This document shows, piece after piece, positions 1 through 41,943 of a stretch of DNA of 41,943 nucleotides. Source of the DNA: an uncultured Candidatus Peribacteria bacterium (GTDB taxonomy: Bacteria > Patescibacteriota > Gracilibacteria > Peribacterales > Peribacteraceae); assembly GCA_964548055.1 (NCBI GenBank), contig CAZJPS010000002.1, positions 1 to 41,943 on the forward strand, in the 5' to 3' direction. How positions within the stretch are numbered: the first letter of the stretch is position 1; each line of letters begins with the position of its first letter. Made by a program: the position numbers and the translations under genes. The notes under the pieces are model-generated. The model saw only the letters and a list, made by a program, of their open reading frames with translations. It was not told where the DNA came from and searched no databases.

Positions 1-598
1 AACAGCCAGTGCTTACAAGAGTTGTTTTAGGTTCTTTTGGTTTTTCTTCAAAGGCCCTCACCCGGCGCTTCGCGCCACCCTCTTCCACTCCATGTTCATT
101 TTTTTGTTCTGTGTGTTGGTTTTTAGTGTGCGTGAGAGGAGGGAGAGAGGACTCTATGATGACCGTGCCGAATTGAGAAGCTTTCACGGGATCGCCAATA
201 TCATGAGCAGCAAGAAGGGGATTTCCTTGGAAGAGCTTTAAGAATGCATCCATGGAGAATCCTAAATAGTTATCTCCGGTGAGAAGCAGAATGTCGTCAT
301 CGATCTTTTGCTGTGTTATCCATGCACTCAGTGCGCCCAAAGCTCCTAATTTATGATCATCAGACTTCGTTCCTTCGATTATTAAATCTGTGGGACGATC
401 GATCATCTTTTGCCATGCGCTAAAACCATCCGCGAAAGCTGCATTGGTGCTGACGGTGACTGGAATATCCCGTGGAATTTTTTCCAAGAGATGTGTAAGC
501 AGAGGTTTTCCTGCTAGCGGAAGCAGTGGCTTTGCACGTTTTTCGGTAAGAGGCCACAAGCGAGTGGCAAAACCGCCGGCGAGGATGAAGGCATGCAT
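1..598 (-). CDS. sugar-1-phosphate nucleotidyltransferase (NTP_transferase fold); its 3' part runs off the left edge
   Basis: It is absent from the ORF track because it is open at the window edge. Hand translation of the minus strand from ATG 598-596 gives MHAFILAGGFATRLWPLTEKRAKPLLPLAGKPLLTHLLEKI (the GxGxRLxPLT...KPLL signature), then ILLLTGDNYLGF, QFGTVII and RAFEEKPKEPKTTLVSTGC, with no stop down to nt 1. About 20 extra low-complexity residues (ESSLPPLTHTKNQHTEQKNEHGVEEGGAKRR) lie between the FGTV and FEEKP motifs. Confidence 0.8.
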   Translation of the reverse strand, partial: MHAFILAGGFATRLWPLTEKRAKPLLPLAGKPLLTHLLEKIPRDIPVTVSTNAAFADGFSAWQKMIDRPTDLIIEGTKSDDHKLGALGALSAWITQQKIDDDILLLTGDNYLGFSMDAFLKLFQGNPLLAAHDIGDPVKASQFGTVIIESSLPPLTHTKNQHTEQKNEHGVEEGGAKRRVRAFEEKPKEPKTTLVSTGC

Positions 599-606
599 AG
601 GAATCT

Positions 607-1422
607 TTATTGAAAGAACCACTGCCATCCTTTTTGAGGTGGCGTGACCATCGTCACTGGCCTGCCCTCGATAGATTCAATTTTTTCGTCTTTTTCAACA
701 ATTCCCAGAACAGACGGCAGCAGCATGTAGGTGATGCCATGAGAGCGGCAGACTCCTAGCAAGTTAATCGACTGCTCGATATCGCTGCACTGGATCATGT
801 GCGTGATCTTTTTTTCTTGTAGCACATCTTCCAATTTATTCAGTTTCCCAAGCACAGGCACTCCTTCTATCTCCGTTTCTTTCGCACCTCTGCCGTCCAG
901 TATTGCTACAGGACAGAGAGGACTTTTGCGTTTTTCCATCAGCGCAATTAATTTTTTTGATTCACGTGTGATTCCCACAATGAGTGTAGGGAAAGCAGGG
1001 GGAGAGCTGCGTAGGTTTCTGCGTTGAAACTGATCAAAAATGCAGTGCCAGAGCCACGTGAAGGCAGTGGTAAACACGAGTGCAAAAATAATCAGCATGC
1101 GGCTGAATATTCCTTGGAAGAGGAAAAAGTAACAAAGGGCCACAAATGCCACTCCTACCACGGATGAATAGATGATGTAGGCGAGGTTGCGTGGATCTGC
1201 TTGATTCCTGGTGAGTGCAAACGCTCTGGTAGTGATGAGCACGCACAGCCAGGGGATTGCACTTAATGCCACGGAGATCATGAACTTCTGCAAGGGGAGA
1301 TCAGATGAAAGGATCCATCCCACCCGCAAAAAATAGGCCAGTACAAAAGAGGCGATAAACAGAACAATATCGGACATCAGCCAGAGGATAAGGAGAGAAG
1401 TGCGGCGCATGGATGACATCAT
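607..1422 (-). CDS. N-terminal (TM + CoA-binding-like) module of a polyprenyl-phosphate glycosyl-1-phosphate transferase; the catalytic domain is absent
   Basis: The 271-aa ORF starts with several hydrophobic helices. It continues with TLIVGITRESKKLIALM..PVAILDG..IEGVPVLGKLNKLEDVL..ITHMIQ..GITYMLLP, which fits the WcaJ/WbaP-type N-terminal region. The ORF ends (..MVTPPQKGWQWFFQ*) where the Bac_transf catalytic domain would start. Confidence 0.5.
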   Translation of the reverse strand: MMSSMRRTSLLILWLMSDIVLFIASFVLAYFLRVGWILSSDLPLQKFMISVALSAIPWLCVLITTRAFALTRNQADPRNLAYIIYSSVVGVAFVALCYFFLFQGIFSRMLIIFALVFTTAFTWLWHCIFDQFQRRNLRSSPPAFPTLIVGITRESKKLIALMEKRKSPLCPVAILDGRGAKETEIEGVPVLGKLNKLEDVLQEKKITHMIQCSDIEQSINLLGVCRSHGITYMLLPSVLGIVEKDEKIESIEGRPVTMVTPPQKGWQWFFQ

Positions 1423-4400
1423 ACCGTATTGCCAGTTCCGCTATTGAATCCCTTAAACTTGCTCTGATCTATCTTCAATAACGACGAATCTCCAATACCA
1501 TCATTGATGATTTGGAAGATTTCCTGCTGTGTTTGGAGGTTTTCGTGATGAACTTGATCCCACGTTCCCTGTTCGAAGAAAGCCTTAAACGCTGTTTGTG
1601 CTTTGGTATCGAGTTTTACGGCTTCTTCATCAGCTTCGTCTTTATCCAAAAATTCCTTATATGTCCCGTCTTCCTGCTTCACGACCCATCTTTGTTTCAT
1701 CTCCTCCAGAAATTCCTCCGGATACGTGCTTATTAGTGAGTAGTACTTCACGGAAGTATGAGTGGGATATTTGTGGTCAATGCGCCGGATGCGGCCATCT
1801 GTTTGATAACGCATCAGATAATCTTCCTCTAGATCGTCACGAATAATGGCTTTGCCTCTCGTGAACGTCGTTCCTTCAGAACCAGCTTTATAGGTCGCCA
1901 CGAGTGCCTGGCAGCTCTTGGCGTTTTGGAAGCGCAGGCGGTGATAATCGAGAATATGCATGGGCTCGCTGTTTTTGTCCTCTGCTGTCGCCACGTTGAG
2001 TTCGCCCGTTTTCGTGTCGAACTCCCAGTTGCGCTTTCCCTGCGCTTTACGTTCGGCATGCTTGAAGTGGAGAGGATTGCCATCAGGACCGCGCTTGAAT
2101 TTTTTCGATCGCAGGGTTTCCAACCCCGTATACATGGCCGGATCGCGGTCGGCCAGCATCGACGCATACTTGTCGGTTTGTGAGTTGTAAGCGCAGAAGA
2201 CTACAGGCGGACGCCCTTCCTGATCGCACTCGGCGATGATTTCCCGCACTTTCTCCGCTTTTGGATCGCAGTCAGTCACTCCCACAAAGCTGGGATTGTT
2301 GATGATTTGGCGCATGGCATGTTTCTTTGTCATTTGGTCGCCGGTGTACAAGTTGTCCAACTTCGCAATTATGTCTTTTTTCTTTGGGAAGTTATGACCG
2401 TATGTGGCATACCACTTGGGGTAGTTCAAAAAGAGCTCATAGATCGCATGTGCTTGTTTTGGGTGCATAGTGAAGCTCCCAAGTCCCTTGTAGGGATCTA
2501 CATATTCCTTGGCAGGGAGCCGGTGTTTCTGTTCTTCAGCTGGCAAAGTAGGATCCATCAATTCCATCACATCGTCCTCCGTAAAACGCACCATGTGTTT
2601 TTCCAGGAGAAGGCGGAGCTTGCGTAACTCCTTAGGATCATCGGAAGGAAAGGCTTCTGCAAATGCTTTTGTGCTGGAAAATCGTTTATCGCCAGGATAA
2701 AAATGAGTGAGCAGACGGCAGAGTGTTTCCGGGTCTTTGGCCGGGGAAGCAGTGACGACGAGCAGAAATTTTCGGGGAAGTTTTAATGTGCCCTGCGTCT
2801 GTAGAGAGTCGTGGGTTAAGCTATGTCCTTCGTCCGTCACCACAACGAAGTCCGGACCCGATGCGAGGGAAAAACGCTCGGCATCTCCCAGGTCTCGCAA
2901 GAATTCGCGGTTCATAACGCGGTGACTCTCTGCGTTCTTCTCTAACAGATCTTTCCGCTTGGAAACAGTCATTTCTCTCAGTACGATCAGGTCAGGATCG
3001 GTCAGACATTCGTGTGCTTCCTCTTCCCAGCCACTCACTACTGCATTGGGAGCAACAATGCACATTTTCTCTCCATTGAGAGCGATGAGCACGATACTCG
3101 TTTTTCCTGTTCCAGGCGCGTTCGCAATAATGAATCCCGCTACTCCTTGCTGTTCCTGGGCTTCTGCCCCCTTCTTAGCAGAATTTTGTATTTCCACTTC
3201 TCTTATTTTTTTCAGAATAAGGCGGATACAGAATTTCTGGAAGAAGTACGGTTGCCGTTCAGGATGCACTCCTGGGAATGTCATCTCGTTGATTTCCTGG
3301 AAGTTCACCAGGACCTTACCCAAGATATTCTGCATGAATTTGCTCCGATGTTTGCGCATCAAAGAATTCACGTACCTTTTTCCTTCTTCGAATGACCGAC
3401 TGAATTTCTTAATCAGGAAGTGCTCGAATTGGTCCACATAGAATAGAGTCTTATGAGGTTCGGTCTGGATCTCCTTCATCAATTCATCACCCATACCGTT
3501 TAGGTAGCGCACTAGTTCCTCAATGTCATCCGGCGTCCCGGTTTGCCGCACTTTAAACACTTCTTGCGTACTGCGGATCCAGTGCTGCGTTTCATTTTCT
3601 TCATCTTTAGTCTCCGGACTCTCGACCCGGCACAAGCTCATGAGGCGGATAGAGTTCGTTTCTCCCGTTTTCAGAGGAGCACGCATAGTAAAACTGCCAT
3701 CCGGACTCACACGCACTCGATAGTGACGACACCCTGCCATATATACATACTCCGCACCCTTCGCCGTTCCTTCGATCACAAGAACATTCTCTGTCGTATG
3801 CTTGGGAATGGCAGTGTGAATGACGATATCCGGCAGCTCCTCTGGCCAACGCAGGTATTGCGCCTCTTTCGTAAGGTTCGCACGCGTACCTAAGTTACGG
3901 AAACCACGGATGACCAATCGCTCAATTTGTTCCTCTGTGAGTTTCAGATCTGGTCTTCTACTAAGAAGAAATGCGAGTTTCTTAGGAGAGTCCTGAAAAA
4001 TAGCTATCAGTTCCTCCAAACCCAACTCCGAAAGTTTTTCGTTCTCCAAATCAATCTGTGCATCTTCTCCTTGCTGAGCCATATCTACGGCAGTTGCATG
4101 ATCAATGCCTTTTTTACGGTATAAGAGGTAGGGGCGAACGGTCTTAAACTGTCCTTCAAAAAATGAATATGCAAGCAACTGTACAAGCGAACCTTGTGTA
4201 TACCTATATACCATTCCTTCGATAGCGATATCGCATAGTTCTGAGTCATTCCAATCAATGTGATCAATGCCCATATTTTCTAGCCCGAATGCTTTTTCAA
4301 GTATCAGGATATTTTGTAAGGTGTATATATCCGGATTCCTAAAGAAAACAGGCGGAGTTTTTGTAAGAATAGCTTCTGCTGCTGCAACTTTATGGCTCAC

Positions 4401-5804
4401 CCCTTTTTTTCGCATTGAAAGATATGCCTGGGCGAATTTTCTTGTGTTTTGTAAGAATGTTCTATCAATGAGTTCCCAAAGCTTACTCTGTGAGTACGTG
4501 AAAGTCTTTCCATCGATAGTGATATCCCGATTTTCTGTAATAGTTCTGTCAATCTCACCAATATCGTCCAATCCAAAAGCATCTTCGAGAATCTTAATAT
4601 TCTCAGGTGTATAGATACTCGGATTCTTGAAGAAAGTAACAGGTTTGTTATTTACTAGATTTAGCACCTCCGTTATTGCTGCTTCATGAGCCACTTCTTT
4701 CTGGCGCAAAGATAGATATATAGGCACTGGAACTCCTGATTTTTTGAAGAAGATTCTACCAAGCAAGTTAACTAGCGCATTTTGCGAATATTTATACGTC
4801 ACTTCTCCAATAGCAATATGACACTGTTTTGTACTTGTTCTATCAATCTCTCTAATATCGTCCAATCCAAACGCATCCTCGAGAATCTTAATATTCTCAG
4901 AAGTGTAAACATCTGGATTCTTAAAAAACGTCGTAGAATTTAATTGCTTAAGCTTATCTGCAAAATTCATCGCTTCTTCAATTGCTTTCTTTGGGTCCAT
5001 TCCTTGCTTACAAAGATGAAGAAATGGACGAACAAATTTTTTCACACCACTGAAGAATGTTCTTGCAAGTAAATTAAAAAGAGCGTTCTGCGAGTAGCAG
5101 AACGTCGTTTCCCCTATAGTGATCTTAAATGGCTTAGTATTTTTTTTACTAAGTTTACCTATATCTGTTACTCCAAATGCGTTTTCTAAAATCTTGATAT
5201 TTTGAGGAGAATATACTTCTGAGTTACTAAAGAATACGGAAGGGGTAGCAGATTTTTCTCTTTCCTTTAAAATTTGCGCTTCTATGAGCGCATCTTTATG
5301 ACTCATTCTTCTTTTACGCAAAGCAAGATACTTTGACACAGGTATACATGTTCCTTGGAAAAATGTTCTTGCGATCAAATGCACAAGTGTAGATTGCCGG
5401 TACTTATATGTCGTTTTACCAATAGTAAGCTTGCAAATGTCATAATTATTCACATCAATCTCCTCAATAATTTTTAGGTTAAAGACTCTTTCGAGAGCTT
5501 GAATATTTGCCGGTGTGTAAAAATCTGGGTTTTTTAGGATTCCTGCAATTTCTTGGGATCGTTCATAATTATTGATACTACCACCATTTGATGATGCTAA
5601 TTGAAATGAAGCACAGAATTTTTTCATAAGTACTCGGATACGTTTGGTTGTGCCTCCGTCGATTGCATCAGCAATTTCATGGAGTGTTTTTCGTTGTTCC
5701 TTGGTGATTCTCCTATTTATATGTTTTTGTAATTGCTCATGCAGTTCCTGTTTTTCAGGAATATCCAGTGGGCCGATTTTTTTAAGGACTTCCTGAACAT
5801 TCAT
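1419..5804 (-). CDS. giant SNF2-family helicase with an N-terminal five-fold ~100-aa repeat array and a central Ig-like stretch
   Basis: The ORF track gives 1419..5888. I prefer ATG 5804-5802 (MNVQEVLKK) because the longer form overlaps the end of the upstream gene (5833). Helicase motifs are present: I ANAPGTGKTS (3096-3119), II VVVTDEGHSL (DEGH at 2823-2834), III LLVVTASP, and the C-lobe LVATYKAGSEGTTFTRGKAIIRDD..YQTDGRIRRI. A beta-rich segment IVIHTAIPKHTTENVLVIEGTAKGAEYVYMAGCRHYRVRVSPDGSFTMRAPLKTGETNSIRLMSL sits between the repeats and the helicase. Confidence 0.85.
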   Translation of the reverse strand: MNVQEVLKKIGPLDIPEKQELHEQLQKHINRRITKEQRKTLHEIADAIDGGTTKRIRVLMKKFCASFQLASSNGGSINNYERSQEIAGILKNPDFYTPANIQALERVFNLKIIEEIDVNNYDICKLTIGKTTYKYRQSTLVHLIARTFFQGTCIPVSKYLALRKRRMSHKDALIEAQILKEREKSATPSVFFSNSEVYSPQNIKILENAFGVTDIGKLSKKNTKPFKITIGETTFCYSQNALFNLLARTFFSGVKKFVRPFLHLCKQGMDPKKAIEEAMNFADKLKQLNSTTFFKNPDVYTSENIKILEDAFGLDDIREIDRTSTKQCHIAIGEVTYKYSQNALVNLLGRIFFKKSGVPVPIYLSLRQKEVAHEAAITEVLNLVNNKPVTFFKNPSIYTPENIKILEDAFGLDDIGEIDRTITENRDITIDGKTFTYSQSKLWELIDRTFLQNTRKFAQAYLSMRKKGVSHKVAAAEAILTKTPPVFFRNPDIYTLQNILILEKAFGLENMGIDHIDWNDSELCDIAIEGMVYRYTQGSLVQLLAYSFFEGQFKTVRPYLLYRKKGIDHATAVDMAQQGEDAQIDLENEKLSELGLEELIAIFQDSPKKLAFLLSRRPDLKLTEEQIERLVIRGFRNLGTRANLTKEAQYLRWPEELPDIVIHTAIPKHTTENVLVIEGTAKGAEYVYMAGCRHYRVRVSPDGSFTMRAPLKTGETNSIRLMSLCRVESPETKDEENETQHWIRSTQEVFKVRQTGTPDDIEELVRYLNGMGDELMKEIQTEPHKTLFYVDQFEHFLIKKFSRSFEEGKRYVNSLMRKHRSKFMQNILGKVLVNFQEINEMTFPGVHPERQPYFFQKFCIRLILKKIREVEIQNSAKKGAEAQEQQGVAGFIIANAPGTGKTSIVLIALNGEKMCIVAPNAVVSGWEEEAHECLTDPDLIVLREMTVSKRKDLLEKNAESHRVMNREFLRDLGDAERFSLASGPDFVVVTDEGHSLTHDSLQTQGTLKLPRKFLLVVTASPAKDPETLCRLLTHFYPGDKRFSSTKAFAEAFPSDDPKELRKLRLLLEKHMVRFTEDDVMELMDPTLPAEEQKHRLPAKEYVDPYKGLGSFTMHPKQAHAIYELFLNYPKWYATYGHNFPKKKDIIAKLDNLYTGDQMTKKHAMRQIINNPSFVGVTDCDPKAEKVREIIAECDQEGRPPVVFCAYNSQTDKYASMLADRDPAMYTGLETLRSKKFKRGPDGNPLHFKHAERKAQGKRNWEFDTKTGELNVATAEDKNSEPMHILDYHRLRFQNAKSCQALVATYKAGSEGTTFTRGKAIIRDDLEEDYLMRYQTDGRIRRIDHKYPTHTSVKYYSLISTYPEEFLEEMKQRWVVKQEDGTYKEFLDKDEADEEAVKLDTKAQTAFKAFFEQGTWDQVHHENLQTQQEIFQIINDGIGDSSLLKIDQSKFKGFNSGTGNTV
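4071..5540 (-). repeat. five tandem intragenic repeats (periods 102/102/98/96 aa) inside the SNF2 gene
   Basis: Repeat units start at ORF residues 117, 219, 321, 419 and 515. The shared pattern is FFxNPx[IV]YTxxNIxILExAFGLxDIxxID...IxIGxxT[YF]xYSQxxLxxL[LI]xRxFF...YLx[LM]RxKGxxHxxA. Units 3 and 4 also share a ~80-nt nearly identical DNA block (4852-4930 versus 4559-4640). Confidence 0.9.
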
Positions 5805-5832
5805 GGGAATAACGGCCGGAAGAGGGGATATC

Positions 5833-6678
5833 CTATACTCCGGGGAAATAGTTTTCCACCCACTCCAACTTCTTCTGCAGCACCTCACTCTTCTCCGCTT
5901 TCTTTTCGAATCCTGCTTTATCAGTCATATACATACTGACGCTCTCCGCTAAATCTTCAAACGGATCTGTTTTTGCATAGGCAGTGACAAAGTCTTCAGA
6001 TTTTGCGTCAGATTTTTTGGTGGAACTGTTTTGCCACGAAAGGGAATAGAAACTCACGCTCGGATCATTATTCCAAAGGGGAGTGTTGCCATCCTTGAAG
6101 GCGCTGGCACCACTTGTAGAAGTTCCTTTCAAGCACGAAATATCCCAAAAGTGGCCAAGGCCTTCATGGCTTAAGAGTTCTTTAAATTCGGCATCGGATA
6201 GTGTGCCATTCATAATAATCACACCATCACCCGCAAGTCCGCGATGTTTGGGCTGATCGTACAGAACATAGTACTGGCGAAGTTTTTGTTGGCAGGAAGG
6301 CGGAAGAATACTCAGTACTTCACGTGTCATTGCTCGATGCTTTGGAAGAATATCTCCTTTTTCAATCGCTGAGAGCGGATCGATGGGAATAACTGGAATA
6401 GCTGCAAGATAAGGACCCTTGTGAGAGGAATCAGAAGAAACAGAAGAAATAGATGATTCAGAGGAAAAGTCATACGAATTGTTCATGAGCTGATGCACAT
6501 CATTCTTCCGATTCCTCTGAGTCGTCTGAATCCTCTGATTCTTTTCAATATTCCCATTATGGGCCACCACCTCAGTCCCACTTGCCATATTCACACCTTG
6601 TGATAGGCTCGGCTCTAGCCCAAGCAGAATTCCACAGGTTCCGAGAGTGACAATGGTAAGAAATTTTTTCAGGTTCAT
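5833..6678 (-). CDS. secreted protein with metallopeptidase-like HExxxH and EDLAE motifs
   Basis: The 281-aa ORF has a signal peptide (MNLKKFLTIVTLGTCGILLG) and a Ser-rich linker. It carries LLSHEGLGHFWD and a C-terminal FVTAYAKTDPFEDLAESV, which resemble putative zinc-binding metallopeptidases. It lies 28 nt upstream of the helicase on the same strand. Confidence 0.45.
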   Translation of the reverse strand: MNLKKFLTIVTLGTCGILLGLEPSLSQGVNMASGTEVVAHNGNIEKNQRIQTTQRNRKNDVHQLMNNSYDFSSESSISSVSSDSSHKGPYLAAIPVIPIDPLSAIEKGDILPKHRAMTREVLSILPPSCQQKLRQYYVLYDQPKHRGLAGDGVIIMNGTLSDAEFKELLSHEGLGHFWDISCLKGTSTSGASAFKDGNTPLWNNDPSVSFYSLSWQNSSTKKSDAKSEDFVTAYAKTDPFEDLAESVSMYMTDKAGFEKKAEKSEVLQKKLEWVENYFPGV

Positions 6679-6720
6679 TATCTCGTGAAAAAGGTAGATT
6701 TATACTATATTTCATATTAA

Positions 6721-8178
6721 ATGTCAACTATTATCGACACTGGTTCAGTAGAGCCCGGGCAAATGCACACGGTATCCATAGAAAAGCTTACATTTGGCGG
6801 TTCTGGTTTAGCGCATATCGGAACACTTCCAGTATTTGTGTCAGATAGCATTCCGGGTCAGAGCGTTGAAATTGTGATACTAAAAAGAAAGGACAATTAT
6901 GCAGAGGCCCGAGTGCACAAAGTGCTCCGAAAAGCTAAAGATGAAGTAATGGCTCGTTGCCCCCACTTTCATACATGTGGTGGGTGTGTGTGGCAGAATC
7001 TGCCGTACGATAAACAGATGTCGTACAAAGAAGATATTGTACGCGAAACGCTTGGCCACCTAACGCCAGTGGATGATGCGGTACGTGCATCACTTCCAGG
7101 ACGCGTACTGAAGATCATTCCAAGCCCTCAGATATTCCACTACCGGAATAAATTAGAACTTTCGTTTGGATATGAATCCATGCGTGAAGAAGAAAAAGCG
7201 GGTAAGCGTATTTATTTTGATGAAAATCCAACGGTAGGATTTCATCAGCCTGGTCAATGGTCCACCGTGTTGCCGATTAGTGAATGTCACTTATACGAAG
7301 AACAACTCCCTATGCTCCTAAGCCAGGTCCGACGCTTTATGGAGGAAACAAAGCTTCCAGTGTTTAATCCTAAAACGCAAAAAGGAATGCTCCGGAGTTT
7401 GCTGCTGCGCAGAGGGGTACATACAGGCGAACAGATGATTTGCTTCCTTGTGCATGCGAGGAAAAAAGAATTAGAGCCGCTTTTTCAGCTGTTTCTGCGC
7501 TATTTTGGCGGCCGTCCTAATTTGTCTTCGCTGCTGATTGTGGAACATTTGGGATTGAACGATAAACCTGACTTTCCCAAAATTCACTCGTTGCTTGGTA
7601 AGCAAACCGTGAGTGAGCGATTGTTCGATCTCACCTTTGAAATTTCTCCTTTCTCCTTTTTCCAAACAAATACACTTGCAGCGGAAAAGCTGTACCGCGC
7701 TATAGCAGATGCGGCGGATTTAGGATTACGCGATACGGTTCTGGATGCGTATTGCGGCATGGGAACGATTGGTCAATATCTTGCGCGCTTCTGCCAAAAA
7801 GTGGTGGGTATAGAAAGCCATCCCTCTGCTGTGGAGGATGCTCTGAAGAGCGCAGGCCGTAACAAAATTGGAAATATTAGTTTTTATAAGGGCAGAACAG
7901 AGCAGGTACTGTTACAGCAGTTAAAACCAGGGGGAAAGTATGCTTTTGATGTGATTGTGGTAGATCCGCCACGCGCAGGATTGCACCCCAAAGCCCGCGA
8001 AGCAATGTTGGCGCACAAACCAAAGAAGATTGTGTATGTGTCCTGCAACACCGCCACCTTCGCCCGCGATTTGGGTGATTTCCTTAAAGGAGGCTATGAC
8101 CTGCGCACCGTTCAGCCTGTGGATCTCTTCCCTCACACAGCACATATAGAGACAGTTGCACTTTTACAGAGGAAGTAA
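6721..8178 (+). CDS. rlmD: 23S rRNA (uracil-C5)-methyltransferase, RumA/RlmD family (TRAM + Fe-S + SAM MTase)
   Basis: It has an N-terminal TRAM-like region and a Cys cluster (CPHFHTCGGCVWQNLPY). It also carries FFQTN, VLDAYCGMGTIG, VVDPPRAGL and YVSCNTATFARD. Confidence 0.85.
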   Translation: MSTIIDTGSVEPGQMHTVSIEKLTFGGSGLAHIGTLPVFVSDSIPGQSVEIVILKRKDNYAEARVHKVLRKAKDEVMARCPHFHTCGGCVWQNLPYDKQMSYKEDIVRETLGHLTPVDDAVRASLPGRVLKIIPSPQIFHYRNKLELSFGYESMREEEKAGKRIYFDENPTVGFHQPGQWSTVLPISECHLYEEQLPMLLSQVRRFMEETKLPVFNPKTQKGMLRSLLLRRGVHTGEQMICFLVHARKKELEPLFQLFLRYFGGRPNLSSLLIVEHLGLNDKPDFPKIHSLLGKQTVSERLFDLTFEISPFSFFQTNTLAAEKLYRAIADAADLGLRDTVLDAYCGMGTIGQYLARFCQKVVGIESHPSAVEDALKSAGRNKIGNISFYKGRTEQVLLQQLKPGGKYAFDVIVVDPPRAGLHPKAREAMLAHKPKKIVYVSCNTATFARDLGDFLKGGYDLRTVQPVDLFPHTAHIETVALLQRK

Positions 8179-8744
8179 TGCGCATGATGGAAGGCGCTTT
8201 TGAGAATCGGCCACTCACAATACGCTGTGCGGTTCCAGGTGATATAGGCCATCTAGAATTACTGAGCGATTTTTCACTGAAAAGAAACCCAAACACGAAA
8301 GGAAAATTATTCAGCAATGATTACATCGCGCTAATAGCTCAGTCTGATTGGATAGATGAATCCGGACAGCGCAATGTGGTTGCGGGAGTAGCGATTTCAA
8401 AAATAATTCCCACGATTACATCGAATCTCATGAGGCTTTTTAATGATAAAACATTCAATGTGCAGAGTATTGAGAATACGAAAACATTGTGGATACAAGA
8501 AATAGCCGTTCATCAGTTTGCAATGCGGTATTTTGTAAGCTGTTGTTTAATTCAAGAATTTCAAATACTGGCAAAAGAGAACAAGTATGAAGGCATTGAA
8601 GTAAAAGCACCATGGAGCGATCAATTTTTAAATTCAGTGCTTCTTGATTGCAATTTTTCGGCGTTCGATCCTGTACTATGCGGTCTACCTTGTCATAATA
8701 GATTTTTTGTGTGGCCCGTTCGTAAAGATATATTTAGTAAGTAA
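8178..8744 (+). CDS. hypothetical protein, possibly a degenerate GNAT-like fold
   Basis: The 188-aa ORF has its ATG overlapping the rlmD stop (TAATG). LTIRCAVPGDIGHLELL and LWIQEIAVHQ resemble GNAT beta-strands, but I see no Q/RxxGxG/A acetyl-CoA motif. Confidence 0.35.
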   Translation: MRMMEGAFENRPLTIRCAVPGDIGHLELLSDFSLKRNPNTKGKLFSNDYIALIAQSDWIDESGQRNVVAGVAISKIIPTITSNLMRLFNDKTFNVQSIENTKTLWIQEIAVHQFAMRYFVSCCLIQEFQILAKENKYEGIEVKAPWSDQFLNSVLLDCNFSAFDPVLCGLPCHNRFFVWPVRKDIFSK

Positions 8745-8749
8745 GAGAT

Positions 8750-9214
8750 ATGCAGCGCATCACCCTTCTCTGCATCGGCACTGTAAAAGCGAAGTGGATA
8801 GAGGAAGGATGTAGTGAATACATCAAGCGCCTGCGTCCGCATGCAAAGCTAGAAATCATCGAACTTTCTCCTAGTAAACAGAAGGACAGTGAAAAGCAGC
8901 GTGAAGAGGAATCCAAAAAGATTTTGGATGTGCTTTCTACATCCGAAGGAGATGCCTGGATGCTGGACGAAAAAGGGGAGCGCATGACATCGCAGGAGTT
9001 TTCGTTTTTTCTTTCTCAGGCAAAAGATATTGGGCAAACCCTCATATTCATTTTAGGAGGAGCTTACGGTCTTTCCCCCACCATCCGCACACGCGTAAAA
9101 GGATCACTTCGCTTAAGCGATATGACCCTCCCACACGAGCTTTGCCGAGTTTTCTTTTTAGAACAGATGTACAGAGGAATAGAGATTGCGAAGGGGAGTG
9201 GTTACCATCACTAA
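8750..9214 (+). CDS. rlmH: 23S rRNA (pseudouridine1915-N3)-methyltransferase RlmH (SPOUT)
   Basis: The N-terminus MQRITLLCIGTVKAKWIEEGCSEYIKRL and the C-terminal FILGGAYGLSP...LRLSDMTLPHELCRVFFLEQMYRG...GSGYHH are typical of RlmH. Confidence 0.9.
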   Translation: MQRITLLCIGTVKAKWIEEGCSEYIKRLRPHAKLEIIELSPSKQKDSEKQREEESKKILDVLSTSEGDAWMLDEKGERMTSQEFSFFLSQAKDIGQTLIFILGGAYGLSPTIRTRVKGSLRLSDMTLPHELCRVFFLEQMYRGIEIAKGSGYHH

Positions 9215-9216
9215 TT

Positions 9217-9630
9217 TCACATCCACAACACAATCACGAGCGACATCGCCACCATGATCACGAGATGGTAGACGATATTGAAGAGGTACAAGGGTATCGA
9301 TCGTTTCTCCCACAGCACGCCATTCAAAAGAACGGCTGCAACAATGACCCACGACCAAAAGCCCAATTGCAGGGCGTCCATCATAGTAGAGGCATGGATG
9401 ATTGCGGCAAAGAGCGCGAATACGTAGGCAATGACAGCCTGCTGTATGAAGGCACTAACAATGCGAGGAAGCATGTTTTCTTGCTGTGCTTTCTGTTGTT
9501 CTGCCTCAGAAATATTCATGAGTGCCAGCCATTGTTTTCCAAATACTGGGCCATGCCACAGAAAACCAATAACAAAAGAAAGAATGGCAGCAACGAGGAC
9601 TGCTACAAAATTCACATCGAAATACATCAT
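9217..9630 (-). CDS. DUF1761 family membrane protein
   Basis: The N-terminus MMYFDVNFVAVLVAAILSFVIGFLWHGPVFGKQW matches DUF1761. The ORF is 137 aa with four hydrophobic segments. Confidence 0.7.
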   Translation of the reverse strand: MMYFDVNFVAVLVAAILSFVIGFLWHGPVFGKQWLALMNISEAEQQKAQQENMLPRIVSAFIQQAVIAYVFALFAAIIHASTMMDALQLGFWSWVIVAAVLLNGVLWEKRSIPLYLFNIVYHLVIMVAMSLVIVLWM

Positions 9631-9733
9631 ACAAACAGGGGAAGAGTGCGGAAAACGCTATCCCTTTTGGAGGATAGGGTCAATGTCTAAATACTTGTTT
9701 GGAGTACAAGCGATGTGAAGGTAACATTTTTCT

Positions 9734-10315
9734 ATGCAAACAACTCGCATGGAAGCCTTTAGCGATGGCGTGATTGCCATTCTTATTACGATCATGGTTT
9801 TGGAGCTCAAAGTACCGGAAGGCACAGATTTTGAGGCAATTCGTCCTCTTATGATGTCGTTCCTTACCTACGTGCTTAGTTTTATCTACTTGGGCATTTA
9901 TTGGAATAATCATCACCACTTGTTGCACGCTACCGACCATGTAGACGGAAGAATTTTGTGGGCGAATTTGCATCTGCTTTTCTGGCTTTCACTCATCACA
10001 TTCGCTACCGGTTGGATGGCCGAAAATCATCTGGCTCCAGTGGCAACTGCCGTATACGGTGCTGTGCTTTTGATGTGCGCTCTGGCCTATACGATTTTGC
10101 AGATTGCGATCATTAAACACGGTGGGCCAAATGCGCGGTTACGTGAGGCGATTGGAAAAGATATCAAAGGGAAAGTATCACTGGTGCTGTATGTTCTCTC
10201 TGTCCCCCTCGCATTTGCGAATCCATGGATATCGGTGGGTATATTTGTATTTGTGGCGTGTATGTGGCTTATTCCGGATCGCAGAATAGAATTGAGCCTT
10301 GAGCATACGCATTAG
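9734..10315 (+). CDS. TMEM175-family (DUF1211) potassium channel
   Basis: It carries the RMEAFSDGVIAILITIMVLEL signature (RxxxFSD on TM1) and has six predicted TM segments. Confidence 0.8.
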   Translation: MQTTRMEAFSDGVIAILITIMVLELKVPEGTDFEAIRPLMMSFLTYVLSFIYLGIYWNNHHHLLHATDHVDGRILWANLHLLFWLSLITFATGWMAENHLAPVATAVYGAVLLMCALAYTILQIAIIKHGGPNARLREAIGKDIKGKVSLVLYVLSVPLAFANPWISVGIFVFVACMWLIPDRRIELSLEHTH

Positions 10316-10477
10316 TACAAAGCACCTGATATCAGAATAGGGAAGGCAAATAACTGGTTATTTACCTACTCCTTCTTAAGCTGTGGAAGCGCTTTCCGTT
10401 TTCCAAAGCGAAAGCGGTGCATGCGCATTGCTCTTTGGCATAACGGTTTTCAGTTCAAAATCTTGCAGGAGTGTACG

Positions 10478-11290
10478 ATGAAGAATTTTTTCGAGAAGAA
10501 CATGATCAAGATCGCGTTCGTGAGCCTGCACCTGTGTGTGCTGGCTGTCTTTTTCGTTCAGCCGACTTGGACGTCAGCGTGCCTTTGCATAGGGTTTTAC
10601 TTCCTACGCATGTTTGGGATCACCGCGGGCTATCATCGCGGTCTTTCCCATCGATCCTACGAGTCAGGAAGATTCGTAAGGTTCATAATGGCGTGGCTGG
10701 GATGCAGCGCCATGCAGAAAGGACCCTTGTGGTGGGCCGCAAAGCATCGCGACCATCACAAGTACTCCGACACAGGCAATGATCCCCATTCGCCGGTCGC
10801 TCATGGGGTCTGGTGGTCTCACATTGGGTGGGTGCTTTCTTCGTATGAGGAGAAAAAAGCACCCTCCACGGTGAGGGATCTTGCGAAGGCGTGGGAGCTG
10901 CGCTTTCTTGATCGGTACCACTGGGTACCGGGGCTTAGTCTCGCAATTCTCTGTTTCACCTTGGATGGCTGGAGCGGAATTGTGTGGGGATTCGTGGTGA
11001 GCACCGTGCTGCTCTACCACGGGACGTTCCTCGTGAACTCCGTTTGCCATATTTTTGGCAGACAGCGGTTTAAGACAGGGGACCAGAGCAGGAACAACGC
11101 TCTGGTTGCAATCCTGTTCACGATGGGGGAAGGGTGGCATAACAACCACCATCACCGTCCTGCTCTAGCGCGGCAGGGAGTTACATGGTGGGAGCTGGAT
11201 TTTAGCTTCTACATCTTGTGGCTCCTTGCTCAGTGTCGGCTTGTGTGGAATCTGCACAAGCCACCGCCGCGTGGGCGGCTGGAAACCTAG
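10478..11290 (+). CDS. acyl-CoA/acyl-lipid delta-9-type fatty acid desaturase
   Basis: Three His boxes are present: HRGLSHRSY, HRDHHKYSD and GEGWHNNHHH. I prefer the start at ATG 10478 (MKNFFEK); the track ORF begins at 10421. Confidence 0.85.
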   Translation: MKNFFEKNMIKIAFVSLHLCVLAVFFVQPTWTSACLCIGFYFLRMFGITAGYHRGLSHRSYESGRFVRFIMAWLGCSAMQKGPLWWAAKHRDHHKYSDTGNDPHSPVAHGVWWSHIGWVLSSYEEKKAPSTVRDLAKAWELRFLDRYHWVPGLSLAILCFTLDGWSGIVWGFVVSTVLLYHGTFLVNSVCHIFGRQRFKTGDQSRNNALVAILFTMGEGWHNNHHHRPALARQGVTWWELDFSFYILWLLAQCRLVWNLHKPPPRGRLET

Positions 11291-11300
11291 CTAAAGAGCA

Positions 11301-11329
11301 GACCGCCTCCCTGTTATGGGGAGGCGGTC
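11301..11329 (+). terminator. hairpin terminator after the desaturase gene
   Basis: A perfect 11-bp stem pairs GACCGCCTCCC (11301-11311) with GGGAGGCGGTC (11319-11329) around a 7-nt loop. It is followed by ATTTATT. Confidence 0.6.
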
Positions 11330-11353
11330 ATTTATTGATACCGCAAAGGAGAT

Positions 11354-11381
11354 TTGATACAGAAGTCATATTCGCTATACT
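11354..11381 (+). promoter_or_regulatory. sigma70-type promoter for tRNA-Glu
   Basis: TTGATA (11354-11359) and TATACT (11376-11381) are separated by a 16-nt spacer. A GC-rich discriminator (CCGCGCGC) follows. The promoter lies about 45 nt upstream of the tRNA. Confidence 0.5.
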
Positions 11382-11426
11382 CCGCGCGCTCTCTTTCAGG
11401 CAGAATAGAGCCAAATCTTCTCGTAC

Positions 11427-11501
11427 GGCCTCATCGTCTAACGGTTAGGACAGCAGGTTCTCATCCTGCAAATCGGGGTTCGATTCCCCGTGGGGCTGCC
11501 A
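11427..11501 (+). tRNA. tRNA-Glu: tRNA-Glu (anticodon CTC at 11460-11462), with CCA encoded
   Basis: I folded the cloverleaf by hand. The acceptor pairs GGCCTCA with TGGGGCT (two G-U pairs) and the D arm is GTCTAACGGTTAGGAC. The anticodon stem GCAGG/CCTGC carries the loop TTCTCAT. The T arm is CGGGG-TTCGATT-CCCCG, followed by discriminator G and CCA. Confidence 0.9.
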
Positions 11502-11513
11502 CTATTCGTGAAA

Positions 11514-11532
11514 GAAAACCTTCCAGGTTTTC
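11514..11532 (+). terminator. small hairpin downstream of the tRNA
   Basis: GAAAACC-TTCCA-GGTTTTC forms a 7-bp stem and is followed by TCTC. The signal is weak. Confidence 0.3.
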
Positions 11533-11862
11533 TCTCACGGGCTCTCTTTCTGGCAAAGTGCGCCTCCACTTCGGGCAAAGCCCTCGTTCGGCGTTGTTTC
11601 AGTGCTCGAAATCATGGGCATGGGTGATGTGATGGAGGCGCTGAATGTGTCTCGAGAAAAAGGGAAATCACTAGGCAATAGAGATTCTGATTACATTTCT
11701 TAGGACTGCATACCAATGAACCATTCGAAGACACCTGTTTGAGAAAGTCGTGGGGCTGCCAACGTCAGGAGCTGCAATATTCATTCACTATTGCCGTTTC
11801 AGATGCCCGTACACGCACAGCATGAGGTTTTCAGTGCATGTGCGCCGTGCTACCATTTGTTT

Positions 11863-12609
11863 ATGCAAAAGCATTTCAACGCAATTTCCATGATCTTCGC
11901 CGTATTGGCCTGCACTGCATGCAGTTCCAAGACCTCAGTTCAACAATATGAAAACTCGTCTTCTGTTGCAGAAATATCTTTCAGTTCTTCTTCCGTGCAT
12001 GAGGAATCCAAAAGCAGTGTTCCGGAGTCAGTTCCGTCTGTCACGTATGTGGACGGCATTTGCGGAAGCAAAATTCCCTCTACGTGGCATGTGCGCTCCC
12101 AAGATAATCAAGCGGTATGGAATAGAGAGGGCAACATAGAACCTCCCACGGTTTTAACGGCAGATGCGATAATACAAAGACTTGTTGAATGGGACACTCC
12201 GTTATTTAAGCCGGCGCTCTATAGCATGGCAGATGCGGATACGGCATTACGCGGCCACTCAGAGGATCCCGGAGCCGAGGATGCCAATCGCAATGAAATA
12301 GACATCCTTCAGCTTTCCACTGTTGAATTTAAAAACCTTACCACTCTGCTTAATGCGCCACCCGCTCAATATACCTGGGATAAAATTGTGACACCCACAC
12401 ATGAATTGAGTGTTTTGCGGAATACTGATGAAAGCGGAAAATACTATGGTATGGAGCTTTTATTTATTCCCGCAGAGAAGAATGGGAGAAATTCTGGCCT
12501 TATTATAGTAAATCGTTCCAATGATCATGAGTGGAATGAGACATTCCGCGATGGGTTTAGGCATTTCCTAAATACGATAGATTTTAAGAAATGTCCGTCA
12601 GACTGGTAG
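11863..12609 (+). CDS. hypothetical lipoprotein
   Basis: I prefer the start at MQKHFNAISMIFAVLACTACSSK, which gives a signal peptide with a lipobox-like LACTAC. A Ser-rich linker follows, and I recognise no other domain. Confidence 0.6.
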   Translation: MQKHFNAISMIFAVLACTACSSKTSVQQYENSSSVAEISFSSSSVHEESKSSVPESVPSVTYVDGICGSKIPSTWHVRSQDNQAVWNREGNIEPPTVLTADAIIQRLVEWDTPLFKPALYSMADADTALRGHSEDPGAEDANRNEIDILQLSTVEFKNLTTLLNAPPAQYTWDKIVTPTHELSVLRNTDESGKYYGMELLFIPAEKNGRNSGLIIVNRSNDHEWNETFRDGFRHFLNTIDFKKCPSDW

Positions 12610-12738
12610 ATAAGGCAGGGTTTTGGATCAGTAAGTATATCATTGTATGAATCAATGAATCTGAATCGAATGTAGCATTGCCATCGCATACAAGATTATT
12701 GAAGATGTGATTTCTGAAATATTTTTTCTCAAAAAACC

Positions 12739-12779
12739 TTGACCGCTCAATGTTAGCACTCTATACTGTTGAGTGCTAA
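12739..12779 (+). promoter_or_regulatory. sigma70 promoter overlapped by a perfect CIRCE (HrcA operator) element
   Basis: TTGACC (12739-12744) and TATACT (12762-12767) are separated by a 17-nt spacer. TTAGCACTC (12753-12761), N9, GAGTGCTAA (12771-12779) equals the CIRCE consensus exactly. Confidence 0.8.
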
Positions 12780-12803
12780 TTTTATTTCATTCCCCCAATT
12801 TCT

Positions 12804-13286
12804 ATGCAGTTAATGCCATGGAAACGAAACGATGCAGTGGAGCGGGGTGTGACACTCCGCGACGCAATGAATCAATTATTTGATGAATCTTTCTGGGATC
12901 CCATGCGATTCTTTTCTGATCAATCCTTATTTACTACCGAACGCAAATGGCAATTCCTTCCTAGTTTTGATATTGCTGAAACAGACAAGGAATTACACAT
13001 CGTTGCAGATGTTCCTGGGTACGATCCAAAGAATGTTCATGTGAAAATTGATAACGGTATTCTGACCATTGAAGGAACAATGGAAGAAGACAAAGAAGAG
13101 AAGAATAAAAAATGGCATCGCCGCGAAACATCGCGCGGAAACTTTATGAGGCAGGTTTCTTTGCCACAGGGAGTGAGCGATAAAGATGTGAAATGCAAAC
13201 TGAAGAATGGCAAGCTGACTATTTCTGTTCAAAAGCCTAAAGAAATTCAGTCCCAAGGAAAAATGCTTCAGATTGAATCGGAATAA
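12804..13286 (+). CDS. Hsp20/alpha-crystallin family small heat-shock protein
   Basis: The alpha-crystallin domain reads FLPSFDIAETDKELHIVADVPGYDPKNVHVKIDNGILTIEG...GNFMRQVSLPQGV...KLKNGKLTISVQKP. Confidence 0.9.
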   Translation: MQLMPWKRNDAVERGVTLRDAMNQLFDESFWDPMRFFSDQSLFTTERKWQFLPSFDIAETDKELHIVADVPGYDPKNVHVKIDNGILTIEGTMEEDKEEKNKKWHRRETSRGNFMRQVSLPQGVSDKDVKCKLKNGKLTISVQKPKEIQSQGKMLQIESE

Positions 13287-13304
13287 ATCGGTGTATGTAT
13301 GAGA

Positions 13305-13331
13305 ATGGCAGGCAATCCCTGCCATTTTTTT
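13305..13331 (+). terminator. rho-independent terminator of hsp20
   Basis: ATGGCAGG (13305-13312) pairs with CCTGCCAT (13318-13325). A T7 run follows at 13326-13331. Confidence 0.75.
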
Positions 13332-13385
13332 GAATGCAGAAGATACTGCGGCAATTAAACAATCTTTGCGGGAGACTAAAAAATT

Positions 13386-13601
13386 ATGAGCGGGAATTTT
13401 TCCTCTATACGACAGGGAAGGGTGTATACTGCACGCATGGAAAAAATTCGCATTGAGCAGCATAGTGCGATGGGCGGTGCTTGGTTCGCACTGTGGCTCT
13501 TCACCATTGGCTTTCTGCAGTTAAGTTTCTGGAAAGGGGTCCTGGCGCTACTGCTATGGCCATACTTTCTTGGCGCAGCGATGAGCAGTATCGTCCGGTA
13601 A
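13386..13601 (+). CDS. small two-TM membrane protein
   Basis: The 71-aa ORF contains GGAWFALWLFTIGFLQLSFWKGVLALLLWPYFLG, which looks like a conserved small membrane protein. The start could instead be the internal MEKIRIEQ. Confidence 0.5.
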   Translation: MSGNFSSIRQGRVYTARMEKIRIEQHSAMGGAWFALWLFTIGFLQLSFWKGVLALLLWPYFLGAAMSSIVR

Positions 13602-13976
13602 TACTCTCGTGATGTCAGTGAGGCGTCCGCGGAATCTTCCAATGACACGGTTCGTTGCACTGTGTGCAGTACTGCTCGCCGCCATCGTGTGGTGCGCCAC
13701 GTACGCATGCTGCATTGCAGCAGCCTGAGCGGATAAGATCCCGTATTTCGGCTGGAAGAACTCTTCTTTGTTCTACTGTAAAATGTTTGGGGCAATAGGG
13801 TTTCCCATGCGAAGCGTTGCCGCATCCCTTAAAAGGGCAGATTTCACGTTTTTTTTGAATGAGTGGGGAGGGAAAGGTGAGAGCGTTACTATCTTCACAC
13901 TACTCGTCTTTTGTGTTCTATCCTAGAAAAGAAATCACTTTCTTTTGCGTGCAGAAGTCTTGTACCGGGCTTTTTC

Positions 13977-14612
13977 CTACGCTATTTGCGTACAATGCTT
14001 CATTTCTCTTTCCAGGAGTGCTGCCTTCACTGCTGCTCCCCATCTATATCCAGAAAGTGAGCCATCCGCTCGTATCACCCTGTGGCAGGGGATGATGACG
14101 GCGATTTGGTTGGAGGCACAGGCTTGCGCTACTGCTCGCATGGCTTTTGGTTTGCTTATCCTTTGTGCAATCTCTGCGTATGAGGCCGTTGTTCCCAAAG
14201 GGATCGTGCGCAGGGCGTTCCAAACGTTTTTTTGAAATTCCGTACCGTGTATGTCGAGCGGTACATGGATGGATGAGCCAGGGGTTTCTATGGCGTCTAT
14301 TACTCTGCATATGCATGTTTGTATCTCAGGATCTCTTGCGCTTAACACAGCATGAGGGAAACTCGTCTGGAACTCACTCAGAAGTACAGCACTGTTCGTG
14401 CCTATCGTAATCGCAAAAACACCCTTCTCCGACACAGCGACCAACACAGACCCAAGAGAAGATGTTCCCACTGCAAAACGAATGAGGGGATTCTTCGTTG
14501 CCGAAATAGATCTTTTGCGGAGCGATACAGGGGTTCTCATACATTCAGTGTAGCGTCTTTTCGCAGTATCTCCTCTTCCTCCCATATTTTCTACTTTCAC
14601 TCTCACTCCCAT
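13977..14612 (-). CDS. ogt: methylated-DNA--protein-cysteine methyltransferase
   Basis: It has the active-site PCHRVIRADGSLSGYRWG and the HTH segment TASYAEIAQRISKPKAMRAVAQAC. Its ATG overlaps the upstream stop in a TAATG at 14610-14614. Confidence 0.85.
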   Translation of the reverse strand: MGVRVKVENMGGRGDTAKRRYTECMRTPVSLRKRSISATKNPLIRFAVGTSSLGSVLVAVSEKGVFAITIGTNSAVLLSEFQTSFPHAVLSARDPEIQTCICRVIDAIETPGSSIHVPLDIHGTEFQKNVWNALRTIPLGTTASYAEIAQRISKPKAMRAVAQACASNQIAVIIPCHRVIRADGSLSGYRWGAAVKAALLEREMKHCTQIA

Positions 14613-15619
14613 TATTCTTTTTCCAATTTCATCACCTCCTCCGCAACATACTTCGTATACACATGCGCCCCCGCATCATTGGTATGCGTAAGATCACTTA
14701 AATACTGATCATCCATCACCCAAAGCTTGGGAAGAACTCTACAATTGTGCGTGGGTGCCAATTCTTGCTGAACTCTTGTGAAAAGTTTTTCTATCGATCT
14801 CCCAATTCTTTGGTCGGTTTCTACTACGTGTGAAAGGGGATTGAAGGCGAGGTACAGCTGAATATTATTCTCTTCAGCAAGCGTACACAGTTCATGGAGG
14901 AGCGGCATACTGTAGGTAGCAAGGTTCAATCCTCCACCACTGAGTGTGAGTTTATAGAATGGATCTAGATTTCTTTCCGATAATTCCAAATTTGGGTGAT
15001 GCATCTGCGGATTGAAAGGTTCGTATCCCTTCAGTCCTTTGCCCTCCATATATTTGAGCATGTTTTCATACTGCGCTTGTTTGTTCAGCAGTGCACCACG
15101 CGTAAATGCCACTTTTTCGCGGTACATGAACGATGGAAACACTTTCTCGAAGAGCAGACGGCCGAACTGCGGCACCGACATCACACCGCTCTTAGTGGCG
15201 CGCAGGGCAACATCGGTGTTGTTGAACTGAAGACGCACAATTTCGTATCCGTAGCCGATGTACCAAGAGAGAACACTGCGCACGAGCACAATGGTTGTAG
15301 GTGCTGGATGATGGTCCAGGTAATCCCGAAGCAAATAGATATCGCCAATCGCATTCCTATCGGCGTACGTGGTGAGATTGAGAGTCTTCTTCCCCGTCAC
15401 GTGTTCGTACACATCGGGGATAATTCCCTGAATGCCTGTGGAATCTCCCAGAATCAACGTGTCGTAATTGGTAGGTTCCGCAATCAGCTCCTTTTTTTTC
15501 TCTACCCTATCCCATTCTTTCCACTCCACCGGAAATGATTTGTAGATCACAGGAACCAACTGCTCTGTTGTGAGCAGAAGAATCACACATGCCCCAATCT
15601 GGAGGACTTTTCGGTTCAT
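14612..15619 (-). CDS. SGNH/GDSL-like partner of the MBOAT (DltD/PatB/AlgJ-like O-acyl transfer protein)
   Basis: I prefer the start at ATG 15619 (MNRKVLQIGACVILLL), which gives a signal anchor. It has the TLILGDSTG block I and the SDLTHTNDAGAH DxxH block V. A TAATG overlap joins it to the MBOAT stop at 15617-15621. Confidence 0.65.
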   Translation of the reverse strand: MNRKVLQIGACVILLLTTEQLVPVIYKSFPVEWKEWDRVEKKKELIAEPTNYDTLILGDSTGIQGIIPDVYEHVTGKKTLNLTTYADRNAIGDIYLLRDYLDHHPAPTTIVLVRSVLSWYIGYGYEIVRLQFNNTDVALRATKSGVMSVPQFGRLLFEKVFPSFMYREKVAFTRGALLNKQAQYENMLKYMEGKGLKGYEPFNPQMHHPNLELSERNLDPFYKLTLSGGGLNLATYSMPLLHELCTLAEENNIQLYLAFNPLSHVVETDQRIGRSIEKLFTRVQQELAPTHNCRVLPKLWVMDDQYLSDLTHTNDAGAHVYTKYVAEEVMKLEKE

Positions 15620-17013
15620 TAGAATTGCACGTAGATGAATTGTTGAGGTACTAAGGGTGGCAAGTAGAGGAGTACATAGTATGCGGCAAAATAGAAAATG
15701 AGCTGCTTCCCAAGGGAAAACCGAGCGAAGGCGAGCAGATCTGCATAGTAGAGTTGCAGCATGTGCATCAGCACTATGGGGAGCCACAGGAGAGCGACAA
15801 GCAGCAAAGCCGGGTCTAGAAGTGTGTAGGAGGACTGTATAAACACGCGCAGTGCATCATTCAGAGTGGGACTTTGGAAAAAGATCCATCCGATGCTGGT
15901 GAGTGCGAAGAACAAGAGAATGGCGAGACCGGTTTCGTTCATGCGCTGAATGAATCTGCTTCCGGGATAAAACAGATTCGCGCCAAATCTGTAGGCGATC
16001 AGAAGGAATCCGTGATACAGACCCCAGATGACAAACGTCCAGCGTGCCCCGTGCCACAAGCCGCACAAACCCATCGTGATGAGGAGATTCATGGCAATGC
16101 GTGGGTTGCTGCATCTGCTTCCTCCCAATGGAATGTATACGTACTGCTGGAACCACTGCGAGAGCGTGATATGCCATCGCTTCCAGAAGTCACTCGGTGT
16201 ACTGGAAAGATAGGGCATACGGAAGTTCCAGGAGAGCTCGAATCCTAAAAGTGAAGCGAGACCTTTCGCCATATCGGAGTATCCGGAGAAATCAGCGTAG
16301 ATTTGGAGTGAGAGAGCCAGAATCCCCACAAAGAATGTTGTTTCTGCGGGTGATGTAAAAAGTCCTTTGGCAATCAGCGCTGCATTATCAGCAATCACAT
16401 ATTTCTGAATTCCTCCCCATACCAGCAAGTAGATTCCATCAGAGAATGTTTTAGAAGTGAGAGGTCTTTCTGTTTTAAATTGTTCCAGGAGAGGTCCTGG
16501 CTTTTCTATGGGCCCTGATGCGAGCTTCGGGAAAAAAGAAATGAGCAGCGCGTAGTGTAGGAAGTTGCGCTCTGGCGGTATGGTCCCTCTATACACATCA
16601 ATCAAATAACTGAGGATCTGAAAGATATAAAAAGAGATGCCCAGCGGAAGGAGAATCTGCAGCGAAACTGAATCCGGTCTTAACCCAAGGAGGGGGAGAA
16701 GAGGGGAAAGTGAAGCAATGAAAAAGTTGTAGTACTTGAAGTAGAGCAGAGTTCCTATGCACACAAAAATCCCAAGCCACAGGAGAAAGGTGCGATATTT
16801 CGATGTGTGCAGCTGTAATGCAATAAGATACGTGAAAACGATTGCAACAAGCAGAAGCCAGAAAAATCGCGCATCCCAGAGCAGATAGAAGCCAAAACTT
16901 CCGAGGAGTAGGAGAATATTGCGAGCAGTAATGTGTTTATGTACAAACCAATACAGAATAAAAAAACCTGTGAAGAGGCTCCAGAATGTGAGATCGGAAA
17001 ATTGCATGAGCAA
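15619..17013 (-). CDS. MBOAT-family membrane O-acyltransferase (AlgI/DltB/PatA-like)
   Basis: The 464-aa polytopic protein carries FWKRWHITLSQWFQQYVYIPLGGSR and the conserved His in GLCGLWHGA. Confidence 0.85.
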   Translation of the reverse strand: MLMQFSDLTFWSLFTGFFILYWFVHKHITARNILLLLGSFGFYLLWDARFFWLLLVAIVFTYLIALQLHTSKYRTFLLWLGIFVCIGTLLYFKYYNFFIASLSPLLPLLGLRPDSVSLQILLPLGISFYIFQILSYLIDVYRGTIPPERNFLHYALLISFFPKLASGPIEKPGPLLEQFKTERPLTSKTFSDGIYLLVWGGIQKYVIADNAALIAKGLFTSPAETTFFVGILALSLQIYADFSGYSDMAKGLASLLGFELSWNFRMPYLSSTPSDFWKRWHITLSQWFQQYVYIPLGGSRCSNPRIAMNLLITMGLCGLWHGARWTFVIWGLYHGFLLIAYRFGANLFYPGSRFIQRMNETGLAILLFFALTSIGWIFFQSPTLNDALRVFIQSSYTLLDPALLLVALLWLPIVLMHMLQLYYADLLAFARFSLGKQLIFYFAAYYVLLYLPPLVPQQFIYVQF

Positions 17014-17102
17014 CGGTCAGTTAAGCAAATTTTGGATCGTATCGCTATGTAACTTGGAGCGGACAGTTTTTAGTTTGTAGTTTTTGGTTTTTAGGAAGAG
17101 AT

Positions 17103-17660
17103 TTATTTTGTGAATGTAAAGGACTGTGCCACGGTATCGAACATGTTCAGTATTCCATCGCGATCAAATGCTTCTGTGTGGTTGTCGCCGCAATCTGGGC
17201 CTAAGTTGCAGCTATGCAGGCGAGTGGTGAGTACAAAGCACTGCCCTTTGTACTCCTGCATGTACGTAACACCTTCGTACAGATTCCCTGCACCGACACC
17301 ACTCCATTCGTAACGGCTCCATTCTTGTCCATTTCGCAGCACGACGTGAGCAGGGGTATCCATAATGGGGCATGTTGCCGCGTGAGCAACATGAAACTGT
17401 GCTTCGAAAAGAGTAGTGTGATCTTTCTCTGCCGGATACACAAAAGAGGTACCGGTGATTTGGTAGTTTTGGGTATTCATGATGGATTCTTCTTGAACAG
17501 ACCAATCTGTTGGATACATCACTTCGTATAATCCATCACTACTGCGATAGATTTTTAGATTTCTTTGTGGCGCACTGGAGACCGAAGATTCCTCTGTTCC
17601 CGATGGAGTATGCGCACAGGATGCGAGGAGTACGGCAGTGATGAGAAGGACGCGGCGCAT
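17103..17660 (-). CDS. hypothetical lipoprotein
   Basis: It has the lipobox MRRVLLITAVLLASC. I recognise no other domain. Confidence 0.6.
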   Translation of the reverse strand: MRRVLLITAVLLASCAHTPSGTEESSVSSAPQRNLKIYRSSDGLYEVMYPTDWSVQEESIMNTQNYQITGTSFVYPAEKDHTTLFEAQFHVAHAATCPIMDTPAHVVLRNGQEWSRYEWSGVGAGNLYEGVTYMQEYKGQCFVLTTRLHSCNLGPDCGDNHTEAFDRDGILNMFDTVAQSFTFTK

Positions 17661-17726
17661 AGGGTTATTATAGGGAATATGGCGCTTGCCTCATAGCCAA
17701 GCAGTCAGATTTCTTACTAGGCCTGC

Positions 17727-17777
17727 CTATTCCACCCACAGCAACAAACTCTTCAAATAATCTACCTCCGGATGGTA
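17727..17777 (-). pseudogene. orphan 51-nt copy of the rlmI 3' end (16 codons plus stop)
   Basis: The minus-strand translation YHPEVDYLKSLLLWVE* is identical to the last 16 residues of RlmI (17836-17886). Identity is 39/51 nt, and all 11 coding differences are synonymous (stop TAG versus TAA). Confidence 0.7.
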
Positions 17778-17835
17778 CCCGCCTTCGCCCATTATTATTT
17801 CTTGCAGTTGAGGAGGCTACGGTGGGCGAGAAGGG

Positions 17836-19026
17836 TTACTCCACCCATAGTAAAAGGCTTTTGAGATAATCTACTTCGGGATGGTACAAATTTACCGGAT
17901 GATCAAACGCATGGCGATGACGCTGCAAAATCCGTACCGAGCGATTAGCTTGGCGGGCAGCGTGGAACACAATCGTTTGGAATAATTGAGGGTCGATCTG
18001 ATACGAACACGAACATGTGAGCATCAATCCTCCTGGCGTGAGTGCTTGGAATGCCAGACGATTCAGATCGGTATACGCGCGTTTGGCGGGATCTAAATCA
18101 GAACTGCGTTTTGCGAATGCAGGTGGATCCACAATAATGAAGTCGTATTGGTGGGGAAGAGGGCGTTGGCGAAGGAAATCGAACACATCGGCTGCATGCG
18201 CAGTGAATTGATCTGGAGAAATACCATTCAGTTCCATGTGTTCTTTCGCCCGGTCGAGCGCAGCTTCATCATAATCCACTGCATCGGCAGAAGTTGCTCC
18301 TCCTGCGAGAGCGGAAAGAGAGAATCCACCCACGTAGCTGCAACAATCCAGCACGGTTCTCCCTGCAGAAAGCTGACGAACAAGCGAGCGCATTTCACGT
18401 TGATCCAAAAAGAGTCCTGTTTTTTGGCTGCCTTGGAGATCGATCAAATATTCCAGTCCACGCTCTTTCACTTTGATGGTATCGGGGCCTTTGCCCATCA
18501 GCCATTCCTCGCGTGGCTCCAATCCTTCTTTTTTACGAGTGGCACCCGTCGATTTTTCAAAAATAGCGGCAGGTTTGCAGAGTTCATGCAGAGTCTCCGT
18601 CACCCACGGGCGCAAACGTTCCATACCGAGGGTTGTGAGCTGTACTACTAGAATATCTCCATACTGATCCACAATCAGTCCTGGAATTTCATCTCCTTCG
18701 GCATTGATGAGGCGGAATGCGGTGGTTTCTTCACTCTGGAAGAATGTTTTCCTAATCTCGATCGCACGCTTGATGTTGCGGCGCATGGTGGCCATAGGGT
18801 CACCTTTTTCGAATGCAATCGCTCTTCCGCAGATATATGCGCGGGTATTGAGCATCGCGTAACACAAAAATTCACCTGCGGAATTGTGCACTTCTACAAT
18901 TGAACCCGTTTCAATGCCATCTAGAGACACAATCGCATTCTTATAAATGGCATGGTGATGGTTCTTGAGCGGCCAATCGCGCTCGGGCTTAATAACGATA
19001 ATGGGGTACTGCTTTTGGGGGGCCAT
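17836..19026 (-). CDS. rlmI: PUA-domain class I SAM-dependent rRNA (cytosine-C5) methyltransferase, RlmI family
   Basis: The N-terminal part is PUA-like. It then carries VLDCCSYVGGFSLSALAGGA, FDFIIVDPPAFAK and TCSCS. Confidence 0.8.
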   Translation of the reverse strand: MAPQKQYPIIVIKPERDWPLKNHHHAIYKNAIVSLDGIETGSIVEVHNSAGEFLCYAMLNTRAYICGRAIAFEKGDPMATMRRNIKRAIEIRKTFFQSEETTAFRLINAEGDEIPGLIVDQYGDILVVQLTTLGMERLRPWVTETLHELCKPAAIFEKSTGATRKKEGLEPREEWLMGKGPDTIKVKERGLEYLIDLQGSQKTGLFLDQREMRSLVRQLSAGRTVLDCCSYVGGFSLSALAGGATSADAVDYDEAALDRAKEHMELNGISPDQFTAHAADVFDFLRQRPLPHQYDFIIVDPPAFAKRSSDLDPAKRAYTDLNRLAFQALTPGGLMLTCSCSYQIDPQLFQTIVFHAARQANRSVRILQRHRHAFDHPVNLYHPEVDYLKSLLLWVE

Positions 19027-19110
19027 GGCAGAAGATAATAGCAGAGGATAGGGAAAAATCTTAGGTGTTCCAAAGAACCGTGCGCAGAGGGTATACTCCT
19101 CGCTATATCT

Positions 19111-19485
19111 ATGCCTACGGACGACGATTCATCCATTGATTCTTGGACGCAGCAGGGGGTAGATGCGCTCAACGACGGTCGCATTGATGATGCGATTGAG
19201 GCATTTGAAGCCGTGGTAGAAGCAGAGCCAAATGATCCCGCAGGTTGGTTAGATTTGGGAACCGCGTATGCCTATGGAAGTAGAATAGAGGAAGCATTGG
19301 GTGCATGGAGTACATCGCTCAGCCATATGAAAGGGAAGAACAAGGCTCACAGCCAAGACATGCGCTCCATCGCCGATAATCTCCTCATCATCGCAAAAGC
19401 ACTGGATGTGCAGATGGACGATATTGCGGATAAGAAGAATCTGCGGGGCGTGATTGCACAGTTGCTGTTGGTGATGAAAAACTGA
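19111..19485 (+). CDS. small TPR-like protein
   Basis: The 124-aa ORF contains GRIDDAIEAFEAVVEAEPNDPAGWLDLGTAYAYGSRIEEALGAW, which reads as a TPR pair. Confidence 0.5.
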   Translation: MPTDDDSSIDSWTQQGVDALNDGRIDDAIEAFEAVVEAEPNDPAGWLDLGTAYAYGSRIEEALGAWSTSLSHMKGKNKAHSQDMRSIADNLLIIAKALDVQMDDIADKKNLRGVIAQLLLVMKN

Positions 19486-19582
19486 AGGGGACAAAAGTGT
19501 AAAAGGGGACAAAAGGGACAAAGGTCCTTTTTCAAAAACCTTTACAACCTTTTAAACCTTTATGCCCTTTGCCCCCCTTTTC
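19486..19582. repeat. 97-bp palindromic intergenic element, copy A (inverted relative to copies B and C)
   Basis: It fills the whole gap between convergent stops (TGA 19483-19485 and TAG 19583-19585). Its reverse complement aligns along its full length with the elements at 27817-27910 and 30031-30127. Confidence 0.85.
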
Positions 19583-20071
19583 CTAATGCATTTTCGTAAT
19601 CGTCCATCCCATTTCCGCGCCAGGGGCGGTAATGAAAATGCGGTTTTTCCAATCTTCATACACAAAATAACCCGTTCCATTTCTATCTGCCGAAGTGCCT
19701 GGATCTACGGGCAAGGTAGCTAAGTAAGGTTCCAGTTCTTTGCGAACATCAAGCAGGTCCTTACAGCTTGTGGCTTTGGTACGGCAAATTTCTACCGGCT
19801 TTTCAGTTAATCCCGGCACATTTTCGCTTTGGTGGTCTGTGCGGTAATTATAGAACGCATTTGCAAGTGTGACGACATCCTTCCTTCTTTGCTCATTCCG
19901 AAGCACATACTTTTCTTTACCGGGAGGATTTGGTTCATTCTTTTTTCGTCCAGCGTGACGGTAAGCCAGTGGATCTTTTGGTGCATTCTTCATTTTACTT
20001 ATAACAAATGCATGGCTGGTGGCCGGAAACGCAAGGGCGACAAGTAGGAGAGCTGAGAAGAGGCGACGCAT
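19583..20071 (-). CDS. secreted protein with a pilin/pseudopilin-like globular domain but an ordinary signal peptide
   Basis: I prefer the start at MRRLFSALLLVALAFPATSHA. The segment RNEQRRKDVVTLANAFYNYRTDH...LEPYLATLPVDPG...GTGYFVY...RIFITAPGAE resembles the GspG/type IV pilin head pattern (RDxxRxxDL..AL..Y...YL..lP.DP...Y.Y). Confidence 0.4.
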   Translation of the reverse strand: MRRLFSALLLVALAFPATSHAFVISKMKNAPKDPLAYRHAGRKKNEPNPPGKEKYVLRNEQRRKDVVTLANAFYNYRTDHQSENVPGLTEKPVEICRTKATSCKDLLDVRKELEPYLATLPVDPGTSADRNGTGYFVYEDWKNRIFITAPGAEMGWTITKMH

Positions 20072-20134
20072 GAGTAGAGAGTAGAAGGGAGAAAACAACA
20101 AAAACACTCTACCATAATCATCTAAAACATCTAT

Positions 20135-21313
20135 CTACCGTGCTTGCCATCTTTCTCTGCTCCATGTGCGCAGGTCTTCTAAAAAAATTCCTACGATACT
20201 TGCAAGTGGAATGGCAATGAGAATGCCGAGGACAGGGTGGATGACTGCAGGAAAGCTGATACCCACCAGCATGGCGATAATAATCGTTGTTGCAGGCAAA
20301 TCTACCGCGTGTTTCATGATGAGCGGGACAATGAAGTTATTTTCACAGAATTGTATAACGTAATACGCTCCCGCAACCATCAGCGCCCACGAAGGGCCGC
20401 CACTTCCAAGTGCAATCATCACGGCCGGTATGGCTCCAATAAGAGGGCCTATGTAGGGAATGAATTCTGTAAATCCCGCAAGAATTGCAAGCGTGAGTGC
20501 ATACGGCATGCCAAGTACCACAAGAACAATGAACGTGAGCACGCCAATTGCCAAACAAAGTAGCAGCTGCCCACGCATCCACTGGCCCAATTTCTGATTA
20601 ATAAGATCTACCCTTGCATCCATATATGGCCACATAGATGCAGGGAAAAATCTGCGTGCCCAGCGATAGCTGTGATTGCGGTCCAATTCTATAAAAAAAG
20701 CGGAGAGCAGCACAATAATGCTGTCGCGTATAAAGTAGAGCACTGATCCTGCAATACCTGTTAGCAATTGCACCGAACCTGCTGCCATTTCCGATAGATA
20801 CAAACTGAAATGTTCCAGTGCATCGGGGCCATTAAGTGCCAGGTTCCGAAGAAGCATGCGCAAAAGAATGGTAAGGCGCACATCAATTTCAGCGGGAACG
20901 AGTGGCAAAGAAACAATGCGTTCTGTGAGCAACTGCGTTACGGTGCTATCGGCCAATTTTGCAATGTCACCAAGTTGCTGTGCAATGATTGGGATGAAAG
21001 AAAAAACAAGGAAGACCGCAACGCTTAAAAATAAAATGTAGTGTAATAAAATCCCAAGACTTTCCTGAATGCCCCATGATCGCAGCTTCCGTACACCTGG
21101 ATCAATAATTGCAGACAGAAAAAGACCCAGGAGCAAAAGCACAATGACGTGCTGCAGCAGTACGACCAAGAGAACGGCCGCTGCGATGCCGAGTATTACA
21201 AACATGGCTCGAACAACGCTTCCTAGCGAAAGTTCTCCTGTTACATCTGCAGGAATCATTCCTCCTTTTGCAGAGGAGTTAGATGCGGCCATCATCGATT
21301 TTTTGGCGGACAT
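20135..21313 (-). CDS. AI-2E family transporter (PerM/UPF0118)
   Basis: The 392-aa polytopic protein carries FTEFIPYIGPLIGAIPAVMIAL, which is typical of AI-2E transporters. Confidence 0.8.
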   Translation of the reverse strand: MSAKKSMMAASNSSAKGGMIPADVTGELSLGSVVRAMFVILGIAAAVLLVVLLQHVIVLLLLGLFLSAIIDPGVRKLRSWGIQESLGILLHYILFLSVAVFLVFSFIPIIAQQLGDIAKLADSTVTQLLTERIVSLPLVPAEIDVRLTILLRMLLRNLALNGPDALEHFSLYLSEMAAGSVQLLTGIAGSVLYFIRDSIIVLLSAFFIELDRNHSYRWARRFFPASMWPYMDARVDLINQKLGQWMRGQLLLCLAIGVLTFIVLVVLGMPYALTLAILAGFTEFIPYIGPLIGAIPAVMIALGSGGPSWALMVAGAYYVIQFCENNFIVPLIMKHAVDLPATTIIIAMLVGISFPAVIHPVLGILIAIPLASIVGIFLEDLRTWSRERWQAR

Positions 21314-21407
21314 GCGGACGATGGAGGTGAGTGTACCTTATGGTAAGTTCTTGGCTCAACGAGACGGTCTTTACAGAGGGGCGAAGAAATCCGCAGATGT
21401 GAAAGTG

Positions 21408-22493
21408 TTAGTGAAGGGGTGATTGGTAACACTTTTCATCGCCCCATGCGGCTTCATTCGGCGTTCTGTAGCTGAGGGCCATATGCGGGCGATCATCGTT
21501 GTAATCGACCATCCACTGGATAAGAGCACCATTCAACATTTCCATATCGGTGCAATCCTTCCATGGTGGAAGGAATTCCTCTCGCAGCGTGCGATTGAAT
21601 CGTTCTAGCTGAGAATTGTCCTTCGGTGTCCTGACGCGACTCCAGTAGTGACCGAGCTTCAGCTCCAACACGGCCTTCTGAAAATGCCGGTGGAACTCAG
21701 TGCCATTGTCCGTCTGCACGTTCCGCATGGTTCCTCGCATATTTCGATTCAAAAGGTGTAGGAATTCGGCCGCGTTTTTCGAGCTGTGGGTTTTGTAGAC
21801 ACGCGCAAAGCCCCAGCGAGAATGCCGGTCGAGTGCCGTGAACATCGAAAACGTTGCTTTTCCCTGCCTGAGTATCACCGTATCGATGCTGACGAGAAAA
21901 CCAGTCTTTGGCTCCTTGATGAGTTTCGTGATGCGTTGCTTCTTCTCCGCGTACTGACGTTTGTACGCTAGCCGCCGGGCACGTTTCACATCCGGATAGA
22001 GCTGGTAGCGTTCAATGATCTTCTGTACCTGCCAGGAAGAAATCTTCGTACCATACTGTCTTTCATAGATGGCAGCAATCTTCATCTTCGAGTAGAGCGG
22101 ATATGCTGATCGCAAGAAGAAAAGACGTTGGCTTTGTTCCGGATCAAGCACAGGGAGTGGACCGACTTTTGGACGATGGGAACCGTTTTCCAGCGATTGA
22201 GGCTTCGTCACATCGAACCGTTTCTTCCAGACGTAAAATGTCTTCCGCGAAATGCCGAAATAGCGGCACGTCTTTTTGGTATTCCCCTTGAACGTTGTGT
22301 TGTAGGCGACGAACCAATCCAGACGCTGCCGTGCTTCTCGCGTGAGTGGAACTCTCAGCGATCCTGCCAGGAGAATCGTCCATATCTGTTTTGCTTTTTC
22401 GGGATTCCGTCGCGCATTTCCCCACAGGGCTTGCTGCAGTTGCATACGCTCAGCGTCGGTGAGATTCTTCGGAGAATGTTCTTGGACTGTCAT
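21408..22493 (-). CDS. IS481-family (rve integrase-core) transposase
   Basis: I prefer the start at ATG 22493 (MTVQEHSPK). The N-terminal HTH is TCRYFGISRKTFYVWKKRF. The DDE core is SIDTVIL, VQTDNGTEF and NSQLERFNRTLREEF, and it ends DYNDDRPHMALSYRTPNEA. Confidence 0.85.
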   Translation of the reverse strand: MTVQEHSPKNLTDAERMQLQQALWGNARRNPEKAKQIWTILLAGSLRVPLTREARQRLDWFVAYNTTFKGNTKKTCRYFGISRKTFYVWKKRFDVTKPQSLENGSHRPKVGPLPVLDPEQSQRLFFLRSAYPLYSKMKIAAIYERQYGTKISSWQVQKIIERYQLYPDVKRARRLAYKRQYAEKKQRITKLIKEPKTGFLVSIDTVILRQGKATFSMFTALDRHSRWGFARVYKTHSSKNAAEFLHLLNRNMRGTMRNVQTDNGTEFHRHFQKAVLELKLGHYWSRVRTPKDNSQLERFNRTLREEFLPPWKDCTDMEMLNGALIQWMVDYNDDRPHMALSYRTPNEAAWGDEKCYQSPLH

Positions 22494-22510
22494 GGGAGGC
22501 GATACAAATT

Positions 22511-22750
22511 CTAATCCTGTTCCAGCATCTTCCGAAGAAGGATTGCCAGTGCCTCGACCGCATCGCTCGGAACGTCGGCTTCCGCTAGGGCTCCCATGCC
22601 GGGCACGCGTGCTTGAAAAACTCCCGTCCCTTCGGTTGAGAAATCCACTGGCATTACCATGTAGCACTTTCCTGCATAAGCGTCGAAGAGCGGCATAGGA
22701 ACACCATCTTCCTGTAAGATTTGCCGCTGCTCATCGGTGACGAAGATCAC
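22511..22750 (-). CDS. small hypothetical protein (weak HicB/UPF0150-like resemblance); possibly the 3' part of a TAG-interrupted gene
   Basis: The 79-aa ORF starts with GTG. The segment GVFQARVPGMGALAEADVPSDAVEALAILLRKMLEQ is HicB-like. It is in frame with ORF 22760-22963 across a single TAG at 22760-22762. Confidence 0.3.
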   Translation of the reverse strand: MIFVTDEQRQILQEDGVPMPLFDAYAGKCYMVMPVDFSTEGTGVFQARVPGMGALAEADVPSDAVEALAILLRKMLEQD

Positions 22751-22925
22751 CGGCGCAGTCTACACCGTGCCCGTGTGTGGAATAATTTTCTGATAGACAA
22801 TGTGATCGATCCACGCAAAAACCACGCGGCGCTCCGAACCGTTTACTGCGCCATCTGCGCTCGGTATAATGAGAGGGCAACCCGACAGCCCGGGAGGCGT
22901 GTTTTCCCTAGGGAGTCCTGAAACC

Positions 22926-24707
22926 ATGGCCGAGGCTGGGCAGTTCCACCCCAAGGTCTTCATCAGCTACAGCCACAGGGATGAACGGTGGAAGGACCGC
23001 CTCCTCATCCACATGAGGGTATTGCAGCGAGAGGCTGCGTTCGACATCTGGGATGACCGCCGTTTACGGGCTGGAGACCACTGGTACGAAGAAATCCAGT
23101 CTGCGTTGCGGACCGCAAACCTGGCGATCCTTCTCATCTCGGCCAACTCTCTGACGTCCGATTTCATCCTCCGAGAGGAAGTCCGTTCCTTGCTCCAGCG
23201 GCACGAGCGGGAGGGCCTGCGCATCATTCCGATCGTCCTTGAGCCCTGTGCTTGGCAGAAAGTTGGTTGGCTGAGTAAGATGCAACTCCTCCCCAAGGAT
23301 GGCCGACCTCTCTCGCAGGCCCGCCGCCGCCACGAGATCGAGGCGGAGCTGACTGCAATTGCAACCCTCGTCTTCGATCTCCTGCGCGAGGCTACGTTCG
23401 CATCGGTCCAGCCCTCGCGCCCAGCCCCCATGCCCTCTACCGATACCAGTCCGTCACCGGCAGCCGCCTACAATGACCTCCTTGCGCTGGCCGCGACACA
23501 GCAGCAGTGTGGGCAGTACAGCGGCGCCCAACGAGCGTTCGAAAAGGCCATCAGCATCCTGGGACAGCTCGTCGAACGATCGCCTGCGGTGTCCGCCTAC
23601 CGTTCAAGTTTGGCGGTGGCCTGCAACAACTTTGGCAATCTCCTTCGACGCCTCGGCCGTTTGTCCGATGCGAAGGACTACTACCACAGAGCCTTGGACT
23701 TGGAGGAGCGCCTCCACGAGGAAGAGCCCGATAGTCCTGACTACCTCAATGACACGGCGCGCACCCACCACAACTTGGGCACGGCCCTGTGGGATGAGAA
23801 ACACCTCGGCCCAGCAGCCGCTGCCTTTCGCAGATCCGTGGAGATCCGTGCGTGGTTGGTTGCCAACACGGCAGGCCATCCACGTCACTGCCTTTTCCGC
23901 CGAGAGCTGGGAGATAGTTACACTTTTCTCGGCAAGATACTGTGGCAAATGAACAATGTCTGTGATGCGGAAGCTGCTTTCCGCCACGCGCTTCACTGGT
24001 TGGAGCCGCTCGTCATGGCACACCCTGCGCCCATCGAAGCTCGCATGGAGCTGGGATTGGCCTACGCGGGCTTGGCGAGACTGCTCGCCGAATGCCAGGC
24101 AGACCGGCGACAGGAAGCGGAAGCTCTGTATGCAAAAGCTCTGACCTGCCAGCACGGCCTTGTTGATGAGTTGCCTACCGTCCCCGATCACCGACATCAC
24201 CTTGCGTTCACGTTGGGCGGCCTTGCCCGTTTGTTACAGAAGCAGGAGCAACGGGCGCAAGCCCTGGACTACATTCGACAAGCCATCGACCATGGCTTGC
24301 AAGTGTTGGAATCCGTGAGCCCACAGCCGCGGCAGTGGCACGGGGATTGTACCCGCGACTATCGGTACCTCCTGGCAGTGCTGCTGGAGATGGGCAACTT
24401 TGATGAGGCGGCAACGGCAGCGACGGAAATCCCTTCCGCCCTTCGCACGGATCCGTCGGATTGCATCAGGTGGGCAGCATTTCTCGCTCCTTGTGTCAAA
24501 GAATGGGTGAAGCCAGGTACGCTCAACCTGGAACGCAACACGCGCTGCTTCGAGAACCTCGCAATGGAACAACTGCGTGAGGCTGTCGATAAGGGGCATG
24601 GTGATCCGGAACAACTGTTAACAGACAAACGTTTTGAGGCGATGCGGTCCCGCGCAGACTTCCATGAATTGATTACCAGATTGCGCAACAATTCGGCCCA
24701 GGAATGA
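22926..24707 (+). CDS. TIR domain protein with a long C-terminal TPR array
   Basis: I prefer the start at ATG 22926 (MAEAGQFHPKVFISYSHRDERWKD). The TIR_2-like pattern is FISYSH...DIWDD...G..W..EI..AL..A.LAILLISANSLTSDFILREEV...IIPIVLEPC. Two candidate catalytic Glu residues lie at 23175-23180. Multiple TPR-like helical pairs follow a Pro/Ser linker. There is no P-loop. Confidence 0.8.
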   Translation: MAEAGQFHPKVFISYSHRDERWKDRLLIHMRVLQREAAFDIWDDRRLRAGDHWYEEIQSALRTANLAILLISANSLTSDFILREEVRSLLQRHEREGLRIIPIVLEPCAWQKVGWLSKMQLLPKDGRPLSQARRRHEIEAELTAIATLVFDLLREATFASVQPSRPAPMPSTDTSPSPAAAYNDLLALAATQQQCGQYSGAQRAFEKAISILGQLVERSPAVSAYRSSLAVACNNFGNLLRRLGRLSDAKDYYHRALDLEERLHEEEPDSPDYLNDTARTHHNLGTALWDEKHLGPAAAAFRRSVEIRAWLVANTAGHPRHCLFRRELGDSYTFLGKILWQMNNVCDAEAAFRHALHWLEPLVMAHPAPIEARMELGLAYAGLARLLAECQADRRQEAEALYAKALTCQHGLVDELPTVPDHRHHLAFTLGGLARLLQKQEQRAQALDYIRQAIDHGLQVLESVSPQPRQWHGDCTRDYRYLLAVLLEMGNFDEAATAATEIPSALRTDPSDCIRWAAFLAPCVKEWVKPGTLNLERNTRCFENLAMEQLREAVDKGHGDPEQLLTDKRFEAMRSRADFHELITRLRNNSAQE

Positions 24708-24962
24708 TACGAAACCAGACATTACTGTGATGTGAAAGTTAACGAGTAACTGTTCACAGGTCGAAACTGCGGAAAACACAGGGCTTTTTGATGATGGCCC
24801 TAATTTCTAAGACAAAACTGACCACTCGAAAAGCGATTTGCGTCAAAAAAACGCTGGGAAAACGCCTGTTTCACCCTATGAGCGCATACGATAACGAAGC
24901 CCAAAGTGTTACCTCTCACTGCCGTCATGTGCAAAAGCAACACCTCGCTGTATACTGTGTAC

Positions 24963-25436
24963 ATGTCATCTTCTCTGCTGCAACGTTCGGCTCCTTCCTT
25001 CTCGTTATTAGATCAAGATGGTCGCACGCACCATGTAGAAGATTATCGTGGGCAGTGGGTGCTCCTCTTTTTTTATCCTCAAGATGACACGCCGGGATGT
25101 ACCAAGGAAGCCTGTGGGCTTCGTGATGCCTTTGCGGAGTATAAAGAAAAGAAATGTACTCTATTGGGAGTGAGTGCAGACACGGTGCAAAGCCACAAAC
25201 AATTTGCTGAAAAGTACCATCTTCCTTTTCCATTGTTAGCAGACACAGAAAAAACCGCCATTCAACGGTATGGGGTGTGGAAGGAAAAAAAGATGATGGG
25301 AAAGACCTATATGGGCATTGCGCGTACATCGTTTTTGATAGATCCCGAAGGGAAGATCGCAAAGATGTACGAAGGGGTGAAACCGGAATTGCATGCGGCG
25401 GAAGTTCTGCGAGATCTTGAGTCGTTGAAAGTATAA
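24963..25436 (+). CDS. bcp: thioredoxin-dependent peroxiredoxin Bcp
   Basis: It contains WVLLFFYPQDDTPGCTKEACGLRDAF with the peroxidatic Cys. I prefer the start at ATG 24963. Confidence 0.85.
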   Translation: MSSSLLQRSAPSFSLLDQDGRTHHVEDYRGQWVLLFFYPQDDTPGCTKEACGLRDAFAEYKEKKCTLLGVSADTVQSHKQFAEKYHLPFPLLADTEKTAIQRYGVWKEKKMMGKTYMGIARTSFLIDPEGKIAKMYEGVKPELHAAEVLRDLESLKV

Positions 25437-25579
25437 CTCTGCAATAAGGAAAGGGATTGAAAGGAATGGGAAGTCCTTCTCACGGCAGCTTTTTGATCGT
25501 TATCCCTTCAATCCCTTTATTCCCTTGAATCCTTTTGCCCCTTACCAATCCTTATATTTGCGCTTATACTCCAGTAAAG

Positions 25580-26488
25580 ATGATTGAGTTCCAGCGTCTC
25601 ATTCTCGGTGATCAAGTGCGCAACAAGGTTTTTGAAGATGCCTTAAAGAGGGTCATCCGGCCTGGCGAAAGTATTGTGGCCGATATAGGTTCGGGCACTG
25701 GATATCTTTCTTTCCTAGCCTCCAAGATGGGAGCCAAGGAATGCCACCTGTATGAGTTTTCTGAACTCCTTCCGCTCAGTAAAGAGATCGCAAAAAAGAA
25801 TGGGATCAAGAACCTGCACTTTCATCATGCACATTCCATGAGCGTGAAGAACCCTGTGAAAGCAGATATTGTGATATCCGAAACACTTGGAAATTATGCG
25901 CTAGAAGAGAATATGTTGGAGACACTGAGCGACGCTAAGCGGTATCTAAAAGAAGGTGGCGTGATGATCCCCCAGACTCTTACTCAATATGTAGTTCCCG
26001 TGACAAGTGATCGCCTCCATAAGGAAATCAATGTGTGGGACACGCTCGGACACGGTCTTGATTTTTCCCCTGCCAAGGAAATCTGTTTCCATAACATGTA
26101 TGTGAAAACTCTCCGTCCCGATGAGCTTTTGCAAAATGGAATTCAGGAATGGGACAGTATTGATTTCCGCAAAGGCGGTTCGAGCATTCGTCAGGCTGAT
26201 GTTGTTTGGTCTATGCAGAATCCACAGAAAATCTATGGATTTGTGCTCTTCTGGCATTGCGAATTGCTACCAGGGATCACTCTCTCTACTACTCCACTTC
26301 ACCCACCCACACACTGGCAGCAGATCTATTTACCACTCATAGAGCCGCTATCCCTGCAATCAAACGACACTCTCAAGCTCCATCTGCATTCCGATTCTAG
26401 GTTGAAAGTGAAAATAAGGCTGAAATGGAAAGCGGAGGGAGGAGGGGAGAGTTCAATAGAGATGGATACGCACAAGGGACTCGTGTAA
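25580..26488 (+). CDS. protein arginine N-methyltransferase (PRMT)-like SAM methyltransferase
   Basis: Motif I is VADIGSGTGYL and post-I is HLYEFS. ADIVISETLGNYALEENML matches the double-E loop, and LKEGGVMIPQ is motif III. PPTHWQQIYLPL matches the THW loop in a C-terminal beta-barrel-sized domain. I prefer the start at ATG 25580. Confidence 0.7.
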   Translation: MIEFQRLILGDQVRNKVFEDALKRVIRPGESIVADIGSGTGYLSFLASKMGAKECHLYEFSELLPLSKEIAKKNGIKNLHFHHAHSMSVKNPVKADIVISETLGNYALEENMLETLSDAKRYLKEGGVMIPQTLTQYVVPVTSDRLHKEINVWDTLGHGLDFSPAKEICFHNMYVKTLRPDELLQNGIQEWDSIDFRKGGSSIRQADVVWSMQNPQKIYGFVLFWHCELLPGITLSTTPLHPPTHWQQIYLPLIEPLSLQSNDTLKLHLHSDSRLKVKIRLKWKAEGGGESSIEMDTHKGLV

Positions 26489-26575
26489 GCGATGGGGTTC
26501 TTCTTTCCGCTTACCGCTCATCGCTTCTCCAATTCTGCAATTGACCTTATAGCTCTTTGCTTTGAAGATACTCCT

Positions 26576-27112
26576 ATGCCCAAACAGGTCCGCTCGCAAT
26601 CTACGGAGCATCATCTGGCCACTGTCATTGAACGAAATATCAACACACTTTTGGAAGTGCGAAGGCAGATGGAACGCAGAAGAGGCGTACAACATCGTTT
26701 TGCAGATGCAATTACAACTTTCTCGGGAAGCCTTCCATTTTTATATATTCACGTATTGTGGTTTGGCATATGGATTTTGTGGAATATGGGATGGCTTCAG
26801 CTCACTCCGTTCGATCCTTTCCCCTTTGGGCTTCTTACAATGGTAGTGTCCCTTGAGGCTATTGTCCTTTCTACATTTGTGCTTATCACACAAAATCGGA
26901 TGGCCGATATGAGTGATGAGCGTGCGGACTTAGATTTGCAAATCAACCTTTTGGCTGAATACGAGATTACAAAAATTCTCAAGCTTACAGATGCCATTGC
27001 AGATCATTTAGGATTACGTGAAGGCAAAGATCCGGAGCTAAATGATCTTAAAATGGAAATAATGCCCGAGGAAGTACTGAAAGAAATGGATAGATGCAGG
27101 CAGCGTATATAA
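26576..27112 (+). CDS. DUF1003 family membrane protein
   Basis: RFADAITTFSGSLPFLYIHVLWFGIWILWN...DPFPFGLLTMVVSLEAIVLSTFVLITQNR is typical of DUF1003. Confidence 0.7.
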   Translation: MPKQVRSQSTEHHLATVIERNINTLLEVRRQMERRRGVQHRFADAITTFSGSLPFLYIHVLWFGIWILWNMGWLQLTPFDPFPFGLLTMVVSLEAIVLSTFVLITQNRMADMSDERADLDLQINLLAEYEITKILKLTDAIADHLGLREGKDPELNDLKMEIMPEEVLKEMDRCRQRI

Positions 27113-27165
27113 CACGGGTTGGCCTTTGCACTGGACGGTAAAGGCATGGATCCTTTTTTTTACAT

Positions 27166-27750
27166 TCATTTTTGTTGTGTGGCTCTTGTTTGTTCACTAA
27201 AACGATTCTGGGTAGATCTTCTGCGCTGGAATCTGACCTCCGTGTCACTAATCATGCTTGCTACTTTTTGTGCATGGGGAATGTACCGCAACGTAAGGGA
27301 AGATCCCACTCCTTCTTTAAGATCAAAATGAATTTTGCCAAATGGAAATATATTCCAGAACTGCGATTCTGCACTCACGCTTGCAACGTTATCCAAGTTC
27401 ATCTGCCGTATTTTTATATGGAAGAGTGATGATTGATCCACAAATACCACTTCTTCATTTGTCACAATCAGCACATCATATCTCCAATCAATGTAGGCGG
27501 TGATCCACGGAAACAGTGTAAAAGGAATCCATATGGCGATGAGTGCAATACTTGTCCAAAGCACCGGAGCGCCAAAAAAGAATGCAGCACTCTCTATTGC
27601 AAAAAAGAGAATCGTCATTGCGATTGCCCTGCAGCTTCGCATAATAAACAAAAATGGATGAAAGGTGACGCGTAACACCACTTCTTCGCCTGAGGAAAGT
27701 AGGCTTGCTTCTAATTTTTTTGGGTTCGTTTCAAGAGCAAATAAGCGCAT
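27166..27750 (-). CDS. membrane protein with a bacterial PH (bPH_2/YdbS-like) domain
   Basis: Two TM helices are followed by DWRYDVLIVTNEEVVFVDQSSLFHIKIRQMNLDNVASVS...GKIHFDL. Confidence 0.5.
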   Translation of the reverse strand: MRLFALETNPKKLEASLLSSGEEVVLRVTFHPFLFIMRSCRAIAMTILFFAIESAAFFFGAPVLWTSIALIAIWIPFTLFPWITAYIDWRYDVLIVTNEEVVFVDQSSLFHIKIRQMNLDNVASVSAESQFWNIFPFGKIHFDLKEGVGSSLTLRYIPHAQKVASMISDTEVRFQRRRSTQNRFSEQTRATQQK

Positions 27751-27795
27751 ACGGGAACATGGTAGGACGAAAAGGGGAGAAGAAGAAGGCTAAGA

Positions 27796-27919
27796 TAAGG
27801 GATTAAAGGGGTAGAGAAGGGGACAAAGGGCATAAAGGCTGTAAAGGTGATAAAGGTTTTTACAAAAGAACCTTTGTCCCTTTTGTCCCCTTGTAAACCT
27901 TTGTCCCCTTCATCCCTTA
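27796..27919. repeat. palindromic intergenic element, copy B (94-bp core at 27817-27910 plus an outer palindromic extension)
   Basis: The core looks about 90% identical by eye to copy C. The outer arms TAAGGGAT and ATCCCTTA extend the palindrome, and it abuts the proS stop at 27917-27919. Confidence 0.85.
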
Positions 27920-29347
27920 ATATGCTTTCGCGTAGAGCGCCATCGTCACCGCCTTCTCCCCCGTCAGAATATCCTTCTTCCCCGCCATATCCGGAGTTTC
28001 TTCCGGAATCAGACGGATGGTGGCTTTCGTCTTATCTTTGATCTTATCGGCAGTCAGTTTAGTTCCATCCCAGGGAGCCCAGGCAAAGCCGCCTTTTTCC
28101 ATGTGGGCTTCTAGTTCGCTCATCGATGAGACAGTGACTGTGTTGTTATCCATGTACTGTTTGGCTTGGTTGTATAAATTCTCCTGAATGTTCTGCAGCT
28201 GTGTACGGATGAGGAGCGTATTGCACTGGGAGAGAGGAACAGCTTCTTTTGTTCCTGTATCACGCCGTGCCACCATTACCTGATTTTTTTCCAGATCCTT
28301 TGGTCCAATTTCGATACGAATGGGCACACCCTTTACTTCCCATTCATTAAATTTGAAGCCAGGAGATTTGGTATCTCTATCATCAATTTTAACGCGCACC
28401 TCTCTGCCCAGGTCTTCTTTGAGTGAGTTACATGCACTTAATACTTTCTGCCGTTCCTCCTCTGATTTATAGATTGGAATCACTACAACCTGCACGGGTG
28501 CCATAGCTGGTGGAAGACGCAGACCTTTTTCGTCTCCATGCACCACAATCACGGTTCCGATAATGCGCGTAGAAAGTCCCCAGCTTGTCATCCACGGGCG
28601 CTGAGATACACCTTTGTCATCTAAGAAGGACACATCGTATGCTTCCGAAAAGCCTTGTCCTAAATTGTGAGATGTACCCGCCTGAATTGCCTTTCCATCC
28701 TTTGCCAGAGCTTCGGTTGAAAGTGTATACAGTGCCCCGGCAAATTTTTCATGTTCTGGCTTTTTTCCTTTCATCACGGGAAGCGCTAAAAATTCCCTAT
28801 CAAAATCAGCGTACATATCCAGCGCTGCGTGCACCATCACATCAGCTTCTTCTTTCGTAGCATGACACGTGTGTCCTTCCTGCCACAAAAATTCGAGTGT
28901 GCGTAGGAAGGGTCTCGTTCGCATTTCCCATCGCACCACGTTTGCCCACTGATTAATTTTGAGCGGCAGATCGCGGTGACTCTGCACCCACCTAGAGAAC
29001 GTAGAATAGATAATCGTTTCGCTCGTAGGACGCACGTACAGTTTTTCCGCCAGTTCCTTTCCGCCTCCATGTGTCACCACCGCACATTCTGGAGCAAATC
29101 CTTTTACGTGATCTTTCTCCTTCATGATCAGCGACTCTGGGATAAAGAGCGGGAAATAACAGTTCTGCACATCGTGTGCCTTAATGCGATCATCTAAATC
29201 CCGCTGAATTGCTTCCCATAGTGCATACCCATACGGCTTAAAAATGATGCATCCCTTCACATCGGCATGCTCTGCTAAATCTGCCTGAGCAATGGTATCC
29301 AGGTACCACTGAGGGAAGTCTTGGGATTGGGAGGCGAGCTTCTGCAT
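27917..29347 (-). CDS. proS: proline--tRNA ligase, archaeal/eukaryal-type (no INS editing domain)
   Basis: The 476-aa ORF contains FPQWYLDTIAQADLAEHADVKGCIIFKPYGYALWEAIQ, RPTSETIIY and LEFLWQEGHT. It ends in a C-terminal Tyr (..YAKAY). Confidence 0.9.
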   Translation of the reverse strand: MQKLASQSQDFPQWYLDTIAQADLAEHADVKGCIIFKPYGYALWEAIQRDLDDRIKAHDVQNCYFPLFIPESLIMKEKDHVKGFAPECAVVTHGGGKELAEKLYVRPTSETIIYSTFSRWVQSHRDLPLKINQWANVVRWEMRTRPFLRTLEFLWQEGHTCHATKEEADVMVHAALDMYADFDREFLALPVMKGKKPEHEKFAGALYTLSTEALAKDGKAIQAGTSHNLGQGFSEAYDVSFLDDKGVSQRPWMTSWGLSTRIIGTVIVVHGDEKGLRLPPAMAPVQVVVIPIYKSEEERQKVLSACNSLKEDLGREVRVKIDDRDTKSPGFKFNEWEVKGVPIRIEIGPKDLEKNQVMVARRDTGTKEAVPLSQCNTLLIRTQLQNIQENLYNQAKQYMDNNTVTVSSMSELEAHMEKGGFAWAPWDGTKLTADKIKDKTKATIRLIPEETPDMAGKKDILTGEKAVTMALYAKAY

Positions 29348-29348
29348 A

Positions 29349-29495
29349 GGGGGAGTATAGGGTTAGGGTGAGGGTTAGGGCTAGGGATGATAGGGTTTAG
29401 GATTAGGGGCTAGGGGTTAGGGACTGGGATCTGGGAGGATGAATGGTCCTTGTTCTTAGTCCTAGTCCCTAATCCCCACTCCCTAACCCCTCCTG
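29349..29495. repeat. degenerate TAGGG/TTAGGG-like tandem array (G-runs) plus a complementary C-rich arm
   Basis: At least 12 GGG runs lie in 29349-29437. The complementary arm lies at 29458-29495. Its core stem pairs TTAGGGACT (29417-29425) with AGTCCCTAA (29464-29472). The region sits between the divergent proS and 29506 genes. Confidence 0.8.
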
Positions 29496-29505
29496 CTACA
29501 CTAGT

Positions 29506-30030
29506 ATGTACATGAAACTCCATGGGAATCGTTTCTGGGCGTGGTACGAGCGCCACTACTGGCTCACTGTCAGTCTCTCCACTGTCCTCTTTGCTCTGCA
29601 GATCGTTCATTTGTACTGGCTTACGACAGCGGTGGTGATGAAGCTCCTTTTGGGCCACAGTTATTTTACAACTGCTCCGATTGTTCAATTAGTCTTAGTA
29701 CTTGTGGACTACACCGAAATCCCGGCGCTCATTGCTACATCCCTTATCTATATCAATGATCTCCGAAAGAAGTTCACATGGAAGTCAGTTCTCTTTTTGA
29801 TCTTCCTCAATTCCCAATGGCTCCATCTCTTCTGGATCACCGATGAATTTGTGGTCGATATTTTTAGGAGTCACTCAGGAACCATTCTCCCGCTCTGGCT
29901 CGCCTGGATCGCGATCCTCATCGATTACCTAGAACTTCCCGTGATTGTAGATACGGTGATGCGAATGCTCGAAGAATTAATGAAGGGGAGATTTGGGGAG
30001 GCGGTGAGGCAACTGAGGGAACGGGATTAA
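29506..30030 (+). CDS. hypothetical polytopic membrane protein
   Basis: The 174-aa ORF has four or five hydrophobic helices. I recognise no motif. Confidence 0.55.
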   Translation: MYMKLHGNRFWAWYERHYWLTVSLSTVLFALQIVHLYWLTTAVVMKLLLGHSYFTTAPIVQLVLVLVDYTEIPALIATSLIYINDLRKKFTWKSVLFLIFLNSQWLHLFWITDEFVVDIFRSHSGTILPLWLAWIAILIDYLELPVIVDTVMRMLEELMKGRFGEAVRQLRERD

Positions 30031-30127
30031 TGAAAAGGGGACAAAGGGCATAAAGGTTGTAAAGGTGACAAAGGTTTTTAGTAAAAGACCTTTGTCCCTT
30101 TTGTCCCCTTTAAAACCTTTGTCCCCT
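30031..30127. repeat. 97-bp palindromic intergenic element, copy C
   Basis: It exactly fills the gap between convergent stops (TAA 30028-30030 and TAA 30128-30130). The left arm reads GGGGACAAA GGGCATAAA GGTTGTAAA GGTGACAAA in a 9-bp register, and the right arm is its imperfect complement. Confidence 0.85.
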
Positions 30128-30547
30128 TTACTGCAGTGTGCTCAACCAAATTCCAATCATCGTCACTGCTGCTCCAAACAGGATTCCTCCTATCACTTCC
30201 AAGAAAGAATGACCCAGGCGCTCGGAAAAATGCGCCCATTTTTGCAGGCGATTCAGGATCTTTGCTTGATCACCAATTGCTTTGCGTGAACTCATGGCGT
30301 CGTACCACGTAAGGCCTGCAAAGGTGAATGCGATTGCAAATTCCATGGAACTGAGCCCGGTTTTCCATCCAACCACAATCAAAAGAGACGTCACAAACGC
30401 TGAGTGCGAGCTTGGCATCCCCCCCGGACGAAAGAATCCATCTTTCCAGTTTCCCTTTTCAAATCCTTCGGTAAGTACTTTTACCGCTTCACACGCAATC
30501 ATCACAACCAGTGGAATAAGGAATGGGTAGAGACGGAGGAGGAACAT
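30128..30547 (-). CDS. divergent PAP2 family protein (DUF212)
   Basis: It contains GGMPSSHSAFVTSL. The ORF is 139 aa with four TM segments. Confidence 0.75.
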   Translation of the reverse strand: MFLLRLYPFLIPLVVMIACEAVKVLTEGFEKGNWKDGFFRPGGMPSSHSAFVTSLLIVVGWKTGLSSMEFAIAFTFAGLTWYDAMSSRKAIGDQAKILNRLQKWAHFSERLGHSFLEVIGGILFGAAVTMIGIWLSTLQ

Positions 30548-30604
30548 ATCAATAGTGTAAATATTTCTATGAAATTAGAAACACATCAATGTTGCTTCCA
30601 CGGC

Positions 30605-31843
30605 TCAAGGCAGGTCTGGTGGAGGAGATGCTTCAGCCTTTGCTTTTGCTTCAGCCTCCTTTTTTGCTTTTTCCTCCTCCTCCGCGGGAGCTGGTACTTG
30701 CTGCGGCGTACCTGCCGGTGCATTGGTCCATTGGCTTATCACATTCAAGCGGACATTGAATTCATCAAGATGAGTTTGTGTAACACCGGGCATCGTATTC
30801 AGTCTGTTCATCGCTTCAGGCTGTTGCTGAGCAGGCAAACTAGATGGATGGATGCGAACCGAGAGTGACTGAGACAGATTTTGGCTCGTCTGCCCGGTTA
30901 CTCCCAAAAGGTATTGCTGCCAATCAGCCATGCTGACTACTCCATCAACAGGTTGATTGAATCCTGCTATGAATCTTCCGCGCAGTCGAATGGCCGTTGA
31001 TCCATTTTCCTGAATAGTTCGAATGCTTTCAAATGCGCTCTGTGCCGATGTACCAGTGGTCGGTAATAGGAACTGGAAGTTTTTTTGTTGATGGGAAAGC
31101 ACAATTGTTTGTCCCTGCCTGAGAAAGGAGATCACGCGCGCATCGGCTCCCTCTCCAATGGTCAGAGGGTGATTCAGTACGTCTATACCGGCGGGCAGTC
31201 TGCCAAGTGCGTACGATCCATCAGGAAGATGTGGCACTGCTTGCAGCAATTTCCTTTGATATTCAATTTCAGCGGCAGATCTACGTGTATTGTTTCCAAG
31301 CACGCCCGATATCCATGCAGCGGCCGCGGTAAGCCCTAGCATCGCCATCAATTTTTTCCCAAAGCTAGCACCTTTCATTTTGGCCCACACAAAAAGCCCC
31401 ACGAGTGAAGCACCACCTATAGCGAGCCACCCATGTCGCTGTGCAAATGTACCCATATCACTCAGCCCTACGATTGCCGTATTCCTTGCATCACGCATGG
31501 CGTTGAAGGCCTGTCCTGGAAGCTCTGCTGCTCCTGGCTGAGGAAGGTTATTCCGTACCTCTTGTAAGTGTTTAAGAGCTTCTTGGCTCTCGGGATCTGT
31601 TCTATTGCCAAATACACTAATATAATGTTCAACCCAATTACGTAAATCAGCAACGCGTCGCAATGCAATAACACGAGCAGCATGGTTTGTCAGATTCAGT
31701 GTTGAGCTCACTTCTTTTCGTAATTGCTCTAAGTTAATCCTTGTCACATCTCCAGGCGTCAGATTATTCTGCGTGAGCGAGTTGATTGTGGGCGTTGGAT
31801 GCGATGGCAGAATTTCGTTGGTGTAGCTACCGAGTGTCGACAT
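30605..31843 (-). CDS. hypothetical protein, helical N-domain + 2 TM + beta-rich C-domain + EAK-rich tail
   Basis: The 412-aa ORF has TM segments GWLAIGGASLVGLFVWAKM and LMAMLGLTAAAAWISGVLG. The tail reads EEEEKAKKEAEAKAKAEASPPPDLP. It is the last gene of a three-gene minus-strand operon. Confidence 0.6.
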   Translation of the reverse strand: MSTLGSYTNEILPSHPTPTINSLTQNNLTPGDVTRINLEQLRKEVSSTLNLTNHAARVIALRRVADLRNWVEHYISVFGNRTDPESQEALKHLQEVRNNLPQPGAAELPGQAFNAMRDARNTAIVGLSDMGTFAQRHGWLAIGGASLVGLFVWAKMKGASFGKKLMAMLGLTAAAAWISGVLGNNTRRSAAEIEYQRKLLQAVPHLPDGSYALGRLPAGIDVLNHPLTIGEGADARVISFLRQGQTIVLSHQQKNFQFLLPTTGTSAQSAFESIRTIQENGSTAIRLRGRFIAGFNQPVDGVVSMADWQQYLLGVTGQTSQNLSQSLSVRIHPSSLPAQQQPEAMNRLNTMPGVTQTHLDEFNVRLNVISQWTNAPAGTPQQVPAPAEEEEKAKKEAEAKAKAEASPPPDLP

Positions 31844-31858
31844 ACAAAAATGGGAAAA

Positions 31859-32725
31859 TTACGCAGTAGGAGAAGGAGCTTGGTATTGTCCCGGGAAAGG
31901 GGGCATCGGTTGCAAACCAAGTATTACTGCCTGTTGTGGATTCGCTCGTAGAAAAGTATTCAAAAGTCTGGCTTCTGCCATCAGTTCCGCAAAGGTGGTA
32001 ATCACTCTTCCCTCTGCCTGAGCCCTCTGTGCTGCTACTTCCAAAAAGTGCGCCTGATCGCGATTACCAATCAGAGTGACGAGTGCACCCATTTGAACAG
32101 AAGGCACTGTTTCCACATCAGCAATCTGAATACCAGCAGCAACCATGCTCTCGCGAATGCGATCTAAGCGTGGAGCGCTTGAAGCAGTATTGTTCATTGC
32201 TTGATTCCAGATATCCGAGAGCCGTGTGCGGCCACTCAGTAATCCTGGAATATTCACAACAACGGCACTCACGCTTGTGCCAAGTCCTCCCAGTTTTTCC
32301 TTCGCATATCCAAAAAATTCACCAATCCTTCTTCCAATTGTTCCTAGGAACTGAAATGCGCTTGGGAATTGAGTACGCAGCCGCTCTTCTTGCACGTGGA
32401 ACCACGTATTTCCTTGTGTTCGAGGGGCGTATACCTGCGTAGGAGGGGCCATGAGCTTCCGCTGTGCTTCAATTTGTTTTCTGAGGCCCTCCAGCCTGAT
32501 GTGATGATCCGTTCCCTGCTCGTTACGCTCTTGTAAGCGTGCTATCCGAAAGGCGACAAGCTTCCCCAATTCTTCCAGTCTCTTACCAATTGTTTCGCGC
32601 GGAGCCGTACTAAGATCACGGAGTTGCTTTTCAATAGTATCAACTGAAATGTTCTCCAAATGATTTGGGATCTGAGAAAGAGAATCTGCAAGCGTGCCGA
32701 GAGTTTCGGGTGTATTGAACGGCAT
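31859..32725 (-). CDS. hypothetical protein (operon member 2)
   Basis: The 288-aa ORF has no signal peptide, TM segment or motif that I recognise. It lies 15 nt upstream of the next gene. Confidence 0.6.
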   Translation of the reverse strand: MPFNTPETLGTLADSLSQIPNHLENISVDTIEKQLRDLSTAPRETIGKRLEELGKLVAFRIARLQERNEQGTDHHIRLEGLRKQIEAQRKLMAPPTQVYAPRTQGNTWFHVQEERLRTQFPSAFQFLGTIGRRIGEFFGYAKEKLGGLGTSVSAVVVNIPGLLSGRTRLSDIWNQAMNNTASSAPRLDRIRESMVAAGIQIADVETVPSVQMGALVTLIGNRDQAHFLEVAAQRAQAEGRVITTFAELMAEARLLNTFLRANPQQAVILGLQPMPPFPGQYQAPSPTA

Positions 32726-32729
32726 ACAG

Positions 32730-33878
32730 TTACTGGCTTAACTGAGCTTGAGTAGGATTATTGGCTTCAAAAACCATTTTTGTTGCATTTGGATTTGCAC
32801 GAATAAGTTCCACAATGCGCCCAAGAGTGCGGCCTGCTCCTTCACCCTGGAAGCGAAGTTCAATACCCGCTGCTGCTGTACTATTTGTGGGTGCTGAAAG
32901 TGTGGCATTCGGTGCGCGTGCTCCCGGAGTAGTGCGCAACTCAATATCGCGGTTATCTACCCTGAAGAGGAATGCATTACTATCAAGCGCACGATAGAGC
33001 GTTACAGAAGCACCATTCACATTACTTACCCTGCGCTCTGATTGAGCATCCACCACAAGTGGGACGTTCCCAAAATTGAGTCCTCCAATTACACGTTGAT
33101 TTGCCAATGTTTCTGGATTGCCTAGTGTTCCTACTGGAGCAGTATCGCGCACTGTATTCGTTTCTTTATCTACCAAATTCTGTGCAGCGGCACTCACGTT
33201 GAGTGCTGTATATGTCGTCCTGCTTCCCACAATACTTGTCACTTCATTTGTTAAAGCTGAAGCAAATTCTCCTCCTGTCATGAGTGCTACTGCAGCGCGT
33301 GGAGGCTGTGCTTGTCTGCCACGGTTATTAGCTTGATTGCGGATCGTGTTAATTTTGAGCACAGCTGCTTCCACATCACGGCCTGCGGTTGTGCGGGAAA
33401 GCTCTTCCATTGCTTGATTTTGCGTAAGACGTTCATCAGCTGTACCTGTTGCTATCACCATGTATTTTCCAGAACTCTCTAAGCCTCCCACCATGTCACG
33501 CAAGATAGGCTGTGCTCTGAGTGAGAGCGTAAGAAGAAAGCGATTAAGGAGTGGGCTTCCTTTAAAGAAATCAGCAATCTCTCCTAACTGCGCTGCTCCA
33601 AGGCTACTTGTGATACTTCGAATAACATCTCCCAATGTCCGTGCAACATTGTTCACAGCATCCAGCACGTTATTCACGCGTTCGCGGGTCTGTGGATTCA
33701 AGCGATCTAATTGCCGTTGCATCTCTGGCGTTATCTGCACAGGCCCATTCTGTCTCACTCCGTTCAGCGCTTGCTGATCCAATTTTTGTTTTGTTTGCAT
33801 TTCGGTTTTCAACCGTGCTTCTTCGGCAGGATTGGAAGCTGGTCCAGTGGGCGCGTAGTCGATTGTTTCACCGCTCAT
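32730..33878 (-). CDS. hypothetical protein (operon member 1)
   Basis: The 382-aa ORF is rich in Q, N and T and has no recognised motif. A 4-nt gap separates it from the next gene. Confidence 0.6.
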   Translation of the reverse strand: MSGETIDYAPTGPASNPAEEARLKTEMQTKQKLDQQALNGVRQNGPVQITPEMQRQLDRLNPQTRERVNNVLDAVNNVARTLGDVIRSITSSLGAAQLGEIADFFKGSPLLNRFLLTLSLRAQPILRDMVGGLESSGKYMVIATGTADERLTQNQAMEELSRTTAGRDVEAAVLKINTIRNQANNRGRQAQPPRAAVALMTGGEFASALTNEVTSIVGSRTTYTALNVSAAAQNLVDKETNTVRDTAPVGTLGNPETLANQRVIGGLNFGNVPLVVDAQSERRVSNVNGASVTLYRALDSNAFLFRVDNRDIELRTTPGARAPNATLSAPTNSTAAAGIELRFQGEGAGRTLGRIVELIRANPNATKMVFEANNPTQAQLSQ

Positions 33879-34106
33879 ATATGTGTGTTGGTATGAATGA
33901 AATTCATCCCATTATAGCCGAAAAACGGAATTCTAACAATAGGGGCAGATTTCGTGGTTTCTTGTCGAAATTGAGATGTGATGTATCAATAAAACTTACT
34001 ATGTATATCTGTCAAATACACAATCTTTCTCTCTGTCACACATCCCTTTTTCGCTCGTCGTATAGCAAGAAGGTGTATGCTTCTTTTACTTCATTCCCAC
34101 CCCTCT

Positions 34107-34463
34107 ATGAATGTTCAGCACTTCGAGAAAGGGATTGCCTATACGGATCAGGATTTGATTGTTCTGGCGCGGAAAATTGGAAAATTGGCCACCTTTTGCA
34201 AGCACGTGAAGAACGAAGCGTCGCTCATTCGAGTTGAGTCCGAGCAGCGCAAAACCAAAAAGGCGCAAGATCAGGTGAAAGTGATGCTCACTGTGGATCT
34301 TCCAAAAAAACAATTCAGAGCAGAATCTCGACGGCCGATTGTGATGGATGCCCTAGATCGTTGCATAGAAAAGCTGACGCCCCAAATTCAGAAGTATAAG
34401 GAGCTCCACACAGGTCGAGGGAAAGCACGCCTTGGCGCTCGCCGTTCCCGGACGGAAGCATGA
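34107..34463 (+). CDS. hpf: ribosome hibernation/translation inhibition factor, short RaiA/HPF form
   Basis: MNVQHFEKGIAYTDQDLIVLARKIGKL...VKVMLTVDLPKKQFRAESRRPIVMDALDRCIEKLTPQIQKYKE fits the S30AE fold pattern. Its TGA overlaps the next ATG in an ATGA at 34460-34463. Confidence 0.75.
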   Translation: MNVQHFEKGIAYTDQDLIVLARKIGKLATFCKHVKNEASLIRVESEQRKTKKAQDQVKVMLTVDLPKKQFRAESRRPIVMDALDRCIEKLTPQIQKYKELHTGRGKARLGARRSRTEA

Positions 34464-36049
34464 GAAGAACAGGCGATGCCCGCAGGCTCTTAAGCATGAT
34501 GAAAAGAGGAAACTGCAGTGTGCGAAGAATCTTTTCTTGTATAGGAACAGCCGCGTTTGTCGGTATTCTCTGGCTCCTTCCAGTTCATGCGCAGGAGCAA
34601 CTTCACAGCCAAAGTGCTGGCGTGACAGCAGTGATTGTAGGACCAGCCGATACCCCTGTTGGACGCACCATTATTTTAAGTGCTTCTGCCAGCCAAGTTG
34701 CAGGAAATAATGTGCAATATTTTTGGTACGTGAATTCAGAAAAAGAACCCATCAGCACATCGGTAGATGTGATCTATACACCGGAAAGAGCAGGGGACGT
34801 GGAATTCCATCTTGTGATTCGAAGCCTTTTAAATGGCCAACGATTGGAAGATGACGAATATCACACGGTCACTGCGTTTAGCAGAAAAGTGGTATTGATT
34901 ACCGATACGCATTTATCGGATGCACACATACAAAATCTGCAAAATGCAGCTGCATCTGGTTCTACGTATTTGCGCGTACTTCGTTCCCATATTTCTTCGC
35001 AAACCCGCGGAGGGGAAACCGCACTGGGAGCCCTCCTTTCCGAAGAAGTGGAAGCGTTTAGTGATGCAGAAAGCATAGTGTTCTGGACAGACGATCTTCC
35101 TCCGGTCGGATTACAGGCGTTACTGAATATTGTGAAAGGAAATCGAAAACGTTTGCTTGATGTGCGTGATCAGACATTCTTACTCATTACAGATCTTCAT
35201 CTGCGGACGGTGGCACGCACTGCTATCGGCCCCGGAAATGAGTTGCATCCAAAAAAATTGATGGTGGCCAAATCCGAGCTCATACCGATGCTCTTGCAAT
35301 CAAAGAATGACGAAGAATTTTTGAATGCAGCATTTCAAGCTCGTGCGGAGGAGCCGCTCATTATGGATGTATTCGCTGTCCACATTCCGCTTTGGCAGCT
35401 TGTGTCTCGGCTCCTTATAACCATGCTCGCGCTTGGTGTTTCCAGCCAAACCATCCTGCTTCTGCTCGTTCTTCCTATTATTGCCACCATTCTTTCATTT
35501 TTGAAACAGGTGGTTGGTATGACCACTTTTGGGCTTTTTACACCTTCTATTATCGCGCTTAGCTTTTTAGTTCTTGGGTGGCCAGTGGGCGTTCTCTTCT
35601 TGCTTTTCATTCTCATGACGGGGTACGCAACTCGCGCTCTCATGCGAAGGCTGCATATTCTGTATATACCAAAGATGGCCATCATCCTTGGTGTAGGAAG
35701 CCTGACCATATTGTTTCTCGTAGGTATTGGCACCTTCTTTGGAGTATTTCTTAGCTACGATACGGTCTTTGTACTTCTGATTATGAGCACGCTCGTAGAA
35801 AGCTTCTTAAATGTGAAATCAGAAGAAGGCCTGCGCTCTGCAGTATTTGGTATAAGCCAAACAATTATTGCCGCGCTTTTATGCGTGTTTATCGTGCAGT
35901 GGCCTTCATTCCGCGCTCTCATTATCGCCTATCCAGAAATTATTCTTTTCACTCCTATCATCAATATTTTGCTGGGGAGATGGACGGGATTGCGCGTGTC
36001 AGAATATTTCCGCTTCAGGGAAGTGTTCCGCCATCTTGCGCAGGAATAA
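34460..36049 (+). CDS. signal peptide + Ig/PKD-like + alpha/beta ectodomain + C-terminal 7TM module (7TM_transglut-like)
   Basis: The 529-aa ORF may instead start at 34496 or 34499 (MMKRGNCSVRRIFSCIGTAAFVGILWLLPVHAQ). The C-terminal half is polytopic and contains LKQVVGMTTFGLFTPSIIALSFLVLGW. That segment resembles the 7TM partner of RimK-like ATP-grasp enzymes. Confidence 0.6.
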   Translation: MRRTGDARRLLSMMKRGNCSVRRIFSCIGTAAFVGILWLLPVHAQEQLHSQSAGVTAVIVGPADTPVGRTIILSASASQVAGNNVQYFWYVNSEKEPISTSVDVIYTPERAGDVEFHLVIRSLLNGQRLEDDEYHTVTAFSRKVVLITDTHLSDAHIQNLQNAAASGSTYLRVLRSHISSQTRGGETALGALLSEEVEAFSDAESIVFWTDDLPPVGLQALLNIVKGNRKRLLDVRDQTFLLITDLHLRTVARTAIGPGNELHPKKLMVAKSELIPMLLQSKNDEEFLNAAFQARAEEPLIMDVFAVHIPLWQLVSRLLITMLALGVSSQTILLLLVLPIIATILSFLKQVVGMTTFGLFTPSIIALSFLVLGWPVGVLFLLFILMTGYATRALMRRLHILYIPKMAIILGVGSLTILFLVGIGTFFGVFLSYDTVFVLLIMSTLVESFLNVKSEEGLRSAVFGISQTIIAALLCVFIVQWPSFRALIIAYPEIILFTPIINILLGRWTGLRVSEYFRFREVFRHLAQE

Positions 36050-36141
36050 ATTGATCTTTTTCATACTATGATTTCTGATTTTGATTTACAGTAAAAAGAC
36101 CAGATCTGGAGTAGTTTTTCAATTTCTTCGCTTCTCTTCGC

Positions 36142-38535
36142 TTGGTTTTCCCTTTTTTCCGCCACGGAATTCTTGGCCTCAATGCTCGTAATTTGTTGTA
36201 TTTGAGGCCATATAACCCCAAAAAGGCTGTCGCATTTGCAGATAACAAACTGAAAACAAAAGCATACTTATCTGCGCGTGGAATCCCCACTGCAAAGATA
36301 TATGCAAGAATAGAAACGCGTGGGCAATTGCGAAGCTTTGATTTTTCTACTCTTCCAGAAGAATGTGTACTCAAGCCTAATTATGGATTTGGAGGAGAGG
36401 GAATTCTTATTTTAAAGGGGCGAAAAAATGGGATGTTTTTGGAGCAGGGGAAAGTACCCATTCCAGACAGTAGATTACGCGAACACATCGAAGATATTTT
36501 AGACGGAAAATTTTCGGTGAATGGAAAGATGGACACGGCATTCTTTGAAAAAATTCTTGTGTCACATGAGGGGTTTGCGCCCTTTAGACCTGCAGGACTT
36601 CCTGATGTACGCATTGTGGTATTCAACCTTGTTCCCGTAATGGCAATGCTCCGTGTTCCCACAGCGCAAAGCAGGGGAAAGGCGAATGTGCATATGGGAG
36701 GATTAGGCATTGGAATCGATATTGCAAAGGGGGTTACTACGCATGCATTCCAATACTCTTCGCTTCTTACAGAGCTTCCCCATCATGGAGGAAATCCCGC
36801 AGGCATTCCCATTCCTTTTTGGCAGGAAATGCTGCTCATTTCCTCACGTATTCAGTACATGACAAATATCGGGTACCTAGCAGTAGATTTAACGTTGGAT
36901 AGGGACCAGGGACCGGTACTTTTGGAGGTGAATGCACGTGCGGGCCTTATGGTGCAGGTAGCCAATTTAGCTCCGCTCCGCTCGCGTTTGGAGCGTGTAG
37001 AGGGACTGAGTGTTAGTTCTCCAGAAAAAGGTGTGCGTATTGCACAAGATTTGTTTGGAGAAAAAGTGGAAAAATCTGCAGAAGTACAAACGAATAGACC
37101 ACGCTTAGGCGTGCGAGAAAATATATTTGTACATTCAAAAGGGATGAATATGGAAGTGCCAAGCATCATTAATCCTGCGGCATCGGAATACACTATTTTT
37201 ACGCCCGATTTACTTCAGGAATTGCAGGCGCAAGGAGGCGCAGAGCTTTCCGAAGAGTCGGAAGATATTGATCGTCAATTCTACCGAGTTAAATTTACAT
37301 TGGGTGGTAAAAAAATTCAGACGCATGTGTATGCTGGGAGCGTACCCTACCCCTCTGCTCGTGCACTTATCGGGCGCAGAGACCTCGCAGGTTTTTATAT
37401 AGATCCAGCAAAAGAACCCGAAGTACCCATTACTATTACTCGGATGCGTATCGATACACGCGCAACCGATAGAATTCTTTTGCAGATGGATGAAGAATTG
37501 ATGCTACTCAAGCATCTGAAGCCCATCAATCTTCCCGGAGAGCGCATTCAGTTAGAACGCGATCGCAATTATAGCCCTCATTTTTTGTATGCCCCTCTTC
37601 CCGAAGCTATTGATGATATTGAGCGCAAGCTCCGTACCTTACCCACAGACGATTCGTCATTAGGGATTCTTCTAAATAAAAAGCGCAGAGAACTTTTGAT
37701 GCGTATTGCTCTTTTCCGCGCACGTGGGAACAGTGAGCGGTTTACACAGGCATCACAAGCCCTCTTTGGTGCGCCCCATGCAGATTTACTAGCATCGGCG
37801 TTCCATGTTCTTGCTTCTCGTACCAGCTGCGATCTTCCTCTGCCAAAAAATCAAATGCTTACATCGGATCAGGCAGCAGCGCGCTTTGATGAAATGCTTT
37901 CCCAGTATGGGCTTCACGATTGGCAGGTGAGTGTACGCGAAGCATTGGTGTCGGATTGTGCGGTTGGGTGGAAGCGCCTCTATGTTCGCAAAGGAGCAAT
38001 ATTTTCTCCTACACATGTGGAATCACTCATGGCGCACGAAATAGAAACGCATATTCTCACAGCCGAGAATGGAGCGCAGCAGCCGTTTGATATTTTCCGC
38101 CGCGGTTTTGCAAATTATTTAGATACGCAAGAAGGATTGGCATCGTATAATCAGAATAGAGTACTTCCAAAAAACCACGATAAACGGTTTGGTCCAGCAC
38201 GCAGTGTTGTAGCAATTGCCTATGCCCTTGAACATTCTTTTGTGGATACACGTAAATATCTGGAAGCAGAGTTAGGATACACATCTGAGAAATCACTCAC
38301 CAAAGCAATTGAACTCAAGCGCGGCCTTTTTGATACTTCAGAGCCTGGCTGTTTTACAAAAGGACTGGTGTATTATCGCGGGCTTAGAGCAATCGAGCAC
38401 TTTGAAGAGAGCGGAGGAGATTTGAAGCGTTTGTACATAGGCAAAATTGCACTAGAGGATTTAGACTGTGCAGAGCAGGTAGAAGGAGTAAAACCACCAC
38501 TGCTTATTCCAGCATTTCTTAGAAAAAAGAAGTAA
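36142..38535 (+). CDS. fusion protein of alpha-L-glutamate-ligase-like ATP-grasp + degenerate retropepsin-like domain + DUF1704/QEGLA HExxxH metallopeptidase-like domain
   Basis: The start is TTG at 36142. The N-terminus VFPFFRHGILGLNARNLLYLRPYNPKKAVAFADNKLKTKAYL...VLKPNYGFGGEGILIL matches the ATP-grasp family I recall as TIGR02291. The middle region LGVRENIFVHS..IINPAASEY...ALIGRRDLAGFYIDP is retropepsin/Zn_protease-like. The C-terminal region carries HEIETH (38035-38052) and QEGLA (38128-38142). Confidence 0.75.
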   Translation: MVFPFFRHGILGLNARNLLYLRPYNPKKAVAFADNKLKTKAYLSARGIPTAKIYARIETRGQLRSFDFSTLPEECVLKPNYGFGGEGILILKGRKNGMFLEQGKVPIPDSRLREHIEDILDGKFSVNGKMDTAFFEKILVSHEGFAPFRPAGLPDVRIVVFNLVPVMAMLRVPTAQSRGKANVHMGGLGIGIDIAKGVTTHAFQYSSLLTELPHHGGNPAGIPIPFWQEMLLISSRIQYMTNIGYLAVDLTLDRDQGPVLLEVNARAGLMVQVANLAPLRSRLERVEGLSVSSPEKGVRIAQDLFGEKVEKSAEVQTNRPRLGVRENIFVHSKGMNMEVPSIINPAASEYTIFTPDLLQELQAQGGAELSEESEDIDRQFYRVKFTLGGKKIQTHVYAGSVPYPSARALIGRRDLAGFYIDPAKEPEVPITITRMRIDTRATDRILLQMDEELMLLKHLKPINLPGERIQLERDRNYSPHFLYAPLPEAIDDIERKLRTLPTDDSSLGILLNKKRRELLMRIALFRARGNSERFTQASQALFGAPHADLLASAFHVLASRTSCDLPLPKNQMLTSDQAAARFDEMLSQYGLHDWQVSVREALVSDCAVGWKRLYVRKGAIFSPTHVESLMAHEIETHILTAENGAQQPFDIFRRGFANYLDTQEGLASYNQNRVLPKNHDKRFGPARSVVAIAYALEHSFVDTRKYLEAELGYTSEKSLTKAIELKRGLFDTSEPGCFTKGLVYYRGLRAIEHFEESGGDLKRLYIGKIALEDLDCAEQVEGVKPPLLIPAFLRKKK

Positions 38536-38544
38536 TTGAGTATT

Positions 38545-38642
38545 GAGAGTAATAGAATACTGGGAATGAGAATAATAGGTTCCTCATTCAACACATGAAA
38601 AACAAACATCCTATTATTCTAATATTCTTGTCCCTATTACTC
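38545..38642. repeat. locus-specific long imperfect palindrome between convergent genes
   Basis: GAATAATAGG (38570-38579) pairs with CCTATTATTC (38610-38619). GAGTAATAG (38547-38555) pairs with CTATTACTC (38634-38642). The loop is 30 nt. Confidence 0.7.
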
Positions 38643-39334
38643 TACTTCTTCTTAGCGGCGTCTTCCTTTGCGCCTTTTTCAGCAGCTTCCTTCGTAGCGC
38701 CTTCAGCCGCAGCACCTTCTGCTGTAGCACCTTCTGCTGTAGCACCTTCAGCTGGAGTAACAGGAGCGGCAACCACTTCTTCAGCACGTGGCTCCTGAAC
38801 AGATGCCAGCACCATATCAGCAGCGTCCATCACTTTTACGCCCGTAGGAAGGGTAAGGTTTTGTACGCTCACATGATCGTGGAAATTTGCCATACCTGAA
38901 ATATCAACGCTCAAGCTATGAGGAAGATCGGATGGTAAGCAACGAACGCGTACGGTGTTGTGGGCAATCACAAACACCCCTCCTAGGCTCTTTACAGCAG
39001 GGGACTCGCCTTCAAAAGTGATTGGCACAAGTGTCTCAATTTCCTGCTTCATATTCACTGCGTAAAAGTCTGCATGCACCTCACGATCGGAAATAGGATC
39101 AAAGGCAATATCTTTAAAGAGAACAGGAACCTTCTTTCCATCAATATCTAGCTCGACAAGTGTGCTTTCTCCAGCCCTGGAGAAAGTTTTATGGAGCTCC
39201 TTCTCGTTGCACTGAATGTGCATGTTTTTCTCTATAGCGCCATACACCACGCAAGGTACCTGGTTATTCCTACGCATCTGCTTAGGCTTTGCCTTTTGGT
39301 CCCGTGCCGATGCTTTCAGAGTAATCATGTCCAT
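38642..39334 (-). CDS. rplY: 50S ribosomal protein bL25 (Ctc form) with a repetitive Ala/Glu/Gly/Thr tail
   Basis: It begins ITLKASARDQKAKPKQMRRNNQVPCVVYG. The C-terminal tail is PAEGATAEGATAEGAAAEGATKEAAEKGAKEDAAKKK. Confidence 0.85.
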   Translation of the reverse strand: MDMITLKASARDQKAKPKQMRRNNQVPCVVYGAIEKNMHIQCNEKELHKTFSRAGESTLVELDIDGKKVPVLFKDIAFDPISDREVHADFYAVNMKQEIETLVPITFEGESPAVKSLGGVFVIAHNTVRVRCLPSDLPHSLSVDISGMANFHDHVSVQNLTLPTGVKVMDAADMVLASVQEPRAEEVVAAPVTPAEGATAEGATAEGAAAEGATKEAAEKGAKEDAAKKK

Positions 39335-39452
39335 AGAGAGGCTGTAGGGTAAGGGAAATGTGGCAAGAGGTCAACATGTGAAGTGCAGCGGCGGTCGCTA
39401 TCAAGGTTCGTTTGGCGATAAGTGGTAAGCGGCTAGCGGTTAGCTCTATATA

Positions 39453-40262
39453 TCACTTATCGCTAACTGCTCGCCCCTTCCATTTCCAGAAATACTTTAA
39501 AGCGCTCAAAAGGTGAATACGAGCCGTTTTCTTGGTAATTAGGCTTAAAAAGCCTCCATCGCTCAGTCGTTGCTTACGGTCCAGTGCATGCACTTCTGGG
39601 CAGTACACCACACGCTTTCCATGTTTCCAGCATTGCCTGCATAGGTCGGTATCTTCAAAAAAGAGGAAAAAGCGGGGGTCAAAACCCCCTAATTCTTTAT
39701 AAAAGCTGCGTCTGATTACAAAACATGCCCCTACCACCCAATCTACATCTTGCATTTGCCCTTTCTTGCTATAGGAACGCAAATACCGGTGCATACGTTT
39801 TCGGAAGATTCGGCGGAGAAATGTTCGCTTAATAAAGACATCAATGGGGGTAGGGAATGCCCTGTGAGAATCCCGAATGCTGCCATCAGGGTGAACCAAT
39901 GCAGGTGCTACAATCCCTATTGAAGAATCGGACTCTATAATACGAATCATATTCTCAAGCCCACTCGGTTCTAGAATATTATCAGGATTGATGATGAGTA
40001 AGAATTCACCCAATGCTTGCGCAATTGCTACTTCATTTCCTTTCCCGTATCCACGATTGCTCCCTGTTTCTAGTAAGCGCATGGAAGCAAAATTGCGGGA
40101 GCGGCTCCGCAGATACCCAATGGAATCGTCTTCAGAGTGATTATCCACCACTAATATTTCCATCTGATCTGCCATTGTTTGCGCTTGCAGCGCTTGTACG
40201 CACCGAGCTGTATCTTTTGGTGACTTATAATTCAGGACAATGGCAGAGGCCAGGGGAGTCAT
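39453..40262 (-). CDS. family 2 glycosyltransferase (rhamnosyltransferase-like)
   Basis: It contains SAIVLNYKSPKDTARCVQALQAQT..EILVVDNHSEDDS, LIINPDN and FFEDTDLC. Confidence 0.8.
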   Translation of the reverse strand: MTPLASAIVLNYKSPKDTARCVQALQAQTMADQMEILVVDNHSEDDSIGYLRSRSRNFASMRLLETGSNRGYGKGNEVAIAQALGEFLLIINPDNILEPSGLENMIRIIESDSSIGIVAPALVHPDGSIRDSHRAFPTPIDVFIKRTFLRRIFRKRMHRYLRSYSKKGQMQDVDWVVGACFVIRRSFYKELGGFDPRFFLFFEDTDLCRQCWKHGKRVVYCPEVHALDRKQRLSDGGFLSLITKKTARIHLLSALKYFWKWKGRAVSDK

Positions 40263-40526
40263 AACGCTGATATTCTACACGTGTTCCGTACAGAACATGA
40301 CGAGTGTTCACTATGAGTACCGCTTCTATCACACACAAAATACATAAAGATGCGTCATCAGTTTTATTACTTCAGCATTCGCGTGTGAATGTTCTGTGCG
40401 CCCGTTTCTTGCTCCCCGTGCGCCTACGTGATATGCCATGAGCATATGTTCAGAGTATTGTTTCAGACGCGCGTGTTTCCTTTCCATTCCTGTGCTATGG
40501 GTGAGCCGCGTTTACTCCGGTTTAGT

Positions 40527-40727
40527 ATGGAGGAGCAACCGCCATCCGTCGTACCGCCAGCCACGAACGATATGAATAAAAAAGTAGAGGAGAGGATAGA
40601 GGCTCTCCGAAGGCTTCGTGTAGATCATTTTGGCATGAAGATTCAGGTTACTGAAAATGGCATCAGGACGCGTATCGTGATTCCTAAAGACAAGCTGGAG
40701 CGATACAAACAGTCATTATCGCAGTAA
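40527..40727 (+). CDS. small hypothetical protein (66 aa)
   Basis: The internal ATG of track ORF 40389..40727 gives MEEQPPSVVPPATNDMNKKVEERIEALRRLRVDHFGMKIQVTENGIRTRIVIPKDKLERYKQSLSQ. It overlaps the uppP 3' end by 12 nt. Support is weak. Confidence 0.3.
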   Translation: MEEQPPSVVPPATNDMNKKVEERIEALRRLRVDHFGMKIQVTENGIRTRIVIPKDKLERYKQSLSQ

Positions 40728-41486
40728 TAAGATGGCACATGCTACCGCAAGGCCAATCCGGTATATGCCAAACGGAATAAACGAATGCGTTTTAATGAAT
40801 GTGAGGAACCATCGGATGCTCATGTATGCCACAAGAAAGGACATCAAAAATCCAATGAGGAGGGGAATGAGGTTTGCTGATGTCATGCTGCTACTGGATT
40901 TGAGAATATCGAGCGTTGCAGCGGCAGCGATGGTTGGAACAGCGAGTAAGAAAGAGAATTCCACTGTGGTACTCCTTGGAAGCCCTAATAATTGACCCCC
41001 AATGATCGTCGCTGCTGCGCGTGAGACTCCGGGGATAATGGCGAATGATTGGAAGACACCGATGAGCAGTGCTTGTGTATACGTGATGGAGGACACGGGT
41101 GCATCCTTTTCTATTTTTGTGTGCAACAAATCAAAAATGATCATGAGTACTCCACCAATAGCTAAGGCCCACAGCACTACGGGGATGCTTTCTAGCAATA
41201 TTTTTTTAACGAGATCATGCAGAAGAAAACCAATGATGGCGGTGGGAAAAAACGCGGCAAGGACCTTTGTGATCACGTTCGTGTTCACAAAGAGTGATTG
41301 CCATGAAAAGAACACAACAGCCAAAATAGCGCCCAATTGAATAGCGATCTCAAATGTTTTTAAGAATTCTGTTTGTGGAACCTGTAAAAGGCGTGATGCC
41401 AGCACAAGATGTGCCGTAGAGGAAATAGGAAGGAACTCGGTGAGCCCTTCTACTATTCCCAGTAGAGTAGCATGCAATTCCGTCAT
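40716..41486 (-). CDS. uppP: undecaprenyl-diphosphate phosphatase
   Basis: It contains LLGIVEGLTEFLPISSTAHL and GVSRAAATIIGG, which are the BacA/UppP signatures. Confidence 0.9.
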   Translation of the reverse strand: MTELHATLLGIVEGLTEFLPISSTAHLVLASRLLQVPQTEFLKTFEIAIQLGAILAVVFFSWQSLFVNTNVITKVLAAFFPTAIIGFLLHDLVKKILLESIPVVLWALAIGGVLMIIFDLLHTKIEKDAPVSSITYTQALLIGVFQSFAIIPGVSRAAATIIGGQLLGLPRSTTVEFSFLLAVPTIAAAATLDILKSSSSMTSANLIPLLIGFLMSFLVAYMSIRWFLTFIKTHSFIPFGIYRIGLAVACAILLLR

Positions 41487-41525
41487 GATGTGCAGTTAAA
41501 GAGAAGAAGGCTCATTGGTCTATTC

Positions 41526-41918
41526 CTATTTCTTTTTCAAACTGGCTGTTTCGAGGGAGTATTTCCCCCCTCCTAAGAATACGAGGGCAACACAGCACAG
41601 TAAAAGTAAGAAATCTAATTCCCACCCACCGCCAAAGCTTACATTCCACACCTTTATTTTTGTGTAGATTGCACCAATCATGACAACCGCAAGTATAAGG
41701 GCCATGTAGTCTGTGAGTAGACCAAGGAGTATTCCAAGCGCTGCAAGTGGTTCAATAACGGCCAAAATACGCAGTAATAGGGGGAGAGCGCCGGGTTCCA
41801 TTGCCGTACTGAAGAGTGACCATTTTTGCACTCCATGGAACAGGAAGATGGCAGCCACTCCTACGCGGAGTGCGAGAAGACCCAAACCAGGATTGCGTCC
41901 AAGCGAACGAAGAAACAT
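41526..41918 (-). CDS. DoxX family membrane protein
   Basis: It contains LLALRVGVAAIFLFHGVQKW. The ORF is 130 aa with four TM segments. Confidence 0.7.
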   Translation of the reverse strand: MFLRSLGRNPGLGLLALRVGVAAIFLFHGVQKWSLFSTAMEPGALPLLLRILAVIEPLAALGILLGLLTDYMALILAVVMIGAIYTKIKVWNVSFGGGWELDFLLLLCCVALVFLGGGKYSLETASLKKK

Positions 41919-41943
41919 ACAATAATAAGGGGAACAGTGGCCT

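Follow-up and report, generated by a model that had tools for sequence, protein, structure and literature searches.

An array of small domains of a candidate new family at the variable N-terminus of an SNF2-family ATPase in Peribacteria

Results

The locus and the layout of the protein

The window, that is the whole stretch of 41,943 nucleotides analysed here, contains a full open frame at 1419..5888 on the reverse strand, as delimited by the ORF list and its translation. The ATG at 5804 is the likely start codon and gives a product of 1461 aa; from this ATG to the stop codon at 1419-1421, the whole gene, which encodes an SNF2-family protein, occupies 1419..5804. The residue count of the original prediction started at an upstream GTG and adds 28 residues to the ATG numbering used here; once converted, its five unit starts (89, 191, 293, 391 and 487) coincide exactly with the sites of the FFxNP motif.

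All features of the protein are given below in window coordinates on the reverse strand. An N-terminal leader (aa 1-86; 5547..5804), helical and basic (pI 9.5), carries a 'DGG..K' motif that was also read by eye at the N-termini of homologs bearing arrays of the types called A and B in this work. It is followed by five tandem repeat units (aa 87-582; 4059..5546), a conserved helical linker (aa 583-673; 3786..4058), an Ig-like beta-sandwich (about aa 674-754; 3543..3785), a pre-motor helical bundle (about aa 760-876; 3177..3527) and the SNF2 ATPase (1422..3164). Linker, sandwich, bundle and ATPase together form the motor core (aa 583-1461). Over the whole length, the protein aligns with its homologs at 35-39% identity.

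Public records label the module only as 'hypothetical protein', and neither the protein nor the module is mentioned in the literature searched on Peribacteria or Patescibacteria and SNF2, including the Peribacteria genome paper (PMC4736985). A word-index protein search with the full protein and with a five-sequence alignment of the core found no homologs; this is a limit of the index, since profile searches do find them.

Five diverged copies of one module

The five units, called type A, are located at aa 87-188 (5241..5546), aa 189-290 (4935..5240), aa 291-388 (4641..4934), aa 389-484 (4353..4640) and aa 485-582 (4059..4352). All are delimited by alignments, to which are added a unit-profile match for units 1 and 2, a model of its own for unit 3 and a three-unit model for units 4 and 5, in which unit 4 takes up the same fold. 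Unit pairs share 35-51% protein identity and score 72-92 bits against each other in BLASTP, far beyond chance; their alignment has 16 invariant columns and reproduces the conserved skeleton written out in the original prediction. In the DNA, no repeat was detected by Tandem Repeats Finder, and the best direct repeat is a 158-nt stretch at 73% identity between unit 3 and unit 4. The copies are old and diverged, and a divergence this large (35-51% identity in protein, at most 73% in DNA) rules out repeat collapse or misassembly: the five tandem units of about 100 aa are real.

Units 1-2 have a pI of 9.6 against 4.6 for the acidic unit 5, and the whole array has a pI of 8.95; the mean net charge of the units is +1, with a range from -7 to +10. 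Basic residues are conserved at positions 43, 58 and 65 of the unit profile (70-75% R/K), on the hydrophilic faces of helices a2 and a3. Across 79 units many positions are conserved, and most of these seem to serve the structure, as hydrophobic core positions, turn glycines and an S-x-x-E helix cap. Variation is scattered over many positions, with an entropy above 3 bits at most of the exposed ones, and no short code is recognizable.

Predicted fold of the type A unit

AlphaFold2 predicts the single unit (unit 3) as a compact domain composed of a helix, a beta-hairpin and three further helices, with high confidence (pLDDT 96, pTM 0.87). Its elements are a1 (302-312), the beta-hairpin (327-332/335-340), a2 (341-353), a3 (360-368) and a4 (373-386), and the type A unit can be described as roughly 75 residues of globular core and some 25 of linker. 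A model of three units with the core was built on 12 alignment rows, 5 of which cover the core. In this model each unit refolds at pLDDT 85-95, with dips at the junctions and a pTM of 0.29, which suggests a flexible, beads-on-a-string array; the low pTM may come instead from the shallow 12-row alignment.

The module could not be assigned to any domain family, as had been stated from the letters of the sequence. Single units and a 49-sequence profile found no family match in Pfam, NCBIfam, PHROGs, PADLOC or PDB sequences; when all 49 units were compared with Pfam, no family had matches from two or more of them (best E 0.0017), and the best E-value of the unit profile against PDB sequences was 0.026. 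Foldseek with the unit model gave no match in PDB (best E 0.79) or BFVD (best E 0.35), with TM values not above 0.37. In particular, a known domain of the HTH or KilA-N type, which the original prediction had named as the outcome that would overturn it, is not matched by Pfam with the 49 units, by the profile against PDB or by Foldseek. Weak matches to PUA_2, MbpA, Aca3, PcrIIC1, STS178 and RelB were judged to be due to chance, and a helix-turn-helix or SAP-like reading of 'YL.LRK.G.SH.EA', made by eye, is backed by no profile. As judged from the model, type A is a new domain family, with a confidently predicted fold that has no counterpart in PDB or BFVD.

The motor core

The core is kept in at least 28 species genomes of Peribacteria/Peregrinibacteria, and similarity between orthologs begins at aa 583-600 in every one of 28 loci. 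It starts with the linker, whose helices are predicted at lower confidence and whose consensus is 'LS.L.LE.AI.L...P.KLK.YL....P.LSE.EIDRLV..SF.GL'. The following Ig-like segment, which the original prediction had placed after the array, is a seven-strand sandwich according to the model (pLDDT above 90) and to Foldseek, whose matches are all sandwiches (SoxY, the FN3-like domain of CbhA, SiiE BIg and VNAR) with probability 0.94-1.00 and TM (target) 0.57-0.62, at E-values of only 0.02-0.1. The pre-motor bundle is delimited by the model and carries the family signature FFQK[FY]C.

The ATPase was recognized by its motifs, Pfam, the family profile and PHROGs. Motif I is GTGKT (898-902), motif II DEGH (991-994), motif III TASP (1018-1021) and motif VI QTDGRIRR (1334-1341). 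The Pfam family SNF2-rel_dom matches aa 885-1090 with 30.8 bits (cut-off 24.9), and the family profile matches lobe 1 of ISWI, Sso1653, CHD1L, DDM1 and INO80 with E-values from 3e-13 to 1.5e-7. Judged by its Walker A motif, its DExH box and the SNF2 profiles, lobe 1 belongs to the SNF2/Swi2 family of helicase superfamily 2. Lobe 2 holds a large insertion and is matched weakly by the family profile to lobe 2 of Sso1653 (E 0.0034), with no match to Pfam Helicase_C; the candidate arginine-finger motif VI (Q..GR..R) is readable in it as QTDGRIRR. Moreover, phrog_62 'DNA helicase' (1881 positions) matches the core at aa 820-1230 with an E-value of 2.5e-25. Pfam, family profile and motifs thus agree that the array precedes a genuine SNF2 ATPase, as was originally proposed.

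Occurrence of the type A module

The unit profile was searched against 1.84 billion representative proteins and gave 13 matches, 9 of which are credible; the remaining four (P0007, P0008, P0012, P0013) are likely spurious, being short partial matches in unrelated repetitive proteins. The credible carriers have 3 to 9 copies per array and occur almost only together with SNF2 motors. The architecture of the window protein, an array plus the same motor family, is found in P0002, P0005, P0009 and P0011. In P0010 the array is fused to a second SNF2 family, which is a fusion of SNF2 and a class I SAM methyltransferase, and P0001, P0004/P0014 and P0003 are array-only genes located directly upstream of members of this second family. 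Fused in one case and adjacent in the other, the array shows what by gene organization is a 'Rosetta stone' pattern. The archaeal contig L031 is an exception: it has two array-only genes and no helicase within the 6 kb at hand.

Units are common to both helicase families: units 3-4 of L018 are 52-63% identical to units 1-2 of P0010. Comparison of unit with unit found no positional orthology between arrays. A scan of JGI metagenomes with the core yielded five more loci, and type A units are present in two; the same scan with window-unit patterns found no relatives. As far as these sequence searches reach, the type A module has very few carriers and keeps company with SNF2 motors.

Different arrays on a conserved core

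The orthologs of the motor differ in what precedes it: some N-termini have no array, others bear type A or type B, and types C, D and E were each seen once. At least four tandem module types are apparently unrelated to type A by sequence. For type B, hhalign against type A gave a probability of 0.2%, meaning that the two are unrelated, and both types interleave on the core tree. An identity of type B arrays with Nif11 was considered and rejected, as it had a summed score only and no single stretch passed.

Base composition changes at the same place as similarity. GC3 is much lower in the array (0.32) than in the core (0.54). Its values lie at 0.27-0.35 over aa 1-582, with an array-like 0.27 in the leader, then change abruptly at aa 583 and lie at 0.51-0.55 in the core. 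The N-terminus is lower than the core in nearly all loci, and array-only genes are likewise lower in GC3 than the adjoining helicase. Low GC3 could also stem from relaxed codon selection rather than from exchange. Taken together, the sequence comparisons indicate that the N-terminus is a cassette on a conserved core.

Neighbouring genes, defence systems and viruses

The upstream gene (5833..6678, reverse strand) encodes a protein with the motif HEGLGH, a hydrophobic N-terminus and a weak match to Peptidase_Mx1 (28.3 bits; cut-off 25.6). Between its stop codon and the ATG at 5804 there are 28 nt, and thus the HExxxH protein reported in the original prediction is indeed encoded at that distance on the same strand. 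When the neighbours across 28 homologous loci were compared by all-against-all ORF clustering, none was found to recur beyond closely related genomes; the apparently 'conserved' neighbour clusters were antisense shadow ORFs within the helicase gene. With no recurrence of the HExxxH gene or of another neighbour across the 28 loci, a role for the putative peptidase is not supported, and it is not taken to be a partner.

PADLOC found no family for the full protein and none for ten neighbouring genes, in agreement with the earlier remark that no partner genes of known defence systems are present. For the array alone it gave only sub-threshold matches: KwaB at 2.3e-05 with no passing stretch, AbiEi at 0.017 and DrmA at 0.021 with one marginal stretch each. 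On viral contigs no relatives were found with the core alignment, nor with the unit, for which the search used window-derived patterns only.

Discussion

A proposed targeting array on an SNF2 motor

We infer from these results that the array binds, that it targets the motor, and what its ligand would be. On balance, we lean towards an exchangeable, multivalent, beads-on-a-string targeting array of an SNF2 translocase, for which our favoured ligand is DNA or something bound to DNA or associated with the nucleoid. The five units are tandem copies of an undescribed small domain, globular by prediction, and they make up the N-terminal region, variable between orthologs, of an SNF2 ATPase that is specific to the Peribacteria/Peregrinibacteria lineage of the candidate-phyla-radiation bacteria. 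In this division of labour, aa 583-1461 would be the motor and the array an exchangeable targeting module: a flexible string of similar binding domains could hold the translocase on its substrate by several weak contacts, a role parallel to that of the HARP, chromo, SANT/SLIDE or Tudor-like domains of other SNF2 enzymes.

The array is probably the exchangeable targeting part because related species swap it for unrelated repeat arrays. The idea of a recognition array is also indirectly supported by the association of the module almost only with SNF2 motors, fused or adjacent, and by the substitution of other tandem modules in orthologs. A DNA-type ligand is preferred because the partner is always a motor of the dsDNA-translocase type and because three exposed basic positions are conserved; the units being only mildly basic on average, with an acidic unit 5, their charge gives weak support for uniform DNA binding. 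Counted against the targeting and DNA readings is that Foldseek and profiles recognize no known nucleic-acid-binding fold or motif in the units, and that the conserved residues seem for the most part structural; against targeting were also counted the L031 arrays, with no helicase in 6 kb, and the low GC3, which relaxed selection could explain.

A rival explanation, which we judge somewhat unlikely, is that the units are adaptors for proteins instead of nucleic acid and bring the motor to, for example, a nucleoid protein, RNA polymerase or some other cellular machine; in RapA, N-terminal domains tie that SNF2 enzyme to RNA polymerase. Highly variable surface positions (entropy above 3 bits at most exposed sites), unit charges from -7 to +10, the lack of a Foldseek match to a nucleic-acid-binding fold and the replacement of whole modules between close orthologs, which is typical of interaction modules, would all suit an adaptor. 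However, no candidate partner gene is conserved near the 28 loci, the three exposed basic positions are kept in all arrays, and the presence of several copies hints at a target that is itself repetitive or polymeric, for instance DNA. The turnover of N-terminal cassettes, with AT-rich synonymous composition and exchange of modules between loci, also resembles that of defence sensor domains, and the protein could be a stand-alone SNF2 defence or conflict protein whose fast-changing arrays sense phage DNA or proteins, with the motor, or the motor and methyltransferase, as effector. The match of the core to the phage profile phrog_62, the SNF2-methyltransferase fusion in the second partner family and the spread of the gene's family to at least one archaeal-looking contig point in this direction. 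Nevertheless, PADLOC found nothing significant for the protein (sub-threshold array matches only) and nothing for ten neighbours, the protein has no nuclease or other toxic effector domain, and no relatives of the core or, by window-derived patterns only, of the unit were found on viral contigs; moreover the core, with native-like GC3, is kept in at least 28 species genomes amid housekeeping neighbours, unlike patchy defence islands. We consider an immune sensor quite unlikely.

Two further explanations have much less in their favour. A region that acts merely as a spacer or in oligomerisation and binds nothing specific would fit the beads-on-a-string prediction of the three-unit model and a copy number ranging from 3 to 9; it is nonetheless highly improbable, as each unit is well folded and under selection, with many positions conserved in 79 units, the array is kept as a separate gene beside the second helicase family, and five different elaborate domain types would be needless for a mere spacer. 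The chance of an assembly or annotation artefact, such as repeat collapse or a chimera in which a low-GC fragment was joined to the helicase, is practically negligible. Only the GC drop across 4000-5800 speaks for it, whereas differences between units amount to 49-65% in protein and at least 27% in DNA, one uninterrupted ORF crosses the array-core junction, and the array-plus-core architecture with its GC3 contrast recurs in independent assemblies.

The preferred reading of a targeting array can be extended, in a form that we regard as speculative and unlikely, to the motor as a chassis for interchangeable arrays (types A to E). These would be multivalent readers directing the motor, or the motor-methyltransferase, to lineage-specific DNA or to invader molecules, a new cassette-based principle of targeting or immunity in ultra-small symbionts (CPR, DPANN) with at least one new fold.

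The evolution of the gene is unusual, with one orthologous motor, at least five tandem module types and compositional signs of exchange, and one module serves two SNF2 families, to which it is fused or next to which it is encoded. The organisms are CPR bacteria and probably also DPANN archaea, groups in which DNA transactions and conflict systems have hardly been explored. Specific readers of DNA or proteins, if this is what the arrays are, would represent a new set of modular binding domains and offer a way to study the organisation or defence of the genomes of these symbionts.

Comparison with known systems

SNF2 motors are generic engines whose accessory domains set their task: SMARCAL1 has tandem HARP domains, CHD enzymes have double chromodomains, ISWI has SANT/SLIDE and the bacterial RapA has tandem Tudor-like domains. 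By analogy, the window protein has a conserved, putatively two-lobe SNF2 motor in which motifs I, II, III and VI can be read, and in front of it repeated small domains with a plausible part in substrate choice. It differs from all of these in that its domain has no match in sequence or fold, is present in 3-9 copies instead of 1-2, is swapped wholesale among orthologs and can be a separate upstream gene. Short helical repeats in several copies on bacterial helicases are also known as the Pfam HA (helicase-associated) domain (PF03457), which resembles type A in being small, tandemly repeated on a helicase and little understood; type A is longer and has a beta-hairpin, and PF03457 is absent from the results for the protein, the type A units and the type B arrays.

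The original prediction had drawn an analogy to repeat readers. TALE, PUF and PPR proteins are built of helical repeats of about 33-36 residues that form one rigid superhelix with a short specificity code, and the likeness is that of similar units in tandem beside, or acting on, nucleic acid. The analogy to the TALE/PUF type is not supported beyond this. The window units are 96-102 aa long, with an a-bb-aaa order of elements, and are independently folded as globular units of about 75 residues plus linker, with no confident inter-unit packing predicted (pTM 0.29); at 35-51% identity they are far from near-identical repeats, and their variation is spread over many positions, with no short code and no positional orthology.

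The SNF2 components of DISARM (DrmD/DrmA) and Zorya (ZorD) resemble the window protein in combining an SNF2-type motor with fast-evolving non-catalytic regions; unlike them, it has no PADLOC model match, partner genes or conserved context. DarB-like proteins are large helicases or helicase-methyltransferases of phages and plasmids, and the core matches phrog_62, while the second array-associated family is itself SNF2 plus methyltransferase; in contrast with proteins of the phrog_62/DarB-like kind, the window protein has no methyltransferase domain by Pfam, and no relatives of its core were found on viral contigs. Set beside these systems, the gene is best read, from its sequence, as a new form of accessory-domain-guided SNF2 motor.

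A tandem array of a new domain

The region is spanned by a single long ORF on the minus strand (1419..5888), which the original prediction had numbered from a GTG at 5888. We favour as the start the ATG at 5804, 28 residues further in, in view of the N-termini of the homologs and of where the upstream gene lies; the predicted product then has 1461 aa. After this 28-residue shift all five proposed unit starts coincide with FFxNP motifs, and a tandem module of ~100 aa in five copies is confirmed. Units 1 to 5, all on the minus strand, occupy aa 87-188, 189-290, 291-388, 389-484 and 485-582, together 4059..5546, and have pairwise protein identities of 35-51%, 16 invariant columns in common and unit-to-unit scores of 72-92 bits. 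A collapsed or misassembled repeat, the artefact considered in the original prediction, is excluded by the divergence of the copies at the DNA level, since Tandem Repeats Finder detected no repeat in the array DNA, where the best direct repeat spans 158 nt with 73% identity.

The module, which could not previously be assigned to a domain family, matches none in our searches either. The whole protein and the array gave no significant match for the unit in Pfam, NCBIfam, PHROGs or PADLOC, profiles built from 5 and from 49 units found nothing significant among all PDB sequences (best E 0.026), and no Pfam family was matched by more than one of the 49 units searched individually; a known HTH or KilA-N-type domain was found neither for the unit nor for the profile. 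The AlphaFold2 model of unit 3, built from a 49-row alignment of units, is confident (pLDDT 96, pTM 0.87) and consists of a helix, a beta-hairpin and then three helices. Foldseek returned no credible neighbour for it in the PDB (best E 0.79, query TM <=0.28) or in BFVD (best E 0.35, query TM <=0.37), the RMSD of the matches being mostly ~9-14 Å. On the strength of these null sequence and structure searches we take the unit, called type A here, to be a new domain family, and on the model possibly a new fold relative to PDB and BFVD; sequence comparison places the array in no described family.

The conserved core

In every homologous locus, similarity to the window protein starts at aa 583-600, directly after the array, and extends to the C-terminus. 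A second model, covering aa 291-880 (12 alignment rows, 5 of them covering the core; pLDDT 81), has a helical linker of lower confidence directly after the array, a seven-strand beta-sandwich at ~aa 674-754 (pLDDT >90) and a helical bundle at ~aa 760-876. Its Foldseek matches are only Ig-like, FN3-like, SoxY and BIg sandwiches (probability up to 1.00, target TM up to 0.62), in support of the Ig-like segment that had been proposed to follow the array. In the C-terminal part Pfam SNF2-rel_dom scores above its cut-off, the family profile matches lobe 1 of ISWI, Sso1653, CHD1L, DDM1 and INO80, and SNF2 motifs I, II, III and VI can be made out; lobe 2 is recognised only weakly. This part reads as a genuine SNF2 ATPase, with family membership assigned by lobe-1 criteria.

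A pattern-plus-tblastn scan for the core over 185,579 species-representative genomes gave 28 loci, nearly all in Candidatus Peribacteria or Peregrinibacteria MAGs. The proteins, where publicly named, are called 'hypothetical protein', and no description of the protein or the module was found in the literature on SNF2 in Peribacteria or Patescibacteria.

Exchange of N-terminal modules on one motor

The part preceding the junction at aa 583 differs widely among orthologs. Arrays of 3-7 type A units are present in the window protein, in loci L001-L003, L018, L020, L021, L035 and L037 and in both genes of L013. In at least 10 orthologs (L004-L007, L009-L012, L015, L025) their place is taken by type B, a tandem module of ~75 aa ('VAACET.EDFL.LF..HG....W.NS..L...GW.GFL.FMG') with no Pfam or PDB-sequence match, as in the helicase N-termini at L006 8726-10030 and L010 4859-6800. 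Profile comparison shows types A and B to be unrelated (hhalign probability 0.2%). Three further tandem modules are known from one ortholog each: a ~85-aa 'EYFREHAREDYEACAKANGGKV' unit (L017, 8561-10000), a ~65-aa unit (L014, 7822-9050) found also at the N-terminus of P0003, a type A protein lacking a helicase, and a ~100-aa 'DWFQIS..SM.DVMKSG' unit (L026, 8093-10000). None of the non-A types has a convincing Pfam match; by eye only, the pattern of the unit shared by L014 and P0003 resembles MerR/excisionase-type winged helices. A short non-repetitive N-terminus is found in L023, L024 and L027.

Types A and B interleave on the neighbour-joining tree of the core, which pairs L002 (A) with L025 (B) and groups L006 (B) with L021 and L013 (A). 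That modules have been swapped between orthologs is not in doubt; the number of swaps is uncertain because the tree carries no support values. Type A units cluster mostly inside their own array, and no positional orthology was found between arrays. Some units resemble units from the other helicase family more than they do the rest of their own array: units 3-4 of L018 and units 1-2 of P0010, a fusion to a different SNF2 family, are 52-63% identical.

Two loci deserve a separate mention. L013 has two paralogous array-helicase genes in tandem, one with 4 units (5766-9749) and one with 5 (9920-13938); the 5-unit gene is broken into a pair of overlapping ORFs, 9920-13129 and 13042-13938. The ortholog at L022 10016-12241 is fragmented into many short ORFs and is either a pseudogene or belongs to a genome translated with an incorrect genetic code.

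The array DNA is AT-rich (GC 0.34-0.40 versus ~0.45-0.52 around it), and it is the synonymous sites that differ. The codons of aa 1-582 (4059-5804) have a GC3 of 0.27-0.35 and those of aa 583-1461 (1419-4058) one of 0.51-0.55, the switch falling exactly at the junction where ortholog similarity begins. Almost every locus whose N-terminus is complete likewise has lower GC3 there, whatever the GC of the genome (N-terminal part versus core: 0.32 vs 0.61 in L003, 0.35 vs 0.61 in L018, 0.64 vs 0.84 in L010), and GC3 of genes that encode the array only is below that of neighbouring helicase genes. Relaxed codon selection is an alternative explanation of these values; we read them as a sign that exchange or faster turnover has given the array DNA a history different from that of the core.

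Association with a second SNF2 family

A search of the five-unit profile against 1.84 billion representative proteins gave 13 matches, 9 of them credible after reading the sequences and iterating. Four of the nine (P0002, P0005, P0009, P0011) share the architecture of the window protein, P0010 has five type A units fused to a second SNF2 family, and P0001, P0003, P0004 and P0006 are array-only proteins, the last with 9 units. Single type B units also occur within P0003 and P0004.

Members of the second family are mutually related (E 1e-20 to 1e-120) and are not alignable with the window core by BLASTP. The complete member, in L033, has 1301 aa and a class I SAM methyltransferase domain at its C-terminal end; P0010 and the next overlapping ORF (C-lobe and methyltransferase; L034 2917-7789) align to this single gene, and the break between them is probably a frameshift or sequencing error. 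P0001, P0003, P0004 and P0014, a close relative of P0004, are each encoded directly upstream of a second-family gene. A cluster of three genes, encoding in this order a type-B-unit protein, a type A array protein and the second SNF2 family, recurs in L029 (299-5944), L030 (1-6009) and L033 (8196-15968); in the cluster of L032 (6041-10864) the type-B-unit first gene was not seen. The array-only protein of the clusters has a conserved C-terminal tail, 'GIQ.....A..LL..EI.RL..LG'.

Thus the type A module is fused to one SNF2 family, fused to a second and adjoins the second as a separate gene, which is classical evidence for a functional, and probably physical, link to SNF2 motors. The exception is L031 (2-6045), whose 6 kb contain two array-only genes and lack a helicase. 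This contig is archaeal-looking, with an archaeal RadA (Pfam Rad51, 235 bits) beside the array-only genes. L020, labelled Micrarchaeota, has a 7-unit array and core at 8234-12727 and PcrB, TruD and NFACT_N genes at 12894-18889. These archaeal-looking occurrences suggest CPR-DPANN transfer, or mis-binning.

Genomic context of the window gene

No neighbouring gene in the window recurs at the homologous loci. The secreted HExxxH protein predicted 28 nt upstream on the same strand is indeed encoded there (HEGLGH; 5833-6678, minus strand); with matches to Peptidase_Mx1 (28 bits) and, partially, TIGR04549, it is a putative secreted or lipoprotein zinc metallopeptidase. Its adjacency is probably incidental, because the peptidase adjoins no homolog. 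PADLOC detected no defence component in the gene or in those around it, in agreement with the earlier failure to see partners of known SNF2 defence systems, and no relatives turned up in viral contigs searched with the core and with patterns derived from the window units. Among housekeeping genes that include RlmD, RlmH and tRNA-Glu, the window gene looks like a stand-alone chromosomal gene.

Elsewhere in the window, the gene that follows the helicase immediately downstream (607-1422, minus strand) encodes only the N-terminal portion of a polyprenyl glycosylphosphotransferase, with its membrane and CoA_binding_3 regions. In the alignment the 271 aa cover profile positions 1-253 of 445, and the ORF lacks the catalytic C-terminal part. 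A TIR-TPR gene (22869-24707; GC 0.60, GC3 0.69, far above the rest of the window) adjoins an rve-type integrase/transposase gene (21408-22667) and looks like a horizontally acquired defence-type gene. The stretch 34460-38535 encodes a 7TM_transglut membrane protein and, after it, a 797-aa protein in which a sugar-transfer-associated ATP-grasp domain is fused to a MATCAP-like carboxypeptidase domain.

A possible role of the array

Apart from the L031 contig, the partnership of type A with SNF2 motors is constant, and the array is wholly replaceable among orthologs. In the second model, which spans three units (pTM 0.29, from a shallow alignment), well-folded similar domains are joined by low-confidence linkers. 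We infer that the array would act as a substrate-choosing, multivalent tether of the motor. As its ligand, DNA or a DNA-associated target is tentatively favoured because of the array pI of 8.95 and three exposed basic positions that 70-75% of 79 units conserve. Against this, unit charge averages only +1, unit 5 of the window array is acidic, and the majority of conserved residues appear to be structural. A protein-binding adaptor is a serious rival, as is a role as an immune sensor. The analogy to repeat readers drawn in the original prediction does not extend to a TALE-like code, which is not supported.

The structural and evolutionary facts on the array are solid and unusual: what is new is the domain as such, the number of its copies and the way in which unrelated tandem modules replace it like cassettes, across orthologs and across two motor families. 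The steering of an SNF2 motor by accessory domains is a known principle, and the role proposed for the array would be analogous to that of the HARP, chromo, SANT/SLIDE and Tudor-like domains of other SNF2 enzymes.

Follow-up and report, generated by a model that had tools for sequence, protein, structure and literature searches.

Canonical members of the IS481 family are about 1-1.3 kb long and contain a single ORF. The family is characterized by TG..CA termini and by target duplications of 2-15 bp (PMC10045372). Members with passenger genes have also been described: ISArsp12 is 2615 bp long and carries two passenger genes, and ISPfr21 is its relative (PMC6305408). In the window (the whole stretch of DNA that was analysed, 41,943 nucleotides), we propose, with a probability of about 0.9, that the segment 21406-24933 is one transposable unit of 3528 bp, which represents a divergent IS481-family lineage and carries passenger DNA. 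The ISfinder term for such a unit is 'transporter IS', and the element belongs among the passenger-carrying IS481 variants such as ISArsp12, an already described kind.

As in the canonical IS481 elements of Bordetella and its relatives, the termini of the element are TG...CA, the terminal repeats are imperfect and shorter than 50 bp, the duplication falls within 2-15 bp, and the putative DDE transposase, with HTH and rve regions, has a 3' end that reaches into the terminal repeat (PMC10045372). Instead of the compact transposase-only layout, however, the element has 3528 bp with three ORFs and a 191-bp tail. A single copy is present in the genome, where no further ones were found. The element shares with ISArsp12 and ISPfr21 terminal repeats starting with TG(T), a short target duplication and enclosed unrelated genes, and its DDE transposase appears to be of the same IS481 type. 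Compared to ISArsp12, it is larger and contains a conserved 79-aa companion ORF. Its transposase shares only about 29-32% identity with annotated IS481 transposases and falls short of the NCBIfam cut-off, it carries a TIR-TPR gene where ISArsp12 has a regulator and a permease, and its duplication has 4 bp instead of 6 bp. The host also differs, appearing to be a candidate-phyla-radiation bacterium. Its genome has roughly 1.2 Mb, and AI-2E homologues of about 49% identity bear taxon names that point to a Peregrinibacteria-like member of this radiation.

Insertion borders and terminal inverted repeats

The initial annotation had suggested a comparison with related strains that lack the insertion. 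Contigs with an empty site were traced via members of the 90% cluster of the AI-2E transporter, and conspecific strains showed the uninterrupted site in four JGI contigs and two Logan contigs (L121-L126), which came from six assemblies and two studies. In all six, bcp and the AI-2E gene are divergent neighbours within the same wider synteny, and the sequence flanking the site has an identity to the window of 98.0-99.5% on the left and 93-99.4% on the right. None of the six contained any match to the element, and the site reads ...GCAGATGTG-AAAG-CAACACC..., with a single AAAG at the join. Since the six contigs have only one AAAG, the insertion is 21406-24933 (3528 bp). The whole segment is therefore one insertion between the AI-2E gene and bcp, as the initial annotation had surmised in proposing that the transposable unit includes the cargo. 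Around the insertion AAAG is present twice, at 21402-21405 and 24934-24937, which is a short target duplication of the IS481 type, and the corresponding joint from 21401 to 24934, with four shared letters, was also seen in contigs of four metatranscriptome runs. The insertion site is a 117-bp divergent intergenic region, in which the insertion point precedes the AI-2E start by 88 nt and the bcp start by 29 nt. The host flanks abutting the tips are ...GATGTGAAAG and AAAGCAAC..., and the tip-end sequences of the element are ...CATGTGCA and TGTTAGTG.... One contig of run X3 starts at 21406 and has 6 unmatched letters. In 30 related genomes the AI-2E and bcp genes were never within 1.5 kb of each other; these genomes are from other genera, and they were uninformative for the empty-site comparison.

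At the ends defined by the empty sites are two terminal inverted repeats, imperfect and about 30 nt long, with the TG(T)...(A)CA ends of the IS481 family. The transposase-proximal repeat (21406-21440, forward strand, tip TGTTAGTGAAGGGGTGATTGGTAACACTTT) extends into the transposase gene at its 3' end, and the distal repeat (24899-24933, reverse strand) reads TGCACATGACGGCAGTGAGAGGTAACACTTT from its tip, with the insertion end at 24933. The tips are TGTTAG... at 21406 and TGCACA... from 24933, so that one of them is TGC and not TGT, and the TGTGAA which the initial annotation had associated with the terminus of some IS481-family inverted repeats is at neither. Between 21419-21435 and 24903-24919 the two repeats match at 15 of 17 positions, symmetric about the ends, while the outer half of the distal repeat matches the other end poorly. 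The core GGTAACACTTT at 21425-21435 and 24903-24913 starts 20-21 nt from each tip, and the 1.19-Mb genome contains exactly two copies of it, one per element end and inverted relative to each other. In agreement with the earlier reading, no inverted repeat was found directly upstream of the transposase, and nothing resembling the inverted repeats scored above chance in the element interior.

Genes of the element

The gene content described previously (AI-2E transporter, rve-type transposase, small ORF, a protein with TIR_2 and TPR, and bcp) was confirmed, and so was the GC step which the initial annotation had noted as a transposase with one line of sequence at 52% GC and a GC-rich TIR-TPR gene: the GC content is 44-48% in the host, 50-54% in the transposase and 59-64% in the TIR-TPR gene. 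Exact-protein look-ups with the transposase, the TIR-TPR protein and the AI-2E transporter of the window matched no record. The transposase gene (21408-22493, reverse strand) encodes 361 amino acids with HTH, rve and rve_3 regions (Pfam matches to rve, rve_3 and HTH_28). The putative catalytic residues D204, D262 and E297 are invariant in the transposase alignment (A1). Among the NCBIfam models the best was IS481 (NF033577) with 192.8 bits, below its cut-off of 224, followed by IS3 with 99.6, and the best annotated plasmid hits, at 29-32% identity, are named 'IS481 family transposase'. From these similarities the protein is a putative DDE enzyme of a divergent IS481-like lineage.

Upstream of the transposase lies orf79 (22511-22750, reverse strand), a conserved companion gene of 79 amino acids with a GTG start. 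In each of the seven clade members whose transposases are at least 50% identical, a homologue lies immediately upstream of the transposase, and orf79 is also present in transposase-less derivatives (L117 and L119). The orf79 protein had no family match in Pfam, NCBIfam, PADLOC or PHROGs, and the PDB gave neither a sequence match nor a fold match of significance; its AlphaFold model (pLDDT 86) exhibited a weak resemblance to HicB-like or dsRBD-like folds (E at least 0.37). A conserved motif, GGTGTAGACT, was located at 22757-22766 on the reverse strand, 6 nt upstream of the GTG. The pattern GGTGTAnnCT upstream of orf79 is kept in all seven relatives, and the sequence further upstream is unrelated. 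The motif looks like a -10-like box, and it may serve as the promoter of a near-leaderless orf79-transposase transcript.

The passenger gene (22926-24707, forward strand) encodes a protein of 593 amino acids with a TIR_2 domain (Pfam, 8.6e-16) and TPR families, and nothing else was found in it by Pfam. Its residues 9-141 match the ThsB-type TIR model of PADLOC (PDLC00420 ThsB1, 1.1e-24), and in an alignment with plant TIR domains the glutamate E84/E85 (ILREEV) falls on their CLDEL/CLEEL motif. It is the sole TIR protein in the genome and is absent from the 30 related genomes of other genera. Its nearest homologue over the full length shares 55% identity with it. TIR-NACHT/AAA-TPR proteins of about 930 amino acids have a TIR domain with 50-60% identity to the one here, and only the TIR part matches. 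The protein resembles Thoeris ThsB in having an N-terminal TIR_2 that matches the PADLOC ThsB model (1e-24), but no ThsA/SIR2 partner is in the element and SIR2_2 was without a match in the whole genome. It also differs from TIR-STAND or NLR-like proteins, since there is no NTPase (NACHT/AAA) between its TIR domain and its TPR repeats, and the homologues bearing NACHT/AAA_16 have about 930 amino acids compared to its 593. The protein retains the glutamate that NAD-cleaving TIR domains use, and it is most likely a stand-alone conflict or defence effector of the NADase type.

The top-scoring promoter-like site of the region, TTTACT-17-TATAAT (22842-22870, forward strand, 10 of 12 consensus positions), precedes the TIR-TPR gene, and its position makes the ATG at 22926 the likely start rather than the one at 22869. 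The gene is followed by a non-coding tail of 191 bp (24708-24898), which holds the second copy of an 11-mer discussed below and a palindrome. Since the tail is missing from the empty sites, it belongs to the insertion. It exhibited no significant similarity to the inverted repeats and none to the corresponding region of the relatives.

From what is known of the family, the DDE transposase (D204, D262, E297) would bind the repeat cores, cleave the DNA at the TG/CA tips and integrate everything that lies between the two repeats via a 4-bp staggered cut. The segment moved in this way would consist of the transposase, the clade-specific 79-aa ORF and the opposite-strand TIR-TPR gene with its own promoter-like site. 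Judged by its sequence, the element is of foreign origin, with a GC step inside it, a TIR-TPR gene absent from 30 relatives, and a single copy.

Alternative explanations of the segment

The initial annotation had placed the borders of an IS481-type unit at an 11-bp direct repeat; the unit stood, and the borders did not, the real ones being 21406 and 24933 with the AAAG duplication. Both exact copies of GATGTGAAAGT are present on the forward strand, at 21396-21406 and 24729-24739, and one of them abuts the transposase stop codon, as would be expected if the repeat were a target-site duplication or recombination scar bounding the unit (21396/21407 to 24728/24739). This reading is very improbable and is refuted by the empty sites, because 24740-24933 is missing from all six empty-site contigs and the right border is 195 nt beyond the second copy. 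The first copy spans the true left junction and consists of host GATGTG, the duplicated AAAG and the first element base T, whereas the second is internal to the element and a chance match. Repeats of this length are expected by chance, with 2 exact direct repeats of at least 11 nt observed in 21000-25200 compared to 2.04 on average in random sequences from an order-1 Markov model, 88% of which had at least one. Moreover, nothing resembling an inverted repeat adjoins the second copy: its local alignments with the terminal repeats scored 14-16, against a baseline of about 22 (the mean best score of the terminal repeats against shuffled copies of the whole element interior). A palindrome at 24731-24758 overlaps this copy and folds no better than shuffled sequence (z = 0.70). 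The second copy and the palindrome were also considered as a relic repeat or a terminator and rejected on the same grounds, namely no likeness to the inverted repeats and z = 0.70. Hence the GATGTGAAAGT repeat is a coincidence and not an element border. The initial annotation had also raised an assembly chimera. In that case foreign GC-rich DNA would have been misjoined to a contig of the metagenome-assembled genome. This genome consists of 101 contigs assembled from a metagenome, the GC content jumps by 15 points, and in run X1 the element has a somewhat lower contig depth (3.4-6.2) than its flanks (7.7-8.8). Nevertheless, Logan contigs of X1, an independent assembly of the source run, cross both junctions unbroken, by 236 nt and 573 nt, a repeat of 11 nt is not long enough to mislead a k-mer assembler, and a misjoin would not make the inverted repeats and the 4-bp duplication of a once-present AAAG that bound the segment, so that a chimera is rejected as extremely improbable.

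The different GC contents of the modules (50-54% and 59-64%) suggest different histories, and together with the weaker outer half of the distal repeat they could fit two events, in which a TIR-TPR islet arrived and a simple IS (orf79 and transposase) then inserted beside it, or the reverse, with the distal repeat as a solo relic. Both modules are absent from all six empty-site contigs with no intermediate seen, the AAAG duplication flanks the whole 3528 bp and neither module alone, and no repeat lies between orf79 and the TIR-TPR gene. Two relatives (L025 and L028) share the layout of repeat, cargo, orf79 and transposase with other cargo, and capture of the cargo in a previous host accounts better for the difference in GC, which makes two events improbable. 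It would also be conceivable that the filled state is ancestral and that the other strains lost the element, since recombination between the AAAG copies would produce a sequence identical to that of the empty sites. Elements are rarely excised precisely across 4 bp, however, and six assemblies from two studies are empty, with the filled site only in the lineage of the window. The foreign composition and the absence of the TIR-TPR gene from 30 relatives also argue against such a loss, which is highly unlikely. A single insertion of the 3528-bp unit with its passenger DNA is therefore preferred.

Distribution, relatives and a putative cargo slot

Fragments of the element with 99-100% identity were found in runs X2-X4, whose host site is empty, and also in X6, where the host flanks were not detected; an apparent departure at 22741 in X6 was an 18-nt spurious match. 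No run with the complete element in another context was found and no second junction was recovered. With one genome copy and no second complete copy elsewhere, the evidence that this exact unit is mobile comes from one insertion event.

The transposase-side repeat, ending in ...CA, is kept in all seven fetched clade members (including L025-L028, L034 and L079), and it ends inside the transposase gene or within about 50 nt past the stop codon. The element of L025 is 2.4 kb long with a 5-bp duplication (TACGC), and its order is distal repeat, a 172-aa ORF on the opposite strand, orf79, transposase and repeat; its cargo is a membrane ORF. The cargo ORF of L028 has 297 amino acids, and in L116 the distal repeat is just 65 nt upstream of orf79, with no cargo. 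Since the region from the distal repeat to orf79 differs in content among the relatives, it behaves as a cargo slot, a generalisation which rests on three or four loci, since the distal repeat was not found in the available DNA of four of the seven relatives (L026, L027, L034 and L079). The best match to it in L034 was inside an M23 peptidase gene and was dismissed as a chance hit.

Mobile elements and defence genes are thought to be scarce in the very small genomes of such uncultured bacteria. With both the filled and the empty site known, this locus is a clean natural example of how one IS-type element has brought a TIR gene of the immune type to a very small genome. The element is directly testable, since its exact ends, target duplication and companion ORF are known, and the annotation of the locus is corrected in the element borders, the TIR-TPR start codon and the status of orf79.

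More speculatively, and in our view doubtful, the orf79-bearing IS481 lineage could be a dedicated cargo shuttle, located beside ParAB partition modules on extrachromosomal replicons of GC-rich phyla and delivering genes, including immune-type TIR effectors, to streamlined candidate-phyla-radiation genomes. If so, orf79 would act as a new partner with a repeat-binding or regulatory role, retained in the transposase-less L117 and L119, and the slot would pick up unrelated genes, such as the TIR-TPR gene here, the membrane ORF of L025 and the 297-aa ORF of L028.

The insertion and its borders

The gene list of the initial annotation was borne out: the locus holds an AI-2E transporter gene (20135-21313, minus strand), an rve-type transposase gene of 361 aa (21408-22493, minus), a 79-aa ORF termed orf79 (22511-22750, minus), a gene for a TIR_2 and TPR protein (22926-24707, plus, 593 aa from its likely start) and bcp, with its ATG at 24963. 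GC content was 44-48% in the flanks, 50-54% in the transposase gene and 59-64% in the TIR-TPR gene. The window is the entire contig C2 of a 1.19 Mb host genome (101 contigs, 95.5% complete). This genome also has, on another contig (G000:C16:13820-14965), a second paralogue of the AI-2E transporter with 46% identity, and the AI-2E matches found in relatives may be orthologous to either host copy.

The empty-site comparison proposed earlier was carried out with DNA obtained via the 90%-identity cluster of the AI-2E protein, namely four JGI metagenome contigs (L121-L124) and two Logan contigs (L125, L126). In all six, bcp and the AI-2E gene are divergent neighbours 117 nt apart, and the wider synteny is kept, with a PRMT-like gene, DUF1003 and ProRS to one side of the pair and a 162-aa ORF, a TPR protein and RlmI to the other. 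Identity to the window is 98.0-99.5% in the left flank and 93-99.4% in the right, none of the six matched 21406-24933, and each reads GCAGATGTG AAAG CAACACC. Since these six empty sites contain a single AAAG and no match to the element, the insertion is 21406-24933 (3528 bp), flanked by a duplicated AAAG (21402-21405 and 24934-24937). Among the public runs, a 3374-nt contig of X2 joins 21401 to 24934, skipping 3532 nt, with four letters common to both sides, and this joint is also in contigs of X3, X4 and X5. The joint contigs read GATGTGAAAG and then CAACACCTCGCTGTATACTG, which is the window sequence from 24938 on.

The 11-bp direct repeat that had been taken to bracket transposase and cargo, GATGTGAAAGT, is indeed exact at 21396-21406 and 24729-24739. 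However, two exact direct repeats of at least 11 nt were observed within 21000-25200 versus a mean of 2.04 in order-1 Markov random sequences of the same composition, 88% of which had at least one. The left copy is composed of host flank, the duplicated AAAG and the first base of the element, and the right copy is internal, 195 nt from the element end. The surroundings of the second copy scored 14-16 against the terminal repeats, whereas for shuffled element interiors the best scores averaged about 22, and the fold of the palindrome at 24731-24758 was no better than that of shuffled sequences (z = 0.70). Hence, the repeat is real yet no more than chance. The proposal that the unit includes the cargo held in that the TIR-TPR gene lies inside one insertion, but the borders are 21406 and 24933, not the 11-mer copies.

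Terminal repeats and family placement

An inverted repeat matching at 15 of 17 positions (21419-21435 and 24903-24919) sits 13-14 nt inward of the ends set by the empty site. The element ends, each read from the tip inward, are TGTTAGTGAAGGGGTGATTGGTAACACTTT and TGCACATGACGGCAGTGAGAGGTAACACTTT. Their core GGTAACACTTT has exactly two occurrences in the whole host genome, which are both element ends on opposite strands, and the element interior showed no above-chance likeness to the terminal repeats. At the left junction, the duplicated AAAG and the tip TGTTA (21402-21410) make up AAAGTGTTA, the reverse complement of the repeat's inner core TAACACTTT (21427-21435), 17 nt further into the element. 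The junction can therefore form a small hairpin, which may be a coincidence or a target preference.

The alternative that the unit is an assembly chimera, also raised in the initial annotation, is wrong, because contigs that Logan assembled independently from the source run X1 cross both junctions, and the target duplication and inverted repeats present here cannot come from a misjoin. Separate arrival of the modules in two events is conceivable in principle but unlikely, since no intermediate state and no internal repeat were found and the duplication surrounds the whole unit.

In the IS481 family, the termini are TG..CA and the duplications are 2-15 bp long, in most cases 6 bp (PMC10045372), and the element fits both traits. 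Against NCBIfam, the IS481 model was the best match of the transposase at 192.8 bits, below its cut-off of 224, followed by IS3 at 99.6. The protein is 29-32% identical to plasmid-borne annotated IS481-family transposases, and D204, D262 and E297 are invariant across its relatives. Passenger-carrying IS481 members have already been described, such as ISArsp12 (2615 bp, two passenger genes, related to ISPfr21; PMC6305408), and the element is a new, divergent member of this kind.

Relatives of the element and orf79

Close relatives with transposases 50-75% identical were found on public contigs (L025-L028) and genome contigs (L034 and L079). All of them carry an orf79 homologue directly upstream of the transposase; it starts with GTG, and a conserved GGTGTAnnCT motif precedes the start by 6 nt. 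The sequence upstream of the motif is unrelated from locus to locus. The transposase-side repeat, ending in CA, is also in all of them, inside the transposase gene or at most about 50 nt past its stop codon. L025 has a clear distal repeat, TGTACGTGATGAGAGAGAAGGGTAACACT, 1 kb upstream of orf79; this 2.4 kb unit has TACGC on both sides and encloses an opposite-strand 172-aa membrane-type ORF. The distal core of L028 encloses a 297-aa ORF, and the distal repeat of L116 is just 65 nt upstream of orf79. None was found in L026, L027, L034 and L079 within the DNA available for each. The distal repeat varies in position, and a layout of distal repeat, variable cargo, orf79, transposase and repeat recurs, a generalisation from few loci.

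No family match was found for orf79, and its confidently predicted structure (pLDDT 86) resembled HicB-like or dsRBD-like folds only weakly. A split of one gene by an in-frame TAG into orf79 and the same-frame ORF upstream (22760-22963, minus) was unsupported, since that ORF, which overlaps the opposite-strand 5' end of the TIR-TPR gene, is conserved in no relative and orf79 has its own GTG behind the conserved motif. Homologues of orf79 and this IS clade repeatedly adjoin ParA/ParB partition genes (L115:5081-7240, L119:3216-5546, L025:3695-5366 and L028:2597-4352). L115 has the order parA-parB-orf79, and orf79 there overlaps the stop codon of parB; the elements of L025 and L028 lie immediately next to parB-parA. 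These arrangements suggest that the clade has its home on plasmid-like replicons of GC-rich bacteria. Transposase-less derivatives were also observed (L117:616-930 and L119:5250-5546), in which the transposase-side terminal repeat follows orf79 after about 15-50 nt with no transposase gene between.

The TIR-TPR cargo and the insertion site

A promoter-like site, TTTACT-17-TATAAT at 22842-22870, makes the ATG at 22926 the likely start of the TIR-TPR gene. The TIR domain matched the PADLOC ThsB model (1.1e-24), and alignment with plant TIR domains placed E84/E85 (ILREEV) on the CLDEL/CLEEL motif, which carries the catalytic glutamate of the plant domains. Unlike in Thoeris, this ThsB-type TIR had no ThsA/SIR2 partner that we could find, and no NTPase module was found in the protein. 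The nearest full-length homologue, 55% identical, is surrounded by metal-efflux genes and has a serine recombinase nearby; other matches have only the TIR domain in common and are mostly TIR-NACHT/AAA-TPR proteins of about 930 aa. The gene encodes the sole TIR of the host genome and was absent from all 30 related genomes searched. We infer that its product acts as an NAD-cleaving conflict effector.

The insertion site is upstream of both neighbouring genes, 88 nt from the AI-2E start and 29 nt from that of bcp. The insertion would keep the TATACT box (24950-24955) and replace all sequence upstream of it. Since the TIR-TPR gene and bcp run in the same direction, read-through transcription into bcp is possible. 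Element fragments of 99-100% identity were found in X2-X4, where the dominant host allele is the empty site, and in X6, for which no host flank was found. A 153-nt metatranscriptome contig of X3 starts exactly at the element tip (21406), with six further letters unlike the host flank. The fragments and this contig hint at another insertion context or a circular form.

Downstream of bcp, the spacer at 25437-25534 is a 98-nt palindromic element of degenerate 9-mers (GGAAAGGGA TTGAAAGGA ...) and the most variable stretch between strains. In contigs of X3-X5 it is joined in opposite-strand orientation (joint 25439/25536). Its arms recur in many unrelated contigs, with a summed depth of up to 465, which makes it a dispersed repeat that is probably related to the 97-bp elements found elsewhere in the window.

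What the first reader, a model, noticed from the sequence alone, without database searches (positions are those of the whole stretch)
22926..24707. Horizontally acquired TIR-TPR protein: a candidate stand-alone NADase-type immune or conflict effector
The N-terminal ~150 aa match the bacterial TIR pattern (KVFISYSHRDERW..., ILLISANSLTSDFILREEV, IIPIVLEPC). Glu103 and Glu104 (23175-23180) lie at the position where TIR NADases carry their catalytic Glu. After a Pro/Ser linker, about 430 aa of TPR-like repeats follow. No NTPase, STING, SAVED or other sensor module is present. The gene is far more GC-rich than its surroundings (70% at 23401-23460 by hand count) and sits next to a transposase. TIR domains are effectors in Thoeris, CBASS, Pycsar and Avs-like systems. 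A TIR fused only to a TPR sensor-like array, on a mobile unit in this kind of genome, deserves testing.
Basis: partly seen in the sequence, partly recalled or inferred. Interest (0 to 1): 0.7.

Follow-up and report, generated by a model that had tools for sequence, protein, structure and literature searches.

The report
Transposon-borne TIR–TPR immune-type gene
A small-genome Peribacteria (CPR) bacterium has acquired, next to an insertion sequence, an intact gene that fuses a probable NAD-cleaving TIR domain directly to a TPR repeat array; this layout is already known from tested phage-defence proteins, so it is a credible but fairly ordinary candidate defence gene.

Summary
Window 22926-24707 (+) encodes an intact 593-aa protein. 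It has a confidently predicted TIR fold (aa 10-160), a 17-aa disordered Pro/Ser linker, and an all-helical TPR solenoid (aa 178-592). There is no NTPase, STING, SAVED or APAZ module.

One correction: of the two glutamates at 23175-23180, only the second (23178-23180) is invariant (67/67 relatives). Profile alignment places it on the catalytic Glu of solved TIR NADases.

The gene is the strongest compositional outlier in the window (GC 0.60 against 0.46). It lies beside a complete IS481-like element. An 11-nt direct repeat brackets IS plus gene (21406-24728), which suggests a single 3.3-kb insertion into a Peribacteria chromosome.

Only one full-length homologue turned up (55% identity), and it also sits on a mobile island. 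The TIR belongs to a clade mostly found on STAND NTPase-TPR proteins. The TPR module otherwise occurs on membrane-spanning Ser/Thr kinases.

No partner gene is conserved. The most likely function is a single-chain sensor-effector that consumes NAD+ when triggered.

The architecture is not new: a one-protein TIR+TPR system in E. coli (TIR-II, Wang et al. 2024) has tested anti-phage activity. NADase activity and immunity are untested here.

The parts
22926..24707 (+). TIR-TPR gene (593 aa; an alternative upstream ATG at 22869 would give 612 aa)
   Evidence: ORF. The start is chosen from the homologue's N-terminus, the AGGGAG at 22910-22915 and the promoter-like site. The product is in the public protein collection as P0001, from a 41,943-bp NCBI contig.
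22953..23405 (+). TIR domain (aa 10-160)
   Evidence: Pfam TIR_2 E 8.6e-16. PADLOC ThsB1 TIR-like model E 1.2e-24, covering the TIR portion only. AF2 pLDDT 93.4. Foldseek PDB returns only TIR domains. A family profile against PDB sequences gives Cat1 4e-8, AtTIR 9e-8, Roq1, RPV1, AbTir and PdTIR.
23178..23180 (+). Codon of the candidate catalytic Glu (E85 from ATG 22926; E104 from ATG 22869)
   Evidence: Invariant in 67/67 relatives, while the preceding Glu (23175-23177) varies. The profile HMM places it on the Glu of the C-L-x-E-L motif of Cat1, AtTIR, Roq1 and RPV1, with a one-residue insertion in this family.
23406..23456 (+). Disordered Pro/Ser-rich linker (aa 161-177)
   Evidence: pLDDT is below 50 for aa 161-173 in the full-length model and there is no secondary structure there. 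This is the highest-GC stretch of the gene.
23457..24701 (+). TPR alpha-solenoid (aa 178-592, about 20 helices), ending in a 'TPR end-of-group' cap at 24555-24674
   Evidence: Pfam TPR_10, TPR_12, TPR_8, TPR_2 and TPR_1. NCBIfam NF047558 TPR_END_plus E 1.8e-9. AF2 pLDDT is mostly above 90. Foldseek matches CTPR, OGT, LGN and KLC superhelices. Of the 39 closest relatives of this module, 35 are Pkinase-TPR proteins.
22842..22870 (+). Promoter-like site TTTACT-17-TATAAT upstream of the gene
   Evidence: Matches 10 of 12 consensus positions. This is a consensus match only. A second site at 22759-22786 takes its -35 hexamer from the last six bases of the IS end.
21406..22764 (-). IS481-like insertion sequence, 1,359 bp: small ORF 22511-22750 plus DDE transposase 21408-22493, with TGT ends
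   Evidence: rve, rve_3 and HTH domains. NCBIfam IS481 E 8.7e-57, below the curated cut-off. There is 72-73% nucleotide identity to two other copies (L084, L083) across both ORFs, and it stops at 22767 and 21411. The ends were read from the three-way comparison.
21396..21406 (.). Left copy of the direct repeat GATGTGAAAGT, abutting the outer IS end
   Evidence: This 11-mer occurs only twice in the window. A match this long between the two junction regions arises in 18 of 5,000 shuffles.
24729..24739 (.). Right copy of the direct repeat GATGTGAAAGT, 22 nt after the TIR-TPR stop and at the GC drop
   Evidence: for the repeat. GC falls from about 0.58 to 0.43 here.
24903..24927 (.). Inverted, degenerate copy of the IS outer end (21/25 identical), of unclear status
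   Evidence: First seen as inverted repeat I4. A local alignment score of 28 is reached by 1 of 1,000 shuffles. It may be an older IS scar or an alternative transposon end.

Best explanation
The gene encodes a single-chain sensor-effector of the bacterial conflict or immunity type. It arrived by horizontal transfer together with, or by means of, an IS481-like element, as a 3.3-kb insertion in the divergent promoter region between an AI-2E transporter gene and a peroxiredoxin (Bcp) gene of a Peribacteria (CPR) chromosome.

Shown:
- A TIR fold with an invariant Glu at the catalytic position.
- A directly fused cytoplasmic TPR solenoid.
- No NTPase and no partner gene.
- Foreign composition.
- An IS neighbour and a flanking direct repeat.

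Inferred mechanism:
- In the resting state the TIR domains are monomeric or held off by the TPR array.
- Binding of a trigger to the concave TPR surface brings TIR domains together. The trigger is most plausibly a phage protein or peptide, possibly a multimeric one.
- As in other TIR enzymes, this completes composite active sites around the catalytic Glu.
- NAD+ is then hydrolysed, which arrests the infected cell (abortive infection).

In logic it resembles an Avs/TIR-STAND receptor without the ATPase switch, or DSR2 (a SIR2 NADase joined to a helical-repeat sensor) with a TIR in place of SIR2.
For: TIR fold and catalytic Glu.

TPR solenoid and absence of any NTPase.

TIR clade: the TIR is 45-60% identical to N-terminal TIRs of about 930-aa TIR-NACHT/AAA_16-TPR proteins and of other multidomain conflict-type proteins.

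Conserved architecture: the same layout is kept co-linearly at 54-55% identity in the only full-length homologue, P0002. The TIR is more conserved (68%) than the TPR (49%), the usual pattern of a conserved effector and a faster-evolving sensor.

No conserved neighbour: the window has an IS and housekeeping genes, while L001/L002 have metal-efflux genes plus a serine recombinase and PriCT. This supports a stand-alone gene carried on mobile elements in both cases. Only 23 of the window's roughly 40 large ORFs were scanned against PADLOC; within that set, and among the genes near the TIR-TPR, no defence partner was found. The only hits are generic SAM-methyltransferase matches.

Horizontal transfer.

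Insertion unit.

Precedent: the one-protein TIR+TPR system TIR-II protects E. coli from phages and needs its TIR active site (PMC11350192).
Against: No enzymatic or phenotypic data exist for this protein or for P0002.

The aromatic residue before the Glu is Phe or Tyr with +5 spacing, not the canonical W-x-x-x-E, so the active-site geometry is inferred only from alignment.

The nearest TPR relatives sit on the far side of a membrane helix in Ser/Thr kinases (35/39), so their ligands may have nothing to do with phages.

Only two family members were found in about 5.8 billion clusters and none in viral or plasmid collections. The family is therefore rare and there is little comparative power.

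Homology to the tested TIR-II protein could not be checked. No defence island surrounds the gene.
Confidence: 0.55

Rival explanations
1. It is a signal-producing TIR of the Thoeris ThsB type. On sensing infection through the TPR it makes a cADPR-like or other ADPR-derived messenger, which activates an effector encoded elsewhere in the genome.
For: The best PADLOC hit is a ThsB1 TIR-like model, E 1.2e-24. TPR domains take part in TIR signalling systems, for example the ThsI effector of type VII/VIII Thoeris and BcTir/BcTpr.
Against: The PADLOC match covers only the TIR part (model positions 2-133 of 319), and Pfam ThsB_TIR is below its cut-off (19.4 against 21.2 bits). No ThsA-like or other effector lies in the inserted unit, among the genes nearest to it, or among the 23 window proteins scanned against PADLOC. 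None lies next to P0002 either. A 3.3-kb unit carrying only the sensor would be useless on arrival.
Confidence: 0.12
2. It has a non-defence role: a cytoplasmic regulatory or scaffolding protein, or an NADase used in conflict between the episymbiotic CPR cell and its host or competitors, rather than against phages.
For: The TPR module is otherwise attached to receptor-type Ser/Thr kinases, which are signalling proteins. Many bacterial TIR proteins tested are not anti-phage; 20 of 32 E. coli candidates showed no defence (PMC11350192). P0002 sits among metal-efflux genes.
Against: There is no signal peptide, TM helix or secretion-associated neighbour. The catalytic Glu is invariant across 67 relatives with diverse architectures, which argues for an enzyme rather than an adaptor. 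Carriage on mobile elements and a patchy distribution are typical of defence genes.
Confidence: 0.13
3. It is recently landed, effectively inert cargo. The gene is intact only because the transfer is recent, and it is not expressed or has no function in this host.
For: Composition is unameliorated, with GC3 0.69 against about 0.45. Its position beside an IS is typical of transient insertions. No related Peribacteria locus fetched carries it. Only one contig carries this exact protein.
Against: The 1,782-nt ORF has no frameshift or stop. All family-invariant residues are kept. Promoter-like and Shine-Dalgarno-like sequences are present upstream.
Confidence: 0.15
4. It is an assembly or binning artefact, with a GC-rich fragment from another organism joined into a Peribacteria contig.
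For: The compositional break is sharp. The source is a metagenome-assembled contig. IS elements are common sites of misassembly.
Against: About 21 kb and 17 kb of host-composition DNA, mostly housekeeping genes, flank the segment on either side. ProRS on the right flank is 73% identical to Peribacteria and its two neighbours are syntenic in L003. A chimera would need two junctions. The junctions carry an 11-nt direct repeat that is unique in the window, as expected for a real insertion.
Confidence: 0.03

Closest known systems
E. coli TIR-II, a one-protein TIR+TPR anti-phage system (Wang et al. 2024, Nat Commun, PMC11350192)
   Same: It is a single polypeptide with a TIR and a TPR array and needs no obligatory partner. 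Its defence depends on TIR active-site residues. It is described as the most abundant and widespread TIR system, and about 30% of members also have an ATPase.
   Different: Sequence homology could not be tested because the accessions are in a supplement that is not held. The window protein's TPR belongs to a module otherwise found on Ser/Thr kinases and ends in a TPR_END cap. The host is a CPR bacterium and the gene rides with an IS481-like element.
TIR-STAND receptors (TIR-NACHT/NB-ARC/AAA_16-TPR; Avs-like, bNACHT, PADLOC 'TIR-NLR')
   Same: The TIR is 45-60% identical to the N-terminal TIRs of these roughly 930-aa proteins, and both have a C-terminal TPR sensor.
   Different: The defining central NTPase is absent: the TIR and the TPR are joined by a 17-aa linker. 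The TPR is not the STAND-associated MalT-like type but the kinase-associated type.
Planctomycete-type receptor Ser/Thr kinases (Pkinase-TM-TPR-TPR_END)
   Same: They are the closest relatives of aa 190-590, at about 30-35% identity over about 390 residues including the C-terminal cap.
   Different: They carry a kinase instead of a TIR. They also have one membrane helix between the catalytic domain and the TPR in 35 of 39 cases, whereas the window protein and P0002 have none.
DSR2 (SIR2 NADase plus helical-repeat sensor that binds phage tail tube protein)
   Same: It follows the same logic: an NAD+-destroying domain fused to an alpha-solenoid sensor, with no NTPase and a single gene (PMC11850899 and PMC11290490 abstracts).
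   Different: The NADase fold is different (SIR2 against TIR) and there is no sequence relation. This is a functional analogy only.
Thoeris ThsB
   Same: It is a TIR domain, and the best PADLOC model hit is ThsB1.
   Different: There is no ThsA or other effector gene. The TPR fusion is not part of classical ThsB.

Membership tests
TIR-domain NAD+-consuming enzymes (Pfam TIR_2 / TIR) | Flavodoxin-like TIR fold | tested here: met
   TIR_2 scores 59 bits against a cut-off of 28. AF2 pLDDT is 93.4. The Foldseek PDB top 42 are all TIR domains.
TIR-domain NAD+-consuming enzymes (Pfam TIR_2 / TIR) | Catalytic Glu in the alpha-C helix | tested here: met
   E85 (E104) is invariant in 67/67 relatives and aligns to the catalytic-motif Glu of Cat1, AtTIR, Roq1 and RPV1. 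The alignment is sequence and profile based; no 3-D superposition of side chains was available.
TIR-domain NAD+-consuming enzymes (Pfam TIR_2 / TIR) | NAD+ cleavage activity | not testable with these tools
   This needs a biochemical assay.
E. coli TIR-II (one-protein TIR+TPR defence) | TIR and TPR in one protein, with no required partner | tested here: met
   Domain architecture. No conserved neighbour between the window and L001/L002.
E. coli TIR-II (one-protein TIR+TPR defence) | Sequence homology to the tested TIR-II representative | not testable with these tools
   The accessions are only in Supplementary Data 2, which is not held. PADLOC-DB 2.0.0 predates the system.
E. coli TIR-II (one-protein TIR+TPR defence) | Anti-phage activity dependent on the TIR active site | not testable with these tools
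   This requires an experiment.
TIR-STAND / Avs-like / bNACHT | Central STAND NTPase (Walker A/B; NACHT, NB-ARC or AAA_16) | tested here: not met
   There is no NTPase family in Pfam, NCBIfam or PADLOC. The model shows TIR, then a 17-aa linker, then TPR. Relatives do carry GGVGK after the TIR.
TIR-STAND / Avs-like / bNACHT | C-terminal repeat sensor | tested here: met
   TPR solenoid at aa 178-592.
Thoeris | ThsB-type TIR protein | tested here: inconclusive
   PADLOC ThsB1 scores E 1.2e-24 but over the TIR core only. Pfam ThsB_TIR scores 19.4 bits, below its cut-off of 21.2.
Thoeris | Adjacent effector gene (ThsA SIR2/Macro/TM-SLOG, or another Thoeris effector) | tested here: not met
   No PADLOC defence hit was found among 23 window proteins other than generic methyltransferase matches. 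None lies beside P0002.
CBASS / Pycsar TIR effectors and SPARTA | STING, SAVED or cNMP-sensor domain with a nearby cyclase; or APAZ with a short pAgo | tested here: not met
   The protein contains only TIR and TPR. The weak PADLOC SAVED_TIR hit covers the TIR part only. No cyclase or Argonaute was found among the neighbours.
IS481-family insertion sequence (the neighbour) | DDE (rve) transposase, TGT termini and a short target duplication | tested here: inconclusive
   The rve/rve_3 domains and the best NCBIfam match to IS481 are present, but at 192.8 bits against a cut-off of 224. TGT ends were inferred from three copies. No duplication flanks the IS alone; the 10-11-nt repeat flanks IS plus TIR-TPR.

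The most novel reading that the evidence does not exclude
The protein could be a minimal TIR immune receptor without an NTPase, whose sensor was taken from the extracytoplasmic TPR arm of receptor-type Ser/Thr kinases and moved into the cytoplasm. An IS481-like element would then mobilise it as a 3.3-kb 'IS plus one gene' unit across phyla into an ultra-small CPR symbiont. If so, simple insertion sequences would ferry ready-to-use single-gene immune receptors, and ligand-templated TPR clustering alone, with no ATPase switch, would be enough to fire a TIR NADase.
Probability: 0.15. Interest if true: 0.55.

Novelty: new member of a known kind. Interest (0 to 1): 0.33.

Why it matters
If active, this would be a compact, one-gene abortive-infection system in a Peribacteria genome of roughly 1 Mb. 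It would illustrate how streamlined episymbionts sample the shared pool of defence genes through insertion sequences.

The family has only two members so far. It pairs a STAND-type TIR with a kinase-type TPR module and has no ATPase. That makes it a clean test case for how a TIR enzyme can be switched on by a repeat sensor alone.

It does not open a new category. TIR+TPR single-protein defence has already been demonstrated experimentally in E. coli, and defence systems in CPR genomes have already been catalogued.

Tried and rejected
1. Empty-site test. I looked for a related genome with the AI-2E transporter and Bcp genes adjacent and no insertion. The first genome-contig scan, with the TIR-TPR protein, found nothing. 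The second, with ProRS, found Peribacteria at 73% identity or less, and synteny there stops before the site. The metagenome scan with the transporter found only a 43% relative. The question is unresolved.

2. Exact-sequence look-ups of window proteins gave no organism names.

3. A PDB profile search with the untrimmed alignment A1 was swamped by TPR and STAND hits. I repeated it with the trimmed TIR alignment A2.

4. PDB entry 9m0n/9umd is an 824-aa 'tetratricopeptide repeat protein' with an N-terminal TIR, and it matched the TIR profile at E 1e-3. No paper was found for it and its relation to this protein could not be established.

5. A word-indexed homologue search with the TPR half alone returned almost nothing. 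The exhaustive representative search was used instead.

6. Plasmid, phage and IMG/VR searches found no full-length relative.

7. A transposon end to the right of the gene. No convincing terminal inverted repeat abuts the right direct-repeat copy at 24728. A significant IS-end-like sequence lies further out, at 24903-24927. Taking it as the boundary would put about 200 bp of AT-rich, native-looking DNA, and the second repeat copy, inside the unit. I therefore favour the repeat-defined boundary but could not settle it.

8. Non-coding DNA is not conserved between the window and L001.

9. I considered and rejected the idea that the protein is a truncated STAND protein. P0002 keeps the same short architecture co-linearly at 54-55% identity.
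Full report
**What is there.** The window is a 41,943-bp NCBI contig. Its housekeeping genes place it in Candidatus Peribacteria/Peregrinibacteria (CPR): its archaeal/eukaryote-type ProRS is 73% identical to Peribacteria MAGs and at most about 54% identical to other phyla. It runs 22869..24707 (+) from the first ATG.

- The only full-length homologue starts at the equivalent residue.
- AGGGAG lies 10 nt upstream.
- The ATG at 22869 sits inside the -10 hexamer of a promoter-like site at 22842-22870.

I number residues from 22926.

**Domains.**
- Pfam finds TIR_2 (E 8.6e-16) and several TPR families, and nothing else.
- NCBIfam adds a 'TPR end-of-group' cap near the C-terminus.
- An AlphaFold2 model of aa 1-175, built on 67 aligned relatives, has pLDDT 93.4. 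Its best PDB matches are all TIR domains: RPPT, RPP1, L7, TLR1, BtpA, SPARTA TIR-APAZ, RUN1, SARM1 and AbTir (target-normalised TM 0.79, rmsd 2.7).
- The full-length model (pLDDT 92.8, pTM 0.73) shows the TIR at aa 10-160, a disordered linker at aa 161-177, and an uninterrupted helical solenoid at aa 178-592. There is no room for an NTPase.
- The solenoid matches consensus TPR, OGT, LGN and kinesin-light-chain superhelices.
- No transmembrane-like segment or hydrophobic N-terminal signal-type segment is present.

**The catalytic residue.** Eleven positions are invariant across 67 relatives: F12, S14, Y15, D19, W42, D44, G50, W53, I57, S78 and E85. E84 is Glu in only 37 of 67. A TIR-only profile (A2) hits Cat1, AtTIR, Roq1, RPV1, AbTir, PdTIR, RUN1 and RPP1 in the PDB. 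It aligns E85 to the Glu of their C-L-x-E-L motif, with a one-residue insertion in this family. A plain pairwise alignment had instead put E84 there. The aromatic residue before it is Phe or Tyr rather than Trp, with +5 spacing.

**Relatives.** Only one full-length homologue was found among about 5.8 billion clusters. P0002 has 626 aa and is 55% identical over 97% of the query. The alignment is co-linear with two small indels. The TIR half is 68% identical and the TPR half 49%. The two halves otherwise have different relatives:
- The TIR is 45-60% identical to N-terminal TIRs of roughly 930-aa TIR-NACHT/AAA_16-TPR STAND proteins. It also resembles TIRs fused to kinase-FGE, FGE, WD40 or further TIR copies.
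- The closest relatives of the TPR half in an exhaustive search of 1.84 billion representatives are Ser/Thr kinases of 1,000-1,600 aa: 35 of 39 sampled carry Pkinase.
- In the same sample, 35 of 39 have a single membrane helix, lying between the kinase and the TPR. In those proteins the TPR arm is therefore on the other side of the membrane. The window protein and P0002 have no such helix.

The protein is thus a rare recombinant of a STAND-type TIR with a kinase-type TPR module.

**Horizontal transfer and the mobile unit.**
- The gene is 0.598 GC against 0.462 for the rest of the window. Its GC3 is 0.69 against 0.37-0.54 for 11 of the 12 other window genes measured (the desaturase at 10421-11290 is 0.67). 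It is the top tetranucleotide outlier, with z = 4.8.
- Its left neighbour is an IS481-like element. Comparison with two other copies (L083, L084; 72-73% nucleotide identity) shows that the 79-aa ORF at 22511-22750 belongs to the IS. It also shows that the IS runs from 21406 to 22764 with TGT ends.
- The TIR-TPR gene therefore lies outside the IS proper. No target duplication flanks the IS alone.
- An 11-nt direct repeat, GATGTGAAAGT, occurs only twice in the window. One copy abuts the outer IS end (21396-21406). The other lies 22 nt past the TIR-TPR stop (24729-24739), exactly where GC falls to host level. A repeat this long arises in 18 of 5,000 shuffles of the junction regions.
- The simplest reading is that IS plus gene (21406-24728, 3.3 kb) entered the divergent AI-2E/Bcp intergenic region in one event. 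This could have been transposition using a surrogate end or microhomology-mediated integration of a circle.
- A degenerate inverted copy of the IS end at 24903-24927 (reached by 1 of 1,000 shuffles) complicates this picture and remains unexplained.
- P0002 also sits on a mobile island, with metal-efflux genes, a large serine recombinase and a PriCT primase, in a 0.70-GC genome.
- A misassembly is unlikely. It would need two junctions, and the junctions carry a duplication.

**Context.**
- No defence partner was found among 23 window proteins scanned against PADLOC. The only hits are generic methyltransferase matches for RlmI and a PRMT-like enzyme.
- Nothing is shared between the window and the P0002 loci apart from the gene itself.
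- The strong PADLOC ThsB1 hit (E 1.2e-24) covers only the TIR core. Pfam ThsB_TIR is below threshold.

**Mechanism.** Shown: the fold, the conserved Glu, the fused TPR, the lack of an NTPase or partner, and mobility. Inferred: the protein is a self-contained sensor-effector. The TPR binds a trigger, the TIR domains cluster, composite active sites form, and NAD+ is destroyed, arresting the cell. I give this 0.55. The rivals are:

| Rival | Confidence |
|---|---|
| Signal-producing TIR with an unlinked effector | 0.12 |
| Non-defence signalling or inter-cellular conflict role | 0.13 |
| Inert recent cargo | 0.15 |
| Assembly artefact | 0.03 |

**Comparison with what is known.**
- TIR+TPR in one protein is not new. 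Wang et al. 2024 cloned an E. coli one-protein TIR+TPR system (TIR-II) and showed phage protection that requires TIR active-site residues. They reported it as the most abundant TIR system, with about 30% of members also carrying an ATPase (PMC11350192).
- TPR proteins also partner with TIRs in BcTir/BcTpr and in the ThsI effectors of Thoeris types VII/VIII.
- CPR genomes are known to hold few defence systems per genome but at high density, and are thought to acquire and lose them dynamically (PMC12259885).
- Membership of TIR-STAND fails on the defining NTPase. Membership of Thoeris, CBASS, Pycsar and SPARTA fails on the partner or sensor. Membership of TIR-II is met at the level of architecture but is untestable at the level of sequence.

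**Verdict.** The protein is best filed as a new, rare member of the known class of single-chain TIR-repeat sensor-effectors. Two modestly interesting features are the kinase-derived TPR module and the apparent 'IS plus one gene' insertion into a CPR genome. Interest is 0.33.

Noticed in passing
window 21406-22764: The IS481-like element carries a conserved 79-aa ORF (22511-22750) upstream of the transposase. It has no Pfam, NCBIfam or PADLOC match. It is kept at 65-71% identity in two other copies (L083, L084) from genomes of about 0.58 GC. Its function is unknown.
   Followed up: partly
window 24903-24927: A degenerate inverted copy of the IS outer end (21/25 identical; reached by 1 of 1,000 shuffles) lies about 175 bp beyond the repeat-defined insertion boundary, just upstream of the Bcp gene. 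It could be a scar of an earlier IS visit, an IS target preference, or an alternative transposon end.
   Followed up: partly
window 22759-22786: A promoter-like site takes its -35 hexamer (TCTACA) from the last six bases of the IS end and its -10 (AATAAT, with an upstream TG) from the flanking DNA. It points toward the TIR-TPR gene and may be an IS-created hybrid promoter.
   Followed up: no
window 10421-11290 and 11427-11501: A fatty-acid desaturase gene has raised GC (0.54; GC3 0.67, close to the TIR-TPR gene). It lies next to the window's only tRNA gene (tRNA-Glu CTC) and may be a second horizontally acquired gene.
   Followed up: partly
window 1419-5888 (and 4000-6000): A 1,489-aa ORF has only a weak SNF2-related match and no PADLOC hit. 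It spans an AT-rich stretch (GC 0.35-0.38) that is the second-strongest tetranucleotide outlier in the window (z about 2.2).
   Followed up: partly
window 34460-38535: A 7TM_transglut membrane protein gene is followed, on the same strand, by a gene encoding a fusion of a sugar-transfer-associated ATP-grasp domain with a MATCAP-like (tyrosine carboxypeptidase family) domain. This is a putative peptide-ligation and trimming pair, and an unusual one for a reduced genome.
   Followed up: no
window 25535-26488: A protein-arginine-methyltransferase-like gene (PRMT_C and PRMT5_C oligomerisation subdomains) lies in the CPR genome and is conserved next to ProRS in the relative L003. PRMT-like enzymes are mainly known from eukaryotes.
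   Followed up: no
L001 10001-11881 (P0002 locus): The only full-length homologue sits between CDF/HMA metal-efflux genes and a serine recombinase plus PriCT primase module, in a 0.70-GC contig. The weak nearest plasmid match for the adjacent CzcA gene is to a Planctomyces plasmid. This is only a hint about the donor lineage.
   Followed up: partly

Follow-up and report, generated by a model that had tools for sequence, protein, structure and literature searches.

Bacterial cassettes that combine a 7TM membrane protein, an ATP-grasp enzyme and a retropepsin-like peptidase were reportedly first predicted by Iyer et al. in 2009, and those of the RloABC type in Pseudomonas affect antibiotic tolerance, biofilm formation and osmotic survival. 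For RloABC, genetics, RloA structures and a Glu-rich cleavage specificity have now been described (Lormand et al., mBio 2025; PMC12239564). The periplasmic RloA proteases cleave Glu-rich sequences, their loss in P. aeruginosa is suppressed by deleting rloB or rloC, and RloB is found at 96% in Proteobacteria (PMC12239564). In the Rim systems, RimK extends the -EE end of ribosomal protein S6, RimB binds and stimulates RimK, and RimB/RimK hybrids (RimBK) are already described (PMC11957791). The carboxypeptidases MATCAP/TMCP need an acidic -EE-X tail, from which they remove the C-terminal Glu, and also shorten polyglutamate chains (PMC10499314). The original prediction for the locus discussed here, made from sequence, held that neither the substrate nor the biology of such cassettes had been established, a view outdated by the work on RloABC (PMC12239564) and RimB/RimK hybrids (PMC11957791). 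For the widespread cassettes (RloABC and relatives), the CPR variant presented below gives a concrete candidate substrate, a tail ending in -EE on the membrane partner. A literature search returned nothing relevant on DUF1704, on MATCAP in prokaryotes or on RimK with KIAA0895.

The variant is encoded in the window, i.e. the whole stretch of 41,943 nucleotides that was analysed, from a Peribacteria (CPR) bacterium (Table 1). It may represent, with a probability of about 0.45, a two-gene, membrane-anchored 'writer–eraser' module for a protein C-terminus and a CPR variant of the Rim/Rlo ATP-grasp–retropepsin systems. New here are a retropepsin domain in the linker of a fusion enzyme, with its catalytic Asp lost, and the nearly invariant, Glu-ending tail of the adjoining 7TM protein. 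As in RloABC, a PF14402 7TM gene lies beside a cytosolic ATP-grasp of the PF14397/TIGR02291 type, accompanied by a PF05618-type retropepsin module whose best structural match is RloA itself. However, the ectodomain consists of PKD and alpha/beta domains where that of RloB is an inactive transglutaminase, and the retropepsin is ligase-fused, cytosolic and devoid of the catalytic Asp, whereas RloA is secreted, active and carries D-T/S-G. Moreover, the fusion carries an additional MATCAP-like carboxypeptidase, RloB-type proteins do not have the -EE tail of the 7TM protein, and the phylum is CPR.

With RimK–RimB(–RimA) and RimBK the locus shares an ATP-grasp ligase paired or fused with a retropepsin-like domain. 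Those systems offer precedents both for a C-terminal -EE that is encoded in the gene and then lengthened and shortened, namely that of S6, and for a retropepsin partner that stimulates the ligase. Here, in contrast, the ligase precedes the retropepsin, whereas RimBK has them the other way round; the ligase is of the RloC/TIGR02291 branch and not of TIGR00768; the retropepsin is predicted to be inactive; and the system further includes a MATCAP domain and an obligate 7TM partner. The tubulin tail cycle (TTL/TTLL with MATCAP/TMCP; 7z5g) has a homologous PF08014 carboxypeptidase, with aligned HExxxH and E-E/Q-G-L-A motifs, and the same logic, in which an ATP-grasp ligase and a MATCAP-type peptidase act on an acidic -EE tail (PMC10499314). 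In the module described here, however, one polypeptide unites the putative writer and eraser, the ligase falls outside the TTL family, and a membrane protein takes the place of tubulin as presumed substrate.

Table 1. Features of the locus, with positions in the window; residues are those of the encoded protein
Feature	Coordinates	Strand	Description
hpf	34107..34463	+	Short HPF/YfiA-type, 118 aa; alternative ATG at 34077; PF02482
7TM partner gene	34460..36049	+	529 aa; PF14402 E 1.6e-21
Signal peptide or anchor helix	34511..34591	+	Residues ~18-44, ...LLPVHA/QEQ; AF2 helix 18-38
Extracellular PKD/Ig-like beta-sandwich	34622..34903	+	Residues ~55-148; Foldseek
Extracellular alpha/beta domain	34907..35359	+	Residues ~150-300; AF2 beta-alpha-beta, pLDDT >90
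7TM module	35417..36025	+	Residues 320-522; PF14402; seven hydrophobic helices in AF2 model
Cytoplasmic C-terminal tail EYFRFREVFRHLAQE-COOH	36002..36046	+	Proposed substrate or primer of partner enzyme
Tri-domain cytosolic fusion enzyme gene	36142..38535	+	797 aa; TTG start
RloC/TIGR02291-type ATP-grasp ligase domain	36187..37002	+	Residues 16-287; PF14397 E 6.5e-56
Degenerate RimB/RloA-type retropepsin domain	37093..37416	+	Residues ~318-425; AF2 pLDDT 86; Foldseek
MATCAP/TMCP-like Zn carboxypeptidase domain	37561..38481	+	Residues 474-780; PF08014 E 4.4e-44
bL25/Ctc	38642..39334	-	Convergent neighbour, context only; PF01386 + PF14693
GT2 glycosyltransferase	39453..40262	-	Context only, same syntenic block; PF00535; synteny

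The fusion enzyme consists of an RloC-like ATP-grasp, a retropepsin predicted to be dead and a MATCAP-like Zn carboxypeptidase. Its homologues number 1603, and the best 120 of these 1603 all combine PF14397 with PF08014. The Pfam and TIGRFAM accessions named in the original prediction proved correct in HMM searches, although TIGR02291 (E 4e-70, 236 bits, under the 314-bit trusted cutoff) and TIGR02421 match below their trusted cutoffs. The RimK-family model TIGR00768 covers residues 18-95 only, with 37 bits against a cutoff of 143, and by these profile matches the ATP-grasp is RloC-type, not RimK-type. Its Mg/ATP motifs D249 and E262-x-N264 are invariant in alignment A1. The retropepsin component of the cassette is not missing, being embedded in the fusion as a degenerate domain. 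This linker domain was undetected by sequence (Pfam at E up to 10, PDB profile search). Its identity comes from the AF2 model with Foldseek (top matches RloA 9g58, DUF785 2pma and RloA2 9g59) and from collinearity with the PF05618 domain (43 bits) of an Andersenbacteria fusion, which retains KIDTGA. The catalytic I-D-T/S-G is replaced here by I-N344-P-A (37168-37179), and with the catalytic Asp lost (N344) the domain is predicted to be catalytically dead. The carboxypeptidase matches PF08014, now named MATCAP, with 151 bits against a gathering cutoff of 27. Its HEIETH (632-637, at 38035-38052) and TQEGLA (662-667, at 38125-38142) align with HEIGTH and TEEGLA of human MATCAP (7z5g, E 1.8e-10), and H632, E633, H637 and E664 are invariant among the 16 homologues of alignment A1. 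As judged from these residues, the catalytic motifs of both the ATP-grasp and the MATCAP domain are intact. With an amino-acid ligase fused to a bacterial relative of MATCAP, the human enzyme that detyrosinates and deglutamylates tubulin, the protein is a candidate writer–eraser, and such a fusion bears on the origin of the eukaryotic tubulin-tail machinery.

The 7TM partner, for which 378 homologues were found, was modelled by AF2 with a pLDDT of 85 as a signal/TM helix, a beta-sandwich, an alpha/beta domain and a 7TM bundle. This model, together with a Foldseek match to PKD domains, bears out the predicted Ig-like plus alpha/beta ectodomain fused to a 7TM module, and the PF14402 match of Table 1 places the protein in the 7TM partner family as anticipated. 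The N-terminal helix ends in an AXA-like VHA motif read from the sequence. The beta-sandwich resembles the ColG PKD domains 2y72 and 4tn9 (E 1e-4, TMt 0.74-0.81), and relatives of the protein carry PKD Pfam matches. The alpha/beta domain, which sits where RloB has its inactive transglutaminase, gave no convincing structural relative in Foldseek, and neither Foldseek nor Pfam (including PF01841) found a transglutaminase match in the protein. The relationship to RloB is limited to the 7TM module, the RloB model NF052267 (cutoff 900 bits) giving 39 bits in the C-terminal/7TM half only. By the positive-inside rule, the C-terminus would be cytoplasmic.

This C-terminus, EYFRFREVFKHLQEE, is nearly invariant: of the 120 homologues of the Peribacteria type, all but one (119) have E as their last residue, and 108 finish with EE. 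The window's own tail, -AQE, has one Glu only, which counts against the writer–eraser reading. Among 144 distant relatives that represent 50% clusters, the last residue is E in 73 and the last two are EE in 60 (42%), compared with a Glu background of 5.8%, and the terminal Glu run is kept in independent clades after unrelated residues (HLQEE, SDHAEE, EETNEE, VKEDEEE, IMEEEEE). An origin of the EE tail as a Shine–Dalgarno artefact (CAGGAGGAA) was considered and rejected, as neither the intergenic gap nor the choice among synonymous codons affects the tail: 33 of 34 loci with a gap >60 nt to the next gene still end in E, all four GAA/GAG codon pairs occur at EE tails, and 7TM genes without a partner end in EE in 7/7 cases. 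Because the conservation is independent of both intergenic distance and codon choice, it points to a constraint at the protein level. In all 144 distant representatives the 7TM module lies <=25 residues from the C-terminus, and it is never fused to the adjoining enzyme, which is itself multi-domain.

EE tails accompany 27 of 30 MATCAP-containing partners versus 4 of 10 partners without this domain (Fisher p = 0.003, kinship ignored). A strict rule, by which EE tails and MATCAP-containing partners would occur only together, was discarded in favour of a tendency, since a MATCAP partner goes with a non-EE tail in L085 and L166, and an EE tail occurs without MATCAP in L146, L152, L156 and L163. 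Within 6 kb of seven EE-tailed 7TM genes there is no ATP-grasp gene, a further point against the writer–eraser reading. Non-EE ends are found in transglutaminase-fused RloB-type proteins and in several CPR stand-alone 7TM proteins with ATP-grasp(+MATCAP) partners, which excludes the tail as a substrate common to every cassette of this kind.

It is not the terminus alone that is conserved but a whole juxtamembrane motif, GRWTGLRxxEYxRFR, as would be expected if the amphipathic helix and -EE tail merely recruited or regulated the enzyme at the membrane, for instance by mimicking the product and occupying the MATCAP site as a pseudo-substrate, while the enzyme would really act on some other molecule (an envelope precursor or another protein, for example). 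A gene-encoded -EE is indeed the product state of MATCAP-type enzymes, and EE tails are found with several different partner architectures. Yet docking needs no strictly terminal acidic residues, while no C-terminal extension or fusion occurs in the 144 representatives; nor is any alternative substrate gene conserved beside the pair in the neighbourhoods of the Peribacteria and other CPR loci. Such a purely docking role is considered improbable.

Detyrosinated tubulin, the product of MATCAP, ends in -EE, as does S6. The best explanation would be that the fusion both adds residues to the C-terminus of its membrane partner and removes them from it. In the writer–eraser mechanism so proposed, the 7TM protein would expose its PKD and alpha/beta domains outside the cell and offer to the cytoplasm a short, conserved amphipathic tail ending in -Glu-Glu-COOH, at which the cytosolic fusion would dock. 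The RimK/RloC-like ATP-grasp would then extend the -EE terminus at the expense of ATP, most likely by alpha-linked glutamates, with the dead RimB-like retropepsin serving as a ligase-activating or tail-holding scaffold, as RimB does for RimK, and the MATCAP/TMCP-like HExxxH carboxypeptidase would cut the tail back to -EE. How the 7TM protein behaves, be it in gating, signalling or partner binding, would then depend on how long its acidic tail is, and signals sensed by the ectodomain may govern that length. The role of the tail as substrate, the nature of the added residue and the physiological consequence are inferences; the more specific idea of a bacterial 'tail code' on a membrane receptor, by which one enzyme, joining a polyglutamylase-like writer with a MATCAP-type eraser, would extend the gene-encoded -EE end of its 7TM partner in a reversible manner, is put forward tentatively. 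If this holds, the RloC/TIGR02291 class of ATP-grasp enzymes would gain its first named substrate, and the CPR-wide module would stand for the prokaryotic ancestry of MATCAP, one half of the eukaryotic cycle of tubulin tyrosination and glutamylation.

Alternatively, in a manner closer to Rlo, the ATP-grasp, activated by the retropepsin-like domain, might make free poly-alpha-glutamate or a short peptide, which the 7TM protein would translocate or anchor at the surface. The MATCAP domain would then set chain length or recycle product in the cytoplasm, and the -EE tail would be at most a primer or docking site. Suppression of RloA loss by rloB/rloC deletion implies an RloBC-dependent product outside the cytoplasm (PMC12239564), the partnership with an ATP-grasp extends to lineages without EE tails, and a GT2 or GT4 gene is often nearby. 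However, both peptidase-type domains are here cytosolic and ligase-fused, with no secreted protease, the 7TM module displays no transporter-like signature detectable by Pfam or Foldseek, and the exact conservation of C-terminal residues in several independent clades would be left unexplained. Synthesis of a free polymer is regarded as rather unlikely. As to Pseudomonas, its genetics and the periplasmic, Glu-specific RloA suggest an exported product and not a cytoplasmic tail, contrary to a writer–eraser role (PMC12239564).

The functional core is limited to two of the three genes. In all ~80 Peribacteria species loci with enough sequence, the 7TM gene and the fusion are neighbours, and the fusion is found directly downstream of the 7TM gene also in distant clades. 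Together with the domain content, this linkage upholds the predicted membrane-coupled ATP-grasp 'tailing' cassette of the 7TM/ATP-grasp/retropepsin kind. The linkage of three genes, including hpf, stood only in part: of 67 Peribacteria loci, 49 have hpf upstream, always with bL25 and GT2, whereas elsewhere it is lost or replaced. A ribosome-directed modification had been suggested, in which the ligase would tail HPF, bL25 or S6 and couple membrane sensing to ribosome hibernation. RimK does modify S6 (PMC11957791), bL25 is convergent downstream, and in 38 of the 49 hpf-bearing loci hpf overlaps a possible 7TM start or sits <=9 nt from it. Nevertheless, the hpf/bL25/GT2 block is gone as a whole from one clade (~20 species) and a few deep branches, where the pair stays, bL25 co-varies with hpf presence across loci, and in other CPR lineages yebC-ruvC takes the place of hpf upstream of the module. 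The HPF of the window is a weak match to PF02482 (28.4 bits, cutoff 23.7) and falls below the cutoff of TIGR00741 (28.9 bits, cutoff 40.9). Since the C-terminal tail of HPF varies among loci and that of bL25 is not conserved, both are poor candidates for a C-terminal ligase, which is moreover RloC-type as described above; a better candidate by sequence is the -EE tail of the 7TM protein itself. A search with an approximate E. coli S6 sequence did not find rpsF in the window or in the other loci examined. A ribosomal target is deemed very improbable. The hpf link looks like lineage-specific synteny and the link to ribosome genes incidental; hpf is an upstream operon neighbour outside the conserved core, and in genome annotation its adjacency should not be taken as a functional link. 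In this Peribacteria lineage the module would be transcribed behind hpf and probably expressed with the hibernation/stress programme, hpf being no component of it.

A promoter/terminator scan of 33700-39500 gave nothing above shuffled expectation, which is neutral on an hpf–7TM–fusion transcript. Reading frames and coordinates confirm the three co-oriented genes with convergent bL25, the ATGA overlap of hpf and the 7TM gene (34460-34463) and the 92 nt between the 7TM and fusion genes. Translational coupling to hpf, which had been claimed, agrees with this overlap and is plausible but not certain, because the 7TM gene has further ATG starts at 34496 and 34499, which would give a more typical signal peptide and an hpf–7TM gap of 32-35 nt. 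For the fusion gene, TTG is the only canonical start in frame.

The three genes at issue are co-oriented ORFs, as originally predicted, with a divergent gene upstream of hpf and a convergent bL25 gene downstream of the trio, so that by geometry they constitute one transcriptional block. A consensus scan of 33700-39500 for promoters and terminators gave nothing beyond chance. The proposed translational coupling of hpf to the 7TM gene is plausible: the ATGA overlap of stop and start at 34460-34463 is confirmed in the window sequence, but a start at one of the alternative ATGs at 34496 and 34499 would make the signal peptide more typical and leave 32-35 nt after hpf. Upstream, three successive ORFs (30605-33878, minus strand; 412, 288 and 382 aa) diverge from hpf; for the 288- and 382-aa ORFs, Pfam gave no significant match and tblastn no counterpart in other Peribacteria loci.

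Coordinates of the three co-oriented genes in the window
Feature	Position	Strand	Remarks
hpf	34107-34463	+	ORF; alternative ATG at 34077
529-aa membrane (7TM) protein	34460-36049	+	ORF
797-aa fusion protein	36142-38535	+	ORF; TTG is the only canonical in-frame start

The family accessions named in the original prediction were borne out by Pfam and NCBIfam searches. HPF matches PF02482 weakly, above the Pfam cutoff and under that of TIGR00741. Residues 320-522 of the membrane protein correspond to PF14402 (7TM_transglut), and the fusion combines PF14397 (residues 16-287) with PF08014 (residues 474-780), its matches to TIGR02291 and TIGR02421 both lying under the trusted cutoffs. PF08014, earlier named DUF1704, is today the MATCAP family; the fusion sequence matches human MATCAP (KIAA0895L, PDB 7z5g) with E 1.8e-10, and the alignment pairs its HEIETH and TQEGLA with HEIGTH and TEEGLA. 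Across 16 homologues there is no change in the zinc-peptidase motif residues or in D249 and E262-x-N264, the Mg/ATP motifs of the ATP-grasp domain. Searches with the fusion returned 1603 matches and those with the 7TM protein 378, and the close homologues of both all belong to Candidatus Peribacteria/Peregrinibacteria (CPR).

Between these domains lies a 170-residue linker (LGVRE...IINPAAS...IGRRDLAGFYIDP) that looks like a RimB/RloA retropepsin by eye and has no relatives in Pfam or PDB sequence searches. Its AF2 model (residues 287-473, pLDDT 86) finds in Foldseek, as best PDB match, Pseudomonas fluorescens RloA (9g58, E 1e-4), followed by the DUF785/PF05618 protein Lpg0085 (2pma), RloA2 (9g59), and then DDI1 and retroviral proteases. 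An independent line agrees: the 932-aa Andersenbacteria homologue L085 is collinear with the window fusion from the ATP-grasp through the linker domain (E 6e-94), and its linker region matches PF05618 at 43 bits and keeps KAKIDTGA. In the multiple alignment, I-N344-P-A of the window fusion falls on I-D-T-G, and other Peribacteria carry S, A or H at the position of N344, with two exceptions (D-S-G in L062; Asp, as D-P-E, in L074). The structural match, the L085 collinearity and the replacement of D-T-G by N344-P-A together argue that the fusion is an RloC-like ligase joined to a catalytically dead RimB/RloA-like domain and a MATCAP-like carboxypeptidase, as predicted from sequence and model. 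RimB binds RimK, boosts its ATPase fourfold and is required for poly-Glu synthesis, and active RimB-RimK hybrids are known with the domain order opposite to that of the fusion (PMC11957791). The dead domain may plausibly keep a RimB-type scaffold or activator role.

The AF2 model of the 7TM protein (pLDDT 85) comprises an N-terminal signal/anchor helix, a beta-sandwich, an alpha/beta domain, seven TM helices and a short C-terminal helix. The beta-sandwich is a PKD domain by Foldseek (ColG PKD, TMt up to 0.81), which found no convincing relative of the well-packed alpha/beta domain. Since neither Pfam nor Foldseek on this model gave a transglutaminase signal, only the 7TM module is shared with RloB. 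The C-terminus is predicted to be cytoplasmic by the positive-inside rule. Its last 15 residues are near-invariant across Peribacteria (EYFRFREVFKHLQEE; ...RHLAQE in the window), ending in E in 119/120 homologues and in EE in 108/120. The 7TM module alone, searched against 1.84 billion cluster representatives, gave 1494 matches, of which the 144 with an intact C-terminal motif were counted: the last residue is E in 73 and the last two are EE in 60, against an overall Glu background of 5.8%. The terminal Glu run is kept after unrelated residues in different clades (SDHAEE, EETNEE, VKEDEEE, IMEEEEE, KREEEEE). In all 144 of these representatives the 7TM module lies at most 25 residues from the C-terminus, and none fuses it to the adjacent enzyme. 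Because Q-E-E-stop can spell AGGAGGA, the tail might have been the ribosome-binding site of the next gene; this was rejected, since the tail ends in E in 33/34 loci with a gap >60 nt and in EE in 7/7 loci without a downstream partner. All four GAA/GAG pairs are used, GAA-GAA most frequently.

The closest known systems are RimK-RimB and the Pseudomonas RloABC operon (secreted retropepsin, transglutaminase-7TM protein and ATP-grasp), with the TTL/TTLL-MATCAP tubulin-tail cycle as an analogy. Unlike RloABC, the locus has no transglutaminase ectodomain and no secreted active retropepsin, and its ligase falls outside the RimK family. The fusion has the MATCAP domain and motifs. The fusion architecture is abundant in databases under generic annotation; we found no papers on it, on the dead retropepsin domain or on the -EE tail, and an earlier account of the fusion in Iyer et al. 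2009 is possible. In S6, the RimK substrate, the gene itself encodes the terminal -EE, which is both extended and trimmed (PMC11957791). MATCAP/TMCP enzymes, which need an acidic -EE-X tail, cleave off C-terminal Tyr, Phe, Ala or Glu and also make polyglutamate chains shorter (PMC10499314). The fusion joins a glutamate-ligase-superfamily ligase to a MATCAP-type peptidase, and its gene lies beside that of a membrane protein with an invariant cytoplasmic -EE end. The simplest reading, suggested by conservation and analogy and given a probability of about 45%, is that the fusion would act as writer and eraser on the cytoplasmic -EE tail of its 7TM partner. A tail serving instead as docking or pseudo-substrate motif seems unlikely.

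A second metagenomic sample, for which a distant EE clade served as seed, was used to follow association with the partner enzyme, counted as unique loci. The EE tail occurs in 27/30 loci with a MATCAP-containing partner vs 4/10 without MATCAP (Fisher p = 0.003, uncorrected for shared ancestry), with exceptions in both directions. No ATP-grasp is encoded within 6 kb of seven EE-tailed 7TM genes, and transglutaminase-fused RloB-type proteins have no EE end; the tail-as-substrate reading is not a general rule for all PF14402 cassettes. Synthesis and export of a polymer is a weaker candidate than tail modification, an exported product being favoured by Pseudomonas genetics (PMC12239564). EE-tailed PKD-7TM genes without an ATP-grasp neighbour include L116 (5019-7470), L118, L122, L124 and L134; in L116, the one locus looked at, the gene ahead of the 7TM gene and overlapping with it encodes a class IV (D-amino-acid/branched-chain) aminotransferase. 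Additional ATP-grasp domains or genes are present in some CPR cassettes (L151 6623-9412; L085 8815-10648): either ATPgrasp_ST, PF05618 and another ATP-grasp share a single polypeptide, or two more ATP-grasp genes lie downstream. Such cassettes hint at multi-step peptide assembly.

Linkage of all three genes, as first proposed, stood for the pair and not for hpf. Among 80 GTDB species loci, the 7TM gene lies directly 5' of the fusion in every locus having upstream DNA, but hpf precedes the pair in only 49/67 loci with >=700 nt of upstream sequence. In 38/49 hpf-bearing loci a possible 7TM start falls at -4 to +9 nt from the hpf stop, an upper bound on coupling because the nearest possible start is taken. 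The hpf, bL25 and GT2 (glycosyltransferase) genes are co-present or co-absent (hpf and bL25 in 47 loci, neither in 17). On the fusion-protein tree, hpf-less loci form one clade of ~20 species and four deep branches, and their pairs have unrelated genes on both sides. In the metagenome sample hpf occurs only next to Peribacteria-type loci; outside Peribacteria the module is located after yebC-ruvC. The functional unit is thus the 7TM-fusion pair; hpf adjacency is ancestral Peribacteria synteny, probably entailing co-expression, and hpf is not a component. HPF and bL25 tails are variable, and the ribosome-directed modification originally envisaged is very improbable. In non-Peribacteria CPR (L085 3509-5648; L115, L117, L123, L151), placement directly 3' of yebC(TACO1)-ruvC is a second recurrent, lineage-specific context. 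Many Peribacteria HPFs (L001-L082; e.g. L003 6094-6441, L005 6009-6365; window 34440-34463) end in -LAA or -AA (…SRLAA, …RDLAA, …FSLAA, …RTLAA), resembling an ssrA/ClpXP degron; the ATGA overlap, by fixing the last hpf codon as NNA, may in part impose these ends.

Elsewhere in the window, the minus strand encodes an rve-type IS transposase (21408-22667), beside which lies a 612-aa TIR and TPR protein (22869-24707); the patch holding both (21408-24707; GC 0.53-0.60 vs ~0.46 for the window) is probably an acquired island with a defence-like gene. A PRMT-like protein arginine methyltransferase with a PRMT_C oligomerisation subdomain (25535-26488, plus strand) is eukaryote-style and unusual for bacteria. 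A TMEM175-type potassium channel homologue is encoded at 9734-10315 (plus strand), and a 1489-aa protein at 1419-5888 (minus strand) has an SNF2-related domain as its sole match.

What the first reader, a model, noticed from the sequence alone, without database searches (positions are those of the whole stretch)
36142..38535. Rosetta-stone fusion of a ligase (ATP-grasp) with a MATCAP-like HExxxH/QEGLA peptidase: a possible writer-eraser pair in one polypeptide
The N-terminus (GILGLNARN..YNP....ADNKLKTK...VLKPNYGFGGEGILIL) is the alpha-L-glutamate-ligase-like ATP-grasp. The C-terminal ~330 aa carry HEIETH (38035-38052) and the invariant QEGLA (38128-38142) of the DUF1704 family. As I recall, these two families normally occur as a conserved adjacent gene pair. 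DUF1704 is also the fold of eukaryotic MATCAP, the tubulin detyrosinating carboxypeptidase, whose opposing enzyme TTL is an ATP-grasp ligase. A covalent fusion argues that both act on the same substrate, with cycles of C-terminal amino-acid addition and removal. I am not aware of any characterised bacterial example.
Basis: partly seen in the sequence, partly recalled or inferred. Interest (0 to 1): 0.75.

Follow-up and report, generated by a model that had tools for sequence, protein, structure and literature searches.

The report
Ligase, dead protease, MATCAP peptidase fusion
One gene of an uncultured 'candidate phyla radiation' bacterium joins an enzyme that adds amino acids to a chain end, a dead relic of one trimming protease and a live trimming enzyme related to human MATCAP, which suggests an add-and-trim system that has never been tested.

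Summary
ORF 36142-38535 (+) encodes a 797-aa protein with an N-terminal ATPgrasp_ST / RimK-related ligase (E=6.5e-56) and a C-terminal MATCAP/DUF1704 peptidase (E=4.4e-44). HEIETH and QEGLA lie exactly where stated. It is not an assembly artefact: all 120 best database hits are fused, and 68 of the 150 best representatives of 50%-identity clusters carry both catalytic motifs in order, down to about 25% identity. Both catalytic sites stay invariant.

Two things were missed. First, the 'linker' (residues about 315-436) is a retropepsin domain of the RimB/RloA family (hhalign 98.6%; best PDB fold match RloA), and its catalytic DTGA has decayed to NPAA. Related two-domain ligase-retropepsin proteins keep D[TS]G in 98 of 99 cases; MATCAP-bearing ones keep it in 5 of 212. 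Second, an RloB-like 7TM membrane gene always lies directly upstream.

I read this as a Rim/Rlo-type add-and-trim system in which a MATCAP-type metallopeptidase replaced the aspartic peptidase in the same polypeptide. The substrate is unknown. The ligase resembles RimK, LysX, ArgX and cyanophycin synthetase more than TTL. No activity has been tested. It is a new variant of a known kind, of moderate to high interest.

The parts
34460..36049 (+). Partner gene for a 529-aa membrane protein. It has a signal anchor, an ectodomain of about 260 aa, and a C-terminal 7TM_transglut (RloB-like) module that ends in a short tail ...FRFREVFRHLAQE.
   Evidence: Pfam PF14402 at residues 320-522, E=1.6e-21. 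There is a weak match to NCBIfam RloB NF052267 (39 bits, far below the 900-bit cutoff). Orthologs at 43-61% identity lie directly upstream of the fusion gene in L001-L004 and L012. A 7TM_transglut gene lies directly upstream in the Dojkabacteria, Microgenomates and other loci examined; the 231-aa upstream ORF of L010 has no Pfam call but matches the window's 7TM protein by tblastn at 1.2e-08.
36017..36046 (+). C-terminal tail of the 7TM protein (REVFRHLAQE). The terminal Glu is clade-conserved. It is a candidate acceptor tail, and this is speculative.
   Evidence: Of 104 homologs, mostly Peribacteria/Peregrinibacteria, 100 end in Glu (QEE in 67, EEE in 17), although tail length varies. The feature is not general. 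Distant lineages end in ...LKR...PNH...TKK...KRN and ...RRR.
36142..38535 (+). The three-domain fusion gene (797 aa, TTG start): ligase, then pseudo-retropepsin, then MATCAP-type peptidase.
   Evidence: The N-terminus MVFPFF matches the family consensus MFPFF. There is no strongly hydrophobic segment (highest 19-residue Kyte-Doolittle mean 1.59), so I infer it is cytoplasmic.
36160..37065 (+). ATP-grasp amidoligase domain (residues 7-308), RloC/RimK-related.
   Evidence: PF14397 E=6.5e-56 and TIGR02291 E=4e-70. Fold matches are ArgX 3vpb, RimK 4iwx/5zct/7qys and LysX 3vpd. The canonical ATP-grasp residues listed in PMC4431377 are K36/K40, K78, R157/R171, D249 and E262-x-N264; all are invariant across 20 fused proteins at 25-43% identity.
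36925..36933 (+). E262-V-N264, the Mg/ATP-binding ExN motif of the ligase.
   Evidence: It is invariant in A1 and A2 and aligns with the VEVNAAPG segment of cyanophycin synthetase.
37084..37449 (+). Degenerate retropepsin-like domain (residues about 315-436) of the RimB/RloA (PF05618/DUF785) family.
   Evidence: hhalign of this region's family alignment against the PF05618 domains of two-domain CPR proteins gives probability 98.6%, E=1.1e-15 over 117 columns. The AF2 model of the domain has pLDDT 88.3. Its best PDB fold matches are RloA 9g58, Lpg0085 2pma and RloA2 9g59, followed by DDI1 and retroviral proteases. The active counterpart domains hit RloA2 and RloA by sequence at 5.5e-10 and 1.7e-9. 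The window region alone has no Pfam hit and no PDB sequence hit.
37171..37182 (+). N344-P-A-A347, the position of the retropepsin catalytic D-T-G-A. The Asp is lost.
   Evidence: Alignment column analysis: 98 of 99 two-domain proteins have D[TS]G here, against 5 of 212 MATCAP-bearing proteins. The window has NPAA.
37483..38529 (+). MATCAP/DUF1704-type gluzincin peptidase domain (residues 448-796).
   Evidence: PF08014 E=4.4e-44 and TIGR02421 E=7.1e-47. The family profile against MATCAP 7z5g gives E=1.4e-34. Foldseek against 7z5g gives E=1.9e-11, with TM 0.64-0.67 normalised to the target. pLDDT is mostly above 90.
38035..38052 (+). HEIETH zinc-binding and catalytic motif (H632, E633, H637).
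   Evidence: It is invariant in all alignments and aligns with MATCAP HEIGTH. E281 of MATCAP is the residue mutated in catalytically dead MATCAP: 7z6s carries HQIGTH, and E281A is described in PMC10499314.
38128..38142 (+). QEGLA motif (Q663-A667). E664 is invariant and is the presumed third metal ligand.
   Evidence: E664 is invariant and A667 is at least 90% conserved across fused proteins at 25-43% identity. Q663 varies, and most members have EEGLA. The motif aligns with MATCAP TEEGLAS.

Best explanation
The gene encodes a cytoplasmic three-domain enzyme that belongs, together with the 7TM gene upstream, to the Rim/Rlo class of 'add-and-trim' systems.

Shown:
(a) The N-terminal domain is an ATP-grasp amidoligase of the RloC/RimK-related ATPgrasp_ST family with every canonical catalytic residue intact.
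(b) The middle domain is a retropepsin fold homologous to the RimB/RloA poly-Glu peptidases, but it has lost the catalytic Asp-Thr-Gly.
(c) The C-terminal domain is a MATCAP/DUF1704 metallopeptidase with HExxxH and the downstream Glu intact.
(d) The gene is always preceded by an RloB-like 7TM membrane protein gene.
(e) Sister proteins that lack the MATCAP domain keep an active-looking retropepsin.

Inferred:
The ligase uses ATP to add amino acids, most likely L-Glu in alpha linkage as in RimK, to a free carboxyl end of a peptide, protein tail or growing poly-amino-acid chain. The MATCAP-type domain removes residues from that same C-terminus. It has therefore taken over the eraser role that the retropepsin plays in RimK/RimB, in RloC/RloA and in the two-domain CPR proteins.

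The dead retropepsin probably survives as a structural or dimerisation module, because retropepsins are obligate dimers. The enzyme probably works at the inner face of the membrane with the 7TM partner. That partner could be an anchor or regulator, an exporter of the product or, in the Peribacteria clade, the acceptor itself through its conserved cytoplasmic -EE tail.
For: Domain identities.

Conservation of both active sites: K78, D249, E262, N264, H632, E633, H637 and E664 are invariant among 20 fused proteins sharing only 25-43% identity and among 34 closer ones.

The fusion is widespread. All 120 best hits are fused, and 68 of the 150 best diverse representatives are fused. Named members come from Peregrinibacteria/Peribacteria and Dojkabacteria. 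Members with W at 18-23 of 35 conserved Gly columns indicate lineages that read UGA as Gly.

Peptidase replacement: D[TS]G is kept in 98 of 99 two-domain ATP-grasp-retropepsin proteins but in only 5 of 212 MATCAP-bearing ones. In Dojkabacteria the two forms occupy the same locus, rplL then 7TM then the enzyme gene, with mreB downstream.

Operon: the 7TM gene lies directly upstream in all 14 loci examined. No convincing terminator lies between the two genes.

Precedents. RimK adds C-terminal Glu to RpsF and RimB removes it. RloA cleaves poly-Glu, and deleting rloB or rloC suppresses the rloA1-3 defects (10.1101/2025.03.18.643919). MATCAP-family enzymes TMCP1 and TMCP2 remove C-terminal Tyr and also Glu and poly-Glu chains (PMC10499314). 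The closest ligase folds, ArgX, LysX and RimK, all act on a protein's C-terminal Glu.
Against: No biochemical data exist for any bacterial MATCAP/DUF1704 protein or for ATPgrasp_ST/RloC in the literature I could search. The substrate, the amino acid added and the type of linkage are all unknown.

Fusion shows functional coupling, not antagonism. The two activities could act one after the other in a maturation pathway.

The AF2 inter-domain geometry is uncertain (pTM 0.54), and parts of the ligase model are poorly predicted (residues 1-23 and 267-317, pLDDT below 50).

The window protein scores below NCBIfam's equivalog cutoffs for both TIGR02291 (236 against 314) and TIGR02421 (160 against 339), so it is not an ortholog of the proteobacterial proteins.

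The counts are not phylogenetically independent.

The -EE tail of the 7TM partner is clade-specific.
Confidence: 0.55

Rival explanations
1. Polymer synthesis and export. The ATP-grasp makes a free poly-amino-acid, such as poly-alpha-glutamate or a cyanophycin-like chain. The 7TM protein exports or anchors it. The peptidase domain sets chain length or removes cytoplasmic excess. No protein is being modified.
For: RimK also makes free poly-alpha-Glu, and the authors of the Rlo paper consider free poly-Glu a possible RloA substrate; suppression by rloB/rloC deletion fits a toxic exported product. In other CPR loci the same gene pair is followed by one to four further ATP-grasp genes. In L006 these resemble the cyanophycin synthetase G domain (E=1e-63 and 1.5e-57), and L007 adds a Mur-ligase-like gene. 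By sequence the window ligase's best PDB match is cyanophycin synthase.
Against: The window and its Peribacteria relatives have no extra ligase genes next to the pair. PF14402 has no demonstrated transport function. A cytoplasmic exopeptidase fused to the synthetase would oppose synthesis of a product meant for export.
Confidence: 0.25
2. A sequential maturation pathway rather than an antagonistic cycle. The MATCAP-type domain first trims a precursor to expose the correct C-terminus, and the ligase then adds a residue or closes an amide bond. The fusion channels an intermediate in one direction.
For: Fusion proves only coupling. Peptidase-plus-ATP-grasp pipelines exist in peptide natural-product biosynthesis, and graspetide ligases appear among the fold hits (7mgv, 7drm, 7m4s).
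Against: No precursor-peptide gene is conserved next to the pair in any locus. The relatives with known function (RimK/RimB, RloC/RloA, TTL(L)/MATCAP) are all antagonistic. The peptidase domain can be exchanged for a poly-Glu-cleaving retropepsin.
Confidence: 0.1
3. One reading: a bacterial counterpart of the tubulin TTL/MATCAP tyrosination-detyrosination cycle, adding and removing a single aromatic C-terminal residue.
For: The homology to MATCAP is solid. NCBI already names relatives 'tyrosine/phenylalanine carboxypeptidase domain-containing protein'. In Peribacteria the 7TM partner's tail ends in -QEE/-EEE. From my own knowledge, not from a tool, detyrosinated alpha-tubulin ends in -GEE.
Against: The ligase is not TTL-like. 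The window has no PF03133 hit, relatives give only weak hits (E 0.0002-0.015), and TTLL6 ranks 46th by fold, behind ArgX, RimK, LysX and Ddl. MATCAP-family enzymes also remove Glu, so homology does not fix specificity. CPR bacteria are not known to have tubulin.
Confidence: 0.07
4. Artefact: two adjacent genes merged by a sequencing or assembly frameshift, or a decaying pseudogene.
For: None found.
Against: The reading frame is continuous. The same architecture appears in hundreds of independent assemblies from NCBI, JGI, ENA and Logan across several lineages. Catalytic residues are invariant.
Confidence: 0.01

Closest known systems
RloABC of Pseudomonas aeruginosa (RloA secreted retropepsin, RloB 7TM 'inactive transglutaminase', RloC ATP-grasp)
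   Same: It has the same three building blocks: a PF14402 7TM membrane protein, an ATPgrasp_ST-type ligase and a PF05618 retropepsin domain. The 7TM gene is adjacent to the ligase gene. RloA is the best structural match of the window's middle domain.
   Different: Here the retropepsin is internal, has no signal peptide and has lost its catalytic DTG, so it cannot be the secreted active protease that RloA is. A MATCAP-type metallopeptidase is added, which Rlo lacks. The 7TM protein carries a different ectodomain (PKD hits in homologs) and scores only 39 bits against the RloB model, whose cutoff is 900. The lineage is CPR, not Gammaproteobacteria.
RimK/RimB (ribosomal protein S6 / RpsF glutamylation system)
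   Same: An ATP-grasp alpha-L-Glu ligase is paired with a cytoplasmic peptidase that removes the added C-terminal Glu residues, and the two bind each other. RimK is among the best fold matches of the ligase domain.
   Different: The window ligase is not a RimK-family member (TIGR00768 37 bits against a 143-bit cutoff). The active peptidase is a gluzincin, not an aspartic protease. The two are fused covalently. A membrane partner is present. There is no evidence that S6 is the substrate.
Eukaryotic MATCAP / TMCP1-TMCP2 (KIAA0895L, KIAA0895), opposed by the TTL/TTLL ATP-grasp ligases
   Same: The peptidase domain is homologous, with the same HExxxH...EEGLA active site and the same fold. The logic is also the same: an ATP-grasp adds residues and a MATCAP-type enzyme removes them from a C-terminal tail, and MATCAP-family enzymes remove Tyr and Glu.
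   Different: There is no tubulin and no microtubule-binding region. The ligase is RimK/LysX/CphA-like rather than TTL-like. The two activities are in one chain. Sequence identity is about 22%.
Proteobacterial TIGR02421 'flavohemoglobin expression-modulating QEGLA motif protein', with or without TIGR02291 'alpha-L-glutamate ligase-like protein'
   Same: These are the same two families as stand-alone proteins. Stand-alone representatives of about 320 aa and about 360-390 aa match query residues about 9-312 and about 438-795 respectively, which are the domain boundaries of the fusion. In Sinorhizobium an ATP-grasp gene lies next to the QEGLA gene.
   Different: The genes are separate, with no retropepsin relic. 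The window protein is below both equivalog cutoffs. The Sinorhizobium neighbour is a glutathione-synthetase-type ATP-grasp (PRK12458). The Pseudoalteromonas and Legionella QEGLA genes have no ligase neighbour.
Two-domain ATP-grasp-retropepsin proteins of Dojkabacteria and Microgenomates (e.g. P0297, P0365), which are uncharacterised
   Same: They align with query residues 8-425. They have the same 7TM gene upstream and, in Dojkabacteria, the same chromosomal position. The middle domains are homologous.
   Different: They end after the retropepsin, which keeps DTG in 98 of 99 cases. They are usually followed by extra ATP-grasp ligase genes.

Membership tests
MATCAP / DUF1704 (Pfam PF08014) | Sequence match above Pfam's gathering score over the catalytic domain | tested here: met
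   151.4 bits against a cutoff of 27, residues 474-780. The family profile against the MATCAP crystal sequence gives E=1.4e-34.
MATCAP / DUF1704 (Pfam PF08014) | HExxxH plus a downstream Glu in the (Q/E)EGLA motif | tested here: met
   H632, E633, H637 and E664 are invariant down to 25% identity and align with MATCAP HEIGTH and EEGLA.
MATCAP / DUF1704 (Pfam PF08014) | MATCAP fold | tested here: met
   Foldseek against 7z5g gives E=1.9e-11 and probability 1.00, with TM 0.64-0.67 normalised to the target. The domain pLDDT is mostly above 90.
MATCAP / DUF1704 (Pfam PF08014) | Metallocarboxypeptidase activity on a C-terminal tail | not testable with these tools
   This needs enzymology. It has been shown only for the eukaryotic members (PMC10499314).
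TIGR02421 QEGLA (NCBIfam hypothetical equivalog) | Score at or above the curated cutoff of 338.65 bits | tested here: not met
   160.4 bits. The window protein is a family-level homolog, not an equivalog. The Sinorhizobium protein passes with 357.9 bits.
ATPgrasp_ST (Pfam PF14397) | Match above the gathering score, with the canonical ATP-grasp residues (two Lys, Arg, Asp, ExN) | tested here: met
   190 bits against a cutoff of 31.4. K36/K40, K78, R157/R171, D249 and E262-x-N264 are invariant. The residue list comes from PMC4431377.
TIGR02291 rimK_rel_E_lig (NCBIfam hypothetical equivalog) | Score at or above the curated cutoff of 314.2 bits | tested here: not met
   236.3 bits, with full-length alignment 9-316 of 317 model positions.
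RimK family (TIGR00768) / S6-Glu ligase | Score at or above 143.4 bits; modification of S6 | tested here: not met
   37 bits, covering the N-terminal 78 residues only. The substrate was not tested.
TTL / TTLL (Pfam PF03133) | Pfam match or closest fold | tested here: not met
   The window protein has no PF03133 hit. Relatives give E=0.0002-0.015, below the cutoff. TTLL6 ranks 46th by fold.
RimB/RloA retropepsin-like peptidases (Pfam PF05618, DUF785) | Homology and retropepsin fold | tested here: met
   There is no direct Pfam hit. hhalign to PF05618-bearing domains gives 98.6%, E=1.1e-15. The AF2 model's best PDB matches are 9g58 RloA, 2pma and 9g59 RloA2.
RimB/RloA retropepsin-like peptidases (Pfam PF05618, DUF785) | Catalytic Asp-Thr/Ser-Gly and the Lys two residues upstream | tested here: not met
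   The window has I-I-N-P-A-A where active members have K-I-D-T-G-A. It is therefore a pseudo-enzyme domain, not a functional member.
RloABC system | Secreted active RloA protease, an RloB ortholog and an RloC ATP-grasp in one operon | tested here: not met
   The 7TM and the ligase are present and adjacent. However, the retropepsin is internal, inactive and lacks a signal peptide, and the RloB model scores 39 bits against a cutoff of 900. The locus is related to Rlo but is not an Rlo operon.
7TM_transglut (Pfam PF14402), upstream gene | 7TM module above the gathering score; usually an N-terminal inactive transglutaminase | tested here: inconclusive
   The 7TM module is met (77.4 bits against 25). 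No transglutaminase domain was detected. Homologs show PKD domains instead. The fold of the window's own ectodomain was not determined.
Known anti-phage defence systems (PADLOC) | Any PADLOC model hit | tested here: not met
   There are no hits for the fusion protein or for the 7TM protein.

The most novel reading that the evidence does not exclude
In the Peribacteria/Peregrinibacteria clade, the fused enzyme may reversibly lengthen and shorten the cytoplasmic C-terminal -EE tail of its own 7TM membrane partner. That would be a bacterial tail code on a membrane protein, written by a RimK-like ligase and erased by a MATCAP-type carboxypeptidase. It would mean the ligase/MATCAP antagonism of the eukaryotic tubulin code descends from a prokaryotic add-and-trim module. 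In that module a metallopeptidase displaced an aspartic peptidase within a single polypeptide and left a pseudo-protease behind.
Probability: 0.12. Interest if true: 0.85.

Novelty: new variant of a known kind. Interest (0 to 1): 0.62.

Why it matters
If the mechanism holds, three things follow.

1. It would give the first functional context for bacterial MATCAP/DUF1704 proteins. This is a large family with no tested bacterial member in the literature I could search. The context would be erasers of ATP-grasp-added C-terminal residues.

2. It would show that pairing an ATP-grasp ligase with a MATCAP-type peptidase predates, or arose independently of, the eukaryotic tubulin tyrosination and glutamylation cycle. 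That bears on where the tubulin-code enzymes came from.

3. The locus is a clear case of one peptidase class replacing another inside the same protein. The retropepsin active site decays only where the MATCAP domain is present.

It also ties the poorly understood Rlo system, which matters for osmotic tolerance, biofilm and antibiotic susceptibility in Pseudomonas, to a minimal two-gene version in reduced CPR genomes. That version could be an easier route to finding the still unknown Rlo substrate.

Tried and rejected
- **Assembly frameshift or pseudogene:** rejected. The ORF is continuous and hundreds of independent fused homologs exist.
- **Known defence system:** rejected. PADLOC gives no hits.
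- **TTL-like ligase:** not supported.
- **The 7TM partner's -EE tail as a general substrate signature:** tested and downgraded. It holds for 100 of 104 mostly Peribacteria orthologs. It fails in 5 of 8 more distant loci, including two whose enzyme has the MATCAP domain.
- **Retention of poly-Glu-binding residues in the dead retropepsin:** the Lys two residues before the catalytic Asp and the 'DRS' motif seen in active members are not kept. A tail-binding role is therefore not supported, and I favour a structural or dimerisation role without direct evidence.
- **Direct Pfam scan and PDB sequence search of the middle region:** both gave nothing. Only profile-profile and fold comparison revealed the domain.
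- **'Normally adjacent gene pair':** seen in Sinorhizobium only, out of three proteobacterial loci. The plasmid gene tables are incomplete, so this sample is weak.
- **Genome scan (GTDB representatives) with the single protein:** found only five close Peribacteria loci, so I could not make a taxonomic census.
- **The listing of cluster members:** returned no organism names for the distant fused representatives.
- **The paper that defined ATPgrasp_ST and 7TM_transglut (Iyer et al. 2009, PMC3268129):** not held. I could not check whether it already describes this fusion.
- **Promoter and terminator scans:** at or near background, so uninformative.

Full report
**1. The observation**

The window has an uninterrupted ORF at 36142-38535 on the + strand (TTG start, 797 aa). 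Pfam assigns residues 16-287 to ATPgrasp_ST (PF14397, E=6.5e-56) and residues 474-780 to MATCAP (PF08014, the former DUF1704, E=4.4e-44). Both are far above the gathering scores. NCBIfam gives the same picture with TIGR02291 'alpha-L-glutamate ligase-like' at residues 7-308 and TIGR02421 'QEGLA' at residues 448-796. In a direct PDB sequence search they align with HEIGTH and EEGLA of human MATCAP (7z5g/7z6s, E=2.8e-9).

**2. The fusion is real and widespread**

An identical protein is already in the public collection, and all 120 best hits (60-76% identity, 788-839 aa) carry both Pfam domains. Those with names come from Candidatus Peregrinibacteria/Peribacteria, as do the five loci found among GTDB representative genomes. 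The window is therefore from a Peribacteria-like CPR bacterium.

The exhaustive search of 50%-identity cluster representatives found 3310 relatives. Among the best 150, 68 have the ligase ExN motif followed more than 250 aa later by HExxxH. Many of these align end to end with the query at only 27-45% identity.

A profile of the distant members recovered the same architecture in Candidatus Dojkabacteria. Several distant members have Trp at 18-23 of 35 columns where the family has conserved Gly. That is the signature of genomes that read UGA as Gly but were translated with UGA as Trp, which I infer to be Gracilibacteria/Absconditabacteria-type lineages.

Across 20 fused proteins sharing 25-43% identity, the canonical ATP-grasp residues stay invariant: K36/K40, K78, R157/R171, D249 and E262-x-N264 (residue list from PMC4431377). 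So do the metallopeptidase residues H632, E633, H637 and E664. Both halves are therefore under selection as enzymes. An assembly artefact is excluded.

**3. What the parts are**

The AF2 model, built on a 34-sequence alignment, has mean pLDDT 82. The C-terminal domain is very confident, while parts of the ligase are poor (residues 1-23 and 267-317). Foldseek against the PDB puts MATCAP first (E=1.9e-11, TM 0.64-0.67 relative to the target). ArgX, RimK and LysX follow at about 1e-5 to 1e-4, and TTLL6 is only rank 46.

With the family profile, the MATCAP match rises to E=1.4e-34 and covers almost the whole crystallised domain. The ligase half matches cyanophycin synthetase (5.7e-5), Ddl and RimK. 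So the peptidase is a genuine MATCAP-family member. The ligase belongs with the enzymes that add amino acids to a carboxyl end (RimK, LysX/ArgX, CphA), not with TTL.

**4. The 'linker' is a dead retropepsin**

The profile search also returned about 100 proteins of roughly 430-490 aa that combine the same ATP-grasp with PF05618, the RimB/RloA retropepsin-like 'Zn_protease'. These proteins align with query residues 8-425, and the protease domain is C-terminal (P0297: residues 327-469).

The window's own middle region has no Pfam hit and no PDB sequence hit. However, a profile-profile comparison of this region in 23 Peribacteria proteins (A4) with the protease domains of 15 two-domain proteins (A5) gives probability 98.6%, E=1.1e-15 over 117 columns. 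A5 in turn hits RloA2, RloA and Lpg0085 by sequence (5.5e-10, 1.7e-9 and 1.5e-6). Folded alone, the window's middle domain has pLDDT 88. Its best PDB matches are RloA (9g58), Lpg0085/DUF785 (2pma) and RloA2 (9g59), followed by DDI1 and retroviral proteases.

The catalytic K-x-D-T-G-A of active members aligns with I-I-N-P-A-A in the window (nt 37171-37182 for NPAA). Over everything I hold, 98 of 99 two-domain proteins keep D[TS]G, against 5 of 212 MATCAP-bearing proteins. These counts are not phylogenetically independent, but about 90 of the 212 are representatives of 50%-identity clusters.

In Dojkabacteria, the MATCAP-bearing form (L006, L010) and the retropepsin-only form (L007, L014) occupy the same chromosomal slot, directly after rplL and the 7TM gene; mreB follows on the opposite strand in L006, L007 and L010. 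The simplest reading is this. A ligase-retropepsin fusion gained a MATCAP-type domain, and the retropepsin active site then decayed because the metallopeptidase took over its job.

**5. The partner gene**

Directly upstream (34460-36049, + strand) is a 529-aa protein whose C-terminal 200 residues are a 7TM_transglut module (PF14402, E=1.6e-21). It matches the RloB model weakly. Orthologs at 43-61% identity lie directly upstream of the fusion gene in the five related loci that include the upstream region, L001-L004 and L012. A 7TM gene lies directly upstream in all eight non-redundant distant loci as well; seven carry a PF14402 call, and the L010 ORF matches by tblastn only. No convincing terminator separates the two genes in the window. 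The N-terminal part is a signal anchor plus an ectodomain of about 260 aa. Homologs show PKD domains there rather than a transglutaminase.

**6. Comparison with what is known**

The components match the Pseudomonas Rlo system: RloA secreted retropepsin, RloB 7TM protein and RloC ATP-grasp. They also match the RimK/RimB pair. RimK adds Glu to the C-terminus of RpsF and makes poly-alpha-Glu, and RimB removes those residues. RloA cleaves runs of at least 8 Glu. Deleting rloB or rloC suppresses the defects of the triple rloA mutant (bioRxiv 10.1101/2025.03.18.643919).

On the eukaryotic side, the MATCAP-family enzymes TMCP1 and TMCP2 remove C-terminal Tyr and also Glu and poly-Glu chains (PMC10499314). 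Hence the best-supported mechanism is an add-and-trim system. The ATP-grasp extends a carboxyl terminus, most likely with Glu, and the MATCAP-type domain trims it in the cytoplasm, in association with the 7TM partner. The steps that are shown are the domain identities, intact or decayed active sites, gene linkage and the exchangeability of the two peptidase types. The chemistry, the substrate and the antagonism are inferred.

**7. A substrate lead, tested and weakened**

The window's 7TM protein ends in ...HLAQE. Among 104 homologs, 100 end in Glu (QEE in 67, EEE in 17), although tail length varies. The Glu-ended tail recalls the S6 C-terminus that RimK extends. By topology the tail should be cytoplasmic, given the ectodomain outside, the seven helices implied by the family name and the basic residues near the end (this is an inference).

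The sample is almost all one clade, though. In eight more distant loci the tails end in ...LKR...PNH...NTEE...SESD...TKK...EEG...KRN and ...RRR. Two of the non-acidic tails belong to partners of MATCAP-bearing enzymes. The tail is therefore at best a clade-specific acceptor. I keep it only as the 'novel case'.

**8. Rival models**

In other CPR loci the pair is followed by one to four further ATP-grasp genes. Some of these resemble the cyanophycin synthetase G domain (1e-63), and L007 adds a Mur-ligase-like gene. That favours a free poly-amino-acid product which the 7TM protein handles. The window and its close relatives lack these extra genes.

**9.

Stand-alone QEGLA proteins are common on rhizobial and marine gammaproteobacterial replicons (128 records). 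In Sinorhizobium the gene sits next to a glutathione-synthetase-type ATP-grasp and an N-formylglutamate amidohydrolase. In Pseudoalteromonas and Legionella there is no ligase neighbour. The claim is only partly supported by this small sample.

**10. Novelty and limits**

I found no paper on bacterial MATCAP/DUF1704 proteins or on this fusion in the searchable library. The 2009 paper that defined ATPgrasp_ST and 7TM_transglut is not held, so earlier in-silico predictions cannot be excluded. Databases already annotate the two domains, for example JGI's 'alpha-L-glutamate ligase-like protein/uncharacterized protein (TIGR02421 family)'.

As far as I can tell, three points are new here: the dead retropepsin, the link between its decay and the presence of MATCAP, and the invariable 7TM partner across CPR lineages. 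I rate this a new variant of a known kind (Rim/Rlo-type ligase-peptidase systems), with interest 0.62. It is conserved, mechanistically suggestive and relevant to the origin of the tubulin-code erasers, but it is entirely untested biochemically.

Noticed in passing
window 22869-24707 (+), with 21408-22667 (-): A 612-aa TIR + TPR protein (Pfam TIR_2 8.6e-16; PADLOC ThsB-like TIR 1.2e-24) lies in the only high-GC stretch of the window (GC 0.605 at 23001-24000, against about 0.46 elsewhere), next to an rve-type integrase. It is probably a horizontally acquired defence-type gene.
   Followed up: partly
window 34077-34463 (+): An HPF/YfiA-like ribosome hibernation factor gene (128 aa, weak hits) overlaps the 7TM gene start by 4 nt (ATGA). 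It is syntenic in L012. In four Dojkabacteria-type loci the 7TM/ligase pair instead follows rplJ-rplL. The locus is repeatedly near ribosome-related genes, for reasons unknown.
   Followed up: partly
window 25535-26488 (+): A 317-aa methyltransferase has hits to the PRMT_C and PRMT5_C oligomerisation subdomains. It is a protein-arginine-methyltransferase-like enzyme, which is unusual in bacteria.
   Followed up: no
window 34460-35400 (+), the N-terminal half of the 7TM protein: The ectodomain of about 260 aa has no Pfam hit in the window protein, while homologs show PKD domains. It replaces the 'inactive transglutaminase' that names the family. Dojkabacteria and Microgenomates partners lack any ectodomain (228-312 aa).
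   Followed up: partly
L006 7494-9437; L007 5960-9079; L015 4890-8362: In other CPR lineages the 7TM/ligase-peptidase pair is followed by one to four extra ATP-grasp genes. These resemble the cyanophycin synthetase G domain (1e-63) and, in L007, include a Mur-ligase-like gene. This suggests a larger peptide-building pathway that the window's lineage has lost or relocated.
   Followed up: partly
L016 (Sinorhizobium medicae pMl3) 1-7207: The rhizobial QEGLA protein is 627 aa, with an unassigned N-terminal region of about 245 aa. It is flanked by an N-formylglutamate amidohydrolase gene and a PRK12458 glutathione-synthetase-like ATP-grasp. Two group II intron reverse-transcriptase (ltrA) genes lie between the amidohydrolase gene and the QEGLA gene.
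   Followed up: no
window 1419-5888 (-) and 5833-6678 (-): A 1489-aa protein has only a central SNF2/ResIII helicase match. Its start overlaps the end of a 281-aa gene with a weak Peptidase_Mx1 hit. Most of the large protein is unassigned.
   Followed up: no
window 9734-10315 (+): A homolog of the TMEM175-type potassium channel family (PF06736, 2.8e-30).
   Followed up: no
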